Below, piece by piece: positions 1-64,000 of a stretch of DNA of 64,000 bases. A model generated the notes under the pieces. It did no database searches and was not told the origin of the DNA. It saw only the letters and a program-made list of their open reading frames with translations. The position numbers were made by a program, and so were the translations under genes. How positions within the stretch are numbered: the stretch's first letter is position 1; each line of letters opens with the position of its first letter. Source of the DNA: a bacterium (lineage in GTDB: Bacteria; Cyanobacteriota; Sericytochromatia; S15B-MN24; UBA4093); assembly GCA_017744355.1 (NCBI GenBank), contig JAGIBK010000003.1, forward strand, positions 54,547-118,546, written 5' to 3'.

Positions 1-635
1 TGGCTCGAGCCGGGGCGCATGTACTCGTTGACCATGCTCTCGAGGAAGGCCCCATCGCCGGTGAAGTCTCGCCCCATGGCCTCCTTGGCGATCGCAAGCA
101 CGCTCTGCTCGGCCGAAGCGTGCAGGGCCGCCACGTCCCCTATGAATTGCGACTTGCTCACCTCGCCGTACATGGCCGGATCGTAGAAGCGATGGCGCGT
201 GTTCAGCTCATCTCCCGAGAGCTTCCCATCGTGGTTCATGTCCGCCTCGTCGAACAGGGCCGCGAACTTCTTCGCGCGCTCCGGATCGATGGAGGTTGCA
301 GCCTGAGGCGTCGCGGAGACGGCGCCGAAATCGGAGCCCGGCGCGGCCGCTTGAGGCTTGGCGTTGTCGAGGACCGCAAGCCCGCCCGTGACCTGGCTCT
401 GGTCCTGGGCCATCTCGGGCTTGCCGAAGTCCGCGAGGTTCTCCTTGGTCACCAGGTCCTGCCCGAGCTGCATGAGGCCCTGGGCCATCTCGCCCAGGCC
501 CTCGATGACCTCGCCGGCGGCGTCTATCTGTGCCTTGACGGGGTTCTTGCCCTGGAGCAAGTCCATGGCCATGTGGCCCCCCATCGCCATCGGATCGAAG
601 CGGGCCGCGCTCTTGAGAAAGCCGCCGATATCCAT
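1..635 (-). CDS. EF-hand calcium-binding protein, partial (3' end lies outside the window)
   Basis: Minus-strand frame absent from the ORF track because it runs off the window start. ATG at 635-633 preceded by GGAGGAGGA. GC-biased third positions. Canonical 12-residue EF-hand loop D-M-N-H-D-G-K-L-S-G-D-E in the translation (…FDEADMNHDGKLSGDEL…). The listed ORFs 120..650(+) and 208..717(-) are Arg-rich shadows of it. Confidence 0.7.
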   Translation of the reverse strand, partial: MDIGGFLKSAARFDPMAMGGHMAMDLLQGKNPVKAQIDAAGEVIEGLGEMAQGLMQLGQDLVTKENLADFGKPEMAQDQSQVTGGLAVLDNAKPQAAAPGSDFGAVSATPQAATSIDPERAKKFAALFDEADMNHDGKLSGDELNTRHRFYDPAMYGEVSKSQFIGDVAALHASAEQSVLAIAKEAMGRDFTGDGAFLESMVNEYMRPGSS

Positions 636-877
636 GCATCCTCCTCCTGACCGTCACAGGGCAACGCTTGTTGCCGATCAAATCGACGCACTGACGATAA
701 AATCGTCCTCTATCCAACAGCTATTAACCCCGAATGAAGTGAACTCTATCTTTCTTAATGAAACTAAAACAATACACAAAAAACTGAGATCGTTTCGTTA
801 TCAAAATACCTTTCACGGGAACATGGGATTCGATCGGCTTGCCACGTTTCACGCCTCTCGACCAGCGAGCAACATGC

Positions 878-3037
878 ATGCGTAAAAGCCTTCTCGCCCC
901 TCTTCTGATCGGCCTTCTCGTGAGCGCCGGCTGCACGACCGGGCAGCTCGTCGACACCACCGGGGGCAACGACTCCGGCCTCGCGGCGCGCAACACCGCC
1001 ACCGGCGAGTACACCGGGCAAGTCCTCGGACTGAACGGCAAGCCCGCCGTGAACGTCCAGGTGCAGGGCTATCTGGTCTCCAACAACAGCGCGAGCATCA
1101 TCTCGAACAACAGCGGGGGCCTCATCTCCCACAACGGCTCCAAGTATGCGATTCTCGCCGCCGAGACGCTCTCCACCACCACCGACGCCAAGGGTCGCTT
1201 CAAGCTCGTCAGCCGCAGCGGCTTGCCGATGAACGTCGAGGCCGTCCTCTCGGCGAACGTCAAGGCGATTCAGCTTGGCGTCACCGAAGAGACCAGCGCC
1301 AAGCTCCAGCTCGCCAAGACCGGGCAGATCAGCGGTCGAGTCACGACCCCCAAGGCCCCCTCGGTCACCAACTGGGAAGGGGTGGACGTCTTCATTCCCG
1401 GCACCTCGTACGTGGCCAAGACGGACGCGGCCGGTCGCTACACCCTCTCGAACGTGCCGGTCGGCACCTTCGACCTGGTGGGAACCAAGGCCGGCCTGGG
1501 CCGCGGCAACCAGCCGAGCGTCGGGGTCGCTTCCGAGCAGACGACGCAGGCGCCGGACCTGGCCCTCTCGGTCACCACCCCGGAGATCGCGAGCATCAGC
1601 CAGCCGAACGGTGGTCCCGGCAGCGTCGTCACCCTCACAGGCTCGAACTTCGGGGCCTCCACCGGCGAGAGCCTCGAAGTGACCTTCGGCGGCGCCCAGG
1701 TCGCCGCCCCCCAGCGCGTCGACGACCGGACCCTACGGGTCGAGGTGCCGCCCGCGGCCGACTCGGGGGCCGTCGTGGTCACGGTGAGTGGCATCAAGAG
1801 CAACGCCAAGAACTTCACCGTTCTATCCGAGCTCATCCTCTCGCCCCGCTTTCCGTACCTGCGCAAGGGCCGCCCCCAGCGCTACACCGTCACCGCCCTC
1901 GACCGCGACAAGCACGTCGTTTCCAACCCCTCGGTCACCTGGAGCGTGACGGGCAATACCTTCCAGCTGAACAACGGTCTGGTGACGCCCACGGGCGAGG
2001 GACAGGGAACCCTACGCGTCACCAGCGGCATGCTGCGCGCGCCCCTGGACCTCCAGGCCTTCGATGGCCCGGTCGTCAACACGCTCGCCGGCAGCTACAT
2101 GGGCTTTCGCGACGGGGTAGGCAGCGAGGCGCAGTTCTCCTACCCCAACGGGGTCGCGGTGGACGCGAGCGGCAGCGTCTACGTGGCCGATCGCAACAAC
2201 CACCGCATCCGCATGATCAGCGGCGACGGCCTGGTCAGCACCCTCGCGGGGACCGGCCTTCCCGGGCGCAAGAACACCATCGGGGCCGCTGCGGAATTCT
2301 ACTCCCCCGCCTGCGTCGCCCCGGACGGCAAGGGGAACCTCTTCCTGACCGAAGCGGGCAACCATGATGTCCGGTGCATCTCGCTCACGACCGGCATGGT
2401 CTCGACCGTGGCAGGAGACGGGGTCGCCGGCTACTACGACGCCTGGACCCCTCTAGAGACCGCCCGCTTCAACACCCCCCACGGCCTGGCCGTCGGGAGC
2501 GACGGGACCCTCTACGTCGCCGACTGGGGCAACCAGACCATTCGCTTCATCCTGCCCAACCGGGCCGTGCGCACCATGGCCAACATCATCGTCTACAACG
2601 GGACCCCCGTCCCGGGCTTCGTGGACGGTTCCTACGCGAACGCGCGCTTCAACTATCCCATCGGCGTGGCCGTGGATTCGAGCGGCAAGCTCTACGTCTC
2701 CGACCAGCACAACAACCGCATCCGGCGCATCGACACCGACCTCCAGGTGAGCACCTTCGCCGGCAACGGCGACCCCGCCCTGTTCAACGGCCCCCACGAT
2801 CTGGCGGTCGATGCCGCTGGCAACGTCCTGGTCGCCGATCACGACCACAACCAGATCAAGCAGATCGCCCCCGACGGGACGATCCGCGTGATCGCGGGCT
2901 CGGGGGAGTACGGGCTCGCCGACGGTCGCGGATCGCAGGCGAGCTTCAACGAGCCTTTCGGGGTCGCGGTGGACGCGAGCGGCAGCATCTACGTGGGCGA
3001 TCGCAACAACCACCGCATCCGCCTCATCTGGCCCTAG
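878..3037 (+). CDS. Cell-surface lipoprotein with IPT/TIG-like and Ig-like domains and C-terminal NHL beta-propeller repeats
   Basis: Track ORF 839..3037 begins at TTG; in-frame ATG at 878 gives MRKSLLAPLLIGLLVSAGC (signal peptide then Cys). At least four NHL-type repeats (NNHRIRMISGDG, NNRIRRIDTD, DHNQIKQIAPDG, NNHRIRLIWP). Confidence 0.85.
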   Translation: MRKSLLAPLLIGLLVSAGCTTGQLVDTTGGNDSGLAARNTATGEYTGQVLGLNGKPAVNVQVQGYLVSNNSASIISNNSGGLISHNGSKYAILAAETLSTTTDAKGRFKLVSRSGLPMNVEAVLSANVKAIQLGVTEETSAKLQLAKTGQISGRVTTPKAPSVTNWEGVDVFIPGTSYVAKTDAAGRYTLSNVPVGTFDLVGTKAGLGRGNQPSVGVASEQTTQAPDLALSVTTPEIASISQPNGGPGSVVTLTGSNFGASTGESLEVTFGGAQVAAPQRVDDRTLRVEVPPAADSGAVVVTVSGIKSNAKNFTVLSELILSPRFPYLRKGRPQRYTVTALDRDKHVVSNPSVTWSVTGNTFQLNNGLVTPTGEGQGTLRVTSGMLRAPLDLQAFDGPVVNTLAGSYMGFRDGVGSEAQFSYPNGVAVDASGSVYVADRNNHRIRMISGDGLVSTLAGTGLPGRKNTIGAAAEFYSPACVAPDGKGNLFLTEAGNHDVRCISLTTGMVSTVAGDGVAGYYDAWTPLETARFNTPHGLAVGSDGTLYVADWGNQTIRFILPNRAVRTMANIIVYNGTPVPGFVDGSYANARFNYPIGVAVDSSGKLYVSDQHNNRIRRIDTDLQVSTFAGNGDPALFNGPHDLAVDAAGNVLVADHDHNQIKQIAPDGTIRVIAGSGEYGLADGRGSQASFNEPFGVAVDASGSIYVGDRNNHRIRLIWP

Positions 3038-3041
3038 CCCT

Positions 3042-3083
3042 CAAACGAAACGACCGCCCGGTCTCGGGCGGTCGTTTCGTTTG
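3042..3083. terminator. Long perfect hairpin (18-bp stem, 6-nt loop) between convergent genes; putative bidirectional terminator without U-tract
   Basis: caaacgaaacgaccgccc (3042-3059) pairs exactly with gggcggtcgtttcgtttg (3066-3083). Sits between the NHL gene stop (3037) and the bcp stop (3099). Confidence 0.5.
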
Positions 3084-3098
3084 GGATGGGGGAATGCC

Positions 3099-3569
3099 TT
3101 ACGCCAGCGACTTGTAGATGCGCTCGGCGTGGCCGGTGGCCTTGACGTTGCGGTAGACGGCCTTGAGGACGCCGTCCGCGCCGATCACGAAAGTCGAGCG
3201 GATGACGCCGACGTAGACCTTGCCGTAGTTCTTCTTCTCGCCCCAGGCGCCGAATAGCTCCATCAACTTGTTCTCGGTGTCGCTCAACAGGGTGAAGGGC
3301 AGGCCGTACTTGGTCTGGAACTTGAGGTGCTTCGTGGGGGCATCAGGGCTGACGCCGACCACCACGACCTTCTCGCCGTGGGTGGCCAGGCCGTCGCGGA
3401 AGTCGCAGGCCTCGGTGGTGCAGCCGGGGGTGTCGTCCTTGGGATAGAAGTAGAGGACCAGGTCCTTGCCGGGCACCAGCAGATCGGCAAGGCGATACTC
3501 GCCCTCCTCACCTGCCGGATTGACGCCGCGCAGGGTGATGTCCGGGATGGGGGATCCGACTTCGAGCAT
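3099..3569 (-). CDS. bcp: Peroxiredoxin Bcp (thiol peroxidase, thioredoxin-dependent)
   Basis: LVLYFYPKDDTPGCTTEACDFRD peroxidatic-Cys motif. ATG at 3569 with AAAGGA RBS (track ORF extends to a TTG at 3587). Start is 21 nt downstream of the upstream gene's stop. Confidence 0.88.
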   Translation of the reverse strand: MLEVGSPIPDITLRGVNPAGEEGEYRLADLLVPGKDLVLYFYPKDDTPGCTTEACDFRDGLATHGEKVVVVGVSPDAPTKHLKFQTKYGLPFTLLSDTENKLMELFGAWGEKKNYGKVYVGVIRSTFVIGADGVLKAVYRNVKATGHAERIYKSLA

Positions 3570-3590
3570 GGGATAGGTTCCTTTCAAGAA

Positions 3591-4943
3591 TCAGGCGAGA
3601 ATGGCGCGCAGGGCCTCGCGGAACTCCTGCATCGTCGCGAAGCGCGAGGCGGGCAGGGGATGCATGGCCTTGGCGAGGGCGGTGCCAAGCGCCTCGGGCA
3701 GTTGCGGGTTCAGCTCGTGCGCGGGCGGGTTGGACGTGCGGGAGATGAAGCTCTCGGGCTTCTGGCCCGTCACCAGGTGGTAGAGGGTGGCGCCCAGGCC
3801 GTACACGTCGCTACGCGGATCGGCACCCGAGGCGTTGGTAAAGAGCTCCGGGGCCGAGTAGGCCGGGTCGCGGCCGTGGATCGCCTCGGTGAAGACGATC
3901 GAAGGGTCCCCCTCGATGTGCGCCCCCGAGAAGTTGGTAACCTTCACGATCTCGTCCGAAACGCGGATGCTCGCGGGCGTCACGTTGCGGTGCACGACGG
4001 GGGGCGTGGCGTGGTGGGCCGCGTTCAGACCGGCGGCGGCCTGCGCTGCGTAGCCCACGGCCTCGCGCCACGAGAGCGAGCCGATCCGATCGACCAGGTT
4101 GAAGCCCTCGACCCACTCGGCGATGACGTAGAGGTTGCCCTCGTCCTCGATCACGTCGAGGATGGTGACGAGGTTGGGGTGAGAGAGCTTGGCCGTCGCT
4201 CGGGCCTCGCGCACCGCCCGGTTCTTCCAGAGGGCGAGCTTGTCCGGCGGCAGGTTGACGTCGGAGATGAGCTTCTTGATGAAGACCTGGCGCTCGGTGA
4301 TGGCGTTGAAGGCCTTGAAGGAGACCGAGCGGGGCGAGCGCTTGAGGGTCTCGGCGATCCGGTAGTTCTCGAAGGGCAGGTACTCTTCCTCTTCGAGGTT
4401 GCTGCCGACCAGCACCTGGGCGATCGCCTGGACCTGGGCAGGGGTCGCCTCGTGGCGCATGCGCTCGGCGTCGGCCTGGATGACCGGCAACAGCCGCTCC
4501 AGCGTCACCAGCTCGATGTCGGTCGGGTTCTCCACGTGCATGGGGGTGTGGGGCGGCACGACGATGAGGGCCTTGGTCTTGAGCTTGCCCATCAGCCCCG
4601 AGTTCCAGCGCGAGAGGATGGTGTTGAGGGTCTTGGCCTTCATCTCGCAGCGCTGCAGGGGGTTCTCGATCTGGTGGGGCGGGTTGTTGTCCCGGTGCAC
4701 CCGCCAGGTCTTCTGGTTGACGTGGCCGTGGACCTCGCCCTGCCAGTACTTGGTCTCGATGGCGTAGACCGCGTGGGTCGAGACCAGGATGATGTCGATC
4801 TCGATGTTGCTCTGCTTGTGGTAGAAGCCGGGCAGGATAACGTTCGTCAACGCCACGAAGCCCTCGGGAAGATGGCCGAGCGTGCGCGCGACGGTCTTCT
4901 CGAATTCGTTCACGGGGTTTCCGGCCACGATGATCTGGGCCAT
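3591..4943 (-). CDS. NERD (nuclease-related) domain protein fused to a degenerate Ser/Thr-kinase-like (pseudokinase) domain
   Basis: N-terminal NERD/PD-(D/E)xK-like region (…NIEIDIILVSTHAVYAIETKYW…, D…E-x-K retained). C-terminal kinase fold with APE-like motif (YSAPE) but HRD replaced by HRN (VVHRNVTPAS), DFG replaced by NFS (KVTNFSGA) and no glycine-rich loop. RBS GGAAGGAG upstream of ATG 4943. Confidence 0.85.
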   Translation of the reverse strand: MAQIIVAGNPVNEFEKTVARTLGHLPEGFVALTNVILPGFYHKQSNIEIDIILVSTHAVYAIETKYWQGEVHGHVNQKTWRVHRDNNPPHQIENPLQRCEMKAKTLNTILSRWNSGLMGKLKTKALIVVPPHTPMHVENPTDIELVTLERLLPVIQADAERMRHEATPAQVQAIAQVLVGSNLEEEEYLPFENYRIAETLKRSPRSVSFKAFNAITERQVFIKKLISDVNLPPDKLALWKNRAVREARATAKLSHPNLVTILDVIEDEGNLYVIAEWVEGFNLVDRIGSLSWREAVGYAAQAAAGLNAAHHATPPVVHRNVTPASIRVSDEIVKVTNFSGAHIEGDPSIVFTEAIHGRDPAYSAPELFTNASGADPRSDVYGLGATLYHLVTGQKPESFISRTSNPPAHELNPQLPEALGTALAKAMHPLPASRFATMQEFREALRAILA

Positions 4944-5028
4944 GGGGCGAGGGCTCCTTCCACGTAAGGCATGAGTCTTGCTCTCTTCATCCTACCCGGA
5001 AGAGCGCTTGGCTACGCCTTTTCGTGGC

Positions 5029-6630
5029 TCACGCCAGCGATCGCGCCACCACCCGATGCCAGACCCCCTCCAGGGCGCGCTTGAAGCTGAGGGCGTCCGG
5101 ATAGCGATCGGCGGGGTTCTCTTCGAAGGCCCGGCGGATGATCGCGTCGAGCCCGGCGACCCAGCCCAGGTCCTCCGAGAGGGCCGGGGTGGCCGCGAGG
5201 GTGAGGGCGATCGCCCGGCTCTCGGCCGTCAGGGGCCTGAAGTGCTCGGTGGGGATCAGGCCGAAGGTCCGGGGCCCCAGCCAAGGCTCGGTGGGCATCT
5301 CCCCGGTGATGAGGCGATAGAGGGTGAGCCCCAGCGAGTACAGGTCGGAAGGGGCCTTGGCCTGGTTGGGGGCCGCGAACTGCTCGGGGGGCATGTAGGT
5401 GAAGGTGCCGATCGGCACGTTGGCGTCGAGCGTCAGGTTGGAGGTGCCGAGGGCCGCGTTCTTGGCGATGCCGAAGTCCAGGAGCTTGACGTGGCCCGTG
5501 TGCTGCGTGCGCATGATGTTGCTCGGTTTGATGTCCCGGTGCACGATCCCGCGGGCGTGAGCAAAGGCCAGCACGTCGCAAATGGCGATGCCGACCGAAA
5601 GCACCTGCTCCAGGGGCAGGGGCGCTGCCTCCTCGAGGTTCTCGCCCTCGATCCACTCGGTAACCAGCATGGAGGGCTCCATGTAGTCGTAGACCTTGAC
5701 CACCCCGTCGTGGTGGTTGGAGAGGGCGATGAGGCTCTGGACCTCCTTCTGGAAGCGGGAGATGATGCCGTCGAGGGTCCCGGCCCCGCTCGCCACCTGC
5801 TTGAGGGCGACCTGACGGCCCAGCCGCGTGTCCTCGGCGCAGTAGAGGATCGAGTGCAGGCTGCTGCCCACCACCCGCAGGATGCGGTAGGAGCCCACCA
5901 TCTCACCCGCCTCGCGCATGCGCACGCCCAGCGGGCCGTAGGTGACGGGTCCGGTCTGTTCGGCGCGCTCGCTCACCGGCGCCTGTGGGGGCGCCGGAGG
6001 CACGGGGCGCTTGCGGCGCGAGAAGCCAAACGCGAGCGCGCCGGCGCTGAGCGTCAAGAGCGAGCCCAGGGCCACGTACAAAGAGGTCGGCACCGCAGGG
6101 GCCACGGGGGGCGCGGGCGACGGCGTGGGCGAAGCGGTCGTCTCGGGCTTGAGGGCCCCCGACTGGATCTGGAAGATCAGGTCCTGGGCCGCGAGGCGCA
6201 CCGCCGGGTCGCGCTTGATGGCCTCGGTGCAGAGCGCGATCGCCGCCGCGGGCCGTCCGGCCAAGGCGAGCACCCGCGCGACCGGCAGGTAGTTCCAGCC
6301 GTTCTCGGGCCAGGCCTCGATGGCGTCGTTGCCGTGAGAAATGGCGGCGTCGTAACGCCCCAGCCGCCCGTACAGGCTCGCCAGGCGCAGGTGGGCCTCG
6401 CCGGCGCGCACCTTAGGGGCCGCCTTGAGGAGCGCCTCGAGCTGCGCGATCGCAGCCTCCGGCCTGCCCTGGGCGATCAGATCGTCTACCGCCTGCATGG
6501 CATACACCCAGGCGCGATCGCCCGTGACCTCCTGAGCCGCCCACGCAGGCGCCATCGCCCCGGCGGCCGTCAGGGCGACCGGGGCGATCGAGAGCGTCAT
6601 GGCGAGGATGAGGGCGGCCTTGCCTATCAA
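5029..6630 (-). CDS. Membrane Ser/Thr protein kinase with N-terminal signal peptide and extracytoplasmic TPR-like domain, one TM segment, C-terminal kinase domain
   Basis: VALK lysine, HRDIKPSN catalytic loop, DFG and PPE motifs. N-terminal signal peptide and TPR-like repeats; hydrophobic segment LYVALGSLLTLSAGALAFGF followed by RRKR before the kinase domain. Confidence 0.9.
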   Translation of the reverse strand: MIGKAALILAMTLSIAPVALTAAGAMAPAWAAQEVTGDRAWVYAMQAVDDLIAQGRPEAAIAQLEALLKAAPKVRAGEAHLRLASLYGRLGRYDAAISHGNDAIEAWPENGWNYLPVARVLALAGRPAAAIALCTEAIKRDPAVRLAAQDLIFQIQSGALKPETTASPTPSPAPPVAPAVPTSLYVALGSLLTLSAGALAFGFSRRKRPVPPAPPQAPVSERAEQTGPVTYGPLGVRMREAGEMVGSYRILRVVGSSLHSILYCAEDTRLGRQVALKQVASGAGTLDGIISRFQKEVQSLIALSNHHDGVVKVYDYMEPSMLVTEWIEGENLEEAAPLPLEQVLSVGIAICDVLAFAHARGIVHRDIKPSNIMRTQHTGHVKLLDFGIAKNAALGTSNLTLDANVPIGTFTYMPPEQFAAPNQAKAPSDLYSLGLTLYRLITGEMPTEPWLGPRTFGLIPTEHFRPLTAESRAIALTLAATPALSEDLGWVAGLDAIIRRAFEENPADRYPDALSFKRALEGVWHRVVARSLA

Positions 6631-6788
6631 TCCGGAGTCCTTCTTCGAACAGTGCCTGGGCCCCTTGCCTGAGTCATCATAACAAGCGCGCCGGCCTCTG
6701 CTCCATGTACCCCGGCAGCTGGCGAGCTATCCGGAAGACTGGACGAAAAGCGGCAATCTAAGCCAATCAGGGGCAGTTCAGGGCGCGA

Positions 6789-7541
6789 TCAGGAGCGACG
6801 CGCCAGGTAGGCGATCCGGTAGGTCGAAGCGCTCACGGCGTTCAGGGTCAGGCAGTCGTAGGCGTTCACGAGGTCGAAGCCCGCGCGCTCCAGCGCCTCG
6901 CGGACCTCGAAGAGCGAGTAGCCGCGGTGGTGGTGGGTCTCCCGGATGCGGCGGTACAGGCCGGTGTCGGCCTCCTCGACGAAGTAGTCCACCTTGAGGG
7001 CGCCGATCCGCTTGTGCGGGTCGTAGGAGGCGCGCCAGATGCGGGCGTAGGCGTCCTCGACCTTCACCTCGGTCTCGTTGCCCCAGGCGGTCGAGACCGC
7101 GTACTCGGTGATCGCGTCGAAGAGGAAGAGGCCGCCGGGAGCCAGGTGGGCGGCCACCCGCTCGAAGGCCTTTTCGAGATCCTCGGGAACCAAAAGGTAG
7201 TTGATGGAGTCATAGAAGCAGGTGGCGGCATCGAAGGTGCCACCCAGCGCAAGCTCCCTGATGTCCTGGCAACGCCAGCGCACCTCGGCGCCCCAGCGCG
7301 TGGCCTTGGCCCGCGCGAGCGCCAGCATCGCCTCGGACTGATCCACGGCGGTCACGGCAAGTCCCCGGTTGGCGAAGGCCACCGCGGCCGAGCCGGTCCC
7401 GCAGGCCAGCTCCAGCAGCGATTGAGGTTCATGACCGGACAGCTCCCAGAGCTCGCGGGCGTAGCTGACCATCCGCAAGCTGAAGCGGCTCTGGCCGGTG
7501 CGGTCGTAAACGGAGGCGTAAGCGTCGTAGAGGGCTGACAT
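6789..7541 (-). CDS. Class I SAM-dependent methyltransferase
   Basis: SAM-binding motif LELACGTGSAAVAFA; GC-biased third positions. Confidence 0.85.
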   Translation of the reverse strand: MSALYDAYASVYDRTGQSRFSLRMVSYARELWELSGHEPQSLLELACGTGSAAVAFANRGLAVTAVDQSEAMLALARAKATRWGAEVRWRCQDIRELALGGTFDAATCFYDSINYLLVPEDLEKAFERVAAHLAPGGLFLFDAITEYAVSTAWGNETEVKVEDAYARIWRASYDPHKRIGALKVDYFVEEADTGLYRRIRETHHHRGYSLFEVREALERAGFDLVNAYDCLTLNAVSASTYRIAYLARRS

Positions 7542-7901
7542 GGCAGGTCGCCTGATACAAAAAAGATCGGACGGGTACGATGAAAGACACGTCGCCCCGC
7601 CGGGAAAGCCGGTATTAAATGATTTTTAAAGATTAATAAAGAATACGCTAGAAATCGGTCGGATTTATCTATATACTGAAAAGCTGCCGAGCTCTTCGTG
7701 CGATCGACTGTGACACGCGTCACTTTTCCCGCGGAGCCCGGCGATCCGAGACCAGGGCATTATCCCCTGCGCAGGCGAATTTGGCAAACTGGCCATCCCC
7801 GCCTCGCCCGACCCGGAGCCCGATTCGGATCGCCCCGTCGCCCCGCGACACGCAGAGCGGCCACGCCAGTACGCCTGGCTTTAAATATGAGGAGGTGCTA
7901 G

Positions 7902-8933
7902 TTGCCTAAGCTCGCCGGTGAAATGCTCGTTGAGATCGCCGCTCCGGTCCCCTTCGAAGAAGAGCCCCTCACCCATTCGTCCGACCTCGCCTTCACCAAC
8001 GCCGAGGAAGAGACCGAAGATCTCGACGCCACCGAGACTCCCGAAGAAGAGAGCACTCACACCAAGAAGATCAACGTCGCCACCACGGGGGCTCACCACG
8101 AGCAATCCGACGACTCCATCCGGATGTACCTGCAAGAGATCGGCCGTCGCCGCCTGCTGACCCATCCCGAGGAGCTCGAGCTCGCCCGCCGCGTCGCAAA
8201 CGGCGACGAGAAGGCCAAGCGCATGCTGGTCGCCGCCAACCTCCGTCTGGTGGTTTCCATCGCCCGCAAGCACCTGGGTCGCGGCCTCTCCTTCCTCGAC
8301 CTGATCCAGGAAGGCAACATGGGCCTGATGCGTGCCGCCGAGAAGTACGACTATCGCAAGGGCTTCAAGTTCTCGACCTACGCCACCTGGTGGATCCGTC
8401 AGGCCATCACCCGCGCGATCGCCGACCAGGGCCGCACCATCCGCGTGCCGGTCCACATGGTCGAGACCATCTCGCGCGTCAAGAAGACCATCCGCCTGAT
8501 GAGCCAGAAGCTGGGCCGTGCTCCCAACGAGCACGAGGTCGCCACCGAGCTTGCGATCACCGTCGAGAAGCTCCGCGAGATCACCAAGGCCGACCGCGAG
8601 CCCATCAGCCTCGAAACCCCCATCGGCAAGGACGACGACAGCCGCCTGGGCGACATCATCAAGGACCAGTACACCGCAAGCCCCCCCGCGACCGTCATGA
8701 ACCGGATGCTCTCCGAGGACGTCCAGACCATGCTCGAGACGCACCTGACGGACCGCGAGCTGTACGTGGTGCGCCGCCGCTTCGGCCTCGACGGCGAGAC
8801 CCAGCGCACCCTCGAAGGCATCGGCCACGACATGGGCGTCACCCGCGAGCGGGTCCGCCAGATCGAAGCCAAGGCCCTCCAGAAGCTGCGCAGCTCGGCC
8901 TTCAAGGAGCAGCTGCGGGGCTACCTCAGCTAG
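7902..8933 (+). CDS. RNA polymerase sigma-70 family factor (RpoD-like; resembles cyanobacterial group-2 sigma factors)
   Basis: Regions 2-4 recognisable ([56 protein letters not shown]). TTG start at 7902 with AGGAGG 5 nt upstream. Acidic N-terminal segment. Confidence 0.92.
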
Positions 8934-8952
8934 AAACCTCAACCCCATCTCA

Positions 8953-8983
8953 CCCGGGACCTTTCGGTCCCGGGTTTTTTGTT
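8953..8983 (+). terminator. Rho-independent terminator of the sigma factor gene
   Basis: cccgggacc/ggtcccggg stem with tttc loop, followed by tttttt (8975-8980). Confidence 0.85.
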
Positions 8984-9065
8984 GCAAGGAAGTTCAATTA
9001 TTTTAACTTGTGAAATATCTAGTGAGCGAATATTTTAGTAACTGAAAGTTCAAAGGGAGAGCCCG

Positions 9066-9536
9066 ATGCCGTTTTCCGATCCGAGAGCCGAAGTCCTGAA
9101 TGACCTGTTCGACGGGTTCCGTGGGATGCGCGAGCTGTTCCACGGGCTCATCGCCCTGTACGGCCTGAACATCTCTCACTACGCGGCGCTCAAGCACCTG
9201 CACCGCCAGGGCCCCCGCTCCATGAGCCAGCTGACGAGTTTCCTGAACGTGACCCACGGCGCGAGCACCAGCGTGATCGATCGGCTCGCCGCCATCGGCC
9301 TCGCTGAGCGCCAGGCAGCCCCGCACGATCGCAGGGTCGTGCAGGTCCAAATCACCCTCCAGGGCCAGGAGGTCCTCAAGGCCATCGCCGACGAGTCCAT
9401 CCTGCGCCTGACGACGGTATTCGCCGATCTGTCGAACGACGACCGGCAGCAGCTGGCGCAAGGACTCAAGATCCTCGCCAATTCCATCCGTACCGCCCAC
9501 GCATCCCCGCTTGGAGAGAACCATGCCAACCGCTGA
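9066..9536 (+). CDS. MarR family transcriptional regulator
   Basis: Winged-helix MarR-like sequence (…LNISHYAALKHLHRQGPRSMSQLTSFLNVTHGASTSVIDRLAAIGLAERQ…). AAGGGAGAG RBS before the ATG. First gene of the efflux operon. Confidence 0.85.
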   Translation: MPFSDPRAEVLNDLFDGFRGMRELFHGLIALYGLNISHYAALKHLHRQGPRSMSQLTSFLNVTHGASTSVIDRLAAIGLAERQAAPHDRRVVQVQITLQGQEVLKAIADESILRLTTVFADLSNDDRQQLAQGLKILANSIRTAHASPLGENHANR

Positions 9537-10677
9537 ATCCAGCACCAACGGTCAAGCCCCCGCCCCCGTCGAAGACCTGAAGGTCACCCCGAAGCGCAAG
9601 CCTCCCGTCGTCCTGATGGGCGTGCTCGCCATCGGCCTGGTGATCGGCGGGGTGTACGGCGGCAAGTGGTGGACGCACCGCCAGGCCTTCGTCTCGACCG
9701 AGGACGCCCAGGTCGCAGGCAACCTGATCACCGTCAGCTCGCGCGTGCCGGGCCGCATCGGCCAGCTCCTGGTCGACGAGGGCCAGCAGGTCCAGGCGGG
9801 CCAGGTGGTCGCCGTCCTGGACGAGACCGACTTCAAGGCCCAGCTCGCTCAGGCCGAGGCGGGGCTCGCCGTCGCCAAGACCGGCCTCAAGACCTCCGAG
9901 ACCGGGGTCTCGCTCCAGAGCGCCCAGACCACCTCGCAAATCGCCCAGGCCGAGGCCGGGGTGCGCGCCGCCCGCGCGGCCCTCACCAGTGCCGAAGCCA
10001 GCGCCGAGAAGGCGCACGCCGACCTCTCGCGCGTCGAGCGTCTCTTCGAGGCGGGCGGCATCTCCAAGCAGGCGTACGAAGCCGCCAAGACTGGCGCGAC
10101 CGCGGCCGACTCGGCCCTGACTGCCGCCAAGAGCCAGCTCAGCTCGGCCCAGGAGGGGCTGCGCCTCGCCAACGCCGGCACCCAGGCGGTGAGCATCAAG
10201 CGCGGCGGGGTCGAGACGGTCCAGGCCCAGATCGCCCAGGCCGAGGCCGCGGTCAACCTCGCCAAGCTCCAGCTCGCCCACGCGACCATCACCGCCCCGG
10301 TCTCGGGCGTCATCGCCCGCCGCATGAGCAACCTCGGCGAGCAGGTCGCCCCCGGCCAGGGCCTCTACTCGCTGACCGAGACCGACAAGGTCTGGATCTC
10401 GAGCTACATCGAGGAGACCTACATCCGCCGCGTCCACCAGGGTGCTCCGGTCGACATCCGCATCGACGCCTACCCCGGCAAGACCTTCCACGGCAAGGTC
10501 CAGCAGGTCGGCTCGGTCACCGGCGGCCAGTTCTCGCTCTTGCCCGCCAACAACGCCGCCGGCAACTTCACCAAGGTCGTCCAGCGCATCCCGGTCAAGA
10601 TCGCCGTCGAGGACCAGGGCCACGAGCTGAAGCCCGGCATGTCCGCCGTCATCGACATCGACGCCCGCACGCTGTAA
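9523..10677 (+). CDS. HlyD/EmrA-family membrane fusion protein (efflux periplasmic adaptor)
   Basis: N-terminal TM anchor and long coiled-coil Ala/Gln-rich region typical of EmrA/HlyD adaptors. ATG 9523 preceded by GGAGAG; overlaps the marR stop. Confidence 0.88.
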   Translation: MPTAESSTNGQAPAPVEDLKVTPKRKPPVVLMGVLAIGLVIGGVYGGKWWTHRQAFVSTEDAQVAGNLITVSSRVPGRIGQLLVDEGQQVQAGQVVAVLDETDFKAQLAQAEAGLAVAKTGLKTSETGVSLQSAQTTSQIAQAEAGVRAARAALTSAEASAEKAHADLSRVERLFEAGGISKQAYEAAKTGATAADSALTAAKSQLSSAQEGLRLANAGTQAVSIKRGGVETVQAQIAQAEAAVNLAKLQLAHATITAPVSGVIARRMSNLGEQVAPGQGLYSLTETDKVWISSYIEETYIRRVHQGAPVDIRIDAYPGKTFHGKVQQVGSVTGGQFSLLPANNAAGNFTKVVQRIPVKIAVEDQGHELKPGMSAVIDIDARTL

Positions 10678-10689
10678 CCAGGAGGCCCC

Positions 10690-12285
10690 ATGGCCATCGC
10701 AAGCCCGCGCAAGGGGTTCCAGAACCCGTTCGCCAAGCTGATCACGGATCAGAACTACATGTGGTGGGCGGCCCTGCCGGTCATCATGGGCATGTTCATC
10801 GTCATCATCGACTCGAGCATCGTCAACGTGGCGCTGCCGCACATCATGGCGGCTTTCGGCTCCAACGTCGACGACATCGAGTGGATCTCGACCGGGTACA
10901 TGCTCGCCGCCGCGGCCATGATGCCGACCACCGGCTTCTTGGCCGATCGCTTCGGCCGCAAGAAGCTCTACGCCATCGCCATCTTCCTGTTCACCCTCAC
11001 CTCCATGCTGTGCGGAGCGGCATGGAGCGCCGAGAGCCTCATCTTCTTCCGCATCCTCCAGGGGATCGCGGGCGGCGCCATCCAGCCCGTCGGGCAAGCC
11101 ATCGTCTTCGAGGCGTTCCCGCCCGAAAAGCGCGGCATGTCCATGGCCATCGTGGGCATCGGTGCCATGCTCGCCCCGACCCTGGGCCCCACCCTGGGCG
11201 GGTACCTGGTCGAGTACATCAACTGGCGGTGGATCTTCTACGTCAACCTGGTCCCGGGGCTCATCGCCACCTTCATGGCCGCTGCGGTCCTGCGCGAGAC
11301 GGCCCTCAAGAACGTCAAGATGGACGTCTGGGGCTTCGTCTCCATGGCGATCTTCCTCTCGACCTTCCTGGTGGGCGTCAGCGACGGCCACGCCAAGGGC
11401 TGGGACAGCCCCTACATCTTGGGCCTGTTCGCGGTGGCCGCCGTCAGCTTCGGCCTCTTCCTCGTGATCGAGCTGTGGCGCAAGGAGCCCCTCATCGACC
11501 TACGCCTGTTCAAGAACTTCACCTACAGCGCGGGCACCGTCGCCTCCATCGTCATGGGCATCGGCCTGTTCGGGGGCATGTTCCTGCTGCCGGTCTTCCT
11601 GCAGACCGTCATGGGCTTCGACGCGGTCAAGACCGGCCTCATCATGCTGCCCTCGGGCCTATCGGTCGCCTTCATGATGCCGGTCGCGGGGCTGCTCTCC
11701 AACCGGCTGGACCCGCGGGTGCCGCTGATCGGGGGCCTCAGCCTGATGGGCCTCTCGCTCATCCTCCAGTCCCACATGACCCCCGAGACGCCGCTCTTGA
11801 CCATCTACGGCTGGACCATCCTGCGCGGTATCGGCATGGGGCTCGCCTTCCCCAGCATGAACCAAACGGCCCTGGGGGCGGTCCCCATCCAGAAGATCGG
11901 CCAGGCATCGGGCCTCTTCAACGTCACCCGTCAGATCGGCGGCAGCTTCGGCATCGCGATCCTCGCCACCATCCTGAGCCAGCGCACGGCCTTCCATACA
12001 GCCATTCTGGGCCAGGACGCGGCCCGCACCGGCGTGGCGGGCCACGCCATCGGCGCGCTCAAGGGGCTGATGCTGAGCCACGGCGCAAGCCCTCACGTCG
12101 CTCAGCAACAAGCCGGCGCCGTGATCGGCATGCTCGCGGGCAAGCAGGCCGCCGTCCTCGCCTTCCAGGACACCTTCTGGATCTCGGGGATCATCATGTT
12201 CGCGGGTGCTATCCCCGCCCTCTTCCTGGTCAAGAAGAAACAACAAGGCCAAGCGGGCGCTGCCCACATGGCCGTGATCGAGTAA
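10690..12285 (+). CDS. MFS transporter, DHA2 (EmrB/QacA) drug-efflux family, 14-TMS type
   Basis: MFS signature GFLADRFGRKK and many hydrophobic spans; position between the adaptor and the TolC-like gene. Confidence 0.9.
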   Translation: MAIASPRKGFQNPFAKLITDQNYMWWAALPVIMGMFIVIIDSSIVNVALPHIMAAFGSNVDDIEWISTGYMLAAAAMMPTTGFLADRFGRKKLYAIAIFLFTLTSMLCGAAWSAESLIFFRILQGIAGGAIQPVGQAIVFEAFPPEKRGMSMAIVGIGAMLAPTLGPTLGGYLVEYINWRWIFYVNLVPGLIATFMAAAVLRETALKNVKMDVWGFVSMAIFLSTFLVGVSDGHAKGWDSPYILGLFAVAAVSFGLFLVIELWRKEPLIDLRLFKNFTYSAGTVASIVMGIGLFGGMFLLPVFLQTVMGFDAVKTGLIMLPSGLSVAFMMPVAGLLSNRLDPRVPLIGGLSLMGLSLILQSHMTPETPLLTIYGWTILRGIGMGLAFPSMNQTALGAVPIQKIGQASGLFNVTRQIGGSFGIAILATILSQRTAFHTAILGQDAARTGVAGHAIGALKGLMLSHGASPHVAQQQAGAVIGMLAGKQAAVLAFQDTFWISGIIMFAGAIPALFLVKKKQQGQAGAAHMAVIE

Positions 12286-12325
12286 CCCCTACGACTATCC
12301 CTGACGGCACCGGAGGCCGCTTGCC

Positions 12326-13636
12326 ATGAACCATCCCCTCACCCGGGGCCTTTCGCCCCTCCTCGCCGCCGCGACGCTTGCCGTCGCCACCCTCCCGGCT
12401 CAGGCGGCCGAGCAACCCCTCGACCTGCGCGCGGCGGTATCGGCCGCGCTCGACACCAGCCCCGCCGTCACCGCCGCCGAGGCCAAGATCGGCGCCGCCG
12501 AGGCCCGGCAGGGCGAGGCGAACGCCCGGGTGCTGCCAACCGTGACCCTCAGCGCCATGCCGGTTCACATCGGGATCCTCGACAACAACCTCTCGCGCAT
12601 GCTCAAGGCGATGGCCCCGGGCCTCAGTCTCGATTTCATGCTCAGCGAGACGCTGACCGTCACCCAGCCCCTCTTCACCGGCGGCCGCATCGGGCTCGGC
12701 CGCGAGGCCGCCGAGGCAGGCAAGGCCATGGCCCAAGAGGGCGCGCGCCTCTCGCGCCAGAACGTCGCCTTCGAGACCGCCACCTACTACCTCAACGTGC
12801 TGCGCGCCGAGAGCCTGCTCGAAGCGGTCCTCGAGAACGATCGCCAGGCACAGGCCCACCTCAAGGACGCCCAGGCCCGCGAGAAGAACGGGCTCGGCAC
12901 CCGCTTCGACACCCTCCAGGCCCAGACGGCCCTCGCCAACGTCAAGGGCCGGGTCATCCAGGCCCGCAACGCGGTCAAGCTCGCTCGGCTGAGCCTCTCG
13001 ACGGCGATCCACCAGCCGCTCAACGACCGCCCCCTGGCAGCCCCCAGCCTCCCGATGTTCAAGATCAGCGAGAGCAGCATCGCAAGCGGCATCGAGGCCC
13101 GGCCCGAGGTGAAGGTCGCCCAGGGCCAGCAGAAGATCAATGCCCTCAGCACCGAGATCAGCCGACGCTCCCTGCTGCCCACCGTGGGGGTCCAGGGCAT
13201 CCTCTTGGCCGACAAGCTCAACGTGCCGGGCTACGCCGTCATGGGCTCGGCCAGCTGGGAGCTCTTTGATGGCGGCAAGGTCCACGCCCAGATCCGCGCG
13301 GGCGAGAAGACCGAGGAGGCCGATGTGGCGAACCTCCAAGCCATGCGCGAAGGGCTCCGGCTCGAGGTCGAGAAGGCGATCGCCGATCGCAGCGAGGCCA
13401 AAGAGCGGATTACAGCCGCCGAGCAGGGTCTGAAGGCCGCTCAGGCCGGCTACGACCTGGCTCAGCTACGCTACAGCGAAGGGGCCGGCACCGGCACCGA
13501 GGCCATCGACGCGGCCAGCACCATGTCCCAGGCCCGCGCGACCTACATCCAGGCCACCTACGACGCCTTGGCCGCCGAGCTCAAGATCGCCAAGGCCCTC
13601 GGGCTGGACCTGGCGGGAATGCTGCGCAAGGCATAA
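12326..13636 (+). CDS. TolC-family outer-membrane efflux protein
   Basis: Signal peptide and coiled-coil-rich TolC-like sequence; last gene of the marR-adaptor-MFS-OMP operon. Confidence 0.85.
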   Translation: MNHPLTRGLSPLLAAATLAVATLPAQAAEQPLDLRAAVSAALDTSPAVTAAEAKIGAAEARQGEANARVLPTVTLSAMPVHIGILDNNLSRMLKAMAPGLSLDFMLSETLTVTQPLFTGGRIGLGREAAEAGKAMAQEGARLSRQNVAFETATYYLNVLRAESLLEAVLENDRQAQAHLKDAQAREKNGLGTRFDTLQAQTALANVKGRVIQARNAVKLARLSLSTAIHQPLNDRPLAAPSLPMFKISESSIASGIEARPEVKVAQGQQKINALSTEISRRSLLPTVGVQGILLADKLNVPGYAVMGSASWELFDGGKVHAQIRAGEKTEEADVANLQAMREGLRLEVEKAIADRSEAKERITAAEQGLKAAQAGYDLAQLRYSEGAGTGTEAIDAASTMSQARATYIQATYDALAAELKIAKALGLDLAGMLRKA

Positions 13637-13648
13637 TCCTCGAAGCAG

Positions 13649-13682
13649 ACGAGGCCCGCCATCCTGGGACGGCGGGCCTCGT
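13649..13682. terminator. Hairpin between convergent genes (putative bidirectional terminator)
   Basis: acgaggcccgcc / ggcgggcctcgt 12-bp stem, followed on the plus strand by ttcgtcctgtt. Confidence 0.6.
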
Positions 13683-13704
13683 TTCGTCCTGTTGGGTCCT
13701 GCCG

Positions 13705-14202
13705 TTACCAGCGCTTAGGAGGCGCGCTCTTCTTGCTGCTGCCGCTGCTGAGGTTGTTGCCGTTGCCCGTCTGCTGGCTGGAGCCGCCGACGGCTTGGTT
13801 GTTCTGGTTGATGCGCACCTTCGAGCGATCGCCGGCATAGACGTCGCTGTAGTTGAGCTGCATCGTGTTGCCGCTGTTGCCCCACTCGCCGAAGTTGTCG
13901 CGGTTGTCGCTCGGCCCACCCGAGCCGCTCTTGGAGCCCGACCCACCGCTGCTCGCGTTGTTGCGGTTGCCGACTTGCTGGGCGGCGCCACCGACCGCCT
14001 GGTTGTTTTGATTGACGGAGACGTTCGACTTGGATCCGGCCTTCACCTTGCTCACGTTCGCCTGATAGGTGTTGCCGCTGTCGTCCCAGTCACCGAAGTT
14101 GTTGCGGTTGTCCGAGCCCTGGATCGACCCCACCGGGCTGTGCCCGCAGGCCACCGTGGTGAGGAGCACCGCCACAATCGCGGAAAGATGAACAATACGC
14201 AT
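13705..14202 (-). CDS. Secreted protein / possible lipoprotein with two internally duplicated Asn/Gly/Ser-rich ~60-aa repeats
   Basis: Signal peptide MRIVHLSAIVAVLLTTVAC. Two homologous repeats (DNRNNFGDWDDSGNT…NQNNQAVGG… and DNRDNFGEWGNSGNT…NQNNQAVGG…). RBS AAGGGGGA upstream of ATG 14202. Confidence 0.72.
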   Translation of the reverse strand: MRIVHLSAIVAVLLTTVACGHSPVGSIQGSDNRNNFGDWDDSGNTYQANVSKVKAGSKSNVSVNQNNQAVGGAAQQVGNRNNASSGGSGSKSGSGGPSDNRDNFGEWGNSGNTMQLNYSDVYAGDRSKVRINQNNQAVGGSSQQTGNGNNLSSGSSKKSAPPKRW

Positions 14203-14631
14203 GTTTCAAGTCCCCCTTCTTAATACTGGTCGTACGCTACGCCGTACCTTCTGCACGGGTTGCGGGGCAACTATAGGCTGCCAGCAGTCCGGAAAAATAC
14301 CCCGCCTCGCCGCATCATCTTTGGGCAAGAGCACCCAAGTGGCCGTTGAGCAAGCGGCCTGAAATGCAATAATTGAGCGCATTTGAGAGGGCACGGTCAG
14401 CGACGGGCAAGCAAGCAAAGGATAGGCCTCATTTCTTCTCCCGAACGACGGAAGACTCCGCGCCCCACCTGCGATGGCGCCTCTCAGCGGCACACGCCGG
14501 CGGCGGAGCGAAGGCGGGCTCTCCTTCGGCCCAGAACCGTCACCCCCTTCATTCCGCGCGACGCAGGGCGCAATCCCACAAAGCAAGGTCCGAGACTGGA
14601 CGCGTCCCCGCAGCGACCGTAAGATAAGGGC

Positions 14632-15465
14632 ATGAGCGACATCCAGCACCCTTTGACCCTCAACGCCCCCCTCTGCACCACTTTCCTCGAGAAGTTCCTC
14701 GTCAACGAGGTCACGAAGGTGGGCTTCAAGCGAGTCGTACTCGGCCTCTCCGGCGGCATCGACTCGGCGCTCGTGGTCTACCTGGCGGTGCGGGCGCTCG
14801 GCCCTGAAGCGGTGAGCGTCATCGCCATGCCCTACAAGTCGAGCAATCCCGAGAGCCTCGCCCACGCGCAGCTCATCGCGGACGACCTGGGCCTCTCGCT
14901 CATGACCGAAGAGATCACCCCGATGGTTGACGCCTTCTACGCGCGCCACCCGGAGGCGAGCGCCCACCGGCGCGGCAACTTCATGGCCCGCCAGCGGATG
15001 TGCGTCCTCTACGACCACTCGGCATTGGTCAATGGCCTGGTGCTCGGCACCTCCAACAAGACCGAGCTCCTCCTGGGCTACGGCACCCAGCACGGCGACC
15101 TGGCCTCGGCCTTGAACCCACTGGGCGACCTCTACAAGACCCAGGTCCGCCAACTCTCGCGTTACGTCGGCGTCCCTGCTCCGGTCATCGACAAGCCGCC
15201 TTCGGCGGACCTGTTCGAAGGGCAGAGCGACGAGGCGGATCTCGGCTTCACCTACGACGAAGTCGACCGCTTGCTCTATCACCTGGTGGACCTGCGCAAG
15301 AGCCGCGAGGAGGTCCTGGCCCTGGGCTTCTCGCCCGAGATGCTCAAGACCGTCGAGCGGCGCATCCGCCTGAACCACTTCAAGCGCCGCCCGCCCATCC
15401 TGCCCAAGATCTCGAACCGCACCATGGACAAGGACTTCCACTACCTCAGGGATTGGGGCGTCTAA
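14632..15465 (+). CDS. nadE: NH3-dependent NAD+ synthetase
   Basis: PP-loop motif GLSGGIDS and NadE-like sequence throughout. Confidence 0.9.
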   Translation: MSDIQHPLTLNAPLCTTFLEKFLVNEVTKVGFKRVVLGLSGGIDSALVVYLAVRALGPEAVSVIAMPYKSSNPESLAHAQLIADDLGLSLMTEEITPMVDAFYARHPEASAHRRGNFMARQRMCVLYDHSALVNGLVLGTSNKTELLLGYGTQHGDLASALNPLGDLYKTQVRQLSRYVGVPAPVIDKPPSADLFEGQSDEADLGFTYDEVDRLLYHLVDLRKSREEVLALGFSPEMLKTVERRIRLNHFKRRPPILPKISNRTMDKDFHYLRDWGV

Positions 15466-15479
15466 GCCTCGCTCGAACG

Positions 15480-16283
15480 TTAGTAGGGCGAGTCCTTCGG
15501 TTTCCCCCCCTTGGGCCAGTCGTGGACCTTCGGCCCGAAGTCGGGGCGGGGCTGCGAGAGCAGGTAGGCGGCCACGTCGTACGCCTGCTGGTCGCTGAGG
15601 GTGCCCCCCTGCCCCAGGGGCATGTTCCACTTGATGAAGGCCGCCGCCGTGTCGAGCCGCGCCATGCCGGCTCCGATATTGAAGGAGCGCTCGCCCCAGA
15701 GGGGCGGGAAGGCGGCCGTCCCTTGTCCATCGGGCCCGTGGCACTGCGCGCAGCTCGTCCCGTAGACCTGGCTTCCACGTTTCGCGTCAGGGGGAGCGGA
15801 CGGGCTGATCCGGGAAAAACCTTGGCCTTCGACCTTCATGCCCGTCGGCACTCCCTCCGAGAGCCAGGCCATGTAGGCGACCAGGGCGGTCATCTCTCGG
15901 CTCTCGTAGGGCAGGGCCTTGCCGTTCAGGCTGCGCTGGAAACAGTCGTTGATCCGATCTTCGATCCGATCGACCTTTCCGCTCCGGGCGCGGTACTGGG
16001 GAAAGCTGGCATACACCCCGACGTACGGGGCCGCCTTCGGCTTGCGGCCCGCCTCCAGGTGACAGTTGGTGCAGCTCAGGGCGTTGCCGACGTAGGGCTT
16101 GGCGAAAACGCCCGTCTGGGTGACGATCCGCTGGCCGTATCGGATCGTCTCGCCGCGCACGTCCGAGGGGAGCATCGCCTCGGATGGCGGGTTGAAGGGG
16201 GCGACGGGGGCGGCACCCGAAGATGGCGTCGCCCCGAGCGCCAGGAGCGCCCAGGCGGTGATCGCCACTGCTTGCAAGTTCAT
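15480..16283 (-). CDS. Diheme c-type cytochrome (TsdA/thiosulfate-dehydrogenase-like family)
   Basis: Signal peptide; two CxxCH heme-binding motifs (CTNCH, CAQCH). RBS GAGGAGG 5 nt upstream of ATG 16283. Confidence 0.85.
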   Translation of the reverse strand: MNLQAVAITAWALLALGATPSSGAAPVAPFNPPSEAMLPSDVRGETIRYGQRIVTQTGVFAKPYVGNALSCTNCHLEAGRKPKAAPYVGVYASFPQYRARSGKVDRIEDRINDCFQRSLNGKALPYESREMTALVAYMAWLSEGVPTGMKVEGQGFSRISPSAPPDAKRGSQVYGTSCAQCHGPDGQGTAAFPPLWGERSFNIGAGMARLDTAAAFIKWNMPLGQGGTLSDQQAYDVAAYLLSQPRPDFGPKVHDWPKGGKPKDSPY

Positions 16284-16307
16284 GGCGCCTCCTCGCTTCG
16301 CGGCACG

Positions 16308-16361
16308 CCCTCAAACGAACGGCCGGCCACTCGAATGAGCAGCCGGCCGTTTGTTTGAGGG
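16308..16361 (-). terminator. Long hairpin (19-bp stem with one G-U wobble, 16-nt loop) immediately downstream of the pepA stop
   Basis: ccctcaaacgaacggccgg (16308-16326) pairs with ccggccgtttgtttgaggg (16343-16361). No U-tract; shares the CCCTCAAACGAA start with the hairpin at 3042. Confidence 0.5.
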
Positions 16362-16364
16362 ATG

Positions 16365-18017
16365 TTACTTCTTGGTCGCCTTCTTGGCGGCCGGGGCCTT
16401 CGCAGCCGGCGCCTTGGCGGCAGCCTTCGCGGGGGCCTTGGCGGCGGTGGTCTTGGCCGGAGCCTTGGCCGCAGCCTTCAGGGTCGCGGGCTGGGGAGCC
16501 GAGGCGGCCTCAGCGGCGTACTCGGTGGCCAGCTCGACCAAGAGGCGGACGCCGATGCCGGTCGCGCCCTTGGGCACGTAGGCGGAGCCCTTCTCGTTCC
16601 ACGCGGTGCCCGCGATGTCGAGGTGGGTCCAGGGGTAGTTCTTGGCGAACTTCGACAAGAAGGCGCCGGCGGTGATGGTGCCGCCCGCGCGGCCGCCCGT
16701 GTTCTTGAGGTCGGCCACGTCGCTCTTGATCAGATCGAAGTAGTCGTCCCACATGGGCAGCTTCCAGGCGCGCTCGGCCGAACGCTCGCCAGCCTGGCGG
16801 ACCTTCTCGCCGAAGGCGTCGTCGTTGGTCATCAGGCCGATGGCCTGGGTGCCCAGGGCGATGACGCAGGCGCCGGTCAGGGTCGCGAGGTCGACCACGC
16901 CGCGGGGCTTGTAGCGCTCGGCGTAGGTCAGGGCGTCGGCGAGGATCAGGCGACCCTCGGCGTCGGTGTTGATGACCTCGATGGTCAGGCCGCTCATGGA
17001 GGTGAGCACGTCGCCGGGGTGGATGGCGTCGCCCGAGGGCATGTTCTCGGTGGCGGGCACCAGGGCGACTACGTTGACGGGCAACGCGAGCTTGGCGATC
17101 GCGCGGATGGCGCCGATGACCGCCGCAGCGCCGGCCATGTCGTACTTCATCTTCTCCATGCCCTCGCCGGGCTTGATGGAGATACCGCCCGAGTCGAAGG
17201 TGATGCCCTTACCGACGAAGACCAAGGGAGCTTCCTTGTCGCCGTTGGGCATGTACTCGAGGACGATGAAGCGGGGAGGCTCGGCGTCGATGGAGCCCTG
17301 GGCGACACCCAGGAACGAGCCCATGCCTTCCTTCTTGATCTGCTTCTCGTCGAGGACCTTGCAGGTGATCCCGACTTCGGCGGCCATCTTCTTGGCCATC
17401 TCGGCCATGGTCGAGGGGGTCAGGTCGTTGGGGGGCATGGAGACCATGTCCCGGCTCAGGGCCACCGCATCCGCGATCGCCTCGGCCTCGGCCTGGGCCT
17501 CGCCGATGAGCTCGGCCTGCGCCTTGTCGGCGGCAAGCAGGGTCACGCCGTCGAGATACTTGTGCTTGTCCTTGTTCTCGGTGCGGTAGACGTTGAACTG
17601 GTAGTTACCGAGCAGCATGCCCTCGACGAAGGCGCGAGCGGTCGCATGCGCGTCGATGTCCTCGGCGTCGAGGCCGAAGACCGCGGTCGAAAAGGTCTTG
17701 ATGCCCAGGTCGCGGGCAGTCACGGTCGCCTTGCCGGCGGCCTGGCGCACGCGCTCCACGGTCAGCTCGGCGGGCTTGCCGAGGCCCACGAGCAGCAGGC
17801 GCTTGGCGCCGAGCTTGCCGCCGGTGGGGATCATCATGGTCTGGTTGAGCTTGCCGGCGAAGTCGCCCGACTTGAGCACGTCGGCGACGATACCGCCGAG
17901 GGCCTTGTCCACGGCCTGCGCGTCGGCGCCGAGCTTGCTCTCACCTTCGAACAGGGCGATCGCGATCAGTTCGCCTTTCTCGGCGGCCGGAGCACCGGTC
18001 TTGATGGTTAGCTTCAT
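16365..18017 (-). CDS. pepA: Leucyl aminopeptidase (M17 family) with a C-terminal Ala/Lys/Pro-rich histone-H1-like tail
   Basis: M17 signature NTDAEGRL and VGKGITFDSGG. C-terminal ~45 residues are AKAPAKTTAAKAPAKAAAKAPAAKAPAAKKATKK. RBS GAGGAG upstream of ATG 18017. Confidence 0.92.
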   Translation of the reverse strand: MKLTIKTGAPAAEKGELIAIALFEGESKLGADAQAVDKALGGIVADVLKSGDFAGKLNQTMMIPTGGKLGAKRLLLVGLGKPAELTVERVRQAAGKATVTARDLGIKTFSTAVFGLDAEDIDAHATARAFVEGMLLGNYQFNVYRTENKDKHKYLDGVTLLAADKAQAELIGEAQAEAEAIADAVALSRDMVSMPPNDLTPSTMAEMAKKMAAEVGITCKVLDEKQIKKEGMGSFLGVAQGSIDAEPPRFIVLEYMPNGDKEAPLVFVGKGITFDSGGISIKPGEGMEKMKYDMAGAAAVIGAIRAIAKLALPVNVVALVPATENMPSGDAIHPGDVLTSMSGLTIEVINTDAEGRLILADALTYAERYKPRGVVDLATLTGACVIALGTQAIGLMTNDDAFGEKVRQAGERSAERAWKLPMWDDYFDLIKSDVADLKNTGGRAGGTITAGAFLSKFAKNYPWTHLDIAGTAWNEKGSAYVPKGATGIGVRLLVELATEYAAEAASAPQPATLKAAAKAPAKTTAAKAPAKAAAKAPAAKAPAAKKATKK

Positions 18018-18238
18018 AGAGACTCCTCAATTCGTTCGACGGCCTGAGCGATCCGCTTATTTAAGCCCGTCTAAACCCCATGATAACAGATTTTCGCGCA
18101 TGCTCGCTCGCGCGCAGGAACGTGACGAGCTTGTGAGGTTTCGATAAATCTATCAGGGGACGGGTATAGTCATGTCAGGCGAGGGTCATCCCCCTCGCCC
18201 CTCGCCGGCCTACTTTCAGAAATGGTTGACGGATTCGC

Positions 18239-19453
18239 ATGAGCACGTCGATTCGCACGCCCCTCGAAGCCCTGCAGCCCGGGATGGTCCTGGCAGAGCC
18301 AGTCTTCCATCCCTCGGATCGGCAGCAGTTACTGGGGCCCGGCACCGCCATCACCCCCCAGAACCTCTCGCTGCTCTATCGCGCAGGGGTCGAGGCGGTC
18401 ACGGTGATCAACTTCCAGGCCCAGCCCGTGAAGGCACCCTCCCGCCCCTTGGCGGCTCCCGTGCGGCAGACGGCCAAGACCGGCCCCCTGGGGCGCCTCT
18501 TCGGCGCGAACGAGGCCCCCGCGAAGCCCGCCACCCCCGCTCCGCCTTCCCGCGCCGAGACCGGCGCCCTGTCGCGCTTCACCGAGAGCCGCATCGAGAA
18601 GCTCGCCCGCGACGTGGTCACCCACAACGTCGCCTCGATCCGCGAGATCGCCAACACTTACAAGGAGTCGGCAGCCATCGACTTCGAGAAGGCCGACTCG
18701 TGCGTGCAGACCACGCTCCAAGAGATCGTGATGAACAAGGAGATCCTCAACAGCCTCTGCGATCTGCGGGTCTACGACGAGTACACCTACGCCCACTCCG
18801 CCAACGTCATGAGCCTTAGCCTCCTAATGGGAGTCACCCTGGGCTACCCCATCGACAAGCTGCGCCTCCTGGGGATCGGCGCCCTGTTGCACGACGTGGG
18901 CAAGAACCTCATCCCCGACTTCATCCTCAACAAGCCCGGCAAGCTGACCGAGGCGGAGTTCGCGGTCATGAAGACCCACTCCGAGAAGGGCCTGCGCCTG
19001 ATCCAGAACCACCGCTGGGCCACCCCCGAGATCAAGGGGATCGTCCTGCACCACCACGAGAAATGGGCGGGCGGCGGCTACCCCTACGGCCTCAAGGGCA
19101 ACGACATCCCCGAGATGGCCCGGGCCGTCGCAATCTGCGACGTGTGGGACGCCCTCATCTCCAACCGCGTCTACAAGAAGGGCATGCCCCCCAACCAGGC
19201 CTACCGGATCATCCTGGAGGGCATGGACACCCACTTCGAGCGGCGCATGGTCTGGGCCTTCCAGAACTTCATCGTGCCCTACCCCAAGAACGCGCTGGTG
19301 CTGCTCAACTCGGGCGAGATCGCGAAGGTCGCCCAGGTCAACCGAGAGGACCCGACCCGGCCGGTGGTCGAGATGGACGGCCAGCTCATCGACCTGGGCA
19401 AGCACGGCCGCCTGGTGGTCCAGGACCTGTACCGCCCCGAGGTCAAGGCCTAG
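18239..19453 (+). CDS. HD-GYP domain phosphodiesterase (c-di-GMP-type)
   Basis: HD motif (LHDVGK) and HD-GYP signature HHHEKWAGGGYPYG. Confidence 0.88.
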   Translation: MSTSIRTPLEALQPGMVLAEPVFHPSDRQQLLGPGTAITPQNLSLLYRAGVEAVTVINFQAQPVKAPSRPLAAPVRQTAKTGPLGRLFGANEAPAKPATPAPPSRAETGALSRFTESRIEKLARDVVTHNVASIREIANTYKESAAIDFEKADSCVQTTLQEIVMNKEILNSLCDLRVYDEYTYAHSANVMSLSLLMGVTLGYPIDKLRLLGIGALLHDVGKNLIPDFILNKPGKLTEAEFAVMKTHSEKGLRLIQNHRWATPEIKGIVLHHHEKWAGGGYPYGLKGNDIPEMARAVAICDVWDALISNRVYKKGMPPNQAYRIILEGMDTHFERRMVWAFQNFIVPYPKNALVLLNSGEIAKVAQVNREDPTRPVVEMDGQLIDLGKHGRLVVQDLYRPEVKA

Positions 19454-19516
19454 GCCGGCGCCTGAGGTATAATGGGGCGAAACGTCCCACGATACCTTGA
19501 GGAAGAACCCACCACC

Positions 19517-20395
19517 ATGGCGAGAACGGTCAAGTGCGGCCTGATCCAGGCCGCGAACGTCGAGAAGGACACCTCCAAGCCCATCGAAGCGATCAAGAAG
19601 GCGATGATCGACCACCACGTCGCCATGATCCACGAGGCCGGCAAGCAGGGCGTCCAGATCCTTTGCCTGCAAGAGATCTTCTACGGCCCGTACTTCCCGG
19701 CCGAGCAGGACACCCGCTGGTACCAGGCCGCCGAGCGCATCCCCGACGGCCCCACCGTCAAGCTCATGCAGGAGCTGGCCAAAGAGCACCAGATGGTGCT
19801 GATCGTCCCCATCTACGAAGAGGAAATGGCGGGCGTCTACTACAACACCGCCGCGGTGATCGATGCGGACGGCACCTACCTGGGCAAGTACCGCAAGCAC
19901 CACATCCCGCACCTGCACCCCGGCTTCTGGGAGAAGTTCTACTTCAAGCCCGGCAACCTGGGCTACCCCACCTTCGAGACCCGCTACGCCACCATCGGCG
20001 TCTACCTCTGCTACGACCGGCACTTCCCCGAAGGGGCCCGGGCCCTGGGCCTCAACGGCGCCGAGATCGTCTTCAACCCCTCGGCCACGGTGGCGGGCCT
20101 CTCGGAGTACCTCTGGAAGCTGGAGCAGCCCGCCCATGCGGTCGCCAACGGCTACTACGTCGGCGCCATCAACCGGGTGGGCCACGAGGCCCCCTGGAAC
20201 ATCGGAGAGTTCTACGGCCAGAGCTACTTCTGCGATCCGCGCGGCCAGATGGTCGCGGTCGCGAGCCGTGACCAGGACGAACTGCTCGTCGCCGACCTGG
20301 ACCTGGACATGATCCGCGAAGTGCGCGACACCTGGCAGTTCTTCCGCGATCGCCGGCCCGAAACCTACGACGACCTCACGACCCAGAGCCGGTAA
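19517..20395 (+). CDS. Carbon-nitrogen hydrolase (nitrilase superfamily; beta-ureidopropionase / N-carbamoylputrescine amidase-like)
   Basis: Catalytic Cys context GVYLCYDRHFPE. ATG 19517 with GAGGAAG RBS; TATAAT-like hexamer at 19468-19473 upstream. Confidence 0.88.
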   Translation: MARTVKCGLIQAANVEKDTSKPIEAIKKAMIDHHVAMIHEAGKQGVQILCLQEIFYGPYFPAEQDTRWYQAAERIPDGPTVKLMQELAKEHQMVLIVPIYEEEMAGVYYNTAAVIDADGTYLGKYRKHHIPHLHPGFWEKFYFKPGNLGYPTFETRYATIGVYLCYDRHFPEGARALGLNGAEIVFNPSATVAGLSEYLWKLEQPAHAVANGYYVGAINRVGHEAPWNIGEFYGQSYFCDPRGQMVAVASRDQDELLVADLDLDMIREVRDTWQFFRDRRPETYDDLTTQSR

Positions 20396-20405
20396 CAGCC
20401 AGCAA

Positions 20406-20437
20406 GAGGCCCCGGAACCAAACGGTTCCGGGGCCTC
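20406..20437. terminator. Hairpin between convergent genes (putative bidirectional terminator)
   Basis: gaggccccggaacc / ggttccggggcctc 14-bp stem with aaac loop, followed by aatctttgt. Confidence 0.6.
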
Positions 20438-20450
20438 AATCTTTGTCGGA

Positions 20451-21890
20451 CTACTCGACCATCACCGGGACCATGGTGGAGTCCACCATGCCGTGGATAG
20501 CCTTCTTGTCCGCCGGTGCCACGGTGGCCAGGATCCCGTGCAGGTGCGCCTGTTCGCCGTCCACGAAGTAGTAGGGACAGAGGCGCACGCGGCCATCGAA
20601 CTGGCGGATCTCGCGCCGGTTGAAGTCGTAGTACCGGCTCTGGACCTTGGCGGGCTTGTGGTACTCCTGCAGCAGGTACGGGGTCTCGGGGAAGCTCGCA
20701 AGCGCCGCCTCGACGCGCGTGGCCCACTCCTCGGAAGGGGTGTCGCTGCCGAAGGTGATGCCCCGGCTGCCCCAGGCGAGCTCCGAGAAGCCCGAGGGCT
20801 TGAGCACGAACTCGCGCTGCTTCTTGGTGGTCGGGATCAAGTCGCGGAAGTCGCTGACCGGGCGTCCCTCGACCGTGAGGCCCGGGATCACCCCGTGCGG
20901 CGGCAGGGGGCGCGCATCCACGATCCAGGTGCGGGGCAAGAGCCGCTCCATGGCATGGAAGCTCTCGGCGCCCAGCTCCTGCTCCCAGTAGCCCTGGAGC
21001 ATGGGGTGGTGGAAGAGGGCGAAGAGCATCTTCTCTTCGAGGAAGGTCTTGAAGGGGGGCGTGACGACGACCTGCTGCTTCTTGGCCGCGTACATCATCA
21101 GCTCGGTCTTGGGCACGTTCTTGAGATCGAACAGCTCGAAGAAACGATAGATGACGTCGAGGCGCTCGGCGTCGAGCCAGAAGGCCTCGTCGGCGTAGCG
21201 CAGCTGCTCGGGACGCACGACCTGGACCCGCAAGAGCCCCGCGGCGTTGAGCGCGTCGGCGACGTGGGCCATCTCGTTCCAGTAGTCGTTCGACTCCTGG
21301 GAGATGACGATGGCGACGAAGGGATCGGCCACCTCGGGCACCTGGGCACGGATCATGCGGGCGAAGCCATGCAGCATGCCGTCGGCGCCGCCCACGGTCT
21401 CGAAGCCGAGCTTGGCGTAGGCCGTCGAGAGGCTCGAGACGAAGCCCTGACCGCCGGGCACCGAGTCGAGCTCGCAGGCGATCGCGCGTCCCTCGTCGGT
21501 GAAGATGAGGTCCGGCCGGATGATCGCCGGCACGAGCTTCTTCTGGCGATTCATGCGGGCGTACTCGATCAGGTGCTCGGGCTTGCCCTGCTCCAGGTAC
21601 TCGGCCACCCAGGGCGCGATCTTGCCCTTGACGCTCTCGTAGTAGAGCTTGTTGGCGGCCTGGTAGAACCGCAGCAGGTGGTTACCCAGGCTCTTGACGT
21701 AGAGGTACGTCTCCTTGGAGATGCAGAAGGGCTCCGGCGCGATGCGCCAGGGGATGTGGCTGTCGGGGTGATGGTCGCGGGTGGTCGATTTGAAGATCGC
21801 CTCCCCCTCGGCCATGCGGTTGAGGCTCAGGCAAGCCTCGACCGGATCCACGTGAGAGGGCTTGAGCGCACAGTTTCCGACAATGGTCAT
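20451..21890 (-). CDS. Conserved hypothetical protein, possibly ATP-grasp / glutathionylspermidine-synthase-like ligase (function uncertain)
   Basis: 479-aa ORF with GC-biased third positions; start 9 nt after the upstream zinc-ribbon gene's stop (translational coupling). Family assignment is a guess from overall composition, not a motif match. Confidence 0.75.
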   Translation of the reverse strand: MTIVGNCALKPSHVDPVEACLSLNRMAEGEAIFKSTTRDHHPDSHIPWRIAPEPFCISKETYLYVKSLGNHLLRFYQAANKLYYESVKGKIAPWVAEYLEQGKPEHLIEYARMNRQKKLVPAIIRPDLIFTDEGRAIACELDSVPGGQGFVSSLSTAYAKLGFETVGGADGMLHGFARMIRAQVPEVADPFVAIVISQESNDYWNEMAHVADALNAAGLLRVQVVRPEQLRYADEAFWLDAERLDVIYRFFELFDLKNVPKTELMMYAAKKQQVVVTPPFKTFLEEKMLFALFHHPMLQGYWEQELGAESFHAMERLLPRTWIVDARPLPPHGVIPGLTVEGRPVSDFRDLIPTTKKQREFVLKPSGFSELAWGSRGITFGSDTPSEEWATRVEAALASFPETPYLLQEYHKPAKVQSRYYDFNRREIRQFDGRVRLCPYYFVDGEQAHLHGILATVAPADKKAIHGMVDSTMVPVMVE

Positions 21891-21899
21891 AAGCTCGGC

Positions 21900-22214
21900 C
21901 TAGTTGTTGCCGGTGGCGCGCGAGACGCCCCAGGCGATGAGGATCACCACCAGTACCAGCACCATGCCGATGCCGAACCAGGAGTCCTTGCCCCCCTCGC
22001 CGTGCTCCCCGTCGCCGAAGTCGCGGTCCTCGATGCCCAGGGCATCCAGGTCATCGGCCTTGAAGCCCTCGGTCGCGGTGGGCGGGGGGATGGTGATGCC
22101 CGTGAACTGAGGCGTCTGAAGGTAGCTGGCCTTGGCCTCGGACACCATCAGGGCCCCGCAGTGCTTGCAGAACTTGGTGTCTTCCTTGTAGCCGCAGCTC
22201 GGACAAGTCATCAT
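21900..22214 (-). CDS. Small zinc-ribbon protein with C-terminal transmembrane helix
   Basis: CPSCGY…CKHCG zinc-ribbon Cys pairs; C-terminal hydrophobic helix WFGIGMVLVLVVILIAWGV; GC-biased third positions. Confidence 0.65.
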   Translation of the reverse strand: MMTCPSCGYKEDTKFCKHCGALMVSEAKASYLQTPQFTGITIPPPTATEGFKADDLDALGIEDRDFGDGEHGEGGKDSWFGIGMVLVLVVILIAWGVSRATGNN

Positions 22215-22328
22215 CGCGTCAATACCTCAATGCGTGCGAATGAACCCTGCGAGCCGGCACGACGCGCGGCACGCAAGACCTCCATTATCGTCGATCGCGG
22301 CCCGTCTGAAAAGGGGGCTAACCTTTCG

Positions 22329-22820
22329 TTAGTGACTTTCGCGCCGTTCGAGGATCACGATGCCCGGCGGCCAGGGGATTCCCGCCGGTTGCGGCGACAG
22401 GATCCGGGCCCCGTCCCCGTCCACCTGGAAGCGCGCGACCCGCTGGAAGGTGCCCCCGCCGCCGTCCTTGACGGTGAGAAAGACCTCGTAGATGCCCGGG
22501 GTACGCGGCGGCAGGTAGGCGCTGTAACTGGTGGCCAGCGAGTCCGAGGCGACCGGCACGCTCTCGGAAGCGACCGATAGCCAGCCTGCGCTGGTGCGCC
22601 AGTTGAAGGCCATCATCCCCACCCCGCTCGCAAGGGCCATGAGTTCGAAGGGGCCGCGCTTCTCCAGGGTGGAGGCAGGGCGCGCCTCAAAACGGACGAT
22701 CAAGGGATTTTGCTCGCTGCGCGGGCCGTAGGCCCCGGTCAAGTGGTCGCAGGCGCTCAACGACGCCACGATCATCGCCCCGGCCACAACCCAGCCCATC
22801 CACTCGCCTGCCTGACGCAT
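22329..22820 (-). CDS. Hypothetical lipoprotein (last gene of the pilus-like locus)
   Basis: ATG at 22820 (GGGAGG upstream) gives MRQAGEWMGWVVAGAMIVASLSAC with a canonical LSAC lipobox. Track ORF extends further 5' without support. Confidence 0.6.
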   Translation of the reverse strand: MRQAGEWMGWVVAGAMIVASLSACDHLTGAYGPRSEQNPLIVRFEARPASTLEKRGPFELMALASGVGMMAFNWRTSAGWLSVASESVPVASDSLATSYSAYLPPRTPGIYEVFLTVKDGGGGTFQRVARFQVDGDGARILSPQPAGIPWPPGIVILERRESH

Positions 22821-22938
22821 GGTGCAGACCTCCCGGGCTGCGCTTATGCAGCCAAGGCTTACGATACCTGCCTTCACGCCCATGCCACAGGCCGGGACCG
22901 ACGAAGTTTCACGCATGCCTCGTGCGATATGACCAAAG

Positions 22939-25437
22939 CTAATTTCTGAGCTTGAGCGTCAACACCAGGCGCTTGATGCCGCGCGGCGCGGTCATTTGAA
23001 GCTCCACCCGGCACGAGCCGGCGGGCAGCGTGGCAGGGAGCCGGGTCGTCACTTGCCAGTCACGTTTGTCCACCCGGCGCAAGGGGATGGGTGGCGATCC
23101 CTCGAAGCGCAGCCAGACCTGACGCGCCGTGGCGATCGCCCGGACCCGCACAGTGACGGGCCGCCCGCGCACGGCGGGGTCGGGGGTGAAGACCACGGGC
23201 GGCGGCGAGTTGTGCGGCGCTTGAGGCTCGGCCGCCGTCTCGAAAAACTCAGCGGACAGGGAGCCGTCGAGCTTGAGCAGGGGGGCCTCTTTCTGGCTCA
23301 CGACGAAGTCCAGGTCGTCGCGTGCGGCCTGCTCTTTCAGAGAAATGGCATGGGCCTGCTCTTCCCAGGTATAGTCGCCGTCCATCGAGGAGCTCGCAAG
23401 GCGTACCACGTAATGGCCCGCCGGCAGGGCCTCGAAGGCGTAGCGACCTTCCGCGTCGGTCCATGTCTCGCGCGCCTCCTCGCCTTCGAGCGCCACGGTG
23501 AGCGACGCCACGCCGCGCCCCTGGCGATCGCGCACGCGGCCCGCGAGGCGGCGCGCGAGCTGGACGTCGAAGCGCAGGTCCAGAAGCTGCTGCCCCTTGG
23601 CCAGGGTAACGGCGCGCACGGTCTGAGCAGGCGCGATCGCAAGCGCCAAAGGCAAGCGATTGGCGTCGAGCGACACGAGGTGAGGGCCCGGCGTGACCTC
23701 GTCGAAGGCAAAGCGCCCATCCGGGGCCACCGTCGCAACCTGCACCCGATCCAGCAGGACCCGCAGCTCGCCTGTGACCGTGCCGGGCGGCAAGAAGACG
23801 CGTCCGCCGAGGCGCGCCGGGCGCTCATCAGGCGTCCTCTCGCCCGGTGGCCCGAAGCGGCTCTCGTAGCGAGCGAGCCAGCGGGCACTCGCCGGCCCAC
23901 CGATGCTCTGTTCGAGCGCCCCCGTCGCGCTGAGCTGCTCGCTCTCGGAGAGCAGGGTGCTCAGATCGAGGCTCAGCCCCACGCGGCTGCTCGGATCGAA
24001 GGGTTCGGTCGCCAGGTGTTCGAGAAAGGCGCCGCTACGGACCTGCACCCGTCGATCCAGGAGCGGCCCGCCCCAGGCGAGGCCGTGCAGGAGCCTGGTC
24101 GGGGCATCCGCGCGAAGCGTCACGTTCTCGTTCCAGTCCAGGGCGCTGCCGAACAGGCCGCTCTCCTGCAAGCCCAGCAGGTGCTGCTGAATGGGAGCAC
24201 CTGAGAAGTGGCTCTGCCACCACTCCCAGCGGGCCCGGCTGCGCTGCGCGAACGGCAGCTGAAAGGTCAGCTCGCTCGCGAGGCGGTCGAAGCGCAGCGC
24301 ATAGGACGTAGAAGCGCTGGTCGTGAGCATGTCGCTCTGCGAGTAGCTCACGTTCGTGCCGGGCCCCTGCCGTGGCTGGTAGGCGAGCCCCACCATGGCA
24401 AAGCCCGATTGCTGGCGCGGCAGGGCCGCATCCCCGGCCAGGTTGAGCATCCCACGCCCCATGGTGGCGTTGGCCTGCCATTCCCCCGAGAGCTCCGCTT
24501 TCAGGGACGCGTTCCAGTTCTCGCGCCCCCCCTCGCGCAGGAAGGCCTGGTAGCGAACCGGCTGGAAGTCGGCCCCCTGGCGCAGGTAGGTACCCTGGAA
24601 GCGCAGGCGATCCCATGGCACCTCGGCCGACCAGCGCGTCCCCCAGTCGGGACGCGCGCCTCCGAGCGCGGCGGCGAGGTCCCCTTCGAGACGCGTCCCG
24701 CCCTCCACGTAGGCTGCCCCGACGCTGGTGAGGCCGCCGCGGATCGCAAGGTCCTCGTCGTCCTGGGCGAGCAGCCTCCCGCGCAAGACGAGGCGATCGG
24801 AGAGGGGCGTCTCCGCCTGGGCGCCGGCGAGGGTGCGGCGGCGCTCGGCCGAGGCGATGGCAGGGCGATCGCGTCCGGCGAAGGCCATCCCCTTCCAGTT
24901 GCGGCCCTGCAGGTGGGCTCCCCCACCGCGGATCGCCAGGTCGTCCATCAAGAGCGCGCCCAGCGAGAGCGCCTCGTCGCCGATCGTCAAAAAGCCACGA
25001 TCGCCCAGGTGGCCGACGAGGCTGAACTCACCGAGTTGCCAGGCCTGGTCCTGCCGGTCGGCGACCGAGCGAAAAGACCAGAGCGTGTCTCCCTGGCTCC
25101 CGCGCAGCGACAAGCCCAGGCGCGACGTGCTCATGCCCTGGCCCGCGTCGCCCCCGTAGCGGCTCGCCCCTTGATGAAGCTGCATTTCGCCCGAGGGCAG
25201 CCAGGGCATGAGGCGCAGGGGGTTGAGCACCCCTTCCGGCAAAGGAGTGGTCGGCACCTTGAGAATGGTTCCCTGGGTCGAAGCCGGTGGTGGCGAGGGT
25301 GCGGCCTTCTTGACGCGCTTGACCACGGGCACCTTGGCCTCGGGCAGCAGGAGCTGTTCGCTCGGCACGGCCCCCCACGCCGCGCCGGCGAAGCCGAGCA
25401 CCCCGATTGCGCATGCCCAGCGGCAAAGCGTACGCAA
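22939..25437 (-). CDS. Large outer-membrane protein, putative pilus usher-like assembly platform (atypical; C-terminal CarboxypepD_reg-like domain)
   Basis: 832 aa with signal peptide; TTG start 3 nt after the chaperone-like gene's stop. Assignment rests on size and gene order (pilin, adhesin, chaperone, this gene), not on a recognised usher motif. Confidence 0.6.
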   Translation of the reverse strand: MRTLCRWACAIGVLGFAGAAWGAVPSEQLLLPEAKVPVVKRVKKAAPSPPPASTQGTILKVPTTPLPEGVLNPLRLMPWLPSGEMQLHQGASRYGGDAGQGMSTSRLGLSLRGSQGDTLWSFRSVADRQDQAWQLGEFSLVGHLGDRGFLTIGDEALSLGALLMDDLAIRGGGAHLQGRNWKGMAFAGRDRPAIASAERRRTLAGAQAETPLSDRLVLRGRLLAQDDEDLAIRGGLTSVGAAYVEGGTRLEGDLAAALGGARPDWGTRWSAEVPWDRLRFQGTYLRQGADFQPVRYQAFLREGGRENWNASLKAELSGEWQANATMGRGMLNLAGDAALPRQQSGFAMVGLAYQPRQGPGTNVSYSQSDMLTTSASTSYALRFDRLASELTFQLPFAQRSRARWEWWQSHFSGAPIQQHLLGLQESGLFGSALDWNENVTLRADAPTRLLHGLAWGGPLLDRRVQVRSGAFLEHLATEPFDPSSRVGLSLDLSTLLSESEQLSATGALEQSIGGPASARWLARYESRFGPPGERTPDERPARLGGRVFLPPGTVTGELRVLLDRVQVATVAPDGRFAFDEVTPGPHLVSLDANRLPLALAIAPAQTVRAVTLAKGQQLLDLRFDVQLARRLAGRVRDRQGRGVASLTVALEGEEARETWTDAEGRYAFEALPAGHYVVRLASSSMDGDYTWEEQAHAISLKEQAARDDLDFVVSQKEAPLLKLDGSLSAEFFETAAEPQAPHNSPPPVVFTPDPAVRGRPVTVRVRAIATARQVWLRFEGSPPIPLRRVDKRDWQVTTRLPATLPAGSCRVELQMTAPRGIKRLVLTLKLRN

Positions 25438-25440
25438 AGG

Positions 25441-26250
25441 CTATCGTTCCAGGAAGGTCTCCGCCTCCAGGGCCTCCTCGCCGCCATAGTCGAGGGAGAC
25501 CTGGGCCTGGTAGCGTCCCGGGGCGAGGTCCTTCTCAAGGGGAAGCTGAAGCAGGCGCTTGCTTTCGCGGATGAGGGCCACGTCCTCGATCTTGAGCTCC
25601 GCGACGGTCGTGCCGTCCGGTCGACTCAGCTTGACCACGCCCGAGCACCGCACATGGACCTTGCCGGGATTCTCCAGCACGAGGCCGACCCGCGCAGGGG
25701 CCTTGCCCTTAGGCGGTAGGTAGGCGACGCCCCCGATCGTGGCCTGCCGCTCGAACGGCGGAACCGCCACGTACAGGGTGTCCCCCAGGCGCTGGCTGAA
25801 GAGGATCATGGAGCGACCCTTCTTGGTGGGCACCTGAGGCGGTGTCGTCTCGAAGAAGAGCATGCCCTGGTACTCGCCCGGCTCGACGCCCGCTGGCACC
25901 GCCACGTTGACCCGGACGGCCTGCTGCTGGTTGGGCAGCAGCACGAACTGCGCCGGCGAGAAGGTGACGAAGCGCTGCGCGGAGTACGCAGACTTGCCCG
26001 GCAGCAAGAAGAGCATCTCCCCCGACGGGTGAAGGCCCCAGTCGGAGTAGTAGGCGCGGACCCGCAGGGCGTCTTTACCCGAGTTGGCGACGGTGACCGA
26101 GAAGGCCTGATTCTCGCCAGGCGTCACGACCAGCTCCTGGCGCGCGGGAAAGATCGACAGCGAGGAGAGCCCAGCCTTGGCGGGGGATGCCCAGGCGAGA
26201 CTCAGCAGGCAGAGGGCCAGGAAGAGGAGGGGGCGAGCTTGGTGCTGCAC
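25441..26250 (-). CDS. Periplasmic pilus-assembly chaperone-like protein (PapD-like fold predicted)
   Basis: GTG start at 26250 gives signal peptide (V)QHQARPLLFLALCLLSLAWASPAKA. Beta-rich pattern IFPARQELVVTPGENQAFSVTVANSG…RVRAYYSDW resembles chaperone N-domain signatures. The track's 57 extra N-terminal residues are Arg-rich and unlikely. Confidence 0.65.
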   Translation of the reverse strand: MQHQARPLLFLALCLLSLAWASPAKAGLSSLSIFPARQELVVTPGENQAFSVTVANSGKDALRVRAYYSDWGLHPSGEMLFLLPGKSAYSAQRFVTFSPAQFVLLPNQQQAVRVNVAVPAGVEPGEYQGMLFFETTPPQVPTKKGRSMILFSQRLGDTLYVAVPPFERQATIGGVAYLPPKGKAPARVGLVLENPGKVHVRCSGVVKLSRPDGTTVAELKIEDVALIRESKRLLQLPLEKDLAPGRYQAQVSLDYGGEEALEAETFLER

Positions 26251-26264
26251 GGAAGAGGCGCCTT

Positions 26265-27776
26265 TCAATACCCGGCCGCCGTGTAGGTGACGGTCGAGAC
26301 GTACGTATCGGAGGTGTAGGCCCAGCTGGGCAGGAACCGGTAGTCGAAGGTCAGGATCCCGCCGTCGGTGCGGCCGTCGAGCGTGGCGAGGCTCAAGGCC
26401 TGCTGGCTGAAGGCGTCCCAAACGCCGTTGCCCCGGCTCAGCTGCACCTGCGCCCTCACCGCCTCTCCCCCGACCGGCGGCCGCGAGGGGCTCGCGCGAA
26501 AGAGGAAGCTCGAAAGGGGGAGGGTCTCGCGCTCCGAGGTGGGCGCGGTCGCCGCGACCGAGAGGGTGGTTTGGCCATAGTTGCTCTTGAGCGTGACCAC
26601 CGCCGCGCCATCGGCCTGATCGGTGCCGGGGGCCTCCGGGTCGGAGACCAGCTGGATGGGCCCCGTGTTGACGGTGAGCGTCAAGCGAGGGGGCACCGTC
26701 ACCGCAACGGTCGTGGGGGTCAGGACCGCGGGCGGTGCGGCGCCGCTCGCGAAAGCGGCGGTATAGGTCAACTGCGACGTGTAAGTGGCCGGGGCGTACG
26801 CCCAGTCGCTGTCCACCTGAAAGCTCAGATCGAAGGGCGTCTCGGCGGAAGGCCCCGAGAACGAGGCCACCGTCTGGTCCGTTTCGCTCAGGGCACGGGG
26901 CGCGGCCGAGCCGAGACGGAAGGTATAGGCGCCGAAGGGGATGGTGTTGATGCCGTCCGAGAGGGGCCTTGCCCGGATGGCGAGCGTCGTCGCCTCCCCT
27001 GGCCGGGCGTTGCTCTTGAGCACCGCCCTCACGTTGGAGGTGGCGGGCGAAGCCGCCAGCGGATCGGCCGTCAACGTGAAGTGACTCGGCGGGACCGAGA
27101 GGGCCACGCGAGGCGGCACGGTAAGCGCGATCGCGAGGCTGGTCGGCAACACCGGCCCATCCTCGAGGCGGTATCCGTAGCTGAGGCCTGCCGAATAGGT
27201 GCCCCAGGGCTGCAGCCAGCTGTTCTTCAGCTTGAGCTGCGTGTTGTAATACCGGGCACCCTTCTTGCTCTTGCTCAGCCCGAACTGGCGCGTCGCGGTC
27301 GCAAGGGCCTGGTTATTGGGGTTGCTCCGCGATCGCGTGGCCGTCCAGACGGACTTGGAGTCGGTCCCGGCCCCGTCCCAGACCAGGTTGGCGAGCGGCA
27401 TGCTGCCGAACGAGGATAAAAGGTCGCCCGACGCGCCGAGGAAGGCCCCGACCTCGTCCTTCTTGGGGGTCAGAAACCAGAGCGGATCCTGGAGCAGGCC
27501 GCCGAGATCCAGGTCCAGATCGAGCGAAAGACCATCGTCGGGGCCGTTCTGCGAATAGCTGAGTTCGTACTGGATACCGGGGGAGAGGATCGAGACGGGC
27601 TCCGTATCAGGGTTGGAGGCCTCCATGACCCCTACCAGGGAGACGGCACCGCCAAGGGGCGCCCCCGTGGCGGCGTTTTTCAACGACGTCACGGGCGGCG
27701 CCACCTTGGAATCAGCGATCGCCTCGGTTGCCAGTCCCAGCCATGTCGCCACGACCAGGAGGGACAGCCGACGCAT
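26265..27776 (-). CDS. Secreted multi-domain pilus subunit / tip-adhesin-like protein with two SCPU-like modules
   Basis: Signal peptide. Two modules ending in the motif YTSQLTYTAA / YTSDTYVSTVTYTAA, shared with the adjacent 170-aa pilin. Start 2 nt after the pilin stop. Confidence 0.7.
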   Translation of the reverse strand: MRRLSLLVVATWLGLATEAIADSKVAPPVTSLKNAATGAPLGGAVSLVGVMEASNPDTEPVSILSPGIQYELSYSQNGPDDGLSLDLDLDLGGLLQDPLWFLTPKKDEVGAFLGASGDLLSSFGSMPLANLVWDGAGTDSKSVWTATRSRSNPNNQALATATRQFGLSKSKKGARYYNTQLKLKNSWLQPWGTYSAGLSYGYRLEDGPVLPTSLAIALTVPPRVALSVPPSHFTLTADPLAASPATSNVRAVLKSNARPGEATTLAIRARPLSDGINTIPFGAYTFRLGSAAPRALSETDQTVASFSGPSAETPFDLSFQVDSDWAYAPATYTSQLTYTAAFASGAAPPAVLTPTTVAVTVPPRLTLTVNTGPIQLVSDPEAPGTDQADGAAVVTLKSNYGQTTLSVAATAPTSERETLPLSSFLFRASPSRPPVGGEAVRAQVQLSRGNGVWDAFSQQALSLATLDGRTDGGILTFDYRFLPSWAYTSDTYVSTVTYTAAGY

Positions 27777-27778
27777 GC

Positions 27779-28291
27779 TTAGGGGGCAGCGACGGTGTAG
27801 GTCACGGTCGAGGTGTAGTCGCCCGCGTCATAGTCGAAGCTGTTGCCGAGCAGATAGGTGACGTTGACGTGGGCGCCGTTCTTGCCGGTCTTCGTGTTGA
27901 GGTCCTTCACCGAAGTCGCCGTGGTGTCCGAGAAGGTGACGGCGGTGTTGGAGCTATCCACCCGGTACTTGAAGTTGGAAAGGGGAATCGACGAGCCGGC
28001 CGCGGTGCCCGCGCCCTGCGGGGCGGTGGCGGTCACGCTGACCTTGGCGCCGCCCTTGTAGTTGCTGAACACGGTGAGGCCCGAGGCGAGGCTCGAAGCG
28101 GTGCCGTCGGCCGCGTCCGGATCGACGGTCAGGGTGCCGGCGAGGTTGTCCATCACGATGGAGAGACGCGCCGGAACGCTGATGTTGACGGTGTGGGTGC
28201 CGTTGGTGGCAGCCTGCGCCACGGGGGCCATGGCAACGAAAAGGCCGAGCGCGAGGGCGCCGGCGCTAAACTGGGTGATTGACTTCATCAT
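27779..28291 (-). CDS. SCPU (spore coat protein U)/Csu-type pilin-like secreted subunit
   Basis: Signal peptide MMKSITQFSAGALALGLFVAMAPVAQA; ~145-aa Thr/Ser/Val-rich mature part ending YTSTVTYTVAAP. First gene after an AT-richer promoter region. Confidence 0.72.
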   Translation of the reverse strand: MMKSITQFSAGALALGLFVAMAPVAQAATNGTHTVNISVPARLSIVMDNLAGTLTVDPDAADGTASSLASGLTVFSNYKGGAKVSVTATAPQGAGTAAGSSIPLSNFKYRVDSSNTAVTFSDTTATSVKDLNTKTGKNGAHVNVTYLLGNSFDYDAGDYTSTVTYTVAAP

Positions 28292-28478
28292 TCGAAGGGG
28301 GCCTTTCTGAACAAGAGGGCTTCGCCACGATGCAACATGGCAACGCGCGAGCGGAAAAACTTCAGCTATCGGAGTTATTCCCTTCGCCTAATGCATTCTT
28401 ACGAAAGACTTCATATAGAAATAATAAAGACTTAGTGAAGGTCAAGCACCACGCGCCTTATCGCTTCACGTCCGTCTT

Positions 28479-28850
28479 CTAACGCAAGGGCCACCAGCGT
28501 CTGGGGATCGCGCTACGGTGCTCGGCCACCCATCGATAGAGCCGATCTTCCCCCCACCGCACGGGAGGCACGTGATAGAGCAGGGCCAGGCAGCCCCAGA
28601 CGCCGCCGAGGGCGCGGAAAGTTCGATTGATCGCCGCTGCCCCTGCGTAGCGTCGTCCCTGAGGCTCGATCGCCCACGCCTCGCGCGCGGCTTGCTCACG
28701 CGTCAAGCCCAGCTCCTCGAGCAGGCCAGGTTCCTGAAAGGGAACGGCCTGGATGCGGCCCGCGCGATCGCGGGCCCTCACCCAGGCCACGGTATCCCGG
28801 CACAAGCCGCATTCCCCATCGTAGACGAGGATCAAGCGCTGCGCGTCCAC
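28479..28850 (-). CDS. Thiol-disulfide oxidoreductase, DCC family (DUF393)
   Basis: Motif VYDGECGLC near the N-terminus; GTG start at 28850 closely following the upstream gene's stop. Confidence 0.82.
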   Translation of the reverse strand: MDAQRLILVYDGECGLCRDTVAWVRARDRAGRIQAVPFQEPGLLEELGLTREQAAREAWAIEPQGRRYAGAAAINRTFRALGGVWGCLALLYHVPPVRWGEDRLYRWVAEHRSAIPRRWWPLR

Positions 28851-28858
28851 CTCGGGGC

Positions 28859-29332
28859 TCAGTACATGCCGAACCGGTCGGGAGTCTGGACCAAGTTGCG
28901 ATCGCGCTCCATGGCCCCCGCCTGCATCTGCTGCGCGAGCTGGGCCTGTTGCTGCTGAGCTTGAAGCGACCCCGCCTCGAGGCCGGTGGTCTGGGCGATC
29001 GCCTCGAGTTGCTTCTTGATATCGTCCAGCTTGCGCGCCACGTCGAGAGCGGCCGCCCCGCCGCCTCCTTGGCCGCCGCCAGCGTCGAGGCCCCCGTCAC
29101 CCTTGCCCGGGGCGGCGTCCGCCATTTGCTGGAGCTGGGCGAGCTGGGCCATGAGGGCCTTCATCGCCTCGGGATTGGCCCCGCTCGCCAGGGCATTCTT
29201 GATCAGCTCGCCGAGCTGCTTGATCTCCTGATCCAGCTTGGCGCCGACCTCTTGGAGCTGTTTGAAGTCAGGAGCACCCTGCGCGCGCTGCAGCGCCTGG
29301 AACCCACCGCCCCCGATCCCGTCGATGCCCAT
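28859..29332 (-). CDS. Hypothetical Gln/Ala/Gly-rich protein (predicted coiled-coil / disordered)
   Basis: AAGGAGG RBS 5 nt upstream of ATG 29332; GC-biased third positions; low-complexity but in-frame throughout. Confidence 0.68.
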   Translation of the reverse strand: MGIDGIGGGGFQALQRAQGAPDFKQLQEVGAKLDQEIKQLGELIKNALASGANPEAMKALMAQLAQLQQMADAAPGKGDGGLDAGGGQGGGGAAALDVARKLDDIKKQLEAIAQTTGLEAGSLQAQQQQAQLAQQMQAGAMERDRNLVQTPDRFGMY

Positions 29333-29449
29333 GGCGTTCCTCCTTGATGAATCACGCGACTCGTCAAGTTATCCCGCCAGGGATCCTCGAAGTGACCTTC
29401 CAGGAAATAAAGGAGCGTTTGGCTTGCGTTAAATCTTCGTTCGAGTGGC

Positions 29450-31114
29450 TCAGATGTGATAGCCGCGGAAGCGCTCGGTCTTGGCCTGCGGGCGCAGCAC
29501 GGCCGCGTCCTGGACCCGGGCGGCCTCCTGGGCCACGCCGAAGTAGTCGAGCCACTCTTGCGGGGCGTCGATGGTCTCGCCGCCGTGGCTCGTCAGGCGC
29601 GATCGCACCTGGCACAGCACCGGAGTATTGATCGCAACCCCCGCCACCACCACTTGCCCCTTGGTCAGGGCCGGCAGCTCGTCCAGCAGGTCGCGCCCCG
29701 CGCCCTCGACCGAGCTTGCGATGGTCTGCTGGTCGATGGGGTTCACGATCTTCATGATGAACTGGGTCATGCACTGGGAGAGCACGTCGCTGTCCAGCTT
29801 GCCCGGTCGCTGGGTGATGAGGCCGACCCCCACGCCGAACTTGCGGCCCTCGGCGAGGATCGTCTTGAGGATCGGGGTGCTGACGACTGTGGCCCCGGCC
29901 GGTGCGAAGCGGTGGGCCTCTTCGAGCAGCACGAAGACCGGGTAAGGCACGTAGGTCTCGCCGTCGTGGACCTTGCCGTTCTTGGTGTCCATCCGCGCGC
30001 GGTTGATGCGCCTGAGCAGGGTCGAGACGATCACCTGCTGCATGTCCTGGTCGATCTCGTTGAGCTGGATGACCGTGACCTGGCCGGGGGCGAACAGCTC
30101 GGGCAAAGGCAGGTGGTCCCGGTCGTGGAAGATCCGCGATCGCGCGAAGCGGTCCTCGAGGCGCCAGCGGATGCCCTCGATGGTGCTCGCGTTGGAGGAC
30201 GGATCGTCCTCGGCCCCCTCGGTGCGCATGGCATCCAGCGCGTTGAAGAGGTCCTGGAGGCCCCACAGGTGGCCGTCACCCTTGCGGCCCCGGACCCGGT
30301 CGAAGGCCTTGCCGAGGAAGGCGTTCATCTTCTCGCTCATCATGGGCAGCAGCGATCGCACGTCAGTCTCGGTGAGGCTCGAGAAGCGGATCCGCACCTG
30401 ATCGTGCGGGATGATCCGCACCCGAGGCCGGTAGCCGCCCTGCGAGAAGGCCGGATGGTTCTCGAACTCGCGGAAGGTGTGGTACTCGCCGTGGGGGTCG
30501 ATGACGAGCACCGCCGCGCGGTTGTAGGGGCGCAGCAGCTCCTCGATGAGCACACCCGCCGTGTAGCTCTTGCCGGAGCCGGTGGAGGCCAGAATGGCCA
30601 GGTGGGTCGAGACCAGGTTCTTGACGTCCAGCACCACGGGCACCTCGCCGGCCGCTCGGGTCAAGAGCGAGCCGAGGTGGGCCGAGCCTGGCGCCCCTTC
30701 GGTCTTGGGGCTCAAGACCTCGGTCAAGAAGGCGCTACTGGCCAGGTGGACCCGCGCACCCGGATCGGGCATCATCCGCGGATTGACGAAGCCCTTGAAG
30801 CGCGGATCGAAGTAGCCCGCGATCGAGACCGTCACCTCGTAGAGCTCAGGGGTGGCCGCGTCGAAGCCGATCAGCTCGGCCACCTCGGAAGGCGGGATGT
30901 GGGGATCCGCGAGGAAGGCGTCGGGCAGGGTGCGAACGATGGCCTTCTCGGTGATCTTGCCGAGGATCAGGCGCTCGGTGCCGTCCACCGACACCGGGTA
31001 GTAGACGAACTCGCCCACCTTGGTGCGGGCGTTGTCCGGGGTGATGAAGCGGTACTCGTGGGCGCTCTCGCCCGGGCCCTTGACGGTGCCGATCAACAGG
31101 TCTTGGCTCATCAC
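29450..31114 (-). CDS. herA: HerA-like ATPase/helicase (FtsK-HerA superfamily, DUF87-type)
   Basis: Walker A ILASTGSGKSYT, Walker B VFVLLEEAHRF, LITQRP motif, N-terminal barrel-like region. GTG/ATG start overlaps the upstream gene's TGA (GTGATGA). Confidence 0.88.
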   Translation of the reverse strand: MMSQDLLIGTVKGPGESAHEYRFITPDNARTKVGEFVYYPVSVDGTERLILGKITEKAIVRTLPDAFLADPHIPPSEVAELIGFDAATPELYEVTVSIAGYFDPRFKGFVNPRMMPDPGARVHLASSAFLTEVLSPKTEGAPGSAHLGSLLTRAAGEVPVVLDVKNLVSTHLAILASTGSGKSYTAGVLIEELLRPYNRAAVLVIDPHGEYHTFREFENHPAFSQGGYRPRVRIIPHDQVRIRFSSLTETDVRSLLPMMSEKMNAFLGKAFDRVRGRKGDGHLWGLQDLFNALDAMRTEGAEDDPSSNASTIEGIRWRLEDRFARSRIFHDRDHLPLPELFAPGQVTVIQLNEIDQDMQQVIVSTLLRRINRARMDTKNGKVHDGETYVPYPVFVLLEEAHRFAPAGATVVSTPILKTILAEGRKFGVGVGLITQRPGKLDSDVLSQCMTQFIMKIVNPIDQQTIASSVEGAGRDLLDELPALTKGQVVVAGVAINTPVLCQVRSRLTSHGGETIDAPQEWLDYFGVAQEAARVQDAAVLRPQAKTERFRGYHI

Positions 31115-31686
31115 TTCACCGCCTGGATGGTTCGCTGCCAGTTGAGCGCGTTGCGCAGCACCCCGAGCCGTGCGCGATCCTCAGGGCAGAGGGAGTTGAG
31201 GCGATCGAGGACCGCAAGGAGCAAGCTAAGGCTCGCAGGGCCTCCGTTCGCCTGCACCAGGGGCAGGTAGCGCAGCTGGAGGCGCCCCGTCTCGTCCCGG
31301 TGAAAGCGAACAAAGTCCTCGTCCGGCAGGGTCTCGACCTCGGAGTGGACCGGGATCACCTCGCCCGGCACCTCGTGGACCCCGTGCAGAGCGCCCAGGC
31401 GCCCGAGCAACAGGACGCTCACGAGCGTTGCCTGCTCGTCGATGAGGTCCGGCGTGAAGACCCGGATCTCTTGGGGCGAGTTGCTCAGGCGGGGACCGAA
31501 GTGGCCGAAGTCGGGGTTCTGGAGCTGGGAGTCGAAGACGATGCCGATCGCATCCCCCGCCAGGCGCACGAAGCGGCCGAAGGCGTAAGCGCCAGGCTCG
31601 GGAGGCTCGGGGATCTCACCCGGATGGTAGATCTGGCAGACGTAGTCCAGGTGCGATCGCGACGAGACGATCTTTCCGATGCGCAA
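31111..31686 (-). CDS. Hypothetical protein encoded between nurA and herA
   Basis: TTG start at 31686 with GGAGGGAAGG RBS; stop overlaps herA start; GC-biased third positions; no recognisable motif. Confidence 0.6.
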   Translation of the reverse strand: MRIGKIVSSRSHLDYVCQIYHPGEIPEPPEPGAYAFGRFVRLAGDAIGIVFDSQLQNPDFGHFGPRLSNSPQEIRVFTPDLIDEQATLVSVLLLGRLGALHGVHEVPGEVIPVHSEVETLPDEDFVRFHRDETGRLQLRYLPLVQANGGPASLSLLLAVLDRLNSLCPEDRARLGVLRNALNWQRTIQAVK

Positions 31687-31743
31687 GGCCTTCCCTCCAG
31701 TCGAAGCAACCTTTCGATTCTAGAACAAACGATTGATGTCCGG

Positions 31744-32901
31744 CTAGCGGCGCCGGAGCTTGGAGAGGGCCTTCTTCGAGAAGCGCAGCGGCACGCCGCG
31801 CACGTCGAGGAACTCCTGGACGGTGCGGTAGAAGCCGTCGCGATCGGCCGCCGAGAGCACCGCCGTCGCATCCGCCGCCGCCAGCGTGTAGGGGTAGCCG
31901 CCGCCTGCGATCGCATCGGCGCGCACCACGTCCAGCACCTCGTCCAAGAGGCCCGCCTCCTGGATCCAGAGGGGGTACTCCAGGCGCGCGGGCGGCGCGT
32001 CGGCATTGGTCTGCAGGTAGCAGAAGCCGATGCGGCGGGCCCAGTCTCCATAGTTGTCGAGGATCCCCTCGCGCGCGCAGATGGCGGTCGGGGTGCGATC
32101 GCCCCACTCCAGGCGACCCGCAAGCAGCGCGGCGTCGCTGACCCCGCCGGTCCCCGAGAGGCCCCGCCAGCTGGCGAGCATGGTCGCGAGGTCGTGGGCG
32201 TAAGAGGTGTCCACGTAAGCGATGAGCGGCACCCGCGCGGCCTCGGCGTCAGCCAAGAGCCCTCTCACGAGCTCCACGTACCGAAGTGAATAGGCGTCCT
32301 GCTTGCGCTTCTCAGCAAAGGAGACCACCAGGCTGCCGTCCAGGTAGACGATGCGCCCGGGCTCACCCGGCGCGGCCAGGTAGCGCCTGAGGGCGGCCAC
32401 CTCCAGCTCGAAGCGCGCGAGGTCCACCTTGCGCTTGGGCGGGCCCACCTCGTCCTCCTTGAGGTCGTCGGGGCCCAGCACTCGCACGTCCACGTCCTTG
32501 CGGTAGCCTGGGGCCTCGGCGGCATGCAGGTTCTCGAACCACCCCACCTGGACCAGGGCCACCGGCAGCGAAAAGCGCCGATCGGGCTCGATCTGGCTGC
32601 CGTCCGCCGCGAAGGTCGGCCGGCCCGCGAGCTTATTGAAAGCCCAGGCCCTCGCCGCGGAGTGGTCGTTCCATGAAAGGCCGAAAGGGATCCGCGCACC
32701 CCGGTCCCACTCTTCGGTGGGCAGAGCGCCGGGCGCATCGAAAGTGGCAAGGGCCGCCCCGAGCGACGCGGCATCGGCCTCGGAAAGCGCATCGAGGGCC
32801 GCGACGAGCGCTTCGAGCCGTCCGGTCAGGGCGGCGTCGTAGGCGTCGAACGCGCTCGCGCAGGCTTCCAGGGCCCCCAAGAGGCGATCGCGGTAGAGCA
32901 T
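31744..32901 (-). CDS. nurA: NurA-domain 5'-3' nuclease
   Basis: NurA-like N-terminal catalytic motif (…FAADGSQIEPD…); ATG 32901 lies 2 nt after the patatin stop (TGAgcATG); position upstream of herA as in known nurA-herA pairs. Confidence 0.8.
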   Translation of the reverse strand: MLYRDRLLGALEACASAFDAYDAALTGRLEALVAALDALSEADAASLGAALATFDAPGALPTEEWDRGARIPFGLSWNDHSAARAWAFNKLAGRPTFAADGSQIEPDRRFSLPVALVQVGWFENLHAAEAPGYRKDVDVRVLGPDDLKEDEVGPPKRKVDLARFELEVAALRRYLAAPGEPGRIVYLDGSLVVSFAEKRKQDAYSLRYVELVRGLLADAEAARVPLIAYVDTSYAHDLATMLASWRGLSGTGGVSDAALLAGRLEWGDRTPTAICAREGILDNYGDWARRIGFCYLQTNADAPPARLEYPLWIQEAGLLDEVLDVVRADAIAGGGYPYTLAAADATAVLSAADRDGFYRTVQEFLDVRGVPLRFSKKALSKLRRR

Positions 32902-32903
32902 GC

Positions 32904-34172
32904 TCAGGCGTCGAGGGCGTGGTCGAACTCGCGCGCCATGATGAGAGCCTCCTCGGGGATGTCGGCGACACCCAGGTCGGTGGTGACCCAGGCCTCGCGC
33001 CCCAGGGCGAGGTTGGCGTCGTGATAGCCCTGCTGAATGTAGGTCTCGCGCAGCTCAGGGTGGAAGAACCCCTCGAAGACGTCACCCGGCAAGGACGGCC
33101 GGGGGAAGATGGGGATCAAGCGCACGATCCGCCGCCCCAACAGATCGTCGAGGCTCTTGTAGCCTGCCGCCAGGGCCAGGGTCTCGTTGAAGGTGTTGGC
33201 GAGGACATTGCCGTTCTTGCCGCGCTTGAGCAGCTGGTGAAGGCGAGCGAGCTTGTCGTTCTCCTTGCGGACCTTGCGGTAGTTCTGGACGACGAAGCGG
33301 CCCGCGAGCATCGAGAAGACCCGGCCCAGGACCCCGTAGAGCGTGTCGGGCTCGTGCTCGGGTCGATCGACCACCGTCACGCCCGACACCACCAGCACCG
33401 TGTCGATGTCAGGATCCATGCTGATCACGCGGCCGATGGGCGCGTTGTCCATCAGGCCGCCGTCGAACAGCATCGCGCCGCTCGCCGCGTCGCGGGTGGG
33501 CGGGAAGAGGAAGGGAAAGGAGCTCGACGCCTCGATCATCCGCGTCAGGCGGGGCTGGACGTTCGCCTCCCATTCCTCGTGGGTGGTGTCGGCGCTCCAG
33601 ACGTAGTCCTCGTAGACCGAGTAGCGCGCAGCAAGCTCCATGGCGTCGCTCAAGGAGGTGGAGCCCATCAGGTCGGTGGCGACCAGGCTCAGCTTGACGG
33701 GCCGCTTGATGACCTGCGGAAGGCGGACGTAGTCCTCCATGATCTGCCGGACGAAGTGGTGGGAGATGAGCGAGGCGAAGTCGCCACGGATCAACTGCTC
33801 GAAGGCGAAGAGGGAGTCGAAGCCGATGCGGGGGCGGTACTGCCGGCGCAGGGGGTCGACCCCGATGCGGTTGAAGAGGGTGCGCAGGTTGCGGCGCTCC
33901 AATTCGTCGCCGTCCATCCGGCCGAAGCCGTGGTAGAGGTTCTGCGCGTTGACCGTCTCGCGCCAGTGGTACACCAGCTCCGACTCGACCGCCTGGCCCG
34001 TGAACTGACCGGCGGCAATGAGCTGGGCCGCGAAGGTCCCGTTGATGGCCCCCGCCGAGATGCCCACGATGGCGTCGGGGTAGATCTGGTGCTCAGCGAT
34101 GGCCTTGAGGACGCCCGCTTCGTACGCCCCCTTGGCGACCCCGCCGCACAGTACCAAGCCTACCTTGCCCAT
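32904..34172 (-). CDS. Patatin-like phospholipase
   Basis: Oxyanion-hole motif GGVAKGAYEAG, lipase serine motif GISAG, catalytic Asp motif DGGLMDN. RBS GGAGGG before ATG 34172; first gene of the operon. Confidence 0.88.
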   Translation of the reverse strand: MGKVGLVLCGGVAKGAYEAGVLKAIAEHQIYPDAIVGISAGAINGTFAAQLIAAGQFTGQAVESELVYHWRETVNAQNLYHGFGRMDGDELERRNLRTLFNRIGVDPLRRQYRPRIGFDSLFAFEQLIRGDFASLISHHFVRQIMEDYVRLPQVIKRPVKLSLVATDLMGSTSLSDAMELAARYSVYEDYVWSADTTHEEWEANVQPRLTRMIEASSSFPFLFPPTRDAASGAMLFDGGLMDNAPIGRVISMDPDIDTVLVVSGVTVVDRPEHEPDTLYGVLGRVFSMLAGRFVVQNYRKVRKENDKLARLHQLLKRGKNGNVLANTFNETLALAAGYKSLDDLLGRRIVRLIPIFPRPSLPGDVFEGFFHPELRETYIQQGYHDANLALGREAWVTTDLGVADIPEEALIMAREFDHALDA

Positions 34173-34262
34173 ATCGTGTCCCTCCGCGCGAGCGCCATCG
34201 CTTGCACCCTCCTTGTACCCAGCAGGCGCCGGATCGTCGCGCTTACAGCAAAGCGGGCCTTA

Positions 34263-34490
34263 TCCGAAAAAATGGCCAAAATGCTGAGGGCAAGTAGCCA
34301 AATATCAGGATGACAAGGTCACCACCTGGCTTTCAGGCCCAAGCTCGCCCCCCGAAAAAGCGCGAGAGCACGCGTTGTAGAAGGATGGACCAGCCCCTAG
34401 CATCGACGTCGGCGCACAGGGGGACGAGCTTCATTGCTCGGGGCTCCCCAACACCGCCGGATGGCCCTCGGGGCCGGGAGGTTGCGAACG
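34263..34490 (+). repeat. Conserved 5' leader, copy A, upstream of the first RGG/aromatic-rich secreted protein gene
   Basis: Shares long near-identical blocks with 35209..35424 (CCG(A/G)AAAAATGGCCAAA(A/G)TGCTGAGGG…, a ~90-nt core …AGAGCACGCGTTGT…CAGCCCCTAGCATCGAC(G/C)TCGGCGCACA…GGGGG…CGAG, and GGAGGTTGCGAACGATGAAACGGGT). Confidence 0.8.
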
Positions 34491-35114
34491 ATGAAACGGG
34501 TGAAGATGTCGACTTGGATCATCGGCGGCTTAGCCGTTACGGCGACAGCAGCTTGCTCGACCGTGGTTCCGAACACCCCCACGGTCAGCGAAGCTCCGAA
34601 GCCCTTGGCGCAAGTCGCCCCCGATCGCACGATCCTCGCTGAGATCCAGATGCCCAACGAGGATATCTTGAAGTCGCTGCCCAAGGAGATCAGCGAAGCC
34701 GATGCCAAGAAACTGCTCGTTACGCTCCCCATAGATAAGGTTGAGGCTCCTCTGACGATGGGCGACGAGCCGTCGCGCACCACCCTGCAACGGGGCTTCC
34801 GCGGTGGCTTCCGTGGCGGCTTCGGCCGGGGCTTCGGGTTCGGCCGCGGCTTTGGTCGCGGATTCGGCTTCGGCCGCGGCTTCGGCCTCGGCTTCGGCGG
34901 CCTCGGCTTCAGCGGCCTCGGTTGGGGCGGCTGGGGCGGCTGGGGGCCACTCTGGTACCCCTACCAAAACTGGTGGTTCCCCTACACTTGGTCCGGCGCC
35001 GCCTGGACGCCCTACTACTGGCCGACCACCTGGGGCGGCTACAACTACCCCTTCGCGTGGGGCGCGCGCGGACGTTGGTGGCCCTCCGTCTGGCGTTCCC
35101 GCTGGATGTGGTAA
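34491..35114 (+). CDS. Secreted protein (possible lipoprotein) with RGG/FG glycine-arginine repeats and Trp/Tyr-rich C-terminal tail, paralog 1
   Basis: ATG 34491 with GGGAGG RBS; signal peptide MKRVKMSTWIIGGLAVTATAAC; GFRGGFRGGFGRGFGFGRGFG… then WYPYQNWWFPYTW…; GC-biased third positions. Confidence 0.72.
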   Translation: MKRVKMSTWIIGGLAVTATAACSTVVPNTPTVSEAPKPLAQVAPDRTILAEIQMPNEDILKSLPKEISEADAKKLLVTLPIDKVEAPLTMGDEPSRTTLQRGFRGGFRGGFGRGFGFGRGFGRGFGFGRGFGLGFGGLGFSGLGWGGWGGWGPLWYPYQNWWFPYTWSGAAWTPYYWPTTWGGYNYPFAWGARGRWWPSVWRSRWMW

Positions 35115-35126
35115 GCGACACCTAGC

Positions 35127-35173
35127 GCGCGCATGGCGCGGGATCCGCTCGGATCCCGCGCCATGCGCTTTTT
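35127..35173 (+). terminator. Rho-independent terminator of RGG paralog 1
   Basis: gcgcgcatggcgcgggatcc / ggatcccgcgccatgcgc stem with gctc loop, followed by ttttt. Confidence 0.8.
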
Positions 35174-35208
35174 GAGGCGCTGAAACACACCAACCCCTTG
35201 GTGGCCCA

Positions 35209-35424
35209 TCCGGAAAAATGGCCAAAGTGCTGAGGGTAAGTCGAACGATCTCGCTGCAAGAGGGGTGGGGACCTCGATCAGGGCCGAAGCCCGCCCCCTG
35301 CGAAAGCGCCAGAGCACGCGTTGTGGGATTGATGGCCAGCCCCTAGCATCGACCTCGGCGCACAAGGGGGCGAGTTGCTCCTCGGTGTCGCCGAACGGCC
35401 CCAAGGGCCAGGAGGTTGCGAACG
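35209..35424 (+). repeat. Conserved 5' leader, copy B, upstream of the second RGG/aromatic-rich secreted protein gene
   Basis: See copy A; tandem duplication of leader plus gene plus terminator. Confidence 0.8.
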
Positions 35425-36072
35425 ATGAAACGGGTAAACATGTCAACCTGGATCGTCACGGGTCTCGCCCTCACGGCAGCCGGTTGCTCGACTGCGGCTC
35501 CGAGCGTCCCGCCCGTCAGCGACACGCAGAACCCGACCCCTCAAGTCGCCCCTGAGCGCGGCGTTCTCGCGGAAGGCCAAGAGCCCAACGCAGAAGTATT
35601 GAACGCGCTGCCCAAGCGGATCAGCGAAGCCGATGCCAGGAAGATCCTCGTCAACCTGCCCGCTGACAAGGTCCAGGGCTCTTTGACGGGCGACGACGAC
35701 CGTAGCATCATGCAGCGTGGTCGCGGCGGTGGGTTCCGGGGCGGTGGGTTCCGGGGCGGTGGGTTCCGGGGCGGCGGGTTCCGGGGCCGTGGCTTCACGG
35801 GTCGCGGGTTCCGGGGCCGTGGCTTTACGGGTCGTGGCTTCCGGCGATTTACGGGCCGCGGCTTCCGTAACAACATCTTCGTTGGCGGCCTCGGGTTTGA
35901 TACTTTCGCCTACTATCCCTACGCCAACTACTACTATCCGTACTATCTGTACGACGGCTACTACTATCCGTACTCCTACCCCTACTACGGCAATTACTAC
36001 TATCCGTACTACTACGGCGCTGGCTCGTACTACTATCCGAGTTACTGGCGCTACGGCCGCCGGTGGTGGTAG
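35425..36072 (+). CDS. Secreted protein (possible lipoprotein) with RGG repeats and Tyr/Pro-rich C-terminal tail, paralog 2
   Basis: ATG 35425 with identical RBS context; signal peptide MKRVNMSTWIVTGLALTAAGC; GGGFRGGGFRGGGFRGGGFRGRGF… then YYPYANYYYPYYLYDGYYYPYSYPYYG…. Confidence 0.72.
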   Translation: MKRVNMSTWIVTGLALTAAGCSTAAPSVPPVSDTQNPTPQVAPERGVLAEGQEPNAEVLNALPKRISEADARKILVNLPADKVQGSLTGDDDRSIMQRGRGGGFRGGGFRGGGFRGGGFRGRGFTGRGFRGRGFTGRGFRRFTGRGFRNNIFVGGLGFDTFAYYPYANYYYPYYLYDGYYYPYSYPYYGNYYYPYYYGAGSYYYPSYWRYGRRWW

Positions 36073-36092
36073 GCAAGGAGCATCTTGCCGAT

Positions 36093-36135
36093 GGCGCGGG
36101 ATCCCGGCGGATCCCGCGCCGCTTCTTGTTTTGCG
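36093..36135 (+). terminator. Rho-independent terminator of RGG paralog 2
   Basis: ggcgcgggatcc / ggatcccgcgcc stem with cggc loop, followed by gcttcttgttttg. Confidence 0.7.
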
Positions 36136-36213
36136 CGTGATTCATTCGTGATTTGGCCGCAACACGCCGCCCTTACCATCGAAGCCGTCAGCCACATCCC
36201 GAGGAGGATCCCG

Positions 36214-36435
36214 ATGGAGAGCCAATCGCCCGAACTGGAGCAACTCTTTCGCACCATCTCCCTGGCCACCGTCGTCATGGCCGTGGTCTGGCTCGGGCTC
36301 TTCCTCACGGATCCCCCGAGCGTCCTCGGCCCGGCCAGCTTTGCCCAACCCCGCCCCGAGGCCAGAGTGCTCGACGCCTACGACACGAGCGAGCGAGCCG
36401 AGACCTTCCGCGCGATGGTCAAGGATCTGAACTAG
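36214..36435 (+). CDS. Small hypothetical membrane protein (73 aa)
   Basis: GAGGAGG RBS 6 nt upstream of ATG 36214; one hydrophobic helix (ISLATVVMAVVWLGLFL); GC-biased third positions. The track's longer ORF from 36085 has an implausible Arg-rich N-terminus. Confidence 0.55.
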   Translation: MESQSPELEQLFRTISLATVVMAVVWLGLFLTDPPSVLGPASFAQPRPEARVLDAYDTSERAETFRAMVKDLN

Positions 36436-36445
36436 AAGGCGGTGC

Positions 36446-36451
36446 TATAAT
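36446..36451 (+). promoter_or_regulatory. Consensus -10 hexamer TATAAT 6 nt upstream of the mnmA ATG (leaderless-type arrangement)
   Basis: TATAAT at 36446-36451; ATG at 36458; no SD sequence in between. Confidence 0.35.
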
Positions 36452-36457
36452 GGCCGC

Positions 36458-37510
36458 ATGGCAAAGAAAGTCGCAATCGGACTCAGCGGCGGGGTCGACA
36501 GTGCCGTCGCCGCCTACCTCCTCCAGCAAGCGGGACACGAGCTGGTCGGGGTCACCTCGCTCAACTACGCCGAGTCTCGCTGCTGCGACGCACGCTCCGT
36601 CTTCGAGGCCAAGCGCGTCGCCGAGTTCTTGGGCTTCCCGTACCACACCATCGACCTGATCCTGCCCTTCAAGCAGCGGGTGGTGGACGCCTTCACCGAA
36701 GGCTACCAGGCGGGCCTCACCCCCAACCCCTGCACCATCTGCAACGCCGAGGTCCGCTTCGAGGAGCTCTTCGACGAGGCCGAGTGGCGCTTCGAGGCCG
36801 AAGCGATCGCGACCGGCCACTACGCCCGGGTGCGCTACAGCGAGGAGCACGGTCGTCACCAGCTCTTGCGCGGGGTGGATGCGAGCAAGGACCAGTCCTA
36901 CATGCTCTACCGCCTCGACCAGCGCCAGCTCGCGCGTGCCATCTTCCCGCTCGGCGAGCTCCACAAGACCGAGACCCGCGCCATCGCCGAGAAGATCGGC
37001 CTCGAAGTCGCCAAGAAGGCCGATAGCCAAGACGTATGCTTCGTCATGGGCGACACCCTGGGCTTTATCAAGCGCGAGATCGGCGATCGCCTCTCGCCGG
37101 GCCCCATCGTGGACACCGAGGGCAAGCGCCTCGGCACCCACGAGGGCATCGCCTACTACACCGTCGGCCAGCGTAAGGGCCTGGGCATCACCAGCGCCCA
37201 GCCCATGTACGTGGTGCGGCTCGAGCCTGCGACCAACACCGTGGTGGTGGGCCCCCGTGAGGCGGTCCTGGTCGATTCGCTCGTCTCGCGCGAGGTCAAC
37301 TGGGTCTCGTGGGCCCGACCCGACGCCCCCTTCCGGGCCGAGGTCCAGATCCGCTACAAGACGACACCCGCCCCCTCGACCGTCACCCCCACCGAGGACG
37401 GCTTCCGGATCGACTTCGACGAGGGCCAGTTCGCGGCCTCTCCCGGCCAGGTGGCTGCGGTCTACGTGGGGGACGTGCTGGTAGCAGGCGGCGTGATCGC
37501 TGTTTCCTGA
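36458..37510 (+). CDS. mnmA: tRNA 2-thiouridine(34) synthase (tRNA-specific 2-thiouridylase)
   Basis: PP-loop motif GLSGGVDSAVAAYLL and catalytic Cys region NPCTICNAEVRF. Confidence 0.92.
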   Translation: MAKKVAIGLSGGVDSAVAAYLLQQAGHELVGVTSLNYAESRCCDARSVFEAKRVAEFLGFPYHTIDLILPFKQRVVDAFTEGYQAGLTPNPCTICNAEVRFEELFDEAEWRFEAEAIATGHYARVRYSEEHGRHQLLRGVDASKDQSYMLYRLDQRQLARAIFPLGELHKTETRAIAEKIGLEVAKKADSQDVCFVMGDTLGFIKREIGDRLSPGPIVDTEGKRLGTHEGIAYYTVGQRKGLGITSAQPMYVVRLEPATNTVVVGPREAVLVDSLVSREVNWVSWARPDAPFRAEVQIRYKTTPAPSTVTPTEDGFRIDFDEGQFAASPGQVAAVYVGDVLVAGGVIAVS

Positions 37511-37523
37511 CCCCTCGGCAAAG

Positions 37524-37552
37524 CGGGTGCCCAACGGCACCCGTTCTTTTTT
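37524..37552 (+). terminator. Rho-independent terminator of mnmA
   Basis: cgggtgcc / ggcacccg stem with caac loop, followed by ttctttttt. Confidence 0.85.
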
Positions 37553-37554
37553 GC

Positions 37555-37597
37555 TTGACAACTGACCAGCGGTCATTTATTAATTGACCATCGGTCA
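37555..37597 (+). promoter_or_regulatory. Predicted sigma-70-type promoter (TTGACA-N17-TATTAA) overlapped by two 13-bp palindromes TGACCnnnGGTCA; putative TetR operator
   Basis: TTGACA 37555-37560; TATTAA 37578-37583; palindromes TGACCAGCGGTCA (37563-37575) and TGACCATCGGTCA (37585-37597); AAAGGAG RBS then ATG 37615. Confidence 0.6.
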
Positions 37598-37614
37598 GTT
37601 AAAGGAGCCCCCCC

Positions 37615-38295
37615 ATGCGTCGCGCCCGCCACAGCGAACAGAAGCTCGAACGACGTTCGTGCATCCTCGAAGCCGCGCTCGCCCTGTTCGTCGAGACATC
37701 CTTCCAGGCCATCACCATGGCCCAGGTCGCCGAGCGGGCTGGCGTCGCCAAGGGCACGCTCTACCTCTACTTCACGAGCAAGGAGGCTGTCTTCCTCGCG
37801 ATCCTGCAGGAGCAGCTCTTGCCCGCCTACTTCGACGGGGTCGAGCGCGCCCTTGGCGCGCTCAGCCCGCCCACGGGGCCGCACAGCCTCGCGCGCCTCA
37901 TCTGCGAGCCGTTCCGCGAACGACCCGAGATCGCGCGCCTGCTCGGCATCCTGCCGGGGATTCTCGAACAGAACCTCTCGCTCGAAGCGGCGATTTCCTT
38001 CAAGCGTTTTCTGCTCGCGCGCACCGCGCAGGCAGGCGCCACCCTCGAGCGAACGCTCCCCGTGCTCGCACCCGGGGATGGCCTGCGGCTCATCCTCCGC
38101 AGCCACGCCTTGATCATCGGCCTCCAGCAACTCGCGGACCCCAGCCCCCTCGTTCGCACCGCCTACGAGGCCCCCGGCCTCGACGTGTTCAAGCTGGATT
38201 TCACCCAGGAGCTCGAAGCCACCCTCGGCATGCTCTTCGCCGGGCACGCCCTCGTGACAGGAGAATCCAATGAATCTCACCAGCCTCAAGGGTAG
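37615..38295 (+). CDS. TetR family transcriptional regulator
   Basis: N-terminal HTH (…FQAITMAQVAERAGVAKGTLYLYFTSKEAVF…). Confidence 0.85.
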   Translation: MRRARHSEQKLERRSCILEAALALFVETSFQAITMAQVAERAGVAKGTLYLYFTSKEAVFLAILQEQLLPAYFDGVERALGALSPPTGPHSLARLICEPFRERPEIARLLGILPGILEQNLSLEAAISFKRFLLARTAQAGATLERTLPVLAPGDGLRLILRSHALIIGLQQLADPSPLVRTAYEAPGLDVFKLDFTQELEATLGMLFAGHALVTGESNESHQPQG

Positions 38296-39058
38296 GACCG
38301 CGCTCGTGACGGGCGCCTCGAGCGGGCTCGGCAGCGACTTCGCGCGCCACCTGGCCGAGGCGGGCTGCCACCTGGTCCTCACGGCCCGACGCGAAGAGCT
38401 GCTCAAGGCCTTACAGCAAGAGCTCAGCGAGCGCCACGGCGTCAGGGTCGAGGTCGTCGCGCTCGACCTCGGCGCGCCGGGCGCCCCGGACCAGCTCTAC
38501 GAGCGCCTCGCAGCGGACGGCATCGAAATCGACGTGCTCGTCAACAACGCGGGCTTCGGACTCTACGGCGACTTCCTGGACATCCCCTGGGAGCGCGAGC
38601 GCGCCATGCTGGAGCTCGACATCCTCGCCCTGGTGCATCTCACCAAGCGATTCGCCAAGGACATGGTCGCGCGCAAGTTCGGCTATATCCTCCAGGTGAG
38701 CTCGATCGGGGCCTACCAGCCCACTCCGACCTACGCCAGCTACTCGGCGGCCAAGAGCTTCGTGCTCAGCTTCGGCGAGGCGCTCAACCACGAGCTCAAG
38801 GGCACCGGCGTCTCCTGCACCGTCCTCTCGCCAGGCGTCACGGCCACCGCCTTCCTCGAGGTCTCGGGCCAGGCCCCCACCTTCTACCAGCGCCTGGCCA
38901 TGATGCGGAGCCCCGAGGTCACGCGCATCGGCCTGCAAGCGCTGCTGCGCCGCCAGTCCAGCGTCGTGCCCGGCCTCTTGAACGCCGTGACGGCGTGGTC
39001 CACCCGCCTGATGCCCCGACCGTTCGCCGCCGCCGTCGCCCACCGCCTGATGCGCTAG
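38270..39058 (+). CDS. Short-chain dehydrogenase/reductase (SDR) family oxidoreductase
   Basis: TGASSGLG cofactor motif and YSAAK catalytic motif; overlaps the tetR 3' end. Confidence 0.88.
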   Translation: MNLTSLKGRTALVTGASSGLGSDFARHLAEAGCHLVLTARREELLKALQQELSERHGVRVEVVALDLGAPGAPDQLYERLAADGIEIDVLVNNAGFGLYGDFLDIPWERERAMLELDILALVHLTKRFAKDMVARKFGYILQVSSIGAYQPTPTYASYSAAKSFVLSFGEALNHELKGTGVSCTVLSPGVTATAFLEVSGQAPTFYQRLAMMRSPEVTRIGLQALLRRQSSVVPGLLNAVTAWSTRLMPRPFAAAVAHRLMR

Positions 39059-39086
39059 GCGCAAGGCCCCGACCAAGGAGGTCCCC

Positions 39087-40463
39087 GTGAGCCCCGATGC
39101 CCTCCCTGCCACCATGGACGCCCAGCGCGCCTTCTTCCGGAGCGGCAAGCCGCACGAGCCGGAATTTCGCATGGAGAGCTTGCGCCGGCTGCAAGGCGCC
39201 CTCCAGCGCCACGAAAAGGCGCTCCTCGACGCGCTGCGCGCGGACCTCGGCAAGTCCGAAGCCGAGGGCTACCTGACCGAGGTGGGCTTCGTCCTGCAAG
39301 AGGTCCGGCATACCCTCAAGCACCTGCCCCGCTGGGTCCGCCCCCGCCGGGTGCCGACGCCCCTCGTGTTCCAACCGGCCAGGCAGCGTCTTTACTATGA
39401 GCCCCTGGGCGCGACGCTCATCATGGCCCCCTGGAACTACCCGGTCGGCCTCACCCTCTCGCCGCTGGTCGGTGCGATCGCCGCGGGCAACACCGTCGTC
39501 CTGAAGCCCTCGGAGCTCGCGCCGGCCTCCTCGCGGGCGATCGCCGAGCTGGTGCGCGACGCCTTCGACCCCGCGCACGTGTCAGTCGTGGAAGGCGGCA
39601 AGGAAGTCTCCCAGGCCCTCTTGGCCGAGACCTGGGACCACATCTTCTTCACGGGGGGCACGGGCATCGGCCGGATCGTGGCCAAGGCCGCAGCCGAGCA
39701 CCTCACCAAGGTGACCCTCGAGCTGGGCGGCAAGAGCCCTGCGATCGTCACGGCTCAGGCCCGCCTCGACGTGGCGGCCCGCCGCATCGCCTGGGGCAAG
39801 TTCACCAACGCGGGCCAGACCTGCGTGGCTCCTGACTACCTGCTCGTCGAAGCGCGCGTCTACGCGCCCTTCCTCGCCGAACTCAAGGCGGCCATCCGCG
39901 CCATGTACGGCGAGAATCCCGCCACGAGCCCCGACTACGGGCGCATCATCAACGGGGCGCACTTCGAGCGCCTGAAGGGCCTCATCACCCCGGAGGCGCT
40001 CATCCTGGGCGGGGAGCACGACGCCCAAGCGCGCTACATCGCTCCGACCCTCCTCGGCGACGTGCCTGCGACGCACCCGGCCATGCAGGACGAAATCTTC
40101 GGGCCCATCCTGCCGGTGCTCAAGGTTCCGGACCTGGAGGCTGCGATCGCGCGGATCTCCGAGCACCCCAACCCGCTCGCGCTCTACGTGTTCTCAGAGG
40201 ATCGCCGCGAGCAGCAGCGGGTGATCGCGAGGGTGCCCTTCGGGGGCGGCTGCGTCAACCACACCATCGTTCACCTGGCGGATCCGAACCTGCCGTTCGG
40301 TGGGCGCAATCAGAGCGGACTCGGGGCCTACCACGGGGAGCACTCGTTCGAGGTGTTCTCCCACCGCAAGGCCGTCCACGAGGCGGCGACCTGGCTCGAC
40401 CCGACCCTCAAGTACCCGCCCTATGCGCGCCAGCTGCCCCTGTTGCGCAAGCTGCTCCGCTAG
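39087..40463 (+). CDS. Aldehyde dehydrogenase family protein (class-3-like)
   Basis: ELGGKSP and catalytic Cys in GQTCVAPDY; GTG start with AAGGAGG 5 nt upstream. Confidence 0.9.
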   Translation: MSPDALPATMDAQRAFFRSGKPHEPEFRMESLRRLQGALQRHEKALLDALRADLGKSEAEGYLTEVGFVLQEVRHTLKHLPRWVRPRRVPTPLVFQPARQRLYYEPLGATLIMAPWNYPVGLTLSPLVGAIAAGNTVVLKPSELAPASSRAIAELVRDAFDPAHVSVVEGGKEVSQALLAETWDHIFFTGGTGIGRIVAKAAAEHLTKVTLELGGKSPAIVTAQARLDVAARRIAWGKFTNAGQTCVAPDYLLVEARVYAPFLAELKAAIRAMYGENPATSPDYGRIINGAHFERLKGLITPEALILGGEHDAQARYIAPTLLGDVPATHPAMQDEIFGPILPVLKVPDLEAAIARISEHPNPLALYVFSEDRREQQRVIARVPFGGGCVNHTIVHLADPNLPFGGRNQSGLGAYHGEHSFEVFSHRKAVHEAATWLDPTLKYPPYARQLPLLRKLLR

Positions 40464-40921
40464 ATCCGGAAGCCCTGGGCGGGCAGCTCGCCACGCTCGC
40501 GCAGGCGGGCGATCGCCTTCTCGACGGTCTCACGCTCGCTCTTGTAGGTGAGGATGGGCAAGGTCTCTTCGAGCGACCACCAGCGAGCCTCGTCTACCTC
40601 TTCGCAGGCATCGGTCGCCTCGCCGCTCACGTAGCGCAACAGGTAGAAGTGAACGGTCTTGTGGACCTTGACCTCTTCCTCCTTGGCGTAGAACCAGTAG
40701 GAGATGGTGGAAAGGCGGTCGATGACCTCGCCCTCGATGCCGGTTTCCTCGAAGATCTCGCGCCGGGCGGTCTGCTCGAGCGTTTCGCCGGCTTCGACGC
40801 GTCCCTTGGGCAGCGCCCAGACGCGCCCGCCGCGGATGGCGATGAGCGCGATCTCGATGCGATCCTCGTGCCGGCGAAAAACCACGCCGCCAGAGGATAC
40901 CTGGTGCTTGACCTTGGCCAA
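40460..40921 (-). CDS. NUDIX hydrolase
   Basis: NUDIX box GRVEAGETLEQTARREIFEETGIEGEV. No in-frame ATG in the NUDIX region; TTG at 40921 with AGGAAG-like RBS chosen (alternative GTG at 40972 lacks an RBS). Stop overlaps the convergent aldehyde dehydrogenase stop. Confidence 0.7.
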   Translation of the reverse strand: MAKVKHQVSSGGVVFRRHEDRIEIALIAIRGGRVWALPKGRVEAGETLEQTARREIFEETGIEGEVIDRLSTISYWFYAKEEEVKVHKTVHFYLLRYVSGEATDACEEVDEARWWSLEETLPILTYKSERETVEKAIARLRERGELPAQGFRI

Positions 40922-41005
40922 GAGGGCTTCCTGTCCTTTCCAATGCCGTAAGGGCGTCTGATATTCTAACACGCAAGGGACCCAAGAGGCGCTAGAATTA
41001 CTCCC

Positions 41006-41617
41006 ATGGCCGCATTCCGCTACCTCATGCTCAACAAGCCCTATGACGTCCAGAGCCAATTCTCGGGCGACGACCCCGTCCAGACCCTCAGGGGCTACGT
41101 CCAGGTCCCGGGCGTCTACCCGGTCGGCCGTCTCGACAAGGACTCGGAAGGCCTCCTGCTCTTGACCGACGACGGGGGGCTTTCGCACCGGCTCACCGAC
41201 CCGCGCTACGAGCATCCCAAGACCTACCTGGTCCAGGTCGAGCGCATTCCCGACGAGGCCGCGCTCCACGCGCTGCGCACCGGGGTCGTCTTCGAGGGCA
41301 AGCAAAGCCGCCCGGCGGAGTTCGAGCTGCTGGACGCGCCGCCGGATCTTCCCGAACGGCCGGTGCCGGTGCGTTTCCGCAAGAACGTGCCCACCGCCTG
41401 GCTCAAGGTAGTGCTGCGCGAAGGACGCAACCGCCAGATTCGCAAGATGACCGCCGCGGTGGGGTTTCCGACCCTGCGCATCTACCGGGTGGGGCTCGGG
41501 GGCCTCAGTCTCGGGGCGCTGCCCCCCGGCGCCTGGCGCGAGCTGAGCTCCGAGGAGGTCGCCGCCCTCCGCGCCCTCTCGCGCCCCCCGTCAGGTGGCC
41601 GGCGGCGTCGCCGGTAG
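41006..41617 (+). CDS. rRNA pseudouridine synthase (RsuA/RluE family, no S4 domain)
   Basis: Catalytic Asp motif GRLDKDSEGLLLLTDDG and RNRQIRKM motif. Confidence 0.85.
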   Translation: MAAFRYLMLNKPYDVQSQFSGDDPVQTLRGYVQVPGVYPVGRLDKDSEGLLLLTDDGGLSHRLTDPRYEHPKTYLVQVERIPDEAALHALRTGVVFEGKQSRPAEFELLDAPPDLPERPVPVRFRKNVPTAWLKVVLREGRNRQIRKMTAAVGFPTLRIYRVGLGGLSLGALPPGAWRELSSEEVAALRALSRPPSGGRRRRR

Positions 41618-43597
41618 GGTGAACCAGAAAGAGCTGCCCTTGCCCGGCGCGCTGTCGACGCCGACCTCGCCGCCGTGGGCCTCCACGATGGTCCGGACGA
41701 TGGGCAGACCGAGGCCCGTGCCGCCGGCCTTCTTGCCGGCCTCGGTCTGGAAGAACTGGTCGAAGAGGTGGGGGACAGCCTCGGGGGGGATGCCGAGGCC
41801 CGTGTCGTTTACCTCGGTCCGGGTCCGACCGTCGGCCTCCTTGCAGGCCTTCACCGTGATCCGCCCGCCCGTGGGCGTGAACTTGATGGCGTTGGAGAGC
41901 AGGTTGTTGAGCACCTGGATCAGGCGGTCCGGATCCGCCACGAGGGTGATGGGCGCGCTCGGCGGCTCGACCGAGAGCGTCAAGCCCTTGCGCTCGGCCT
42001 CGTACTCGAACTTGGCGCACGTCTCTTGCAGGAAGGGCCCGTAATCGAACTCGGTCGGCTCGATCTTGAAGCGGCCGGCTTCGAGGCGGGCGAAGTCCAG
42101 CAGCTCGTTGAGCAGCCGGGTCATGTAGTCGCTGGACTTCAGGATCTGGTCGACGAATTGCAGCTGCTCGTCGCCGAGCTTGCCGCCCATTCCCTCTTGC
42201 AGGAACTCCGCGTAGCCCACGATCGAGGTGAGCGGGATGCGCAGGTCGTGGCTGACGGCGTTGAGGAAGGTCCACTTCACCTTGTCGAGCTCGGTGAGCC
42301 GGGCCATGGCGCGCTGGAGCTTCTCGTTGGCCTCCTGAAGGGCGTGGACGTTCTCCTCTAGGCGCGAAGTGGTGGCATTGAAGCTCTGCCCCAGGTCGTC
42401 GATCTCGACAAGCTCCTCGCGCCCCGCCCGGGTCGAGAGGTCCCCGTCCGCCACGGCGTGGAGGGCCTGGCGCAGGCGGCCCAAAGGTCGAGTGAGCAAG
42501 GGGGTCATGAGCCTGGCGAGCACGAGCGCGCAGGCCAGGAGGACCGCAAGCACGATGAGCGCGTTACTCAAGCGGCGCGTGACTTCTTGGAGCAGCACCT
42601 GGTGGTCGATCACGGCGACGACCTGCCACGGCCCCCGCACGAGGGTGACGTAGGCGCCCCGCACCACGTCCAGCTCCTGCAAGAAAACCGGCTGGTTCTT
42701 TGTTCCGGCCGCGATCGAGACGGTCCCCTGCGGGCCGGCGAAGGGCAGCCGGCGGACCAAGGCCTCGGGCAAGGGGTTCCCGACGGTCACAAGCACGCGC
42801 CCATCCCCCGCCACGAGGGCAAAGGATGCGACCGAATGCGTGGGATCCTCCGCGAGGCGCGCTTCGAGCTCCGCCTTCAAGTCTTCCGGCTGCGAGGCCG
42901 CCCCGTCGTTCGCGAAGCGGCGCTGGATCGCAAGCGCCGCCTCGCTCGCCGTGTTCTGCGCGATCGCCTCGGCCCGCTGCCCCCAGAGCTCGCCGAACTC
43001 GCGCGAGCCGGTCGCCGTCAGTACCAGGATCGGGATGCTCGCGGCGAGCATCGCGAGGATCAAGACCAGCTTGCGCAGGGTCATCGCCGGCAGGTAGGCA
43101 CCGCTGATGGCGCCACGGAGCCAGCGGCGCACCGGCGGAACGAGCAGGAGGGTCTCGGCGAGTGTCGCGCAGATCAGGGCGTTGAGCAGTTGCTTGAAGC
43201 CCACCGCGAACAGCGCGAAGCGGACGGTGTCCGAGAGGGGCCACCCGTCGGTGAGCGCCACCTCGGAGGGAATCCCGAACACGAGCCAGAAGAGCGGCGC
43301 CGAGACCAGCGGCGACCAGCGGCGCGCCAGGGCGCCGACGAAGAAGCCCTCGAAGCCATAGCGCAACAGGGCGGGCGGATCCGCCCAGTAGACGAGCGTC
43401 GGAAGGGCCGAGGCCATGCCCGCGACCAGCCCCCACCAGGGCCCACCCACGATAGCTGCCACCATGACCACCGCGCTGCCGAGCACGAAGTGGATACCGG
43501 GCAAAAGCGGGACGGGAAAGAGGTTGACCAGGCAGGCGAGACCGGCGAAGGCGGCCAAAACGAGGAGGCGCTTTCCTTTCGAGTCCGGCGTTTGCAT
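41591..43597 (-). CDS. Sensor histidine kinase with multi-pass membrane sensor domain
   Basis: N-terminal hydrophobic region; H-box SHDLRIPLTSI; HATPase region with N, G1 and G2 motifs (NLLSNAIKFT, DTGLGI, GGTGLGL). Confidence 0.88.
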   Translation of the reverse strand: MQTPDSKGKRLLVLAAFAGLACLVNLFPVPLLPGIHFVLGSAVVMVAAIVGGPWWGLVAGMASALPTLVYWADPPALLRYGFEGFFVGALARRWSPLVSAPLFWLVFGIPSEVALTDGWPLSDTVRFALFAVGFKQLLNALICATLAETLLLVPPVRRWLRGAISGAYLPAMTLRKLVLILAMLAASIPILVLTATGSREFGELWGQRAEAIAQNTASEAALAIQRRFANDGAASQPEDLKAELEARLAEDPTHSVASFALVAGDGRVLVTVGNPLPEALVRRLPFAGPQGTVSIAAGTKNQPVFLQELDVVRGAYVTLVRGPWQVVAVIDHQVLLQEVTRRLSNALIVLAVLLACALVLARLMTPLLTRPLGRLRQALHAVADGDLSTRAGREELVEIDDLGQSFNATTSRLEENVHALQEANEKLQRAMARLTELDKVKWTFLNAVSHDLRIPLTSIVGYAEFLQEGMGGKLGDEQLQFVDQILKSSDYMTRLLNELLDFARLEAGRFKIEPTEFDYGPFLQETCAKFEYEAERKGLTLSVEPPSAPITLVADPDRLIQVLNNLLSNAIKFTPTGGRITVKACKEADGRTRTEVNDTGLGIPPEAVPHLFDQFFQTEAGKKAGGTGLGLPIVRTIVEAHGGEVGVDSAPGKGSSFWFTLPATPPAT

Positions 43598-43618
43598 CGT
43601 GCCTACCTCGCTGCGGCC

Positions 43619-44062
43619 TCAGGCCTGCGGGCTGATGATCGCATCGCCCCGAAACGAAGCCTCGCCCTGAATCCGCTCGCGCAGATCGGCAGGGAGCTGG
43701 ATGGGGCGCCCCTCCCGGTTGACCACCACGTGCGCCGTCCAGCCCTCGGTGACGAGGCGATCGCCCTTGTAGATCCGGTAGACGAAGCGGAAGGACCGGC
43801 TGCGCAACTCGGCGATCCGGCTGACGATCGTCAGCTCGTCGTCGTAGCGGACCGGCGCCAGGTACTTGGCCGAGAGCTCGGCGACCACCACGAAGGCCCC
43901 CGAGGCTTCCATGGCGTTGTAGTCGAGGCCGATGGCCCGCAGGTAATCGCCACGCGCCACCTCGAACCAGACGATGTAGTTGGCGTGATAGGCGACCTGC
44001 TGGGCGTCGGTCTCGGCGTAGCGAACGCGCAGCGACGTCTTGACTTCGCGCGACAGGCTCAT
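43619..44062 (-). CDS. Acyl-CoA thioesterase, YbgC/FadM-like (hotdog fold)
   Basis: …DAQQVAYHANYIVWFEVARGDYL… typical 4HBT region. Confidence 0.82.
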   Translation of the reverse strand: MSLSREVKTSLRVRYAETDAQQVAYHANYIVWFEVARGDYLRAIGLDYNAMEASGAFVVVAELSAKYLAPVRYDDELTIVSRIAELRSRSFRFVYRIYKGDRLVTEGWTAHVVVNREGRPIQLPADLRERIQGEASFRGDAIISPQA

Positions 44063-44089
44063 GGCGTCAGGGGCTCCTCTCTGGCGCCA

Positions 44090-44287
44090 TTATACTGCGG
44101 CGGCGTCATAGCCTTCTTCGCGCACCGCCGCAACGAGCGCCTCGAGGCTCGCGTCGCCCTCGATCCGGGCGACGCCCGATTCGAGCTCGACCGTGGCCGC
44201 GGTGACCCCCGGGACCGCTTCGAGGGCGTGGGTGACGTGCTTGACGCAGTTGTTGCAGGTCATCCCCGAGACCTTGAGCGAACGCAT
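44090..44287 (-). CDS. copZ: Heavy-metal-associated (HMA) domain metallochaperone, CopZ-like
   Basis: GMTCNNC metal-binding motif in a 65-aa protein. Confidence 0.85.
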   Translation of the reverse strand: MRSLKVSGMTCNNCVKHVTHALEAVPGVTAATVELESGVARIEGDASLEALVAAVREEGYDAAAV

Positions 44288-44355
44288 GTGGTTTCTCCTT
44301 CAAAAACGAAGCGGGAGGCGGCCCCGCCACCTCCCGCTTGCAGCCGTTCAGGCGG

Positions 44356-44634
44356 CTAGCGAACCTCCTGGCCCCCCTCCGCGTCCCGGCGCAGGAGCAG
44401 CTCGAGCTTCTCGCGGTTGCGATCGATCGAGGAGGTGGTGATCCCGATCAGCAGTTGCAGGGGCATCAGATTGTGAGCCACGACGTTCTCTTCCTCGTCG
44501 CAGGCGTCGAACTCGATGTAGTCCTGGCCGACCCGGGTGATCCGAGCGAGGTAGTAGTTGTTGGTCGGCGCGAAGAAGAGTTCGACCAGGTCGCCTTCAT
44601 CCATGATCTTCCGCAGGCGATCGCGCAGTGTCAT
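44356..44634 (-). CDS. Hypothetical protein (92 aa)
   Basis: AAGGAGG RBS 8 nt upstream of the ATG; GC-biased third positions; no recognisable motif. Confidence 0.6.
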   Translation of the reverse strand: MTLRDRLRKIMDEGDLVELFFAPTNNYYLARITRVGQDYIEFDACDEEENVVAHNLMPLQLLIGITTSSIDRNREKLELLLRRDAEGGQEVR

Positions 44635-44828
44635 GACGTGGACCTCCTTGACGTTCGACGGCAGAGCGGGGCAAAGCGCCCGCAGCGCACGCTCGTAAGC
44701 TTCTTATTCCCGAAACATGGCCCGAATATCGACCCTCTCATGCCCGGGCGATGGAGCGAACGAACATTGTAGCGCATGGGGGCCGGGAGCATAATCGGCG
44801 TGCCGACTCTGTCCGTAGGGAGGTGTCT

Positions 44829-45083
44829 ATGCGCCGCCGTGAGTACGATCTAGAGAACCGCCTCGTCGAAATGCTCGGCCCCGGCCCCGGCCCCGAGAAA
44901 TTCGTGCTCGACCAACTGGACGATAGCCAGTTCGCCTGGCATCTGGAGCACGACGGGCGCCTGGTACCGCCCGACGCGATCAGCCCCGAATGGCGCCAGT
45001 ACGCCGAAGAGGCCCTCTGCCGCCTCGGCCGTACCAAAGGCATGGGGGTGGGGCTCGCCGCCGGCCAGAAGCACCGGGCCTGA
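44829..45083 (+). CDS. Hypothetical protein (84 aa)
   Basis: GGGAGG RBS 5 nt upstream of ATG 44829; GC-biased third positions. The track's longer ORF from 44751 has an Arg-rich N-terminus. Confidence 0.55.
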   Translation: MRRREYDLENRLVEMLGPGPGPEKFVLDQLDDSQFAWHLEHDGRLVPPDAISPEWRQYAEEALCRLGRTKGMGVGLAAGQKHRA

Positions 45084-45161
45084 GCGCCATTCTTTAACAC
45101 AACTTTTCCTCCGATTTCACGATAAGATCGAAAGGTCCTGCGATCTCCGGAGGAAGCCTCG

Positions 45162-46490
45162 TTGTCCCGACGCACCCGCACCGTTCTAGCGCTCGTCCTC
45201 TCGGCCCTCACGGCCGCGACGGCGGGCTGCGGGCTGGGCGGGGCTTCGGGCGTGAGCCCCACCGCCCATCAGCTCTCGAGCGCAGGCAAGATGCCGGCCG
45301 GCACCTACTCGACCCGACGCGTTCTCGTCTCCTTCAAGGCGGGCCAGGAGGCCGCCGGCAAAGAGAGCCTGAAGGCACGCCTCGGCATGCGCGTGGTCCA
45401 GGACATGCCCCAGCTGGGCATGAGCGTGCTCGCCCTCCCCGCCGCTGCCCAGCGCGAGAGCGCCATGGCCGCCATCGCCGCCCAGCCTGCCGTCACCTCG
45501 GTCGAGGCCGACGTCCGGATGCGCGCGGGCTACCGCCCCCAGGATCCCCAGTCGAGCCTCGGCAGCTTCAGCGGCCTGTACGTGGGCTTCCGCTCGGCAC
45601 TGTTCCGGGCGTGGGATGCGACCCTCGGCGACCCCAGGGTGGTGGTCGCGGTGGTCGACACCGGGGTGGACATCACCCACCCCGACCTGCGCGATCGCGT
45701 CGTGACGGGCAGGAACTTCGTCACCCAGATCGAGGAGGACCAGGACGACGGCACCACCAAGCTGGTGGACCTACCGGATAAGGGCCCCCTGGACGACAAC
45801 GGCCACGGCACCCACGTGGCGGGCATCATCGCGGCCGCCGAGAACCTGCAGGGCATCACCGGCATGGCCCCGCGCTGCAAGATCATGCCGATCAAGAGCC
45901 TCGCCTACAACGAGAGCGGCTTCTCCAGCGACGTGGCGATGGGCGTGGTGTGGGCGGTGGACCACGGCGCCCACGTGATCAACATGAGCCTCGGGGCCTA
46001 CGGCGGCTCGAAGGCCCTCGAGAAGGCCGTGGCCTACGCCCTCTCGAAGAACGTGACGGTGGTCGCCGCCATGGGCAACGACCGCGCCGACGCCGATGCC
46101 GGCTTCGGCCTGAGCCCGAGCTACCCCGCCGCCCTGCCCGGGGTGATCGCGGTGGGGGCGACCGACGGCGACGACAAGAGCGCCTACTTCTCCAACGCGG
46201 GGCGCTGGATCTCGGTCTCAGCGCCCGGCGACGGGATCCTCTCGACCACCCCGACCTACCCGGTCCATGGCTTCGTCGCCCAGGACTACGACGAGATGAG
46301 CGGCACCTCCATGGCAACCCCGTTCGTCGCGGGCCTCACGGCCCTCATGCTCAGCCTCACGCCGAACCTCACCCCCCAGCAGCTCAAGGGCCGCCTCGAG
46401 GCGAGCGCCGACGACGTGGGGACGCCGGGCTTCGACACCGCCACCGGCCACGGCCGCATCAACCCGATGCGCGCCCTGGGCATGAAGTAG
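45162..46490 (+). CDS. Subtilisin-like serine protease (peptidase S8), secreted / possible lipoprotein
   Basis: Catalytic triad motifs VVDTGVD, HGTHVAG, GTSMATP; signal peptide ending TAATAGC; TTG start with GGAGGAAG RBS. Confidence 0.9.
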   Translation: MSRRTRTVLALVLSALTAATAGCGLGGASGVSPTAHQLSSAGKMPAGTYSTRRVLVSFKAGQEAAGKESLKARLGMRVVQDMPQLGMSVLALPAAAQRESAMAAIAAQPAVTSVEADVRMRAGYRPQDPQSSLGSFSGLYVGFRSALFRAWDATLGDPRVVVAVVDTGVDITHPDLRDRVVTGRNFVTQIEEDQDDGTTKLVDLPDKGPLDDNGHGTHVAGIIAAAENLQGITGMAPRCKIMPIKSLAYNESGFSSDVAMGVVWAVDHGAHVINMSLGAYGGSKALEKAVAYALSKNVTVVAAMGNDRADADAGFGLSPSYPAALPGVIAVGATDGDDKSAYFSNAGRWISVSAPGDGILSTTPTYPVHGFVAQDYDEMSGTSMATPFVAGLTALMLSLTPNLTPQQLKGRLEASADDVGTPGFDTATGHGRINPMRALGMK

Positions 46491-46663
46491 CGACCACCCC
46501 TTGCCTTGGGCGCCCCAGCGCCTATGATGGCCCCGGCTCCCCTCGACGGGGAGCAGCGCCTGCGGCTTTTCCGTAGGGCAGCGAGAGATAGGGGCAGCGC
46601 AGGCAAGGAGACCTCGAACGACATCTCTCGCTGTCCCGAAGGAAAGACTTTGGGGAGGCTCGC

Positions 46664-46990
46664 ATGCGCATCCGCTCGCTTACTCCGTTCGCCCTCGCCG
46701 CGATCGTAGCACTCGCAGGCTGCCAGCAGGGGAAGCCCGCCCCGAAGGGCGGCGGCGGTGGCGGTCCCGGGGCCGCCTACAACCCTGCCGACCAGCCCGC
46801 CGCCAACCCGCTCAGCTCACAGGGGCCCGTGGTCTCGGGTGGACGCCTGCAACGCTCGGAGGGCGGGATCAACGCGGGGGCCTACGGCCCCACCCCGCCC
46901 GAAGGGGTGAGAGGCTCGGGCAGCGCCTACAACCCCAACCCGGTGGCCCGTAGCAAGCGGCAACAGTACAACCAGCAGCAAAAGCACTAG
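46664..46990 (+). CDS. Small hypothetical lipoprotein, Gly/Pro/Gln-rich
   Basis: GGGGAGG RBS; signal peptide with canonical LAGC lipobox (…AAIVALAGC). Confidence 0.58.
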   Translation: MRIRSLTPFALAAIVALAGCQQGKPAPKGGGGGGPGAAYNPADQPAANPLSSQGPVVSGGRLQRSEGGINAGAYGPTPPEGVRGSGSAYNPNPVARSKRQQYNQQQKH

Positions 46991-47089
46991 CCGCCGGCTT
47001 TGCCGCCCGGTAAGGCTCGCTACCCTCCTGCGGGATGATAAGATGGGACGGCACCGTACCGCCCCGGTGGCATCCCGACAGGAGCGGCC

Positions 47090-48703
47090 ATGCTGACCCC
47101 CGCCTATCCCGCGCTCTCGGGCAAGATCTTCGGCTTCAACGCGGAGCGCGACGCCATCGTCGCGGACGTGGTCGCACGCGAGTACGCGCGCAAGGCCTCC
47201 TCCGAGAGTGCCCTCGAACTTGCGATCAACGACGCCGCCGTGCAAGAGATCGCCCGGCTCGAAGGCTCGCGCAAGTCGAGCTCCCTCGAGCGCTGGCGCG
47301 AGCTCTACCGCACGCTGGGGCGCCGGCCCCTCGCCGACAAGCAGGCCCTTTACCGGCGCCTGCTCGATGACTCGGCCCGCGACATCGTGGGCAACTTCAA
47401 CCCGAGGGTGTACGACTTCGCCACCAAGGCCGTCCCCTACGGGCTCACCTGGCTCTTCAAGAAGCAGAGCCACTTGCCCGCGCTCTCGCCGTCGCTCGCC
47501 GACCGGATCCATGTCGAGGGCCACGTGGACACCCTGCGCGCGCTCGCCCAGCGCGGTACGGTGATCCTGGTGCCCACCCACTCGAGCAACCTGGACTCGC
47601 TGGTCATCGGCTACGCCCTGTACCACATGGGCCTACCTCCCTTCACCTACGGCGCCGGCAAGAACCTCTTCACCAACGCCCTGCTTTCCTTCTTCATGCA
47701 CAACCTGGGCGCCTACAAGGTCGATCGCAGGCTCACCTACACCCTCTACAAGGACGTCCTCAAGACCTACTCGACGGTCTTGCTGGAGCGGGGCTATCAC
47801 TCGCTGTTCTTCCCGGGCGGGGGGCGATCGCGCTCGAACGCCCTCGAGTCCAAGCTCAAGCTCGGCCTCGTGGGCACGGGGCTTGCCGCCTACATCAACA
47901 ACCTGCAGGCAGGCAAGGCCAACCCCGAGGTCTTCGTGGTGCCCGCCACCCTCAACTACCACCTGGTGCTCGAAGCCGAGACCCTCATCGACGACCAGTT
48001 GCAGCGGGTGGGCAAGTCCCGCTACATCATCGAGGATGACGAATCGGCCCAGGCCCGCCGGGTCGCGAGCTTCGTCAACCAGATGCTCAAGCTGGACACC
48101 AGCATGGTGCTCCGCTTCGGCGAGCCGCTCGACCCCTTCGGCAACACGGTCGGGCCGGACGGCGTCAGCCGCGATCTGCGCGGACGCGCCATCGACCTGC
48201 GCAAGTACGTCGAGGTGGACGGCGTGCCCCAGCACCGAGCACAGCGCGACGCCGAGTACACCCGCGAGCTGGGGACGGCCATCGCTTCGAGCTACCGCAA
48301 GAACGCGGTGGTCCTTTCGACCCACCTGGTGGCCTTCGCCCTGTTCACCCTCGCCAAGGAGCTGCACCCCCACCTGGACCTGTTCCAGCTCCTGCGCCTG
48401 CCCGACGACACGGCCTACCCCCTCGCCATGGTCTGCGAGCGGATCGATCGCCTACGCGATCGCCTGGTCGCGCTCGCCGAGGCGGGCGAGGTCGTGCTCG
48501 GCGATCACGTCCGGGACGACGGGACCGAGGCCCTGGTGGACCAGGCCCTCAAGATCTTCGGGGTCTACCACACCCGGCCGCTCGCCACCCGCCAGGGCGA
48601 CGAGGTGCGCCTGGTAGACCTCAAGCTCCTGCTCTACTACCACAACCGCCTGACGGGCTACGGCCTGGAAGCGGCGCTCTCGCCCCAGGAGGCCCACGCA
48701 TGA
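47090..48703 (+). CDS. Glycerol-3-phosphate acyltransferase, PlsB-like (LPLAT superfamily)
   Basis: Acyltransferase HxxxxD motif (PTHSSNLDSLV) and FFPGGGRSRS motif; immediately followed by, and overlapping, gpsA. Confidence 0.82.
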   Translation: MLTPAYPALSGKIFGFNAERDAIVADVVAREYARKASSESALELAINDAAVQEIARLEGSRKSSSLERWRELYRTLGRRPLADKQALYRRLLDDSARDIVGNFNPRVYDFATKAVPYGLTWLFKKQSHLPALSPSLADRIHVEGHVDTLRALAQRGTVILVPTHSSNLDSLVIGYALYHMGLPPFTYGAGKNLFTNALLSFFMHNLGAYKVDRRLTYTLYKDVLKTYSTVLLERGYHSLFFPGGGRSRSNALESKLKLGLVGTGLAAYINNLQAGKANPEVFVVPATLNYHLVLEAETLIDDQLQRVGKSRYIIEDDESAQARRVASFVNQMLKLDTSMVLRFGEPLDPFGNTVGPDGVSRDLRGRAIDLRKYVEVDGVPQHRAQRDAEYTRELGTAIASSYRKNAVVLSTHLVAFALFTLAKELHPHLDLFQLLRLPDDTAYPLAMVCERIDRLRDRLVALAEAGEVVLGDHVRDDGTEALVDQALKIFGVYHTRPLATRQGDEVRLVDLKLLLYYHNRLTGYGLEAALSPQEAHA

Positions 48704-49734
48704 CGACCCCCCACGGCGTTTCGGTCATCGGGGGCGGCTCGTGGGGCACGACCATCGCCCACCTCATCGCCGAGAACGGACATCCGGTCAAGCTCTGGAT
48801 GCGCGACCCCGAGCAGGTGGCAGAGCTCAACCGCACCCACCGCAACGCGCGCTACCTGGGGGATCTGCCCCTCAGCCCGCGCCTGCTCGCCGTCAGCTCG
48901 CTCGAAGAGGCCGCCCGCGACGCGGCCACCCTCTTCATCGTGACGCCCAGCCACTCGCTCAGGACCATCGCCCGGGAGCTTGGCGACCACTTGGACGGCT
49001 CCCGGATCCTGATCCACGGGGTCAAGGGGCTCGAACCCGGCAGCTTCAAGCGCATGAGCCAGCTCTTGCGCGAGGAGACCTGCTGCCGCAAGATCGGCGT
49101 GCTCTCGGGCCCCAACCTCGCCAAGGAGGTCGCCCAGGGCCAGCCCAGCGCCACCGTCGTCGCCTCGGCGTTCCAGGAGGTCATCGAGGCCGGGGTCTCC
49201 ATGCTCAAGAGCAAGACCTTCAGGGTCTACGGCAACGACGACGTGGTCGGCACCGAGCTGGGCGGCACCCTCAAGAACATCTTTGCGATCGCAGCAGGCC
49301 TCGCTCACGGTCTGGGCTTCGGCGACAACACCAAGGCTCTCTTGCTGACCCGCGGGCTGACGGAGATGACCCGCCTCGGCGCCCACATGGGGGCCTCGGC
49401 CGCGACCTTCTCGGGCCTCTCCGGGATCGGCGACCTGATGGCCACCTGCTTCAGCCCCCTCTCGCGCAACTACCAGGTGGGCTTCCGCCTCTCGAAGGGC
49501 GAGAGCCTGGAGGCCATCACCGCCGATCTGCGCCAGGTGGCCGAGGGCGTCCGCACCACCAAGACGGTCGCGGACTACGCCCGCTCCAAGGGCCTGTACC
49601 TGCCGATCACCCAAGGCGTGGCCCGGGTTCTGTTCGAGGGCGCGACCCCTCAGCAGGCCCTTTCGGGCCTGCTCGAAGTGGGCCGAAACCCGTTCGAGAC
49701 GGACGCCCCCGACCGGGAGATCTCGATCCTGTGA
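48700..49734 (+). CDS. gpsA: NAD(P)H-dependent glycerol-3-phosphate dehydrogenase
   Basis: N-terminal Rossmann motif VIGGGSWGTT and GpsA-like sequence throughout (…GTLKNIFAIAAG…). Confidence 0.92.
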   Translation: MTTPHGVSVIGGGSWGTTIAHLIAENGHPVKLWMRDPEQVAELNRTHRNARYLGDLPLSPRLLAVSSLEEAARDAATLFIVTPSHSLRTIARELGDHLDGSRILIHGVKGLEPGSFKRMSQLLREETCCRKIGVLSGPNLAKEVAQGQPSATVVASAFQEVIEAGVSMLKSKTFRVYGNDDVVGTELGGTLKNIFAIAAGLAHGLGFGDNTKALLLTRGLTEMTRLGAHMGASAATFSGLSGIGDLMATCFSPLSRNYQVGFRLSKGESLEAITADLRQVAEGVRTTKTVADYARSKGLYLPITQGVARVLFEGATPQQALSGLLEVGRNPFETDAPDREISIL

Positions 49735-49750
49735 TCTTACGGTCGATACC

Positions 49751-49779
49751 TTGCCATGTCGTACAACAGGTGTTATCAT
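49751..49779 (+). promoter_or_regulatory. Predicted promoter (TTGCCA-N17-TATCAT with TGn extension) upstream of a ~140-nt 5' UTR
   Basis: TTGCCA 49751-49756; TGtTATCAT 49771-49779; downstream ATG at 49923. Confidence 0.4.
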
Positions 49780-49922
49780 GCGTTGTATATAGGCTGTCCA
49801 GGATTCACCAGCCGTCTATCGCATCTTTTCGAGTTGGGGGCCTTCGCGGTGACCGCGGGGGCCCTGGTGATTGAAGGGGCGCGTGAAACCGCAAGTCCGT
49901 TCCGTTAGGGAGAATTAAGTCA

Positions 49923-50222
49923 ATGGCCATGTTTACTGAGCAAACGATCACCTGCGTTGATTGCGGAGCGCAGTTCCCCTTCACCGTTTCCGAGCAAGAG
50001 TTCTACGCCGAGAAGGGTTTCAGCAACCCTCCCCGTCGCTGCAAGCCCTGCCGCACTGCGGCCAAGGCCTCCCGTGAGGGTGGCGCCGGCGGCTTCGGTG
50101 CCGCCCGTCCCCAGCGCGAGCTGTTCGACGTGACCTGCAGCGCCTGCGGCGTCGCCACCAAGGTGCCCTTCAAGCCCAACGGTGCCAAGCCCGTCTACTG
50201 CCGCGACTGCTTCCGCAAGTAA
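49923..50222 (+). CDS. Small duplicated zinc-ribbon protein (two CxxC…CxxC modules)
   Basis: CVDCG…CKPC and CSACG…CRDC Cys pairs; GGGAG RBS region; GC-biased third positions. Confidence 0.7.
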   Translation: MAMFTEQTITCVDCGAQFPFTVSEQEFYAEKGFSNPPRRCKPCRTAAKASREGGAGGFGAARPQRELFDVTCSACGVATKVPFKPNGAKPVYCRDCFRK

Positions 50223-50240
50223 GCATCAGCGCCTAGGCTT

Positions 50241-50274
50241 CGAGGCCCCTTCCACTACGGTGGAAGGGGCCTCG
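50241..50274. terminator. Hairpin between convergent genes (putative bidirectional terminator)
   Basis: cgaggccccttccac / gtggaaggggcctcg 15-bp stem with tacg loop, followed by tcttatcg. Confidence 0.6.
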
Positions 50275-50301
50275 TCTTATCGCTCCCTACAGCTTGGTGG
50301 C

Positions 50302-50799
50302 TTAGCGCCGCGAGCCGGCGAAGTTGAAGCGCAGGCCGAAGGTGGCTCCGGAGAAGGCGGTATCCTCGGGCATGTAGAGGTAGCCCGCCGTGAGGCTCAC
50401 GCGGCTCTTCTCGTCGAGCTTCAGGCCGAGGGCGAGAGAGGGCTCGAGCACGAGGCCCGCCGCCTTGTCGGCGCCGATGGCACCGCCGCCACCGCCCACG
50501 AGCAGGCGCAGATCGTAGGTCGAACGGCCGAAGAGGGTATCGGTCGCCCCGAGCATCACGCCGCCGTAGCCGAAGGCCGAGCGCGGCTCCGAGAGGACGG
50601 GTCCACCGCTGCCCGCGCCGCCCAGGTAGAAGGGACCACTCGTATAGAAGGTCCCTTCGCCGCCGAACAGCACGGCCGTCTTGCCGGCGGAGTTCGCGAA
50701 GCCCCGGATCCCCACGCCGTCAAAACCCTCGGCGGCGCTGGCAGGAGCCGCCCCCAGGGCGACGGCGAACAGGGCGGCTGCGATAACACGCTTCTTCAT
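50302..50799 (-). CDS. Secreted Gly-rich protein, possible small outer-membrane beta-barrel
   Basis: Signal peptide MKKRVIAAALFAVALGAAPASA; alternating hydrophobic pattern; AAGGAG RBS 6 nt upstream of the ATG. Confidence 0.65.
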   Translation of the reverse strand: MKKRVIAAALFAVALGAAPASAAEGFDGVGIRGFANSAGKTAVLFGGEGTFYTSGPFYLGGAGSGGPVLSEPRSAFGYGGVMLGATDTLFGRSTYDLRLLVGGGGGAIGADKAAGLVLEPSLALGLKLDEKSRVSLTAGYLYMPEDTAFSGATFGLRFNFAGSRR

Positions 50800-50910
50800 G
50801 GTGGACTCCTTGTCGTGGTGCGAAGTGGCTGAGAGAAAAGCGCCGAATGGCGCGTCATACCTTCAAGATAGCCCCTCGCGATCACGCGGCCGATCACCGC
50901 AGCGATCACG

Positions 50911-50974
50911 CCAAAAAAATCATCCAGACACCGCGAGCGCCGAGGACTTCATTGTCCTCGGCGCTCGCGGTGTC
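50911..50974 (-). terminator. Strong Rho-independent terminator downstream of czcA (21-bp perfect stem, then U7 on the minus strand)
   Basis: gacaccgcgagcgccgaggac (50927-50947) / gtcctcggcgctcgcggtgtc (50954-50974), loop ttcatt. Plus-strand A7 at 50913-50919 is a T-tract on the minus strand; plus-strand side also followed by ttttg. Confidence 0.75.
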
Positions 50975-50988
50975 TTTTGCGGTCGGGG

Positions 50989-53900
50989 CTAGGCCACCGG
51001 CACCCGCTCGGGCTCGGGCACCGGGTGCTTCACGCGCCAGCGAATCAACCAGCGGTAGAGCACCGGCAGCAAGAAGAGGGTCAGTGCCGTCGAGGTGAAG
51101 AGCCCCCCGATGACGACCCACGCGAGCGGCCGCTGGATCTCGGAGCCGATGCCCTGCGACAGGGCCAGGGGCACCAGGCCGAGGCTTGCGACCATGGCGG
51201 TCATCAGGACCGGCCGCAGACGGACCGCGGCCGCCTCGCGCACGGCCTCCTCCAAGGGCATCCCCTCGTGCCGTAGCTTGTTGAAGGTGCTGACGAGGAT
51301 CACCCCGTTCTGCACCGCCACCCCGAAGAGGGCGATGAAGCCCACCGAGGCGCTCACGCTCAGGTGCTGGCGCGTCAGGAACAGGGCGACGATGCCCCCG
51401 ATCAGGGCGAACGGGATGTTCAAGAGGATCAGCGCCGACTGGGTCACGGACCCGAAGGTCCCGAACAGGAGGGCGAAGATCAGGCCGATGACGAGGGGCA
51501 CGACGACCGCGAGGGTCGCCATGGCGCGCTGCTGGCTCTCGAACTGGCCGCCCCAGGTGACCCAGTAGCCGCTCGGGATCGTGACCTCGCGCGCAAGGGC
51601 TTCCTTGGCGTCGGCCACGAACGAGCCGATGTCCCGGCCCCGCACATTCGCCTCGATGACGATGCGGCGCTGGCCGTTCTCACGGCTGATCATCGCGGGG
51701 CCGCTCTCGACGGTGATCCGCGAGAGGTGCGCGAGCGGCACCCGGGCCCCGGTGGGGGTGGGCACCAGAATGGCGCCCAGCTTATCGGGATCGTTGCGGT
51801 CCTGCTCGCTCAGGCGGACCGCAACGCCGACCCGGCGCTGGCCCTCCTGGATCTCGGTGACGACCCGACCGCCGATGGCCGCCGCGACCACCTCGCCGAG
51901 ATCGTCGATCGCAAGGCCATAGCGGGCGATCGCCTGCCGGTCGTAGCGGATCTGGACCTGGGCGAGACCCGCGGTCTGCTCGGTCTTGACGTTGATGGCG
52001 CCGGGCACCTTCTGGAGGGCCTCCTGGACCTGAGCGGCCTTCTCGGCGAGCACCGTCATGTCCTCGCCGAAGATCTTGACGGCCACCTGGCTCTTGACCC
52101 CCGAGACCATCTCGTCGACGCGCACGGCGATGGGCTCGCCGAACGACAGACCGATGCCGGGGACGTGGGCCACGGCCTCCTGCATCTTCTCGACGAGGGC
52201 CTCCTTGTCCTTGGCCGTCACCCACGCTTCACGCGGCTTGAGCTTGATGAAGATGTCGGACTGGCTGACGTCCATGGGGTCCGAGGCGACCTCGGCGCGG
52301 CCGGTGCGGGTGACGACCGCCTCGACCTCGGGGAACTGCTTGAGGATGTTCTCGACCGCGTTGGACTGGGCGTTGGCCTTGGCCAGAGAGACGCTCGGCA
52401 GGCGCGAGGCGGTGATGACGCTCGAACCTTCGTCCATCTTGGGCAGGAACTCGGAGCCGAGGCTCGGCACCAGGGCGAAGGAGGCCACGAGGGCCGCGAC
52501 CGCGCCACCCAGGAGCCAGCCGCCGTGGCGCAGGGACCAATCGAGCGAGCGGGCGTAGGCCCGGCGCACGGGGGTGAAGAGGGGGTTCTCCTTCTCGCTC
52601 AGGGGGCCCTTGAGCCAGAACGAGGCGAGGACCGGCACCAGGGTCAGGGCGAGGACCAGCGAGCCCAGCATCGCGAAGGAGATGGTGAAGGCCATGGGGC
52701 TGAACATCTTGCCCTCCATCCCCTGGAGGGTGAAGAGGGGCAGGAACACCACGATGATGATCGCGATGGCGAAGACCACCGGCCGACCCACCTCGATGGC
52801 CGAATGGTAGATGGTCTCGACCAAAGGCTTCTCGCCGTGCTCCTCGCTCAGGTGGCGGAAGATGTTCTCGACCATGACGATGGCCGCGTCGACCATCATG
52901 CCGAGGCCGATGGCGAGGCCCCCCAGGCTCATGAGGTTGCCCGGCAGGTTGAAGAGCTTCATCATCGCAAAGGCAAAGAGCATCGCGAGCGGGATCGTCA
53001 CGGCGACGATCAGGCTGGAGCGCAGGTTCCACAAGAAGAACAGCAGAACCCCCACCACCATGACGCCGCCTTCGAGCAGGGCCTTCTCGACGGTGTGGAC
53101 CGCCTTCTCCACCAGCTCGAGCTGGTCGTAGAAGGGCTTGAGCTTCACGCCGGGAGGCATGATCGCGTTGGCTTCGGCGAGCTTCTCCTTGACGCGGCCG
53201 ATCACCTCGCGCGAGTTCTCGCCCTTGAGCTTCATGACGATGCCGATGACGGTCTCGTGGCCGTCGCGGGTGGCGGCCCCCTGGCGAGGAGCGGCGCCCT
53301 CGACGACCCGGGCCACGTCGCGCAGGTAGACGGGGTGACCCTGGCGGGTGGCCACCACGGCCCCCTCGAGTTCCTCGGGCCGATCCACCAGGCCCAGCCC
53401 GCGGATCAGGTACTGCTCGTCACCGTGCTCGAGGTAGTTGCCGGCAGCGTTGGCGTTGTTGCGCGCCACCGCGCTCATGACGTCGTGGAGGGTCAAGCCG
53501 TAGGCCGCCAGGCGATCCGGCCTGACTTCGACCTGGTACTGCTTGAGCAGGCCGCCCAGGCTGTTGACCTCGGTCACCCCGGGCACCCCACGCAGGAAGG
53601 GCCGGACGATCCAGTCCTGGATCGAGCGGCGCTCGGCCAACGACAGGGGGCCTTCGACCGAGTACTGGAAGACCTCGCCCATGCCGGTGGCGACCGGGCC
53701 CATGGCGGGCCTCACCCCTTCGGGCATCTGGCTCTGGACGTTGTTGAGGCGCTCGGCGATGAGCTGGCGCGCGAAGTAGATGTCCACCCCGTCGTGGAAG
53801 ACGACGGTGATGACCGAGAGGCCGAACTTGGAAGCCGAACGGACCTGATCCACCTTGGGCAGGCCGTTCATCTCGATCTCGATGGGGTAGGTGACCAGGC

Positions 53901-54087
53901 GCTCGACCTCGGCGGGGGCGAGCCCCTCGGCCTCGGTCAGGATCTGGACCTGGACGTTGGTCACGTCCGGGAAGGCGTCGATGGGCAGGCGCTGGAACGA
54001 GAAGAGCCCCACCCCGACCAGCATGAAGCACAGGATCAGGGTCAAGAGGCGCTGGCGCAGCGCAAAGCGGATGAGGCGATCGATCAT
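50989..54087 (-). CDS. czcA: Heavy-metal efflux RND transporter, CzcA/CusA family
   Basis: 1032-aa RND permease with N-terminal MIDRLIRFALRQRLLTLILCF… and 12-TMS architecture typical of the HME-RND family. Confidence 0.93.
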   Translation of the reverse strand: MIDRLIRFALRQRLLTLILCFMLVGVGLFSFQRLPIDAFPDVTNVQVQILTEAEGLAPAEVERLVTYPIEIEMNGLPKVDQVRSASKFGLSVITVVFHDGVDIYFARQLIAERLNNVQSQMPEGVRPAMGPVATGMGEVFQYSVEGPLSLAERRSIQDWIVRPFLRGVPGVTEVNSLGGLLKQYQVEVRPDRLAAYGLTLHDVMSAVARNNANAAGNYLEHGDEQYLIRGLGLVDRPEELEGAVVATRQGHPVYLRDVARVVEGAAPRQGAATRDGHETVIGIVMKLKGENSREVIGRVKEKLAEANAIMPPGVKLKPFYDQLELVEKAVHTVEKALLEGGVMVVGVLLFFLWNLRSSLIVAVTIPLAMLFAFAMMKLFNLPGNLMSLGGLAIGLGMMVDAAIVMVENIFRHLSEEHGEKPLVETIYHSAIEVGRPVVFAIAIIIVVFLPLFTLQGMEGKMFSPMAFTISFAMLGSLVLALTLVPVLASFWLKGPLSEKENPLFTPVRRAYARSLDWSLRHGGWLLGGAVAALVASFALVPSLGSEFLPKMDEGSSVITASRLPSVSLAKANAQSNAVENILKQFPEVEAVVTRTGRAEVASDPMDVSQSDIFIKLKPREAWVTAKDKEALVEKMQEAVAHVPGIGLSFGEPIAVRVDEMVSGVKSQVAVKIFGEDMTVLAEKAAQVQEALQKVPGAINVKTEQTAGLAQVQIRYDRQAIARYGLAIDDLGEVVAAAIGGRVVTEIQEGQRRVGVAVRLSEQDRNDPDKLGAILVPTPTGARVPLAHLSRITVESGPAMISRENGQRRIVIEANVRGRDIGSFVADAKEALAREVTIPSGYWVTWGGQFESQQRAMATLAVVVPLVIGLIFALLFGTFGSVTQSALILLNIPFALIGGIVALFLTRQHLSVSASVGFIALFGVAVQNGVILVSTFNKLRHEGMPLEEAVREAAAVRLRPVLMTAMVASLGLVPLALSQGIGSEIQRPLAWVVIGGLFTSTALTLFLLPVLYRWLIRWRVKHPVPEPERVPVA

Positions 54088-54088
54088 G

Positions 54089-55249
54089 CTAGTCCTCGCC
54101 TCCGAACAGGTCCTTGCGGGCCTGGGCGCGCAGGTCGAAGCTGCCGCGGCCGATGACCGTCATCCCCTCGGCAAGGCCGCTCTTGATCTCCAGGTAGTCA
54201 CCGAAGCGATCACCCACCTGAACGCTCACCTCCCGGTAGCGATCGCCGCCCAGAGGGGCGTAGGCGAAAGAGCGGGCGTCCTCGCGCTGTACGGCCGCAA
54301 GCGGCACGCTGAGCACGCCCGCTCGGGGCAGGGCGATGGCGACCTTGACCGACATGCCGGGGCGCAGGCTGCCGTCGGGGTTGGGAAGGTCGATGAGGGC
54401 CTCGCCCGTGCGGCTCTCGGCATCCAGGACCGGCGAGAGGCGCACGACCTTGCCCTGATAGGGCTTGCCGGGGACGGCCACGAGCGAGACCGACGCGACC
54501 TGGCCGGGGCGAATCGAGAGGAAGTCCCGCTCGGCGAGATCCGCCCGGACCCGGACGATCGAAAGGTCCATGAGCGAGAAGAGGGGCGAAGCGGCGTCGG
54601 GGGACACGTACTGACCGACGGTCGCCGCCCGCTCCACCACGGTGCCGGCGAGCGGCGCTCGGACCACGACCATGGGGTCGATGCGGCCCCGGGCCTCGAG
54701 CGAGGCGAGCCCGCCGTCGGTGAGGCCCAACAGGCGCAGGTGCTCGCGGGCCTGGGTCCGGGTGACGGTCGCGGCCTCCAGGCGCTGCTTGGCCGCCTCC
54801 AGGTCCTTGGTCGCAGCCACCTCGGCGGCGATCAGCTTCTTGATCCGCGCAACCTCGCGCTCGGCCAGTTCAGCCTCGCTCCGGGCCTTGAGGAAGGCCG
54901 CCTGGGCCTCGCCGAGCTCCGCGCTCTTGAGGGTCGCAAGGGCAGCACCGGCCGCGACGCGATCGCCCGCCTTGGCGTGGAGGGCGACCAGGTGGCCCGC
55001 GATGGGGGGCAGGACCACGCTCTGACCTTCGGGACGCGGCACGATCTGGCCCATGGCCTCCTGCGTCGCGGTAAGCGACCGGCGCACGACGCTCGCGCTC
55101 TCAAGGGTGATGAGGCGGCGGGCGCTTTCGGGCAGAACCACCACGTCCGAGGCCGTCGCTTCGGCGGTTTCCGAGGCGGGGGCGGGCTCGTGCTTGCTGC
55201 AGCCCAGGAGGCAAGAGAGCGTGACGAGGCCCAAGAGAAGGGGCTTCAT
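54089..55249 (-). CDS. czcB: RND efflux periplasmic adaptor (membrane fusion protein), CzcB/CusB-like
   Basis: Lipoprotein-type signal (LLGC), coiled-coil hairpin region and beta-barrel domain pattern; stop 2 nt before czcA start. Confidence 0.88.
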   Translation of the reverse strand: MKPLLLGLVTLSCLLGCSKHEPAPASETAEATASDVVVLPESARRLITLESASVVRRSLTATQEAMGQIVPRPEGQSVVLPPIAGHLVALHAKAGDRVAAGAALATLKSAELGEAQAAFLKARSEAELAEREVARIKKLIAAEVAATKDLEAAKQRLEAATVTRTQAREHLRLLGLTDGGLASLEARGRIDPMVVVRAPLAGTVVERAATVGQYVSPDAASPLFSLMDLSIVRVRADLAERDFLSIRPGQVASVSLVAVPGKPYQGKVVRLSPVLDAESRTGEALIDLPNPDGSLRPGMSVKVAIALPRAGVLSVPLAAVQREDARSFAYAPLGGDRYREVSVQVGDRFGDYLEIKSGLAEGMTVIGRGSFDLRAQARKDLFGGED

Positions 55250-55273
55250 TGAAATATCTCCTTCGCGCGTGAT

Positions 55274-56491
55274 CTAACGTCCGGCGGCGCTTTCGAGCCG
55301 CAGGTAGGAAAGTTGGTAAGCCAAGAGGGCCTGGAGACGATCGGAGGCCACGTCCGAGAGGGCGTGCCGCGCGGCGGCGAGCTCGGCGATCGGACCGACA
55401 CCGGCCTTGCGGCGCGCCGTGGCCTTCTCGAGCATGTGCTCGGCGAAGGGCAGGCTGCGCGTGTCGATTTCCGCAAGGCGGGTCTTGGCCTCGAGGGCCG
55501 CGTAGTAAGCGGCGAGGACCTCCTGGGCGATCTCTTGATCCTTGACCAGGCGCTCGGCTTCGAGGCGCGCGGCCTCGGCCGTGGCCGCGGCACGTTCGCC
55601 CGCCTGGTTATAGCGCACGGGCAGGGGCAGGTCGAAGCCCCCGACCACCACCGGCTCGGTGTTGGCCGCCGTACCCAGCTGCGCCTCGATTTCGCCGTTG
55701 CCGAAGCGCAGCGAATCCGCCAGGCGCACGCCGCGCTCCTCGCGGCGGCGGGCGATCGCGATCTCTTGAGGTTCAAGGCGCTCTCGGCGCGCCTCGGCGA
55801 GCCAGGCATCCAGGGGCTGAAGCGAGATCGGCTGCGGAGCGACGAGCTCGGCGAGGGCGAGCGGCTCGCCCAAAGGACGTCCGAGCAGGAAGGCAAGATG
55901 GGCCTCCTGGCCGACGACCTGCTGCTCGGCGCCGCGGCGCGCAAGCTGGAGCTTCAGCAGCTCGAAGTCGGCGTCCAGGCGCTCGTGGGGGGCGAGCTCG
56001 CCTGCGGCGATCTGCTTGTTCACCCGGCCCACCTCGGCCTGTTGCCATGAGATGTCCCGGTCGTGGACCTTGAGGGCCTCGCGGACGCTCCAGAGGCGGT
56101 AGTAGGCCTCCTTGGCCTGGAGGGCCACCTGCTTCTCGAGGCGCTTCCGCGAGAGCTTCAGGATGGCCACGTCCTCGGCCGCCTGCTCTTTGCGCTGGCC
56201 GGCGAGGCCGCGAAAGTCGAGGGGCTGGCGCAGGCCCAGGGTGACCATGTTGTTGGCCGCCTGGGGTGAGAGCTGAAGCTGGCCGACGAGGCTCGGGTTG
56301 GCGGGGGCTCCGACCGCCGTCGCTCGGGCATCGGCGGCGGCGATGGCTTGATCCATCGCCTTGAGAGCGGGGCTGTGGGCCACCGCCGCGTCCACCACTC
56401 CGGCAAGCGAGGCGGCGGGCTGAGCCCAGACGGCGGCGGGTAGCAGGGCAAGTGCGCAGAAGGCAGCGAGCATGGTACGAGGCTGGATCAC
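55274..56491 (-). CDS. czcC: TolC-family outer-membrane factor of the metal efflux system, CzcC/CusC-like
   Basis: GTG at 56491 (GGAG 8 nt upstream) gives MIQPRTMLAAFCALALLPAAVWAQ signal peptide; alternatives are ATG 56473 or the track's TTG 56539. Confidence 0.78.
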   Translation of the reverse strand: MIQPRTMLAAFCALALLPAAVWAQPAASLAGVVDAAVAHSPALKAMDQAIAAADARATAVGAPANPSLVGQLQLSPQAANNMVTLGLRQPLDFRGLAGQRKEQAAEDVAILKLSRKRLEKQVALQAKEAYYRLWSVREALKVHDRDISWQQAEVGRVNKQIAAGELAPHERLDADFELLKLQLARRGAEQQVVGQEAHLAFLLGRPLGEPLALAELVAPQPISLQPLDAWLAEARRERLEPQEIAIARRREERGVRLADSLRFGNGEIEAQLGTAANTEPVVVGGFDLPLPVRYNQAGERAAATAEAARLEAERLVKDQEIAQEVLAAYYAALEAKTRLAEIDTRSLPFAEHMLEKATARRKAGVGPIAELAAARHALSDVASDRLQALLAYQLSYLRLESAAGR

Positions 56492-56687
56492 TGGGTGCTC
56501 CGTGTCGAAGGGGGAGGTCGCCTCCCTCCATGGTAGCAACGGTTCGTGAAAAAAACGGGAACCCCTCGATCGATGAATGCCCGTGCCAAACTCTGCCCGG
56601 GATCGAATTTCAAAAAAAACCCCTTCGGTCTATTTTTGCCTCGTGGCGGCACGACGAGCCGCCGTCCTCATAAAGGAGTGCGAACCT

Positions 56688-57521
56688 ATGAAGCATTTGA
56701 GCGCGACGATGCTGGTGGCGGCCATGGCGGCCTCGATCCAGCTGAGCGGCTGCGGCCGCATCGCCCCCGGCCCGGTGCAGGCGCCCCAGGCGACGGTCCA
56801 GACGGAGCGCACGACCAACTTCTTCGTGCTCGACGCCGCCGCCAGCAGCAACGCCCAGGCCCTTTCGACCGAAAGCACCCACGCCCGGATCCTGAGCCAG
56901 CTCGACCTCAGCGACACCCAGAAGACCCAGCTCAAGCTCATCCGCGCCAAGGCCCGAGCCCTCTACAACCGCGAAGAGATGAAGGCCAGATGGCAAACCC
57001 TCGAGGCCCTCATGAACGCCCCGACCCTCGATACGGCCGCCCTCAAGGCCTACGTTGCATCCATGGAAGCCGAGCACAAGGGCAAGATCGACGCCTTGGC
57101 GGCCTTGGCAGGTGAGATGCGCGACGTGCTGACCTCCGAGCAGCGCGATAAGCTGGTTTCGCTGGTGAGCGAGCAGCAGCCCGGCCGCATGGCCGCCCGG
57201 GCCCGCAGCGCCATCCGCACCAACGTGATCAACGCCCTGAACCTGAGCAGCAATCAGCAGAACACCCTCTCGGCCCTGCAGAACCAGATGGAAGCCCAGC
57301 ATGAGGTCAAGCGCGACGCCAAGCGCAAGGCCTTCATCGAGTTCATCGTGGACGGCAACCAGCTCGCCCTCGCCGAGAACCTCAAGCGCAGCATGGGGCA
57401 CGAGAACATCGACGAAGCGATCCAGTGGGTCGGCAGCCTGAGCCAGGATCAGCGCAAGGTCCTCGTCGAGAAGCTCGGCGAGATCAAGCAGCGGCACATG
57501 GCCCGCATGATGGCGGACTAA
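56688..57521 (+). CDS. Spy/CpxP/ZraP-family periplasmic protein with repeated LTxxQ motifs (lipoprotein)
   Basis: AAAGGAG RBS; signal peptide with LSGC lipobox; four LTxxQ-like motifs (LSDTQKTQL, LTSEQRDKL, LSSNQQNTL, LSQDQRKVL). Confidence 0.75.
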   Translation: MKHLSATMLVAAMAASIQLSGCGRIAPGPVQAPQATVQTERTTNFFVLDAAASSNAQALSTESTHARILSQLDLSDTQKTQLKLIRAKARALYNREEMKARWQTLEALMNAPTLDTAALKAYVASMEAEHKGKIDALAALAGEMRDVLTSEQRDKLVSLVSEQQPGRMAARARSAIRTNVINALNLSSNQQNTLSALQNQMEAQHEVKRDAKRKAFIEFIVDGNQLALAENLKRSMGHENIDEAIQWVGSLSQDQRKVLVEKLGEIKQRHMARMMAD

Positions 57522-57530
57522 GCATCCGGC

Positions 57531-57560
57531 AGGCCCCGGGGCGGCGCCGCCCCGGGGCCT
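57531..57560 (+). terminator. 30-nt perfect palindromic hairpin between the Spy-like gene and the response regulator (terminator/attenuator)
   Basis: aggccccggggcggc / gccgccccggggcct, followed by cttctctg (weak U-tract). Confidence 0.5.
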
Positions 57561-57581
57561 CTTCTCTGCTATGCTGGGGAT

Positions 57582-58265
57582 ATGCGCATCCTGGTCATCG
57601 AGGACGAGCCCCATCTCGCCAACGCCCTGCACGAGGCCCTCTGTGCCCAGGGGCACGCCGTGGACGTGGCACACGACGGCCTCGAGGGCCTCGACCTGCT
57701 GCGCGGTGCGCCCTTCGACCTGGCGGTGCTCGACGTGATGCTGCCGCGCCGCTCCGGTCTCGAGGTCTGCCGCGAGGCCCGGGCGCACGGGGTCGAGACC
57801 CCCATCCTGATGCTGACCGCCCGCGACACCCTCCAGGACAAGGTCCAGGGGCTCGATGCGGGCGCCGACGACTACCTGGTGAAGCCCTTCGAGCTGGCCG
57901 AGCTGCTCGCCCGGGTCCGAGCGCTCTTGCGGCGCAACGCGACGCAGAAGGAAGCGGTGCTGGTCGTGGGCGACCTCTCGCTGGATCCCGCCACGGGCGA
58001 GGTGCGGCGGGCGGGCCAAGAGATCAAGCTGGGGCGCAAGGAGCGCGCCCTGCTCGAGGCCCTGATGCGCAACGCGGGACGTACCCTCAGCCACGACCAG
58101 ATCATCGCCCACCTGTGGGATCTCTCCGCCGAGCCGAGCCCCGAGGTCGTCCGTGCCCACGTCAAGGGGCTGCGCCGTGCCATCGGCGATCAGGCGCCCT
58201 CGCGCCTCATCGAGACCGTCCACGGCCTCGGATACCGAATGAGCGCCCATGCTCCAGGCCCTTAG
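57582..58265 (+). CDS. OmpR/PhoB-family response regulator
   Basis: Receiver domain (…LAVLDVMLPRRSGL…KPFELAELLAR…) and winged-helix output domain. Confidence 0.92.
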   Translation: MRILVIEDEPHLANALHEALCAQGHAVDVAHDGLEGLDLLRGAPFDLAVLDVMLPRRSGLEVCREARAHGVETPILMLTARDTLQDKVQGLDAGADDYLVKPFELAELLARVRALLRRNATQKEAVLVVGDLSLDPATGEVRRAGQEIKLGRKERALLEALMRNAGRTLSHDQIIAHLWDLSAEPSPEVVRAHVKGLRRAIGDQAPSRLIETVHGLGYRMSAHAPGP

Positions 58266-59490
58266 GCGTCGCCTCAGCACCTATTACCTCAGCGTCCTCG
58301 CCTTGATCCTGATCGGGTACGGGCTCGGGGTGTACAGCTCCACTCGGGCGGTACTGCTGCGGGGCTTCGACGAGGTGAACCGCCACGCGCTCGCCAACTC
58401 GATCGGCGCTTTCCAGGTCCCCGGGGCCACCCTCGAGACCGTGAAGCACGAGCTCACCGAGATCGGCCTCGAAACAGACGAGCACCTGGCGCTGCTCAGC
58501 CCCGAGGGGCGGCTCCTGTACGCCCGCGGCGAGCACCTGGAAGCCGAGGCGCCCCTGAAGCCGGGGGCGACCACCTACCATCATCCGGACGGGGCGCTGC
58601 GCATGTACGTCGTCCCCCTCGAGAAAGATGGCAAGCTCCACGGTTACTTGCGGATTTGCCAGTCCCTGACCGAGACGGAGCGGACCCTGCGCACCCTGGG
58701 ACTGACCCTCGCAGGCCTGGTGCCCTTGGGCCTCCTGATCGCCTGGCTCGGCGGACGCTGGCTGGTCGGGCTCGCCGCCAAGCCGATCGAGGAGGCCCTG
58801 GAGCGAGAGCGGCAGTTCACCCGCGATGCGTCCCACGAGCTGCGGACCCCCCTCTCGGTCGTCCTCGCCCATTCCCAGCTGGCGCTCACCCAGGACCTGC
58901 CCCAGGCCGCCCGCGACAAGCTGGAGCTGATCGTCGCGACCACCCGCAAGATGAACGCCCTGGTCGCCGACCTGCTCGCCCTGGGACGGATCGACGCGGG
59001 CGGCGGGGGCGCGCCCTTGCGCTTCTCGCTCGCCGAGCTGCTCGACGAGGAGAGCGAGGCCCTTTCCCCCTTGGCGCAAGCGCGAGGCGTGGCGCTGGCC
59101 GTCACGCCCCAGCCGGACGGCGCCTGGGTGCACGGCGATCCTGCCCGCATCGGCCAGGTGGTCCGCAACCTGCTCGATAACGCCATCCGCTACACGCCAC
59201 AGGGCGGCTCGGTGAGGGCGGGCATCCAGGTCGAGCCCGGGGCGATCGTGCTCGAGGTGAGCAACACCGGCCCGTGGATCCCGCCCGAGCAGCAGCGGCT
59301 GATCTTCGAGCGGTTCTACCGGCTCGACACGGGACGCGCCGCCAACCCGGACGGCTCGGGGCTGGGGCTTGCGATCGCCCGGGCGATCGCAAAGGCGCAC
59401 GGCGGCGAGCTCTCGCTCGCGGCATCCAGCGCGCGCGAGACGACCTTTCGGCTGCGCCTTCCCCGACGCCAAAGCCCCCCGCCAAGCTAG
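58249..59490 (+). CDS. Sensor histidine kinase (cognate to the upstream response regulator)
   Basis: Two TM segments, H-box SHELRTPLSVV, HATPase_c with NLLDNAIRYT and GSGLGLAIA motifs; overlaps the regulator 3' end. Confidence 0.88.
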   Translation: MLQALRRRLSTYYLSVLALILIGYGLGVYSSTRAVLLRGFDEVNRHALANSIGAFQVPGATLETVKHELTEIGLETDEHLALLSPEGRLLYARGEHLEAEAPLKPGATTYHHPDGALRMYVVPLEKDGKLHGYLRICQSLTETERTLRTLGLTLAGLVPLGLLIAWLGGRWLVGLAAKPIEEALERERQFTRDASHELRTPLSVVLAHSQLALTQDLPQAARDKLELIVATTRKMNALVADLLALGRIDAGGGGAPLRFSLAELLDEESEALSPLAQARGVALAVTPQPDGAWVHGDPARIGQVVRNLLDNAIRYTPQGGSVRAGIQVEPGAIVLEVSNTGPWIPPEQQRLIFERFYRLDTGRAANPDGSGLGLAIARAIAKAHGGELSLAASSARETTFRLRLPRRQSPPPS

Positions 59491-59518
59491 GCGAGGGGCT
59501 TCGGGCCACAAGGGGCAG

Positions 59519-61552
59519 TTAGCGGCTGGCGGCGCTCAGGCGCGGCGGCTCGTGGGCGGCGATCGCAACGCGCCCCTCGCGGGAGAAATCGCTCGCCTGC
59601 TGCTCGTCCTGGAAGAAGGCGATGGCCTGCAGCAAGCCTTCGGCCTGCCCCCGCAGCTCGTGGACCGAGCCGGCGATGCCTTGGGTTGCGGCCAGGGACT
59701 CGCGGATGCCGTGGTTGATGTCCCCGATGGCCTTCAGGACCTGATCGCCCTCGAGCTTCTGCTCGCCGGTCGCCAGGGCCACTTCGCGGGTCATGCGGGC
59801 CATGACCCCGACGGCCGCGATGATCTGATCGCTGCCGAGGGCCTGCTCCTTGGTGGCCTCGGAGACCTGCCGGGTCATCAGACGCATGTTCTCGATGGCC
59901 CGGGTGATGTGGCCCGAAGCGGCAGTCTGCTCCTCGGTGGCGTGGGCGATCTGGCCCATCAGGCCCGAGGCCTCCGAGACCGCCGTGACGATCTCGGCGA
60001 GCGAAGCGCCCGCCCCCTGGGCGAGGCCCGTGCCCTCTTGGATCGCGACCTCTCCGTGGCGGGTGGAGGCAACCGCCTGCTGGGTCTCCTGCTGGATGCC
60101 CTTGATGAGGCTTGCGATCTCGCCGGTGGCGCGGGCCGAGCGCTCGGCGAGCTTGCGGACCTCGTCGGCGACCACCGCGAAGCCGCGGCCGTGTTCACCC
60201 GCCCTTGCCGCCTCGATGGCCGCGTTGAGCGCCAGGAGGTTGGTCTGCTCGGCGATGTCGTCGATCACCTCGATGATGTTGCCGATCTCGGCCGAGCTCT
60301 TGCCGAGGCCCTCGATGACGCCGACCACCTCGTCCATGACCTGGTGGATCCGCTGCATGCCCTCGATGGTCTGCGCGACGGCCTTGCTGCCGTCGTCCGC
60401 GACGCGCGAGGCCCGGGCCGCGGCCATGTTGGCACGCTGGACGTTCTCGGCGACCTGGGCGATGCTCGCGGTCATCTGCTCGATGCTGGCCGAGGTCTCG
60501 CCGACCACGGTCGCAAGCGAGTCGGCGTTGCCCGCGACCTGGGTGATCGAGGCGGCCATCTGGCCGATCGCGCTCGAGGTGGTCTGGACGTTGTCCTCGA
60601 GGGCCTCGGTGTTGCCCGCCACTTGCTGGATGCTGGCAGCCATCTCGCCCATGGTGCCGGTGGTCTGGTCGGCAGCGGCGGCCTGGATCTCCGAGGACTT
60701 GCCCAGGGCGACGGTTCGCGTGTCGATGAGCTCGGCGCTCGCGGCCACTGTGCGAGCGGTCCCCCGGACTTCGGCGACGATCCCGCGCAGCTGGGGCAGC
60801 ATCACGTTGAAGGCGTCCGTCAGATCCCCCACGCAGTCCTGGTAGCGCTTCTCCACCCGCTCCGGCAGCACGCCCCGGGCCATGCCCTCGGCGATCGCGA
60901 TCAGGCGCTTGAGGGGAACGGTGATGCTGCGGGCGATCCGCGTGGCGAGCAGGGTGCTCAGCACGAGGCTGAAGGCGCCGAGCACGCTCAGGCCCACGAT
61001 CAGGCGGTTGGCGAGCTCGCGGGTGGCTGCGGCCGAGGCGGCGCTCTCCTTGCCTACCGCCGCCTTCAAGTCATTGATGGCGGTGTTGAAGTCGCCGAGC
61101 AACTGGGGCATGACGGTCTGCTCGATGCGGATGATCGCCGCGACGTCGCCCTGCTCGCGAAGGCGGCGCTTCTCTTCGAGCTTGCTCTCGGCCGCCCCGC
61201 GGGCCCGGTCGATCGTGGCGAGGGCGGCGGCGTGGGGGGTGCCCGCCAGAAGCCGCTCGCTCACGCTCAGGGCCTCATGGTAGGCCGCGCGCGCCGGCTC
61301 GAGATCGGCGAGGCCCGTCGCGCTCCCCGAGATGATGTAGCCGCGCATGGCGATGATCTCGCGGTAGACGCCCAGCTGCATCCGGCGCAGCGAATCCTGG
61401 GCTTCGGAGAGGCGATACGTCTGCTCCTGGCTCGCCTGGAAACTCTGCGTCCCCCAGACGGCCACGATCAGGATGGCCAGCATGAAGGCGAGCGACACCC
61501 CTTGCGACACCATCATCTTGGGGCCGATCTTGAGGTCATATAGACGCTTCAT
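59519..61552 (-). CDS. Methyl-accepting chemotaxis protein
   Basis: N-terminal TM and sensor region, HAMP, and MCP signalling domain with highly conserved region (…[39 protein letters not shown]…); GGAGG RBS 5 nt upstream. Confidence 0.9.
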
Positions 61553-61737
61553 GGTTCCTCCAAAAATCTAATACAGCTAGGCTTCAAGGCATCATAATTC
61601 ATCGGTGCTTAACGAACCATAAAAAACGGCTCGCGTAACACTTCTTCTCCAAATCTCCGGAATCAACCACGGACATAGATCCCATGGCACTTCAGTCAAC
61701 TCGCAAGTGACTCGAATTATGAAAAATCCCCGTCCAA

Positions 61738-61765
61738 GCGTCATCATCCCCGGGGATGATGACGC
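61738..61765. promoter_or_regulatory. 28-bp perfect palindrome in the divergent promoter region (candidate operator)
   Basis: gcgtcatcatcccc / ggggatgatgacgc; located about 110 nt upstream of the acyl-CoA synthetase ATG and about 190 nt upstream of the MCP start. Confidence 0.5.
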
Positions 61766-61872
61766 GGAGTGATGACAAGCAATCGCCTATTCGCTTGATT
61801 AACAGCCGTTTGCCTGCATTCAAATCCTGACTTGGCGGGTATGTGCTCCATGCCCGTCCAAAGGAGGATGCC

Positions 61873-63561
61873 ATGGTCACACCCGCCGCCGCCTTCATCC
61901 GAGCACGCGACTTCCTGCTCGCCCACCGCACGGACTACGAGACCGCCTACCGAGGCTTCGAGCCGCCGTCGCTTGCGCACTTCAACTGGGCGCTCGACTA
62001 CTTCGACCCCTACGCCCAGGGCAACGACCGCCCTGCCCTCATCGTCCTCGACGACGACGGGCGCGAGGAGCGCCTGAGCTTCGCGGCCCTTTCGGCGCGC
62101 TCGAACCAGGTCGCCAACTGGCTGCGCGCGCAGGGGGTCGAGCGGGGCGATCGCGTGCTGGTGATGCTGCCGAACGTGGTGCCGCTCTGGGAGACCATGC
62201 TCGCGGCCATCAAGCTGGGGGCCGTCCTCATCCCCGCGACCACCTTGCTCTCGCCCGAGGATCTCGCGGATCGCTTCGAGCGCGGCGGGGTCAAGCACGT
62301 GGTCACCGACCCCTCGGGGGCCGCCAAGTTCGAGGGGCTGCCCAACGCCTTCACCCGGATCGTGGTCGGGGGCGCTGCCGCGGGCTGGCGATCCTACGCC
62401 GAGAGCGCGGAGGCCTCGGCGACCTTCGTGCCGGACGGCCCGACCTCCGCCGATGATCCTTTGCTCATCTACTTCACCTCGGGGACCACGGCCAAGCCCA
62501 AGCTCGTCACGCACACCCACCAGAGTTACCCGGTGGGCCACCTCTCGACCATGTACTGGATCGGCTTGCAGGAGGGGGACGTCCACTACAACATCAGCTC
62601 GCCGGGCTGGGCCAAGCACGCCTGGAGCAACTTCTTCGCCCCCTGGAACGCCGGAGCCACGGTCTTCGTCTTCAACTACCAGCGCTTCGATGCCAAGCGC
62701 ACCCTCTCATACATGGTCCAGTACGGGGTCACCACCCTCTGCGCGCCGCCCACCGTCTGGCGCATGCTCATGCTGGAGGATTTGGCCTCCTACCCGGTCA
62801 AGCTCCGCGAGATCGTGGGGGCGGGCGAGCCCCTCAACCCCGAGGTGATCCGGCAGGTGGAGGAGGCCTGGGGCATCACCATCCGGGATGGCTACGGCCA
62901 AACCGAGACCTGCGCCCAGATCGGCAACACTCCGGGCCAGCCCCTCCGCCCGGGCTCCATGGGGCGGCCGCTGCCCGGCTATCGGGTGACGCTGTGCGAC
63001 CCGGACGGGCAGGAGGGGCACGAAGGCGAGCTCTCGCTGCGGCTCCAGCCCTCCCCTATCGGCCTGATGAAGGGCTACCTGGACGATCCCGAGAAGAGCG
63101 CGCGCCTCTTGGGCGGCGCCTACTACCCCACCGGCGACGTGGCGAGCCGTGACTCCGAGGGCTACTACTGGTACGTGGGCCGCGCCGACGACGTGTTCAA
63201 GAGCTCCGACTACCGGATCAGCCCCTTCGAGCTGGAGAGCGTGCTCATCGAGCACGAAGCGGTGCTCGAAGCCGCCGTCATCCCGAGCCCCGATCCCCTA
63301 CGCCTGAGCGTGCCCAAGGCCATCGTCACCCTCAAGCCCGGCCATTCGCCCTCGGGCGAGCTGGCACAGGCCATCCTGAGCTTCGCCAAGTCGCACCTCG
63401 CCCCTTACAAGCGGATCCGCCGGCTGGAGTTCGCCGAGTTGCCCAAGACCATCTCGGGCAAGATCCGCCGGGTGCAGTTGCGCAAGGAGGAGCTGGAGCG
63501 CCGCAAGCACGACGCGCGGGGCGCCCACGAGTACTGGGAAGAGGACTTCGCTACCCGCTAG
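61873..63561 (+). CDS. AMP-forming acyl-CoA synthetase (medium-chain fatty-acid-CoA ligase-like)
   Basis: AMP-binding motif YFTSGTTAKPK, TGD motif and C-terminal SGKIRR; AAGGAGG RBS 5 nt upstream of ATG 61873 (track ORF begins 10 codons earlier without RBS). Confidence 0.9.
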   Translation: MVTPAAAFIRARDFLLAHRTDYETAYRGFEPPSLAHFNWALDYFDPYAQGNDRPALIVLDDDGREERLSFAALSARSNQVANWLRAQGVERGDRVLVMLPNVVPLWETMLAAIKLGAVLIPATTLLSPEDLADRFERGGVKHVVTDPSGAAKFEGLPNAFTRIVVGGAAAGWRSYAESAEASATFVPDGPTSADDPLLIYFTSGTTAKPKLVTHTHQSYPVGHLSTMYWIGLQEGDVHYNISSPGWAKHAWSNFFAPWNAGATVFVFNYQRFDAKRTLSYMVQYGVTTLCAPPTVWRMLMLEDLASYPVKLREIVGAGEPLNPEVIRQVEEAWGITIRDGYGQTETCAQIGNTPGQPLRPGSMGRPLPGYRVTLCDPDGQEGHEGELSLRLQPSPIGLMKGYLDDPEKSARLLGGAYYPTGDVASRDSEGYYWYVGRADDVFKSSDYRISPFELESVLIEHEAVLEAAVIPSPDPLRLSVPKAIVTLKPGHSPSGELAQAILSFAKSHLAPYKRIRRLEFAELPKTISGKIRRVQLRKEELERRKHDARGAHEYWEEDFATR

Positions 63562-63581
63562 CCCTCGCTTCGAGACGCACG

Positions 63582-63616
63582 ACTCCCCCGGCCATCAAAT
63601 GGCCGGGGGAGTTTGC
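63582..63616 (+). terminator. Rho-independent-type hairpin downstream of the acyl-CoA synthetase gene
   Basis: actcccccggcc / ggccgggggagt stem with atcaaat loop, followed by ttgc. Confidence 0.65.
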
Positions 63617-63706
63617 ATGCGCAGGGGCCTCAGGCTCTCCGATCCGGCCGACGACCCGCGCGCCTCGGAGTGTTAGAACCGAGACGAAACGGCGAAGGAG
63701 GAAGCG

Positions 63707-64000
63707 ATGAAGCGCTCATTGGCGATCGCCTGCATCCTGACCCTGTCCTGCCTCGGGATGGCCCTGACCTGGCAGAGCTGGCTCGTCTATCCAGTCTTGC
63801 TCGGGGGGCTCGTCGCCATGCTCGCCGTGAGCCGCGAGAAGCTGGACGTGGCGTTCTACCTGCTCGGCCTGACCCTGGGGGCTGCGATCGACGTGGGCCA
63901 GACGGCCTCGGGCGTCACGGTCTACGCGGCTCCGGCCTGGCTGTTGTTCTTGCCGGGCTTCGTCTTCTTGTACTGGGCACTCGCGGGCATCGCCCTGCGC
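63707..64000 (+). CDS. Hypothetical integral membrane protein, partial (continues past the window end)
   Basis: AGGAGG RBS 7 nt upstream of ATG 63707; translation MKRSLAIACILTLSCLGMALTWQSWLVYPVLLGGLVAM… is strongly hydrophobic with GC-biased third positions. Confidence 0.5.
   Translation, partial: MKRSLAIACILTLSCLGMALTWQSWLVYPVLLGGLVAMLAVSREKLDVAFYLLGLTLGAAIDVGQTASGVTVYAAPAWLLFLPGFVFLYWALAGIALR

Follow-up and report, generated by a model that had tools for sequence, protein, structure and literature searches.

Our analysis of a 64,000-nucleotide stretch of bacterial DNA (the window) indicates that a receptor-like kinase, TPRkin, and a fusion of a NERD nuclease domain to a pseudokinase, NERDpk, form a gene pair that is kept together behind a methyltransferase gene in every informative related locus. 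We give about even credence to the reading that methyltransferase, receptor kinase and NERDpk make up, in that order, a vertically inherited signalling cassette specific to the Sericytochromatia, the non-photosynthetic relatives of cyanobacteria, in which the pair is a split triad. Judged from their sequences, TPRkin and NERDpk read as reproducing on two polypeptides the one-chain triad of PglW, MAD6 and some DndF proteins; we call the triad split because no active kinase adjoins NERDpk other than TPRkin, a membrane protein encoded by a gene of its own. The features on which the argument draws are the following.

3043 to 3082, both strands: perfect 18-bp hairpin, bidirectional intrinsic terminator (MFE -40.3 kcal/mol, z -7.2)
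3099 to 3569, minus strand: Bcp/PrxQ-type peroxiredoxin gene (Bcp), 156 aa counted from the ATG
3591 to 4943, minus strand: NERD nuclease-pseudokinase fusion gene (NERDpk), 450 aa, no transmembrane helix
3594 to 4376, minus strand: NERDpk pseudokinase domain, aa 190-450, with HRN, NFS and no G-loop
4404 to 4943, minus strand: NERD / PD-(D/E)xK nuclease domain, aa 1-180, with E15, E48, D50, E63 and K65 invariant
5029 to 6630, minus strand: TPR–TM–Hanks kinase gene (TPRkin), 533 aa
5056 to 5898, minus strand: TPRkin cytoplasmic kinase domain, aa 245-525
6019 to 6090, minus strand: TPRkin transmembrane helix, aa ~181-204, followed by RRKR
6181 to 6498, minus strand: predicted extracytoplasmic TPR-like domain, aa 45-150
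6535 to 6630, minus strand: predicted N-terminal signal peptide or signal anchor, aa 1-32, AWA/AQ
6789 to 7541, minus strand: class I SAM-dependent methyltransferase gene, 250 aa, first in the conserved block
7759 to 7787, minus strand: sigma-70-like promoter match TTGCCA-17-GATAAT, 5′ of the methyltransferase, a consensus match only

The gene run and its peroxiredoxin

A preliminary description of this DNA had proposed that TPRkin, NERDpk and Bcp are three consecutive minus-strand genes forming one operon, and the arrangement is real, with 85 nt from the TPRkin stop to the NERDpk ATG, 21 nt from NERDpk to the Bcp ATG at 3569, and at both gaps the ribosome-binding sites it had claimed (GAAGGAG, of GGAGG type, before NERDpk and AAAGGA before Bcp). 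The longest Bcp reading frame, 3099-3587 on the minus strand, has 162 aa, and the gene call in a 95%-identical relative starts at the same ATG as ours (156 aa). At 0.90-0.94, the GC3 of the three frames is what coding sequence typically shows in a genome of 67% GC. There is no standout hairpin inside the three-gene run (z -1.75 and +0.49), and the terminator past Bcp is common to it and the convergent NHL-repeat gene, a plus-strand terminator being called there too. The genes share a strand, lie close together and have a terminator at the 3′ end and none inside, as expected of an operon, so a single transcript can be predicted here.

The Bcp protein matches AhpC-TSA (111 bits) and bears CxxxxC and a peroxidatic Cys in PxxxTxxC context (PGCTTEAC), in keeping with the thiol peroxidase claimed for it, with scores for the NCBIfam PrxQ and Bcp equivalogs that stay under cut-off (124 vs 140 and 146 vs 260). 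One could picture a redox-linked module of three genes with the peroxiredoxin as a functional component, given the 21-nt gap, the lack of a terminator ahead of Bcp and two TlpA/AhpC-type redoxin genes that lie convergent beside a related locus, L034, which encodes a cis-triad paralogue. However, Bcp follows NERDpk only in the window and in the 95%-identical relative (L031) and is downstream in no other related locus, while the two redoxin genes at L034 run on the opposite strand and have no counterparts in L035-L037 or L048. We regard this reading as highly improbable; the missing conservation has largely refuted it. On the sequences compared, Bcp is a recent local neighbour outside the conserved unit, and its predicted co-transcription comes from juxtaposition only.

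A kinase with its catalytic residues beside a degenerate one

The domain assignment that the preliminary description had suggested recovered all four of its families, Pkinase, NERD, TPR and AhpC-TSA. TPRkin matches Pkinase at 109.8 bits (aa 249-448), and TPR_16 (45.1 bits, aa 47-110) and TPR_14 (37.4 bits) over their cut-offs. Its receptor-like topology is borne out by hydropathy alone, which gives a hydrophobic segment at aa 1-27 (peak 2.06), present in the orthologues too, and a second at aa 176-204. The TPR-like domain keeps the motif WPENGWxYLPVA...DPAVRLAAQDLI across the aligned orthologues. With the sensor N-terminal and outside and the kinase C-terminal and inside, TPRkin differs from bacterial Hanks kinases of the PknB/PrkC type. 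The kinase motifs are intact as claimed: VALK at 274-277, HRDIKPSN at 364-371 and DFG at 385-387, with catalytic K277, E296, D366, N371 and D385 all present, and every orthologue retains VA[LIM]K, HRD[IV]KP[SA]N and DFG. A canonical GxGxxG loop is absent, the window protein having VGSSLHS and all orthologues being glycine-poor there, so the activity of TPRkin is not assured.

NERDpk is, as proposed, a NERD domain fused to a kinase-like domain and apparently cytoplasmic: Pfam gives NERD at 61 bits (aa 12-110; gathering score 22.1) and Pkinase at 79.2 bits (aa 208-398), and hydropathy finds no hydrophobic segment. That the second domain is a pseudokinase also holds. HRD is replaced by HRN (318-320) and DFG by NFS (337-339), the Gly-rich loop is missing (LKRSPRSVSF), and the window protein has lost the catalytic-loop Asn as well (HRNVTPAS). 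The HRD and DFG aspartates are gone in every orthologue, which have HR[N/S/G] and [N/G]F, and in the deepest branch the beta3 Lys has become Arg. Motif states are complementary in all orthologues, kept in TPRkin and degenerate in NERDpk. What the NERDpk orthologues do keep is ExD...ExK in the NERD domain, a GDP[S/T]I activation-loop motif and APE; D50, E63 and K65 are invariant across 22 sequences and all loci, and with E15 and E48 they form a catalytic set that is unchanged over 47-95% identity. The NERD part has a restriction-endonuclease-like fold and the pseudokinase domain matches PknB in Foldseek (E 3.5e-18, TM 0.82 on target). In the AlphaFold2 model (pTM 0.57) the inter-domain geometry is uncertain and pLDDT falls below 50 in the activation loop (aa 347-356).

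How could such a pair work? We propose that the periplasmic TPR domain would sense an envelope or periplasmic cue, and that sensing would activate the cytoplasmic kinase domain of TPRkin. The kinase might then dock on the pseudokinase of NERDpk, phosphorylate it, or both, the conserved Ser/Thr348 of the disordered GDP[S/T]I loop being a candidate phosphosite, and the change in the pseudokinase would turn the attached PD-(D/E)xK nuclease on or off. Control could also run in reverse, with NERDpk regulating or scaffolding the receptor kinase, its NERD domain acting as a DNA- or RNA-binding sensor that does not cut and the output being phosphorylation of other substrates. NERDpk is the better-conserved partner (85 vs 64% and 58 vs 48% identity), which indicates strong constraint on it and would suit such a role. 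Pseudokinases often allosterically activate the kinases they are paired with (reviewed in PMC8141879), which counts in the same direction, as does the NERD-like domain of SmdA, whose role in cell division does not look like that of a nuclease (PMC9040797). The invariant PD-(D/E)xK set, however, argues for retained catalysis over mere binding, and we think it improbable that control runs this way.

Conservation and genomic setting

The order methyltransferase, receptor kinase, NERDpk, beside a divergent sigma-70 gene, is found in every informative locus, of which there are ~20, all in Sericytochromatia-like MAGs and metagenome contigs, and the methyltransferase precedes the kinase wherever related loci have sequence there. 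In 11 genome loci the kinase directly precedes NERDpk in the same orientation, separated from it by 1-104 nt; the gap in L031 is 68 nt by its own gene calls. Seven metagenome loci have the same order, L038 with a 686-nt spacer, and in L044 the C-terminus of the kinase lies just 5′ of NERDpk. The order holds down to 36% identity for the kinase and 47% for NERDpk, with variable genes downstream. Thus of the unit first proposed, the kinase and NERDpk stand as a pair in every informative locus, the peroxiredoxin drops out, and the upstream methyltransferase had been missed.

How much does this conservation say about function? Synteny of the locus extends across all relatives and takes in the divergent sigma-70 gene and, further out, NAD synthase, and since the whole block behaves alike, simple vertical inheritance within one class may explain part of the pairing. 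Taken to its limit, this would make the two genes unrelated neighbours in a stable region that rearranges slowly, with NERDpk acting alone or with another kinase; several further tandem-kinase paralogues exist in the lineage, and in L038 the two genes are separated by the spacer. Against this, the pair shares a strand and its genes lie only 1-36 nt apart in some lineages, its adjacency survives repeated turnover of the downstream flank, its motif states are complementary, and all known NERD-pseudokinase relatives carry an attached active kinase. We judge it quite improbable that the neighbours are unrelated, and continue with the split-triad cassette.

The methyltransferase matches Methyltransf_25 (77 bits), its closest solved relatives are uncharacterised SAM methyltransferases and N-methyltransferases, and it lacks both motif IV of DNA methyltransferases and the PCQ motif. 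Around the cluster are genes for an NHL-repeat protein, Bcp, a small methyltransferase, sigma-70 and a MarR/efflux operon; those nearest to it are housekeeping genes, and the window has no tRNA. PADLOC, run on ten large window genes, gave no BREX match; no MADS gene set (mad1-8) surrounds the locus, no PglX, PglZ, BrxC, BrxD or BrxHI is among the neighbours, and no Dnd genes adjoin it. A HerA/mad8-like gene with a weak DndH match lies ~25 kb away. The hint of a defence or toxin role in the preliminary description therefore finds no echo in a context that is core, syntenic and housekeeping, with no defence island, and we favour a core role, presumably in stress or DNA processing, over mobile phage defence.

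Relatives of the triad

NERDpk's named matches are nonetheless to defence proteins. The best is MAD6 (NF047741), at 236.3 bits over aa 1-449 (model 1-461), under a cut-off of 460 bits that a true MAD6, P0242, passes with 762. P0242 comprises NERD, a first kinase domain K1 (HRN, VNF) and a second, K2; the HRN/NF degeneracy of K1 is common to NERDpk, but MAD6 holds its second, active kinase in cis whereas NERDpk ends at aa 450 without one. Against PglW (NF033442) NERDpk scores 87.9 bits with a cut-off of 990, covering only model 48-485. The N-terminal half of PglW, of BREX type 2/Pgl, and some DndF proteins combine NERD, pseudokinase and active kinase (PMC12839542; PMC4365076). In PglW NERD is likewise followed by an inactive pseudokinase and the active Hanks kinase sits in the same chain, with wHTH modules and an inactive STAND after it (~1400-1600 aa), whereas NERDpk stops after the pseudokinase, and the active kinase, which has a periplasmic TPR domain, is encoded by another gene as a membrane protein. 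DndF variants of DndFGH share the grammar of NERD, pseudokinase and kinase, a likeness by description only (PMC12839542). The preliminary description had not recognised the combination as a known system; it is not entirely new, the triad itself being published for PglW and DndF and seen in bona fide MAD6.

Such matches invite the view that the locus is a minimal MADS- or BREX-like anti-phage system, with the methyltransferase labelling self, the kinase detecting infection at the envelope and NERD restricting or aborting. The methyltransferase does give a partial mad2 match in PADLOC (70.9 bits, model 256-406 of 492), the only MADS match apart from the remote HerA/mad8-like gene, and the NERD domain of PglW has been proposed as a back-up or abortive nuclease (PMC12839542). 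But the MAD6 and PglW scores are far under their cut-offs, the methyltransferase, without DNA-methyltransferase motifs, resembles small-molecule or N-methyltransferases, no other defence genes are adjacent, PD-T4-6 matches reflect generic kinase-domain similarity, and the locus keeps its synteny and occurs in every related MAG examined, while defence islands are patchy and mobile. An anti-phage function seems to us distinctly unlikely.

A close relative of the split cassette in design lies in the same assembly. Directly 3′ of uvrB lies a gene for a ~940-aa NERD-K1-K2-TM-ectodomain paralogue of the same lineage, collinear with NERDpk residues 1-450 (27% identity, E 1e-35); our literature search found no description of such Sericytochromatia proteins. 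Like the pair, it has NERD, a degenerate K1 and a K2 predicted to be active, is membrane-anchored and has an extracytoplasmic domain. It differs in being one chain that sits in the membrane the other way round (kinase N-terminal, sensor C-terminal), in a K1 that lacks the beta3 lysine and retains HRD in some members, and in having uvrB rather than the methyltransferase as its conserved neighbour. A NERD-pseudokinase joined to a membrane-anchored active kinase is thus a design that recurs in the lineage. Literal fission of a triad gene is unsupported, since the TPRkin kinase domain resembles K2 of the cis-triads (115 bits) no more than it does unrelated Hanks kinases (up to 146 bits).

More generally, the pair shows the module in a setting other than a defence island: two core genes shared by an entire bacterial class, and a fused form beside uvrB. 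Envelope-stress or DNA-repair signalling thereby joins the roles that kinase-linked NERD nucleases might have. The literature we found does not establish an effect of the pseudokinase or kinase on the NERD nuclease in PglW, MAD6 or DndF, nor does it report biochemical nuclease activity for any kinase-linked NERD (the same point is made in PMC9040797). In all of these proteins the three parts share one large chain, which for PglW is toxic (PMC4365076). With a natural split the halves could be expressed, mutated and mixed separately, making a relay from kinase to pseudokinase to nuclease directly testable.

We also entertain a bolder version, tentative and on the unlikely side: that a defence-type triad has been domesticated and fixed in the chromosome as a transmembrane pathway, in which an extracytoplasmic cue at the TPR domain would switch a cytosolic DNA/RNA nuclease on by a relay in trans from kinase to pseudokinase, with a sister system wired to nucleotide excision repair through uvrB. 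Ire1 couples a lumenal sensor to a nuclease through one transmembrane helix. In the eukaryotic proteins RNase L and Ire1 the nuclease is set by the state of the attached kinase or pseudokinase, but we compare them by analogy only, as theirs is a C-terminal nuclease of KEN fold, that of NERDpk is an N-terminal PD-(D/E)xK domain, and homology is limited to the kinase fold. If the bolder version is true, the domesticated in-trans triad would give bacteria their own equivalent of Ire1/RNase L logic.

The kinase pair and its neighbours

Our open reading frame calls on the window indeed place three consecutive genes on the minus strand, as the preliminary description had it, and their third-position GC of 0.90-0.94, in a sequence of 67% GC, is like that of real genes. 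The kinase, TPR, NERD and peroxiredoxin assignments are all matched in Pfam, the spacers measure 85 nt and 21 nt as claimed if the ATG at 3569 is taken as the start of Bcp (a choice also made in the nearest relative's gene call), and a purine-rich Shine-Dalgarno-like stretch precedes each downstream gene, agreeing with the claim of separate ribosome-binding sites.

Features of the cluster (window positions)
5029-6630, minus strand: TPRkin, receptor-type Ser/Thr kinase; Pfam Pkinase 109.8 bits, plus TPR_16 and TPR_14, both over cut-off
3591-4943, minus strand: NERDpk, NERD nuclease-pseudokinase fusion; Pfam NERD 61 bits and Pkinase 79.2 bits
3099-3587, minus strand: Bcp open reading frame, Bcp/PrxQ-type peroxiredoxin; Pfam AhpC-TSA 111 bits
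3043-3082: perfect 18-bp palindromic hairpin, lying where Bcp and the NHL-repeat gene converge; -40.3 kcal/mol, z -7.2

The hairpin carries T-rich tracts at either side and is likely a bidirectional terminator common to Bcp and the convergent NHL-repeat gene, while the spacers within the cluster show nothing exceptional in structure (z -1.75, +0.39 and +0.49). A promoter-like match lies upstream of a methyltransferase gene (6789-7541, minus strand), and judging from these signals the methyltransferase, TPRkin, NERDpk and Bcp can form a single transcript in the window genome. No Rfam family was found in positions 1-12000. The convergent gene (839-3037, plus strand) encodes a secreted lipoprotein-like protein of 732 aa with CarboxypepD_reg, IPT/TIG and at least five NHL repeats; a similar gene occupies the same relative position in locus L001, and weaker NHL matches lie near the cluster in L007, L041 and L009.

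NERDpk falls into a family of 28 close clusters at 47-95% identity, those with names being labelled Sericytochromatia or unclassified 'Cyanobacteria bacterium' MAGs, beyond which search scores drop abruptly to generic kinases. The full HMMER list is dominated by multi-kinase proteins, and its reach for NERD-pseudokinases of about 450 aa in other phyla ends at about 207 bits; a word-indexed protein search with NERD residues 1-190 alone returned one fragment, missing even the full-length family, and is uninformative on distribution. Genome and metagenome scans yielded about 20 orthologous loci, and wherever the flank suffices the order is a divergent sigma-70 gene, a class I SAM methyltransferase, the receptor kinase and NERDpk, the last three on the same strand. 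The pairing of kinase and NERD-pseudokinase on which the preliminary description centred thus holds in each locus where it could be assessed. The gap between the two is 1-104 nt in 11 genome loci (68 nt by its own gene calls in L031, the 95% relative), the metagenome loci likewise keep the methyltransferase-kinase-NERDpk order, which is still found where the kinase is only 36% and NERDpk 47% identical, the deepest branch having spacers of only 19 and 33 nt. NERDpk is the better conserved of the two (85 vs 64%, 58 vs 48%). One metagenome locus, L038, has a 686-nt spacer between kinase and NERDpk (5315-6000), which holds open reading frames of 136 and 144 aa that have no Pfam match. We find it quite unlikely that the two genes of the pair are unrelated neighbours.

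Downstream of NERDpk the flank varies by locus (lipoprotein, ABC-F, PrmC and others). Apart from the window, only the 95%-identical assembly GCA_036704125.1 has Bcp after NERDpk, and the peroxiredoxin gene is therefore a recent neighbour rather than a member of a conserved unit. Of the gene set originally proposed, the kinase and pseudokinase pairing stands, the peroxiredoxin is incidental, and the conserved upstream methyltransferase had been missed. A redox-linked module of all three genes, which their arrangement in the window had suggested, is very improbable. As to nomenclature, the MAGs closest to the window, L031/L048 (GCA_036704125.1) and L002 (DATNQJ01), are labelled 'Pantanalinema sp.' and 'Stenomitos sp.', names of filamentous photosynthetic cyanobacteria, yet their genes match Sericytochromatia MAGs throughout and the labels therefore look wrong.

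Receptor kinase, pseudokinase and a possible signalling route

Hydropathy places a hydrophobic segment ending AWA|AQ at the N-terminus of TPRkin and one further candidate membrane span at residues 176-204, followed by RRKR, which would leave the TPR region facing out and the kinase in the cytoplasm. The receptor-like topology proposed earlier is thereby supported, with the signal peptide called from hydropathy only. The catalytic motifs K277, E296, HRDIKPSN and DFG are all present, and VA[LIM]K, HRD[IV]KP[SA]N, DFG and GT[FY]x[YF]MxPE are kept in every orthologue; the nucleotide loop is glycine-poor (VGSSLHS), and conserved as such among orthologues. By its catalytic motifs TPRkin is a putatively active kinase. 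The missing GxGxxG glycines (VGSSLHSxLY; 5857-5877, around residues 252-258), with K, E, HRD, N and DFG kept, have a counterpart in the second kinase domain (K2) of the uvrB-linked paralogues P0134, P0135, P0147, P0150 and P0165, which reads RTRNSLxY and also keeps those residues; unlike both, K2 of MAD6 has a normal glycine-rich loop.

NERDpk has no hydrophobic membrane segment by hydropathy. Its kinase-like domain carries HRN and NFS and is without a glycine-rich loop, so the earlier pseudokinase call is correct. HR[N/S/G] and [N/G]F replace HRD and DFG in all orthologues, none of which has the glycine-rich loop, and in the deepest branch the beta3 Lys is Arg. APE and the activation-loop motif GDP[S/T]I are retained among orthologues, and the NERD-domain residues E15, E48, D50, E63 and K65 are invariant. 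An AF2 model of the full-length protein (pLDDT 85.5) has a pTM of 0.57, leaving domain orientation uncertain; its kinase-like part, in which the activation loop is the sole low-confidence stretch, superposes on PknB with a TM of 0.82 on target.

How might such a pair work? PknB-type kinases are activated through phosphorylation of an activation-loop Thr. We imagine that the periplasmic TPR domain of TPRkin binds a cue, that its kinase would then become active, probably by the same route, and that it would dock on or phosphorylate the pseudokinase of NERDpk (Ser/Thr348 being a candidate site), so switching the attached PD-(D/E)xK nuclease. We give this route as a whole about an even chance, with greater confidence in the architecture and the partnership and less in the direction of control and the nuclease output. 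The pseudokinase could also act backwards, NERDpk being a regulator of the kinase and not its effector; given the invariant NERD residues, we regard this as unlikely. The pair, which belongs to an uncultured lineage and for which the case is so far computational, provides two separate proteins with which the effect of a pseudokinase and a kinase on a NERD nuclease can conveniently be studied.

Genomic setting and a uvrB-linked paralogue

Could the cluster be a defence system? The resemblance of NERDpk to defence proteins and the methyltransferase next door might suggest methylation-associated defence. We rejected the reading of the methyltransferase as a DNA methyltransferase, since it has neither motif IV nor PCQ, and among solved structures it is closest to small-molecule or peptide N-methyltransferases. 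The cluster is adjoined by no further genes of the MADS, BREX or Dnd systems, and its nearest neighbours are of housekeeping type (NAD synthase, M17 peptidase, cytochrome c, an efflux operon), with a histidine kinase and a chemoreceptor among the further window genes scanned. Synteny of the locus extends to all relatives, and no tRNA gene was found in the window. Since, moreover, the family scores are below cut-off, we prefer a core, vertically inherited cassette to a mobile defence island; the cassette may have been domesticated from defence, and methylation-associated defence itself has a low probability. PADLOC matches of both proteins to PD-T4-6 were discounted as generic kinase-domain similarity.

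The efflux operon (MarR-HlyD-MFS-OEP; 9066-13636, plus strand) has the sigma-70 gene on one side and NAD synthase on the other, also in L031; being absent from that position in the deep-branching L032, it represents DNA inserted into a housekeeping stretch that is otherwise syntenic. Elsewhere in the window, four consecutive minus-strand genes (29450-34172) include patatin, NurA and HerA, an operon with a possible role in defence or in the processing of DNA ends.

Genes of the patatin-HerA stretch
32904-34172, minus strand: patatin-like phospholipase
31744-32901, minus strand: NurA
31111-31686, minus strand: 191-aa protein with no Pfam match, overlapping the HerA gene
29450-31114, minus strand: HerA ATPase; PADLOC HerA 165 bits, weak mad8 and DndH

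A second family, likewise of Sericytochromatia, combines in one chain of about 940 aa a NERD domain, a degenerate first kinase domain (K1), a putatively active K2, a TM segment and an ectodomain.

Single-chain (cis) triad genes, outside the window
L034: 383-3208
L035: 1938-4781
L036: 1805-4639
L037: 1134-3974
L048: 3886-6702

At all five loci the gene immediately follows uvrB and shares its strand; in L037 and L048 the two overlap by 8 nt. UvrB is merely 66-70% identical among the longer fragments, yet the adjacency is kept, which hints at a DNA-damage link and suggests a repair-linked NERD-kinase. The assembly closest to the window has both this gene and the TPRkin/NERDpk pair; within the 64-kb window the paralogue was not found, and the literature searched holds no description of the family. 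The family shows that the combination of a NERD-pseudokinase and a membrane-anchored, putatively active kinase recurs in this lineage in non-defence contexts. In L034 two convergent TlpA/AhpC-TSA-type redoxin genes (3215-4421) come right after the triad gene and recall Bcp beside NERDpk; not being seen at the other four loci, they are probably there by chance.

Relation to PglW, MAD6 and DndF

NERD-pseudokinase fusions as such have been noted before (PMC9040797), and the N-terminal half of PglW consists of a NERD nuclease, an inactive pseudokinase and an active kinase, a triad shared by some DndF proteins (PMC12839542; PMC4365076). Against the NCBIfam models, NERDpk aligns end to end with MAD6, scoring 236 bits where the cut-off is 460, and matches PglW over positions 48-485 at 88 bits, against a cut-off of 990. 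No solved chain in the PDB joins NERD and kinase, by sequence or by fold. Our family-profile HMMER search recovered a bona fide MAD6, P0242 (762 bits), with NERD, K1 (HRN, VNF) and K2, together with the family of about 940 aa. An origin of the TPRkin kinase domain by fission from a triad K2 is unsupported, since unrelated Hanks kinases match it with bit scores at least as high as K2 does.

In every NERD-pseudokinase relative that we inspected the active kinase is in cis, whereas in the window the only putatively active kinase adjoining NERDpk is the separate upstream TPRkin, so that we read the two together as a triad in trans. The preliminary description did not recognise the combination as a described system, which holds for the split form and fails for the triad. 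Read from sequence, then, TPRkin and NERDpk are a new split, receptor-coupled variant of the triad described in PglW, MAD6 and DndF.

Follow-up and report, generated by a model that had tools for sequence, protein, structure and literature searches.

The locus at positions 3,591 to 4,943 of the 64,000-nucleotide stretch analysed here (the window) raises the question of what a kinase-like domain stripped of its catalytic residues does when it is fused to a nuclease-fold domain. An initial annotation had described a single open reading frame with a NERD domain and a kinase-like domain, and had proposed that the latter is a regulatory pseudokinase. Re-translation confirmed the frame, and Pfam recovered both domains, NERD (PF08378) at residues 12-110 (E 1.8e-16, 61 bits versus a cutoff of 22.1) and Pkinase at residues 208-398 (E 4.3e-22, 79 bits versus a cutoff of 31.7). 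Since these scores lie well above the cutoffs, neither domain is a chance match. The product is best explained as a cytoplasmic two-domain protein, in which a nuclease-fold NERD domain is followed by a Hanks-type pseudokinase.

Domain structure and conservation of the NERD-pseudokinase protein

The NERD domain contains the alpha-beta-beta-beta-alpha-beta core of restriction-endonuclease-like proteins and was modelled with confidence as a PD-(D/E)xK nuclease fold, with a complete E...D...(D/E)xK set located on the expected structural elements (Table 1; motif sequence around D50 and E63-x-K65: EIDIILVSTHAVYAIETKYW). Residue conservation was counted over 21 aligned orthologues with 46-95% identity, the family comprising 28 orthologue clusters with lengths of 447-451 aa. 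The Asp and the E-x-K pair that the initial annotation had singled out in the NERD domain proved invariant in all 21 orthologues, as did E15, and E63 and K65 are at least 90% conserved in distant NERD-pseudokinase-kinase proteins. NERD is also the most constrained region of the protein (76% mean identity, with 62 of 147 columns, or 42%, invariant); the pseudokinase domain shows 55% mean identity and 18% invariant columns. A search of the PDB sequences with the NERD alignment profile returned no match, i.e. a solved NERD structure was undetectable by sequence. The relative placement of the two domains is uncertain in the full-length AF2 model (pTM 0.57), and confidence is low at residues 181-186 of the linker that joins them.

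Residue equivalences in the kinase-like domain were taken from phmmer alignments to the solved kinases S. aureus PknB/Stk1 and M. tuberculosis PknE, and Foldseek matched the domain to PknB structures (E 1e-17, TM 0.73-0.81). Because vvHRNvtpasi pairs with ivHRDikpqni and kvtNFSga with kifDFGia, HRN and NFS occupy exactly the catalytic-base and Mg-binding positions. The glycine-free lkrsprsvsf pairs with lggggmstvy of S. aureus PknB, and aySAPE with yfSPE, A364, P365 and E366 being invariant. The substitutions of HRD and DFG, the missing GxGxxG loop and the retained APE-like motif had all been read correctly from the translation; HRN and NFS did not fall off the catalytic positions, nor did the NERD residues go missing on alignment. 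A catalytic Asp was found in 0/21 orthologues at both the HRD position (residue 320: N in 18, G in 2, S in 1) and the DFG position (residue 337: N in 18, G in 3). The catalytic-loop Lys and Asn positions, now T322 and S325, are variable (T, N, S or H at 322; S, A or C at 325), and position 339 is occupied by six different residues. The beta3 Lys (K223, replaced by Arg in 3/21) and the alphaC Glu (E246) are kept, and the domain may therefore still bind nucleotide; the invariant scaffold residues are H318, R319, F338, the APE motif, D379, R434 and E246. Since all phosphotransfer residues save the beta3 Lys and the alphaC Glu are gone across the family, sequence criteria class the kinase-like domain as a pseudokinase, which supports the earlier view that it is very likely dead. 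Within the activation segment, a GDP(S/T)I motif stands out, with G345, D346 and P347 invariant and position 348 either S (15 orthologues) or T (6 orthologues); AF2 confidence is low on both of its flanks (residues 339-345 and 350-356). Judged from these residues, the protein probably joins an intact nuclease domain to a catalytically dead kinase domain, and we infer that it has nuclease activity and has lost kinase activity.

Table 1. Features of the NERD-pseudokinase gene and its cassette (positions in the window)
Feature	Position	Strand	Basis or remark
NERD-pseudokinase gene, stop codon included	3591..4943	-	450 aa, ATG start; ORF list, Pfam NERD + Pkinase
Shine-Dalgarno-like GGAAGGAG, 10 nt 5' of the NERD-pseudokinase ATG	4954..4961	-	read from sequence
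NERD / PD-(D/E)xK nuclease-fold domain, residues 1-147	4503..4943	-	
E15, acidic residue in first helix of nuclease fold	4899..4901	-	unchanged across 21/21 orthologues and distant NERD-K1-K2 proteins
D50, 'D' of PD-(D/E)xK, model strand 46-54	4794..4796	-	unchanged across 21/21 orthologues and distant relatives
E63-T-K65, (D/E)xK motif, model strand 58-64	4749..4757	-	E63 and K65 invariant in 21/21 orthologues
Helical linker, residues 148-190	4374..4502	-	AF2 helices 148-161 and 168-179; 53% mean identity
Pseudokinase domain, Hanks/PknB-type fold, residues 191-450	3594..4373	-	Pfam Pkinase, phmmer, Foldseek; 55% mean identity
LKRSPRSVSF replacing GxGxxG loop, zero glycine	4317..4346	-	alignment to S. 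aureus PknB lggggmstvy
HRNVTPAS replacing HRDxKxxN of the catalytic loop (Asn for Asp, Thr for Lys, Ser for Asn)	3969..3992	-	alignment to solved kinases
NFS replacing DFG	3927..3935	-	alignment to solved kinases
GDP(S/T)I activation-segment motif, putative phospho-acceptor S348	3897..3911	-	orthologue alignment
APE motif kept, kinase-fold scaffold element	3846..3854	-	A364, P365, E366 invariant, likewise D379, R434
Receptor-type Ser/Thr kinase gene, 5' of NERD-pseudokinase gene	5029..6630	-	Pfam TPR + Pkinase, hydrophobic segments
250-aa class I SAM-dependent methyltransferase, first cassette gene	6789..7541	-	conserved position in 12/12 loci
Promoter-like TTGCCA-17-GATAAT (10/12 matches), 5' of methyltransferase gene	7759..7787	-	weak evidence for a single transcript

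A conserved cassette with a separate kinase gene

The most informative context of the NERD-pseudokinase gene is the conserved Ser/Thr kinase gene upstream of it, which the initial annotation had missed. The encoded protein consists of a signal peptide, a TPR region, one TM helix and a C-terminal kinase domain, whose VALK, HRDIKPSN and DFG motifs are kept in 12/12 aligned sequences (the window and 11 loci). It is a membrane protein with an extracytoplasmic TPR region and a cytoplasmic kinase domain, and is apparently active as a kinase, although its glycine loop is atypical (GSSLHS). The cassette begins with a methyltransferase gene, whose product gave NCBIfam matches that all lie below cutoff and lacks a (D/N)PP(Y/F) motif in its sequence; it is not a DNA N6-methylase.

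The order methyltransferase, kinase, NERD-pseudokinase is kept in 12/12 Sericytochromatia loci, down to 49% identity. The kinase gene lies directly 5' of the NERD-pseudokinase gene in 11 of these loci, with gaps of 1-104 nt, and the twelfth has one gene between the two; the genes 3' of the NERD-pseudokinase gene vary. Between positions 2900 and 8000 the minus strand showed no terminator-like site, and hence none between the cassette genes. The chromosomal location of the NERD-pseudokinase gene, next to an rpoD-like sigma gene, is shared by all 12 loci, and its region is an ordinary chromosomal setting, not a defence island or plasmid. The GC3 of the open reading frame (0.94) falls within the range of its neighbours (0.85-0.95). 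Co-inheritance, expressed as the rank correlation of identities over 9 loci, gave rho values of 0.87 for the methyltransferase, 0.50 for the kinase and 0.60 for the sigma factor, which are suggestive only because of the small number of loci; common descent, and not selection for linkage, could also explain part of the gene-order conservation within a single class. The upstream kinase and the NERD-pseudokinase would presumably be linked physically or by phosphorylation.

On the other side of the NERD-pseudokinase gene, a gene for a PrxQ/Bcp peroxiredoxin begins 3 nt past the stop codon. It was rejected as part of the conserved unit, a Bcp homologue being present in 0/12 related loci.

Relatives among multi-kinase and defence proteins

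A HMMER search against 1.84 billion representatives returned, among the best 150 matches listed, mostly multi-kinase proteins, along with one family representative and seven collinear NERD-K1-K2 proteins (K1 and K2 being their successive kinase domains). A NERD-only profile search returned five fragments, and a search with a mixed NERD-K1 profile retrieved the 28 clusters again together with generic kinases, leaving its own MAD6-like seed sequences unrecovered. The pseudokinase profile of the family scores K1 above K2 in 9/9 two-kinase relatives, and the K1 domains of the relatives show many different degenerate combinations in which the beta3 Lys is also lost.

Among the matches listed, the full-length collinear relatives from outside the family that score highest are NERD-K1-K2-TM-extracellular proteins of ~940 aa (P0134, P0135, P0148, P0149 and P0175), for which we know of no published name. 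Their K1 domains are degenerate like the pseudokinase of the window (HRN/NFK, HRD/NFG, HRD/DFA, HRN/DFR), and like the window cassette they add to the module a membrane-spanning sensor part and a kinase of the HRD/DFG type, which reads HGD in P0175. A single chain contains all of these parts, however, and their order differs, whereas the cassette has a separate upstream sensor-kinase gene of opposite topology, with the sensor N-terminal and the kinase C-terminal. A partial protein, probably the N-terminus of the ~940-aa type, is labelled 'Oscillatoriaceae cyanobacterium', and another relative, P0258, has a P-loop motif in its C-terminal half and may be of the DndF-like kind. Simple fission of a NERD-K1-K2 gene was rejected as the origin of the cassette, because the kinase gene lies upstream, not downstream, with its sensor at the N-terminus, and because the upstream kinase is generic, matching PknB-type kinases best (169 bits) and showing no preference for the K2 domains of MAD6 or PglW.

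The best NCBIfam match of the 450-aa protein is MAD6, the kinase component of MADS (NF047741; bioRxiv 10.1101/2023.03.30.534895), to which residues 1-449 are collinear over profile positions 1-461, with a score of 236.3 bits that falls short of the family cutoff of 460. A verified MAD6 from a Piscinibacter plasmid (760 bits, with MAD2, MAD7 and MAD8 adjoining) starts with NERD, followed by a K1 with HRNLTPGA...TDFDF and a K2 with HHCD...DFN. Its N-terminal module is homologous to the window protein, with NERD catalytic residues in common and a K1 catalytic loop, HRNLTPGA, that resembles HRNVTPAS; but it is 1391 aa long, with an apparently active K2 (~540-755) and a long C-terminal half, whereas the window protein stops after K1. 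The MADS detection model of its authors makes MAD7 and MAD8 mandatory, and NCBIfam detected neither these two nor the MAD2 DNA methylase, nor any other MADS family, among the neighbours within 5 kb. The 250-aa methyltransferase matches the PADLOC mad2 model (70.9 bits), a match that is generic because the E. coli UbiE control scores higher on the same model (80.7 bits), and the NCBIfam MAD2 model gave no match to the methyltransferase. A reduced MADS system built on the mad2 and MAD6 matches was rejected on these grounds.

The score for PglW (NF033442) is 87.9 bits, likewise below its cutoff of 990. PglW carries NERD (12-130), an atypical kinase without an ATP site (195-490) and an active Hanks kinase (537-816) (PMC4365076; PMC12839542), and the part of the profile covered by the window protein, positions 48-485, corresponds to NERD and the inactive kinase. 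It differs from PglW in having neither an active kinase in the same chain nor the wHTH/iSTAND sensor half (PglW design per PMC12839542). PglW proved toxic and was not expressible intact in E. coli, so that in vitro synthesis was used (PMC4365076), and its NERD domain has been proposed in the literature as a back-up suicidal nuclease. Scans with Pfam, NCBIfam or PADLOC detected no PglX, PglY or PglZ among the flanking genes and 20 other large window proteins, the smaller open reading frames having been scanned in part. The further PADLOC matches of the NERD-pseudokinase protein are PD-T4-6, mad6 and PglW. [quoted passage not shown] The co-occurrence of NERD with pseudokinases is credited to Kwon et al. 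(2019, Sci Signal), as far as two papers that cite it relay this work (PMC9040797; PMC12839542).

A model for the cassette, its alternatives and known systems

The reading that we favour, at about even odds, is that the protein is a nuclease effector on which the neighbouring kinase acts through the dead kinase domain, either as a docking site or as a phospho-acceptor. In such a scheme the pseudokinase would provide a docking or dimerisation surface for the upstream kinase, which would probably phosphorylate the GDP(S/T)I motif, and an extracytoplasmic signal would be relayed through the membrane kinase to switch the NERD nuclease on or off, a direction of control that we infer. In MAD6, PglW and some DndF proteins an active kinase (K2) follows within the same chain; here the candidate partner kinase is encoded by the adjoining upstream gene. 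That the pseudokinase regulates the fused nuclease, as had been proposed, is plausible. More tentatively, and in our estimate with somewhat poor odds, the cassette may serve Sericytochromatia as a housekeeping or stress-signalling pathway passed on by vertical descent, in which a TPR-sensed extracytoplasmic signal would control the nuclease via the pseudokinase adaptor; the NERD-pseudokinase could be a non-defence relative of the module that defence proteins of MADS, BREX type 2 and Dnd later acquired, or even its origin.

The same components might instead act against phages, the kinase and the NERD-pseudokinase (possibly with the methyltransferase) forming a minimal abortive-infection or restriction module, MADS- or PglW-derived and fixed in the lineage. 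The best family matches are indeed defence proteins (MAD6 at 236 bits, PglW at 88 bits, and the further PADLOC hits), the verified MAD6 starts with a homologous module, and the suicidal-nuclease proposal for PglW NERD would fit. Every defence-family score is far under its cutoff, however, the mad2 match is generic, the six neighbours within 5 kb include no MAD2, MAD7, MAD8 or PglX/Y/Z, and Pfam PglZ was found in 0/20 other large proteins scanned. Defence systems are usually patchy and island-borne, whereas this gene has native codon composition and a fixed site beside the sigma gene in 12/12 loci, and we regard an anti-phage role as unlikely. Quite unlikely, in turn, is a NERD domain that is inactive as a nuclease and works as a nucleic-acid- or protein-binding module, which would make the protein an adaptor or substrate of Ser/Thr kinase signalling with no enzymatic role. 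We found no biochemical demonstration of NERD nuclease activity in the literature searched, where NERD mutagenesis was confined to the divergent, NERD-like SmdA, a protein with a role in cell morphology (PMC9040797), and the 62 invariant columns extend well beyond the active site, which suggests extensive binding surfaces. Yet an E...D...ExK set that is invariant family-wide and nearly so in distant relatives is the pattern predicted by catalysis, and SmdA, by contrast, is missing several of the most conserved NERD residues (PMC9040797).

The kinase-like domain, for its part, could be alive, with nucleotide binding or a non-canonical reaction (Mg-independent phosphotransfer or other ATP-dependent chemistry) as its main function. 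CASK, SelO and SidJ were classed as pseudokinases and later found active in unusual ways, and the retention of K223 and E246 and the presence of Asn, not a random residue, at both former Asp positions in 18/21 members speak for this reading. The would-be compensating positions (320, 322, 325, 337 and 339) are nevertheless unconserved, the nucleotide loop has no glycine, and the variously degenerate K1 domains of the relatives, with the beta3 Lys lost too, are typical of relaxed catalytic constraint, all of which makes a living kinase domain very improbable. That the gene is a decaying, functionless remnant of a larger MAD6/PglW-like gene is scarcely credible: the 450-aa protein does match only the first third of MAD6, but the 28 intact clusters of constant length (447-451 aa; 46-95% identity) reveal strong purifying conservation, and the gene has a good ribosome-binding site and native GC3.

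For a nuclease effector handled through its dead kinase domain, a eukaryotic parallel exists in RNase L and Ire1, in which a kinase-fold domain controls a fused nuclease via dimerisation or ligand binding and phosphorylation is not needed. These proteins carry a KEN rather than a PD-(D/E)xK nuclease, their domain order is reversed and homology is limited to the kinase fold, and the likeness is a functional analogy only. The fixed chromosomal position across a bacterial class raises the question of a role for the module outside phage defence. Were the gene merely a trimmed defence gene, it would be a routine addition to a known family; were the housekeeping or stress pathway real, bacteria would have their own version of the Ire1/RNase L logic.

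The initial annotation had called the architecture rarely characterised, which holds for experiments, as we found no tests of the dead-kinase role or of NERD cleavage in MAD6, PglW or DndF in the accessible literature. The architecture itself is already known, however, NERD, pseudokinase and active kinase having been described for PglW and a subset of DndF (PMC12839542; PMC4365076) and being present in the verified MAD6. What differs is the form and the setting, with a module that ends after the pseudokinase and lies in a fixed chromosomal cassette beside a separate gene for an apparently active kinase. The NERD and pseudokinase module opens three anti-phage families, MAD6, PglW and part of DndF, in proteins of at least 1400 aa; the 450-aa version contains the module alone, with a single candidate partner kinase adjoining, and so offers a simpler object for the biochemistry and structure of pseudokinase-nuclease coupling. 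By its alignments, the 450-aa protein is the stand-alone counterpart of the NERD and K1 module with which MAD6, PglW and some DndF proteins begin.

A NERD domain joined to a kinase fold devoid of catalytic residues

The NERD-pseudokinase reading frame is real and complete: it opens with ATG, GGAAGGAG sits 10 nt before this start codon, its third-position GC content (0.94) is native to the neighbouring genes (0.85-0.95), and Pfam matches residues 12-110 to NERD (E 1.8e-16) and residues 208-398 to a protein kinase (E 4.3e-22), both well over the curated cutoffs. The initial annotation had proposed that the catalytic aspartates of the kinase-like domain are replaced, in HRN and NFS motifs. Alignments to the solved Hanks kinases S. 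aureus PknB/Stk1 and M. tuberculosis PknE bear this out, since VVHRNVTPASI falls on IVHRDIKPQNI and KVTNFSGA on KIFDFGIA, placing HRN at the catalytic-base site and NFS at the metal-binding site; the nucleotide loop (LKRSPRSVSF on LGGGGMSTVY) is glycine-free, and AYSAPE falls on YFSPE in the APE region. The losses exceed those first listed, as Thr and Ser stand where HRDxKxxN has its Lys and Asn; the β3 Lys (K223) and αC Glu (E246) are retained.

A search of 5.8 billion proteins returned a tight group of 28 clusters, each of 447-451 aa with NERD and Pkinase domains and 46-95% identical to the query, below which the score drops from 447 to 137 bits and ordinary kinases start. Their named sources are Candidatus Sericytochromatia or unclassified "Cyanobacteria bacterium" MAGs, Sericytochromatia being a class-level sister group of Cyanobacteria, and the gene is present in 10 GTDB species representatives. 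In an alignment of 21 family members, Asp occurs neither at position 320 (Asn in 18, Gly in two, Ser in one) nor at position 337 (Asn in 18, Gly in three), positions 322, 325 and 339 vary freely, and the kinase-fold landmarks H318, R319, F338, APE 364-366, D379, R434 and E246 are invariant. Such a pattern marks a kinase fold retained as a scaffold once catalytic constraint is gone. The NERD domain behaves in the opposite manner (76% mean pairwise identity and 42% invariant columns, compared with 55% and 18% in the pseudokinase domain), and its E15, D50, E63 and K65, the catalytic set whose Asp and E-x-K pair had been recognized earlier, are invariant.

The full-length AlphaFold2 model built on the family alignment has a mean pLDDT of 83 and a pTM of only 0.57, each domain thus being well modelled, unlike their mutual arrangement. 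Modelled alone (pLDDT 90, pTM 0.88), the NERD domain comprises a helix (13-22), three strands (30-38, 46-54, 58-64), a second helix (95-113) and a further strand (122-129), a predicted secondary structure corresponding to the PD-(D/E)xK core, in which the first helix carries E15 and the second and third strands carry D50 and E63-x-K65, respectively.

Gene order around the NERD-pseudokinase

Features of the window, with positions and strands
Feature	Position	Strand	Remarks
NHL-repeat protein	839-3037	+	732 aa, secreted
PrxQ/Bcp peroxiredoxin	3099-3587	-	starts 3 nt past NERD-pseudokinase stop codon
NERD-pseudokinase	3591..4943	-	complete ORF, ATG start, 450 aa
Upstream Ser/Thr kinase	5029-6630	-	signal-peptide-like N-terminus, TPR repeats, one TM helix + RRKR, C-terminal kinase domain
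Class I SAM methyltransferase	6789-7541	-	250 aa; first gene of cassette in 12/12 loci
Short RpoD-like sigma factor	7902-8933	+	343 aa; always divergent from cassette
ORF	20451-21890	-	479 aa
ORF	26265-27776	-	503 aa
HerA-like ATPase/patatin cluster	29450-34172	-	HerA-like ATPase (DUF87, 554 aa), two smaller ORFs, patatin-like phospholipase (422 aa)

The chromosomal neighbourhood of the gene is ordinary, with NAD synthase, leucyl aminopeptidase, MnmA, GpsA, a chemoreceptor, a histidine kinase and efflux pumps encoded close by, and NCBIfam and PADLOC revealed no MADS or BREX partners among the flanking genes scanned. Comparison of the 12 related loci with sufficient flanking DNA uncovered one order in all of them, kept down to 49% identity: the divergent sigma gene, then the methyltransferase, Ser/Thr kinase and NERD-pseudokinase genes of the cassette, followed by 3' genes that vary from locus to locus. 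The kinase gene is directly 5' of the NERD-pseudokinase gene in 11 loci, separated from it by 1-104 nt (85 nt in the window), and one unrelated gene intervenes in the twelfth. This opposite-strand insert (L004:5049-7832), found in one lineage, encodes a 927-aa guanylate/adenylate cyclase-AAA16-TPR protein. The methyltransferase position is conserved as tightly as that of the kinase, the gap between the two being only 16-19 nt in some loci. A promoter-like site lies 5' of the methyltransferase gene and no terminator-like site was found between the cassette genes in the window, features that weakly favour their co-transcription.

The upstream kinase has intact VALK, HRDIKPSN, DFG and (A/P)PE motifs in all 12 sequences aligned, an atypical but conserved glycine loop (GSSLHS) and, in most loci, two hydrophobic segments at equivalent relative positions. 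Its topology, with TPR repeats predicted to be extracytoplasmic, is that of a eukaryotic receptor kinase; in bacterial Hanks kinases the kinase domain is usually N-terminal. The best NCBIfam match of the methyltransferase is a daptide-type RiPP methyltransferase (85 bits, cutoff 175). Its match to the PADLOC 'mad2' model PDLC04134 (70.9 bits) was rejected, as E. coli UbiE in a control locus (L038:1356-2108) reaches 80.7 bits; the model picks up class I SAM methyltransferases in general, and a match to it alone is no evidence of MADS. The sigma factor, 79-87% identical across the class and under the NCBIfam RpoD cutoffs, also scores 197 bits in PADLOC on the sigma-domain part of the model for defence-associated MzaA, most likely another generic match.

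The peroxiredoxin gene occurs in none of the 12 other Sericytochromatia loci, and its adjacency is therefore probably coincidence; two AhpC/TSA redoxin genes (L037:3215-4421) flank P0134, a distant NERD protein with two kinase domains. Among the loci compared, the NHL-repeat gene accompanies the cassette only in the closest relative (L006); its product is weakly similar to the scytonemin-associated ScyF/ScyE, under their cutoffs. Elsewhere in the window, the HerA-like ATPase and patatin genes could form a defence-type cluster, and the 479- and 503-aa ORFs are gene-like in codon composition and lack a Pfam match at E <= 1e-5.

Homology with MAD6 and PglW

Among curated families, the best match is MAD6, the kinase of the anti-phage system MADS (236 bits, cutoff 460), collinear from residues 1-449 on profile positions 1-461 of 612, followed by PglW of type 2 BREX (88 bits, profile positions 48-485). 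In PglW, a NERD domain (12-130) precedes an atypical kinase that lacks an ATP-binding site (195-490), which is followed in turn by an active Hanks kinase (537-816); the K677A mutation in the latter abolishes defence (PMC4365076). The order NERD, inactive kinase, active kinase is also published for a subset of DndF proteins (PMC12839542). On a Piscinibacter plasmid, a bona fide MADS locus whose four scanned components all exceed their cutoffs (MAD2 1015, MAD6 760, MAD7 658 and MAD8 231 bits) encodes a 1391-aa MAD6 that begins with NERD, followed by a degenerate first kinase-like domain (K1, HRNLTPGA...TDFDF) and a second kinase domain (K2, HHCD...DFN); in a homologue from a Hymenobacter plasmid, K1 has HRD...NFS and K2 has HRD...DFN. 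The pattern recurs in seven more relatives among the HMMER matches listed (P0134, P0135, P0148, P0149, P0175, P0242, P0258), whose K1 domains are degenerate mixes (HRN/NFK, HRD/NFG, HRD/DFA, HRN/DFR, HRN/NFD, HRA/NFD) and whose K2 domains look active. Against the pseudokinase profile built from the window family, K1 scored higher than K2 in all nine proteins tested, and E15, D50 and the kinase scaffold residues are invariant across the NERD-K1 alignment. The window protein is thus the homologue of the N-terminal NERD-pseudokinase module of these defence proteins, and the ancestor common to them carried this module with its kinase part already degenerated to a pseudokinase.

Proposed function and relation to known systems

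The protein joins a conserved nuclease fold, whose catalytic set is complete, to a kinase fold that lacks catalytic residues. Its gene is genetically linked to that of an apparently active receptor-type kinase, and the protein is homologous to a module always trailed by an active kinase in other proteins. From this we infer, with about an even chance of being right, that the pseudokinase is the interface by which an active kinase acts on the nuclease. The kinase folds might dock or heterodimerise, the pseudokinase might be phosphorylated, or both might occur; as phospho-acceptor the best candidate would be residue 348, always Ser or Thr within an otherwise invariant GDP(S/T)I motif (21 members) that is flanked on both sides by low-confidence activation-segment stretches in the AlphaFold2 model.

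That the cassette, with its likeness to defence proteins and its ordinary chromosomal setting, is a defence module fixed in the lineage is rather unlikely; this concerns biological role, not mechanism, and could be compatible with the pseudokinase as interface. For the NERD domain, with its catalytic set complete, binding without cutting is improbable, and an unconventional activity of the kinase-like domain, with K223 and E246 retained and both aspartates lost, slightly more so. Least credible by far is a dead remnant, the reading frame being complete and the family conserved.

The initial annotation thus holds for the pseudokinase losses and the retained NERD catalytic set, and its interpretation is supported in part. 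Its account of the architecture as rarely characterised needs correcting in that descriptions exist: beyond PglW, a passage of PMC9040797 citing Kwon et al. 2019 mentions that NERD occasionally co-occurs with kinase or pseudokinase domains. As the architecture is already described, the system does not belong to a new kind; the novelty is that the module stands alone here and is inherited vertically, with a separate membrane kinase as its candidate partner in trans. Being small and tractable, the protein would suit work on an uncharacterised module that MADS, type 2 BREX and some Dnd systems have in common, and it hints at a possible role of this module beyond phage defence. Unlike MAD6/PglW-type proteins, it ends after the pseudokinase, without the second kinase and the sensor half.

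Follow-up and report, generated by a model that had tools for sequence, protein, structure and literature searches.

We describe a leucyl aminopeptidase (PepA) that continues in frame beyond its catalytic domain into a tail dominated by lysine, alanine and proline, which is predicted to be disordered. The tail is a genuine in-frame coding extension. By analogy with the basic tails of AlgP and HupB, we incline towards the view that it serves as a polycationic appendage tethering PepA non-specifically to DNA or to another polyanion. The relevant features of the window, by which we mean the whole 64,000-nucleotide stretch of DNA that was analysed, are listed below.

16305..16362, minus strand: GC-rich hairpin directly past the stop codon, between pepA and the dihaem cytochrome c gene downstream (RNA fold).
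16365..16367, minus strand: TAA stop codon of pepA, conserved in the close relative L086 (DNA alignment).
16365..18017, minus strand: pepA coding sequence, stop codon included, encoding a 550-residue M17 leucyl aminopeptidase (open reading frame list).
16368..16499, minus strand: Lys/Ala/Pro tail, predicted to be disordered, residues 507-550, APQPATLKAAAKAPAKTTAAKAPAKAAAKAPAAKAPAAKKATKK (composition, AlphaFold2, homologues).
16500..16550, minus strand: C-terminal helix, the last structured element in the AlphaFold2 model, residues 490-506 (…GVRLLVELATEYAAEAAS).
16536..17459, minus strand: M17 catalytic domain Peptidase_M17, residues 187-494 (Pfam PF00883, E = 1.3e-132).
17577..17960, minus strand: M17 N-terminal domain Peptidase_M17_N, residues 20-147 (Pfam PF02789, E = 4.6e-29).
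18239..19453, plus strand: HD-GYP-type gene (HD_5), divergent from pepA (Pfam HD_5 and HD).

The host of pepA is an uncultured, cyanobacteria-related bacterium, suspected to belong to the non-photosynthetic Cyanobacteriota. The gene starts with ATG, with a GGAG Shine-Dalgarno sequence 6 nt upstream, and both its sequence and the structural model identify the product as a catalytically intact M17 leucyl aminopeptidase, the domain architecture, active-site residues and fold of that family all being found. The protein scores 570 bits against the NCBIfam leucyl aminopeptidase equivalog NF002074 (cut-off 415), and its best match in the PDB is 8pz0 (E = 6.5e-139). All seven catalytic or metal-binding residues (the binuclear-metal ligands K270, D275, D293, D352 and E354, together with K282 and R356), the NTDAEGR motif included, occur at E. 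coli numbering and are invariant across an alignment of 38 sequences. The AlphaFold2 monomer model (pTM 0.83) has a confident fold ahead of the tail and matches 8pz0 with a TM-score of 0.89 and 1gyt with 0.88 (Foldseek). M17 enzymes are hexamers built as a dimer of trimers, and we infer the same assembly for the present enzyme, whose folded body carries a net charge of -11.

Solved M17 structures align to PepA only up to about residue 499, and these solved homologues stop inside the helix formed by residues 490-506. Past the aligned structures, the protein reads YAAEAAS-APQPATLKAAAKAPAKTTAAKAPAKAAAKAPAAKAPAAKKATKK. The initial annotation had claimed that the M17 reading frame runs on beyond the catalytic domain, and this was confirmed: both Pfam domains are present, the extension amounts to some 44-51 residues, and the tail sequence quoted and its span (16365-16515) are correct, the feature lying on the minus strand. 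The 44-residue tail itself consists of 21 alanines, 11 lysines, six prolines, four threonines, one glutamine and one leucine; arginine, aspartate, glutamate, glycine and serine do not occur in it, and its net charge is +11. Against the averages of the other 47 genes in the window (3.4% lysine, 6.9% arginine and 12.3% alanine), the binomial probability of at least 11 lysines in 44 residues is 1.9e-7, and that of at least 21 alanines 8.6e-9. With 25% lysine and 0% arginine in a genome of 67% GC that uses arginine more than lysine, the tail shows a lysine bias that opposes the mutational bias. Residues 508-550 are predicted to be coil (DSSP state of the AlphaFold2 model) with a pLDDT of about 32, well under 50. 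At the DNA level, the tail is built of imperfect tandem repeats (TRF; periods 12, 15 and 27 nt) that encode units of the AKAPA(A)K type.

Searched alone, the tail gave no match in Pfam or NCBIfam even at E <= 10, in a setting where the composition correction of HMMER suppresses low-complexity queries of this kind; a 47-residue tail query against 5.8 billion proteins returned 396 word candidates, none of them scoring. Because the tail alone matches no family model or protein, its link to DNA-binding tails is one of composition only. A ValRS-model match to PepA residues 501-549 (NCBIfam, E = 7.5e-4) was set aside as a low-complexity hit that is biologically meaningless. Readings of the tail as a sorting signal (PEP-CTERM, LPXTG, T9SS CTD or encapsulin cargo peptide) were likewise dropped, since it has neither a hydrophobic segment nor a matching motif. 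Our search of the literature for M17 enzymes with K/A/P tails found no publication, and such a tail on PepA is apparently undescribed so far.

A sequencing, assembly or frameshift error, or a mis-called stop codon, could in principle have made the extension, as the initial annotation had itself cautioned; the tail region is repetitive, and GC-rich genomes yield long spurious open frames. Several observations nevertheless speak against such an origin. The tail has normal codon usage, with a GC3 of 0.88 against 0.94 in the body and the same preferred codons (AAG, GCC, CCC and ACC), whereas each of the two alternative frames on this strand runs into a stop 0-32 codons from the domain end. At least 14 homologues, assembled independently (NCBI, JGI, ENA and Logan), bear tails of this type, and a 99%-identical PepA from a compost metagenome has the same tail. 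In DNA alignments with L086 and L082, the tail indels measure only 3, 6 or 12 nt and all keep the frame; as evidence of selection this is weaker than it appears, given repeat units whose own lengths are multiples of 3 nt. Furthermore, the stop codon and the hairpin downstream of it are conserved. Codon usage, the tails of relatives, in-frame indels and the conserved stop together rule out an artefact; that reading is effectively refuted, and we regard its probability as negligible.

Besides the window's own protein, 14 homologues from independent assemblies, with 58-99% identity, bear K/A tails: 11 belong to the immediate clade (P0002-P0012, 66-99% identity), and the remainder are P0019, P0020 and P0034. 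Their K/A/P/T tails reach 21-110 residues beyond residue 499, contain acidic residues only within the first few linker positions and, wherever complete, terminate in KK, KKK or KKR. Indeed, the composition and the basic terminus are retained down to 58% identity in the catalytic domain (P0019). In contrast, 79 complete distant PepAs finish 0-12 residues past the domain, in a set made up of PepAs of at most 52% identity from a scan of genome contigs, from which the tail-bearing clade is absent. This comparison upholds the earlier proposal that the extension is lineage-specific. A related caution, that the tail might be missing from closely related genomes, was not borne out: it is present in P0002-P0012. 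Among close relatives, P0013-P0018 do lack it, P0013 and P0014 having a short acidic end and P0015-P0018 a short alanine-rich end. The tail is thus dispensable for PepA function.

When 170,286 nt of clade DNA, comprising the 64-kb window and syntenic flanks, were scanned in all six frames, the pepA tail proved to be the sole K/A-rich segment; within the sampled DNA it is PepA-specific. Another basic repeat in the window, KPRPKPRP (minus strand, 34820-34909), was rejected, since it is only the antisense reading of an RGG-repeat gene on the plus strand. Elsewhere, a separate monophyletic clade of nine PepAs carries R/S/K tails, and an exhaustive search of representatives brought up more PepA C-termini with K/A-rich and 'GPKPGPRTSLG…K/R' tails; from their sequences, basic tails appear to have been gained independently on PepA in other lineages. 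Three further extensions, on P0130, P0158 and P0253, are apparently artefactual and have an Arg/Gly/Pro/Ala-rich look.

The divergent arrangement of pepA and the HD-GYP gene recurs in L081, L082, L084, L085, L086 and L087, and the tailed PepAs are positional orthologues marked by this neighbour. The alignment of the intergenic region between the two genes is conserved among the three closest relatives only, so that it gives no interpretable sign of a conserved operator. On the other side of pepA, the hairpin has a folding energy of -48.5 kcal/mol (z = -8.8 against shuffles), and its stem is kept in L086 with compensatory differences; it is not called by a simple terminator scan because it has no U-tract. 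An Rfam scan of the window gave no matches, and neither Xer, carAB nor other DNA-transaction genes were seen adjacent to pepA in the window.

How might such a tail act? Since M17 enzymes are hexameric, an acidic core of about -11 per subunit would be surrounded by six flexible tails, which at +11 each would bring some +66 to the particle. The tail most likely works as a sequence-independent electrostatic tether, for which the nucleoid is the most probable anchor. PepA anchored in this way would be locally more concentrated and would stay on DNA for longer, and a single tailed hexamer could bridge or gather DNA segments. The K/A/P tails of HupB, Ku, TopA, AlgP and PhaF do this for the folded domains to which they are attached. 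Sequence change in the tail probably comes about through in-frame slippage of short GCC/AAG/CCC-rich repeats, and selection appears to act on its composition (rich in lysine, free of acidic residues and ending in KK, KKK or KKR) and not on its exact sequence. Both the binding of the tail to a polyanion and its physiological consequences are inferred here.

A bolder version of this model can be envisaged. PepA with six linker-histone-like tails would here be a nucleoid-associated hexamer of about 330 kDa that wraps DNA like its E. coli counterpart and acts as a chromatin architectural protein or global regulator. Among its targets might be the conserved divergent HD-GYP gene, which encodes a c-di-GMP phosphodiesterase, a kind of gene that PepA controls in V. 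cholerae. We consider this improbable. Were it true, the gain of basic tails in at least two to three other lineages would imply that the DNA role of PepA is ancient and widespread and not a gammaproteobacterial quirk.

Other readings of the tail have to be weighed against a DNA tether. The same chemistry could serve a different target, the tail sending the PepA hexamer to polyphosphate (polyP) granules or to RNA and ribosomes and so placing peptide turnover, for example, at starvation-induced polyP condensates or near translation. No feature of the tail separates DNA from other polyanions, polyP and RNA being just as accessible to it, the AlgP KPAA tail of equal (25%) lysine density localises to polyP granules (PMC9239181, PMC11894788), and the Arg/Ser-rich tails of the second PepA clade are closer in composition to disordered regions that bind RNA. 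We nonetheless hold such a target to be rather unlikely, given that PepA is the one aminopeptidase with documented DNA binding (PMC2655662, PMC9674212) and that most characterized bacterial K/A/P tails belong to DNA-binding proteins (PMC3553676, PMC5676037, PMC5714199); in addition, the pepA neighbourhood, in which no polyP or RNA metabolism genes were seen, offers no hint in this direction. It is also conceivable that the tail is a neutral appendage, a slippage-prone stretch of low complexity with no specific ligand, acting at most as a solubility aid or entropic bristle and kept because it is harmless. Its rapid turnover in sequence and length (21 to 110 residues), the slippage-prone tandem repeat that encodes it, the existence of P0013-P0018, which manage without it, and the want of any matching family model speak for a neutral origin. 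However, read-through in a genome of 67% GC should be rich in arginine, glycine, proline and alanine, as it is in P0130, P0158 and P0253, whereas this tail has 11 lysines and not one arginine or acidic residue. Retention of composition and basic terminus as far as P0019, and the independent basic tails on PepA elsewhere when no other gene in the 170 kb has one, also count against neutrality, which we regard as unlikely.

Alternatively, the tail might act within or between particles, its charge of +11 folding onto the acidic hexamer (about -11 per subunit) and thereby gating substrate channels or driving assembly or condensation. The opposite charges of body and tail suggest as much, and the body charge has a median of -9 in K/A-tailed proteins against +4 in tailless ones overall (Mann-Whitney P = 2.5e-4). 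This correlation is phylogenetic, though: tailless proteins of the same super-clade are equally or more acidic (P0013 and P0014, -20; P0021, -9; P0035, -11), and the idea that the tail compensates for an acidic body was rejected once these clade members were considered, as the raw correlation then vanishes. Moreover, the bodies of the R/S/K-tailed clade are basic (median +7), and AlphaFold shows no docked conformation of the tail. An intra- or inter-particle role is accordingly very improbable in our estimation.

PepA is a textbook 'trigger enzyme'; nearly all work on its role in binding DNA has been done in E. coli and Vibrio. The repeated appearance of basic tails on PepA (K/A/P, R/S/K and GPKPG…K/R), with none on the neighbouring genes sampled, offers comparative evidence that contact with a polyanion, in the simplest case DNA, is important to PepA far outside the Gammaproteobacteria. 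The tailed (P0001-P0012) and tailless (P0013-P0018) positional orthologues constitute a clean natural experiment on the effects of a linker-histone-like tail borne by a large oligomeric enzyme, be it avidity, DNA bridging or condensate formation. Bacterial K/A/P tails now extend to a new lineage and to a metabolic enzyme, which widens their known host range; this is an incremental step and does not constitute a new principle.

Comparison with the PepA of E. coli and Vibrio cholerae (XerB, CarP) places these observations in context. The E. coli enzyme is known to wrap DNA, and that of V. cholerae to regulate genes (PMC2655662, PMC9674212, PMC13492116). In E. coli, PepA contacts DNA both through sites in its N-terminal domain and along a groove of the C-terminal core (PMC2655662), with the main determinants residing in the N-terminal domain (PMC2655662, PMC13492116), and Arg164 is crucial to DNA binding in both species (PMC13492116). 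The present protein shares the two-domain M17 architecture and the catalytic residue numbering, and is 40% identical to E. coli PepA (1GYT). Lys165 lies opposite E. coli Arg164 in a phmmer alignment to 1GYT, a conservative replacement that is weakly informative as a single position in a domain of 24% similarity. Unlike E. coli PepA, which ends tailless at residue 503, the protein described here adds 44 polycationic residues predicted to be disordered; its body is acidic, and the Xer/carAB context is not visible in the window.

The initial annotation had called the tail histone-H1-like, which holds in one sense and not in another. Like the C-terminal domain of eukaryotic linker histones H1/H5, the tail is basic, rich in lysine, alanine and proline and, by prediction, disordered; unlike these histones, it has a lower lysine fraction (25%) and is joined to no winged-helix globular domain. 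Homology to H1 is not detectable, Pfam finds no PF00538 linker-histone domain in PepA, and the sequence holds no SPKK/TPKK motif. With neither an S/TPKK motif nor detectable homology to H1 or other family models, 'H1-like' describes composition here, not ancestry. The same applies to the bacterial 'histone H1-like' tails of AlgP, PhaF, HupB, Ku and TopA, which are grouped by composition and not by homology. The features of that class, namely a basic terminus dominated by K/A/P, the absence of acidic residues, variable repeats and predicted disorder, are all found in the PepA tail.

DNA binding has been demonstrated by experiment for the tails of all five of these proteins (PMC9239181, PMC5676037, PMC3553676, PMC5714199). 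The KPAA tail of AlgP binds both DNA and polyP granules (PMC9239181, PMC11894788), HupB cannot associate with the nucleoid without its PAKK/KAAK tail (PMC5676037), the lysine repeats of TopA stabilise the enzyme-DNA complex (PMC5714199) and the PAKKA repeats of Ku draw DNA segments together (PMC3553676). With AlgP and PhaF of Pseudomonas, the PepA tail has in common C-terminal Lys/Ala/Pro repeats of low complexity, about 25% lysine, disorder and a variable repeat number (PMC9239181), although sequence homology is not detectable. AlgP is a small coiled-coil protein with 154 residues of near-perfect KPAA, whereas here 44 residues of a looser AKAPA(A)K pattern with threonine are borne by an enzyme of 500 residues. 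The closer parallel in evolutionary terms is with actinobacterial HupB/Hlp, Ku and topoisomerase I, in which conserved proteins carry lineage-specific, fast-evolving lysine-rich tails that are absent in some relatives (PMC5676037, PMC3553676, PMC5714199); gain and loss of the tail among PepA orthologues follows the same pattern as these PAKKA/KAAK tails. Those hosts are dedicated DNA-binding proteins, whereas the tail described here is mounted on a metabolic peptidase, has a lower lysine density than the actinobacterial PAKKA repeats and belongs to a lineage of cyanobacteria-related MAGs.

As far as the end of its final helix (residues 490-506), the PepA encoded in the window is predicted to be an ordinary and presumably active enzyme, a reading that follows from its domains, its seven metal-binding and catalytic residues and its fold match.
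16365..18017, minus strand: pepA ORF of 550 codons, with a GGAG Shine-Dalgarno sequence 6 nt upstream of the ATG
Residues 20-147: Peptidase_M17_N (Pfam)
Residues 187-494: M17 catalytic domain (Pfam)
Six NCBIfam leucyl-aminopeptidase equivalogs score above cut-off (best NF002074, 570 bits; cut-off 415), and the protein shows every M17/PepA hallmark testable here. The seven residues K270, D275, K282, D293, D352, E354 and R356 (numbering as in E. coli PepA) are all present and are invariant across a 38-sequence alignment. Among solved structures the protein comes closest to P. aeruginosa LAP (8pz0, E = 6.5e-139) and to E. coli PepA (1gyt, E = 3.6e-116), and the AlphaFold2 model (pTM 0.83) matches both with TM 0.88-0.89; the alignment of all solved relatives stops at about residue 499.

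After helix 490-506 the reading frame runs on for 44 residues (APQPATLKAAAKAPAKTTAAKAPAKAAAKAPAAKAPAAKKATKK, nt 16368..16499) to a TAA stop, an in-frame extension of the M17 ORF for which the initial annotation gave the correct sequence and coordinates, leaving the minus strand unstated. This tail comprises 21 Ala, 11 Lys, 6 Pro, 4 Thr, 1 Gln and 1 Leu, is devoid of Arg, Asp, Glu, Gly and Ser, and has a net charge of +11 versus -11 for residues 1-506. Measured against the 47 other GC3-supported genes of the window (3.4% Lys, 6.9% Arg, 12.3% Ala), the chance of 11 Lys in 44 residues is P = 1.9e-7 and that of 21 Ala is P = 8.6e-9. Drift or read-through at 67% GC is expected to give Arg, Gly, Pro and Ala; evidently spurious PepA extensions from the global search (homologues P0130, P0158 and P0253) are Arg-rich, with Cys and Trp. 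All 11 tail lysines are AAG codons, and 11 Lys with no Arg goes against the mutational bias of this 67% GC genome. AlphaFold2, supplied with the clade alignment, returns a confident fold through helix 490-506 and coil at pLDDT ~32 for residues 508-550, consistent with intrinsic disorder.

A frameshift or other artefact, raised as a concern when the tail was proposed, can be regarded as a negligible prospect. GC3 is 0.88 in the tail and 0.94 in the body with similar codon choices, and the two alternative frames hit stops within 0-32 codons. A 99% identical compost-metagenome protein has the same tail with one substitution, and independent relatives are also tailed. When the tail DNA is set against the pepA loci of two relatives at 93-94% identity, L086 and L082, the only differences are indels of 3, 6 and 12 nt, to be read with the caveat that its repeat periods (12, 15 and 27 nt) are multiples of three, so that slippage alone would keep the frame. 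The TAA stop is kept in L086.

Among the 120 best homologues, Lys/Ala/Pro/Thr tails reaching 21-110 residues beyond residue 499 occur in all of P0002-P0012 (66-99% identity) and in P0019, P0020 and P0034; the tail is present in closely related genomes, where its absence would have told against the proposal. P0034 is labelled 'Cyanobacteria bacterium REEB65'; other relatives are labelled NC_groundwater_1444 or, less credibly given GC content, Pantanalinema or Stenomitos. The uncultured source bacterium may belong to a basal, non-photosynthetic line of Cyanobacteria. The homologue tails are mutually unalignable in sequence and have in common 20-33% Lys and acidic residues confined to the first few linker positions; every complete one terminates in KK, KKK or KKR (P0003 is cut at a contig end). 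Every fetched locus shows pepA and an HD-GYP-type gene as a divergent pair, often with a CN-hydrolase gene on the far side of the latter and an NAD synthase gene downstream; the tailed homologues are positional orthologues of the window pepA. Other members of the same super-clade lack the tail: the C-terminal peptide is short and acidic in P0013 and P0014 and short and rich in Ala in P0015-P0018, and nothing is added in P0021, P0035, P0037 and P0059. Given these tailless members, the NJ tree indicates either gain and later loss of the tail or more than one gain within the super-clade. The ortholog comparison suggested in the initial annotation restricts the tail to the clade: in 79 complete PepAs (41-52% identity) of Nitrospirota, Acidobacteriota and other phyla, all taken from species-representative genomes, the C-terminus lies 0-12 residues past the domain.

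A six-frame scan (25-residue windows, at least 5 Lys, at most 1 acidic residue, at least 72% A/K/P/T/S) of 170,286 nt, comprising the window and seven clade loci, matched PepA C-termini only, and in none of the remaining window genes is the C-terminus similarly basic. In this small and partly syntenic sample, the result argues that the Lys/Ala tail is not a proteome-wide habit. Elsewhere, nine PepAs of ~52% identity (P0026, P0028, P0031, P0040, P0044, P0048, P0058, P0091 and P0094) form a separate monophyletic group adjoining Nitrospirota-labelled sequences and bear 20-31-residue Arg/Ser/Lys tails, e.g. SRPRKPAKRRPGRSKARS. When the final 52 residues of the domain, together with the tail, were searched exhaustively with HMMER against 1.84 billion cluster representatives, 1,450 matches at E <= 0.001 resulted, the best 150 of which include more K/A-rich PepA tails (P0124, P0152, P0156) and a type in which a 'GPKPGPRTSLG' linker leads into a K/R-rich tail of 40-54 aa (P0150, P0170, P0254). 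From the Arg/Ser/Lys group and these tail types, we infer that basic disordered C-terminal tails arose on PepA several times.

The surroundings of pepA have features of their own.
16305..16362, minus strand: hairpin 5 nt after the pepA TAA (-48.5 kcal/mol, z = -8.8)
15480..16283, minus strand: dihaem SoxA/TsdA-like cytochrome c gene, the hairpin lying between its start and the pepA stop
With ~27 paired positions and no U-tract, the hairpin is unusually long and stable, and its stem is kept in L086 via compensatory changes although the gene downstream there differs. On the other side (18018..19453), the divergent HD-GYP-type (HD_5) gene lies at 18239..19453 on the plus strand, an arrangement also found in L081, L082, L084, L085, L086 and L087, and the pairing holds across the clade, tail present or absent. 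Since genes for c-di-GMP phosphodiesterases are activated by PepA in V. cholerae (PMC9674212), PepA of the window lineage might, by analogy, regulate this neighbour; conservation in the intergenic alignment is limited to the three closest relatives.

Several other genes of the window merit description.
34434..35114 and 35416..36072, plus strand: tandem paralogous ORFs, 226 and 218 aa, no Pfam hit
32904..34172, minus strand: patatin-like phospholipase
31744..32901, minus strand: NurA nuclease
31111..31686, minus strand: 191-aa ORF, counterparts in L081 and L082 annotated DUF8166
29450..31114, minus strand: HerA/DUF87 ATPase
13705..14202, minus strand: secreted 165-aa protein with two internal ~75-aa repeats, no Pfam hit
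Each paralogue has a lipoprotein-like signal peptide (…TAACS / …AAGCS) and an N-region of ~70 aa common to both, then RGG-box-like (G)FRGG/GRGF repeats; the C-terminus is extremely rich in Tyr, Trp and Pro, as in YYPYYLYDGYYYPYSYPYYGNYYYPYYY; a minus-strand 'KPRPKPRP' ORF was rejected as a gene, being their antisense shadow. The four-gene cluster 29450..34172 forms a HerA-NurA module with a patatin partner, which may serve in defence. It also lies upstream of pepA in L081 and L082; between cluster and pepA, the window carries ~6 kb of genes (22329..28291) that L082 does not have there. The repeats of the 165-aa protein are rich in Asn, Gln, Gly and Ser (…DNRNNFGDWDDSGNT.Q.N.S.V.AG.KS.V..NQNNQAVGG..QQ.GN.NN.SSG…). 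No Pfam family matches the GC3-supported ORFs of 479, 326, 503 and 170 aa (20451..21890 and 25441..28291, minus strand); the one of 479 aa also adjoins the CN-hydrolase gene in L081, L082, L085 and L087 and is unannotated there as well.

To our knowledge, every characterised bacterial Lys/Ala/Pro tail binds DNA or another polyanion by non-specific electrostatics, and the PAKKA repeats of Ku reportedly help bring DNA segments together. HupB cannot do without its tail for nucleoid association in vivo (PMC5676037), and the KPAA tails of AlgP and PhaF bind DNA and anchor granules of polyP or PHA to the nucleoid (PMC9239181, PMC11894788). PepA of E. coli itself binds and wraps DNA (PMC2655662), and that of V. 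cholerae occupies ~180 chromosomal sites and regulates c-di-GMP phosphodiesterase genes among others (PMC9674212, PMC13492116). M17 enzymes are hexamers with a core made by the C-terminal domains (PMC2655662); six tails of +11 would make each hexamer a multivalent polycation. By analogy with these tails, and given the known DNA binding of PepA, the most economical reading is that the tail would raise or broaden PepA association with the nucleoid, and we consider it somewhat more likely than not that it serves as a polyanion tether, most likely for DNA.

That polyP or RNA is the true target we think unlikely. A tolerated low-complexity appendage without ligand is a still weaker candidate, given the bias of Lys over Arg, the deep retention, the recurrence and the specificity to PepA. 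An intramolecular or assembly role seems very improbable, the correlation with body charge having proved phylogenetic.

C-terminal extensions or tails go unmentioned in a 2025 review of bacterial M17 enzymes, and full-text searches on M17/leucyl aminopeptidase with a lysine-rich or C-terminal extension found nothing relevant. Lys/Ala/Pro tails and a DNA role for PepA are each known; their combination on one protein appears undescribed, as do the conservation of the tail within a clade related to cyanobacteria and the repeated occurrence of basic tails on PepA. The tailed PepA is a neat, testable observation, not very surprising, and of note to PepA or nucleoid specialists. At the single aligned position of E. 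coli PepA Arg164, the window protein has Lys165, and neither Xer nor carAB genes lie near pepA in the window. The label 'histone-H1-like' holds for composition, repeats and disorder and fails for homology, none to H1 or to bacterial K/A/P tails being detectable, and for the S/TPKK motifs of histone H1, which are missing. Like the bacterial 'H1-like' tails in composition, repeats, disorder and variation in repeat number, the tail is, judged by sequence, a member of their compositional class, descent from them not being implied, and may, by analogy, work as they do.
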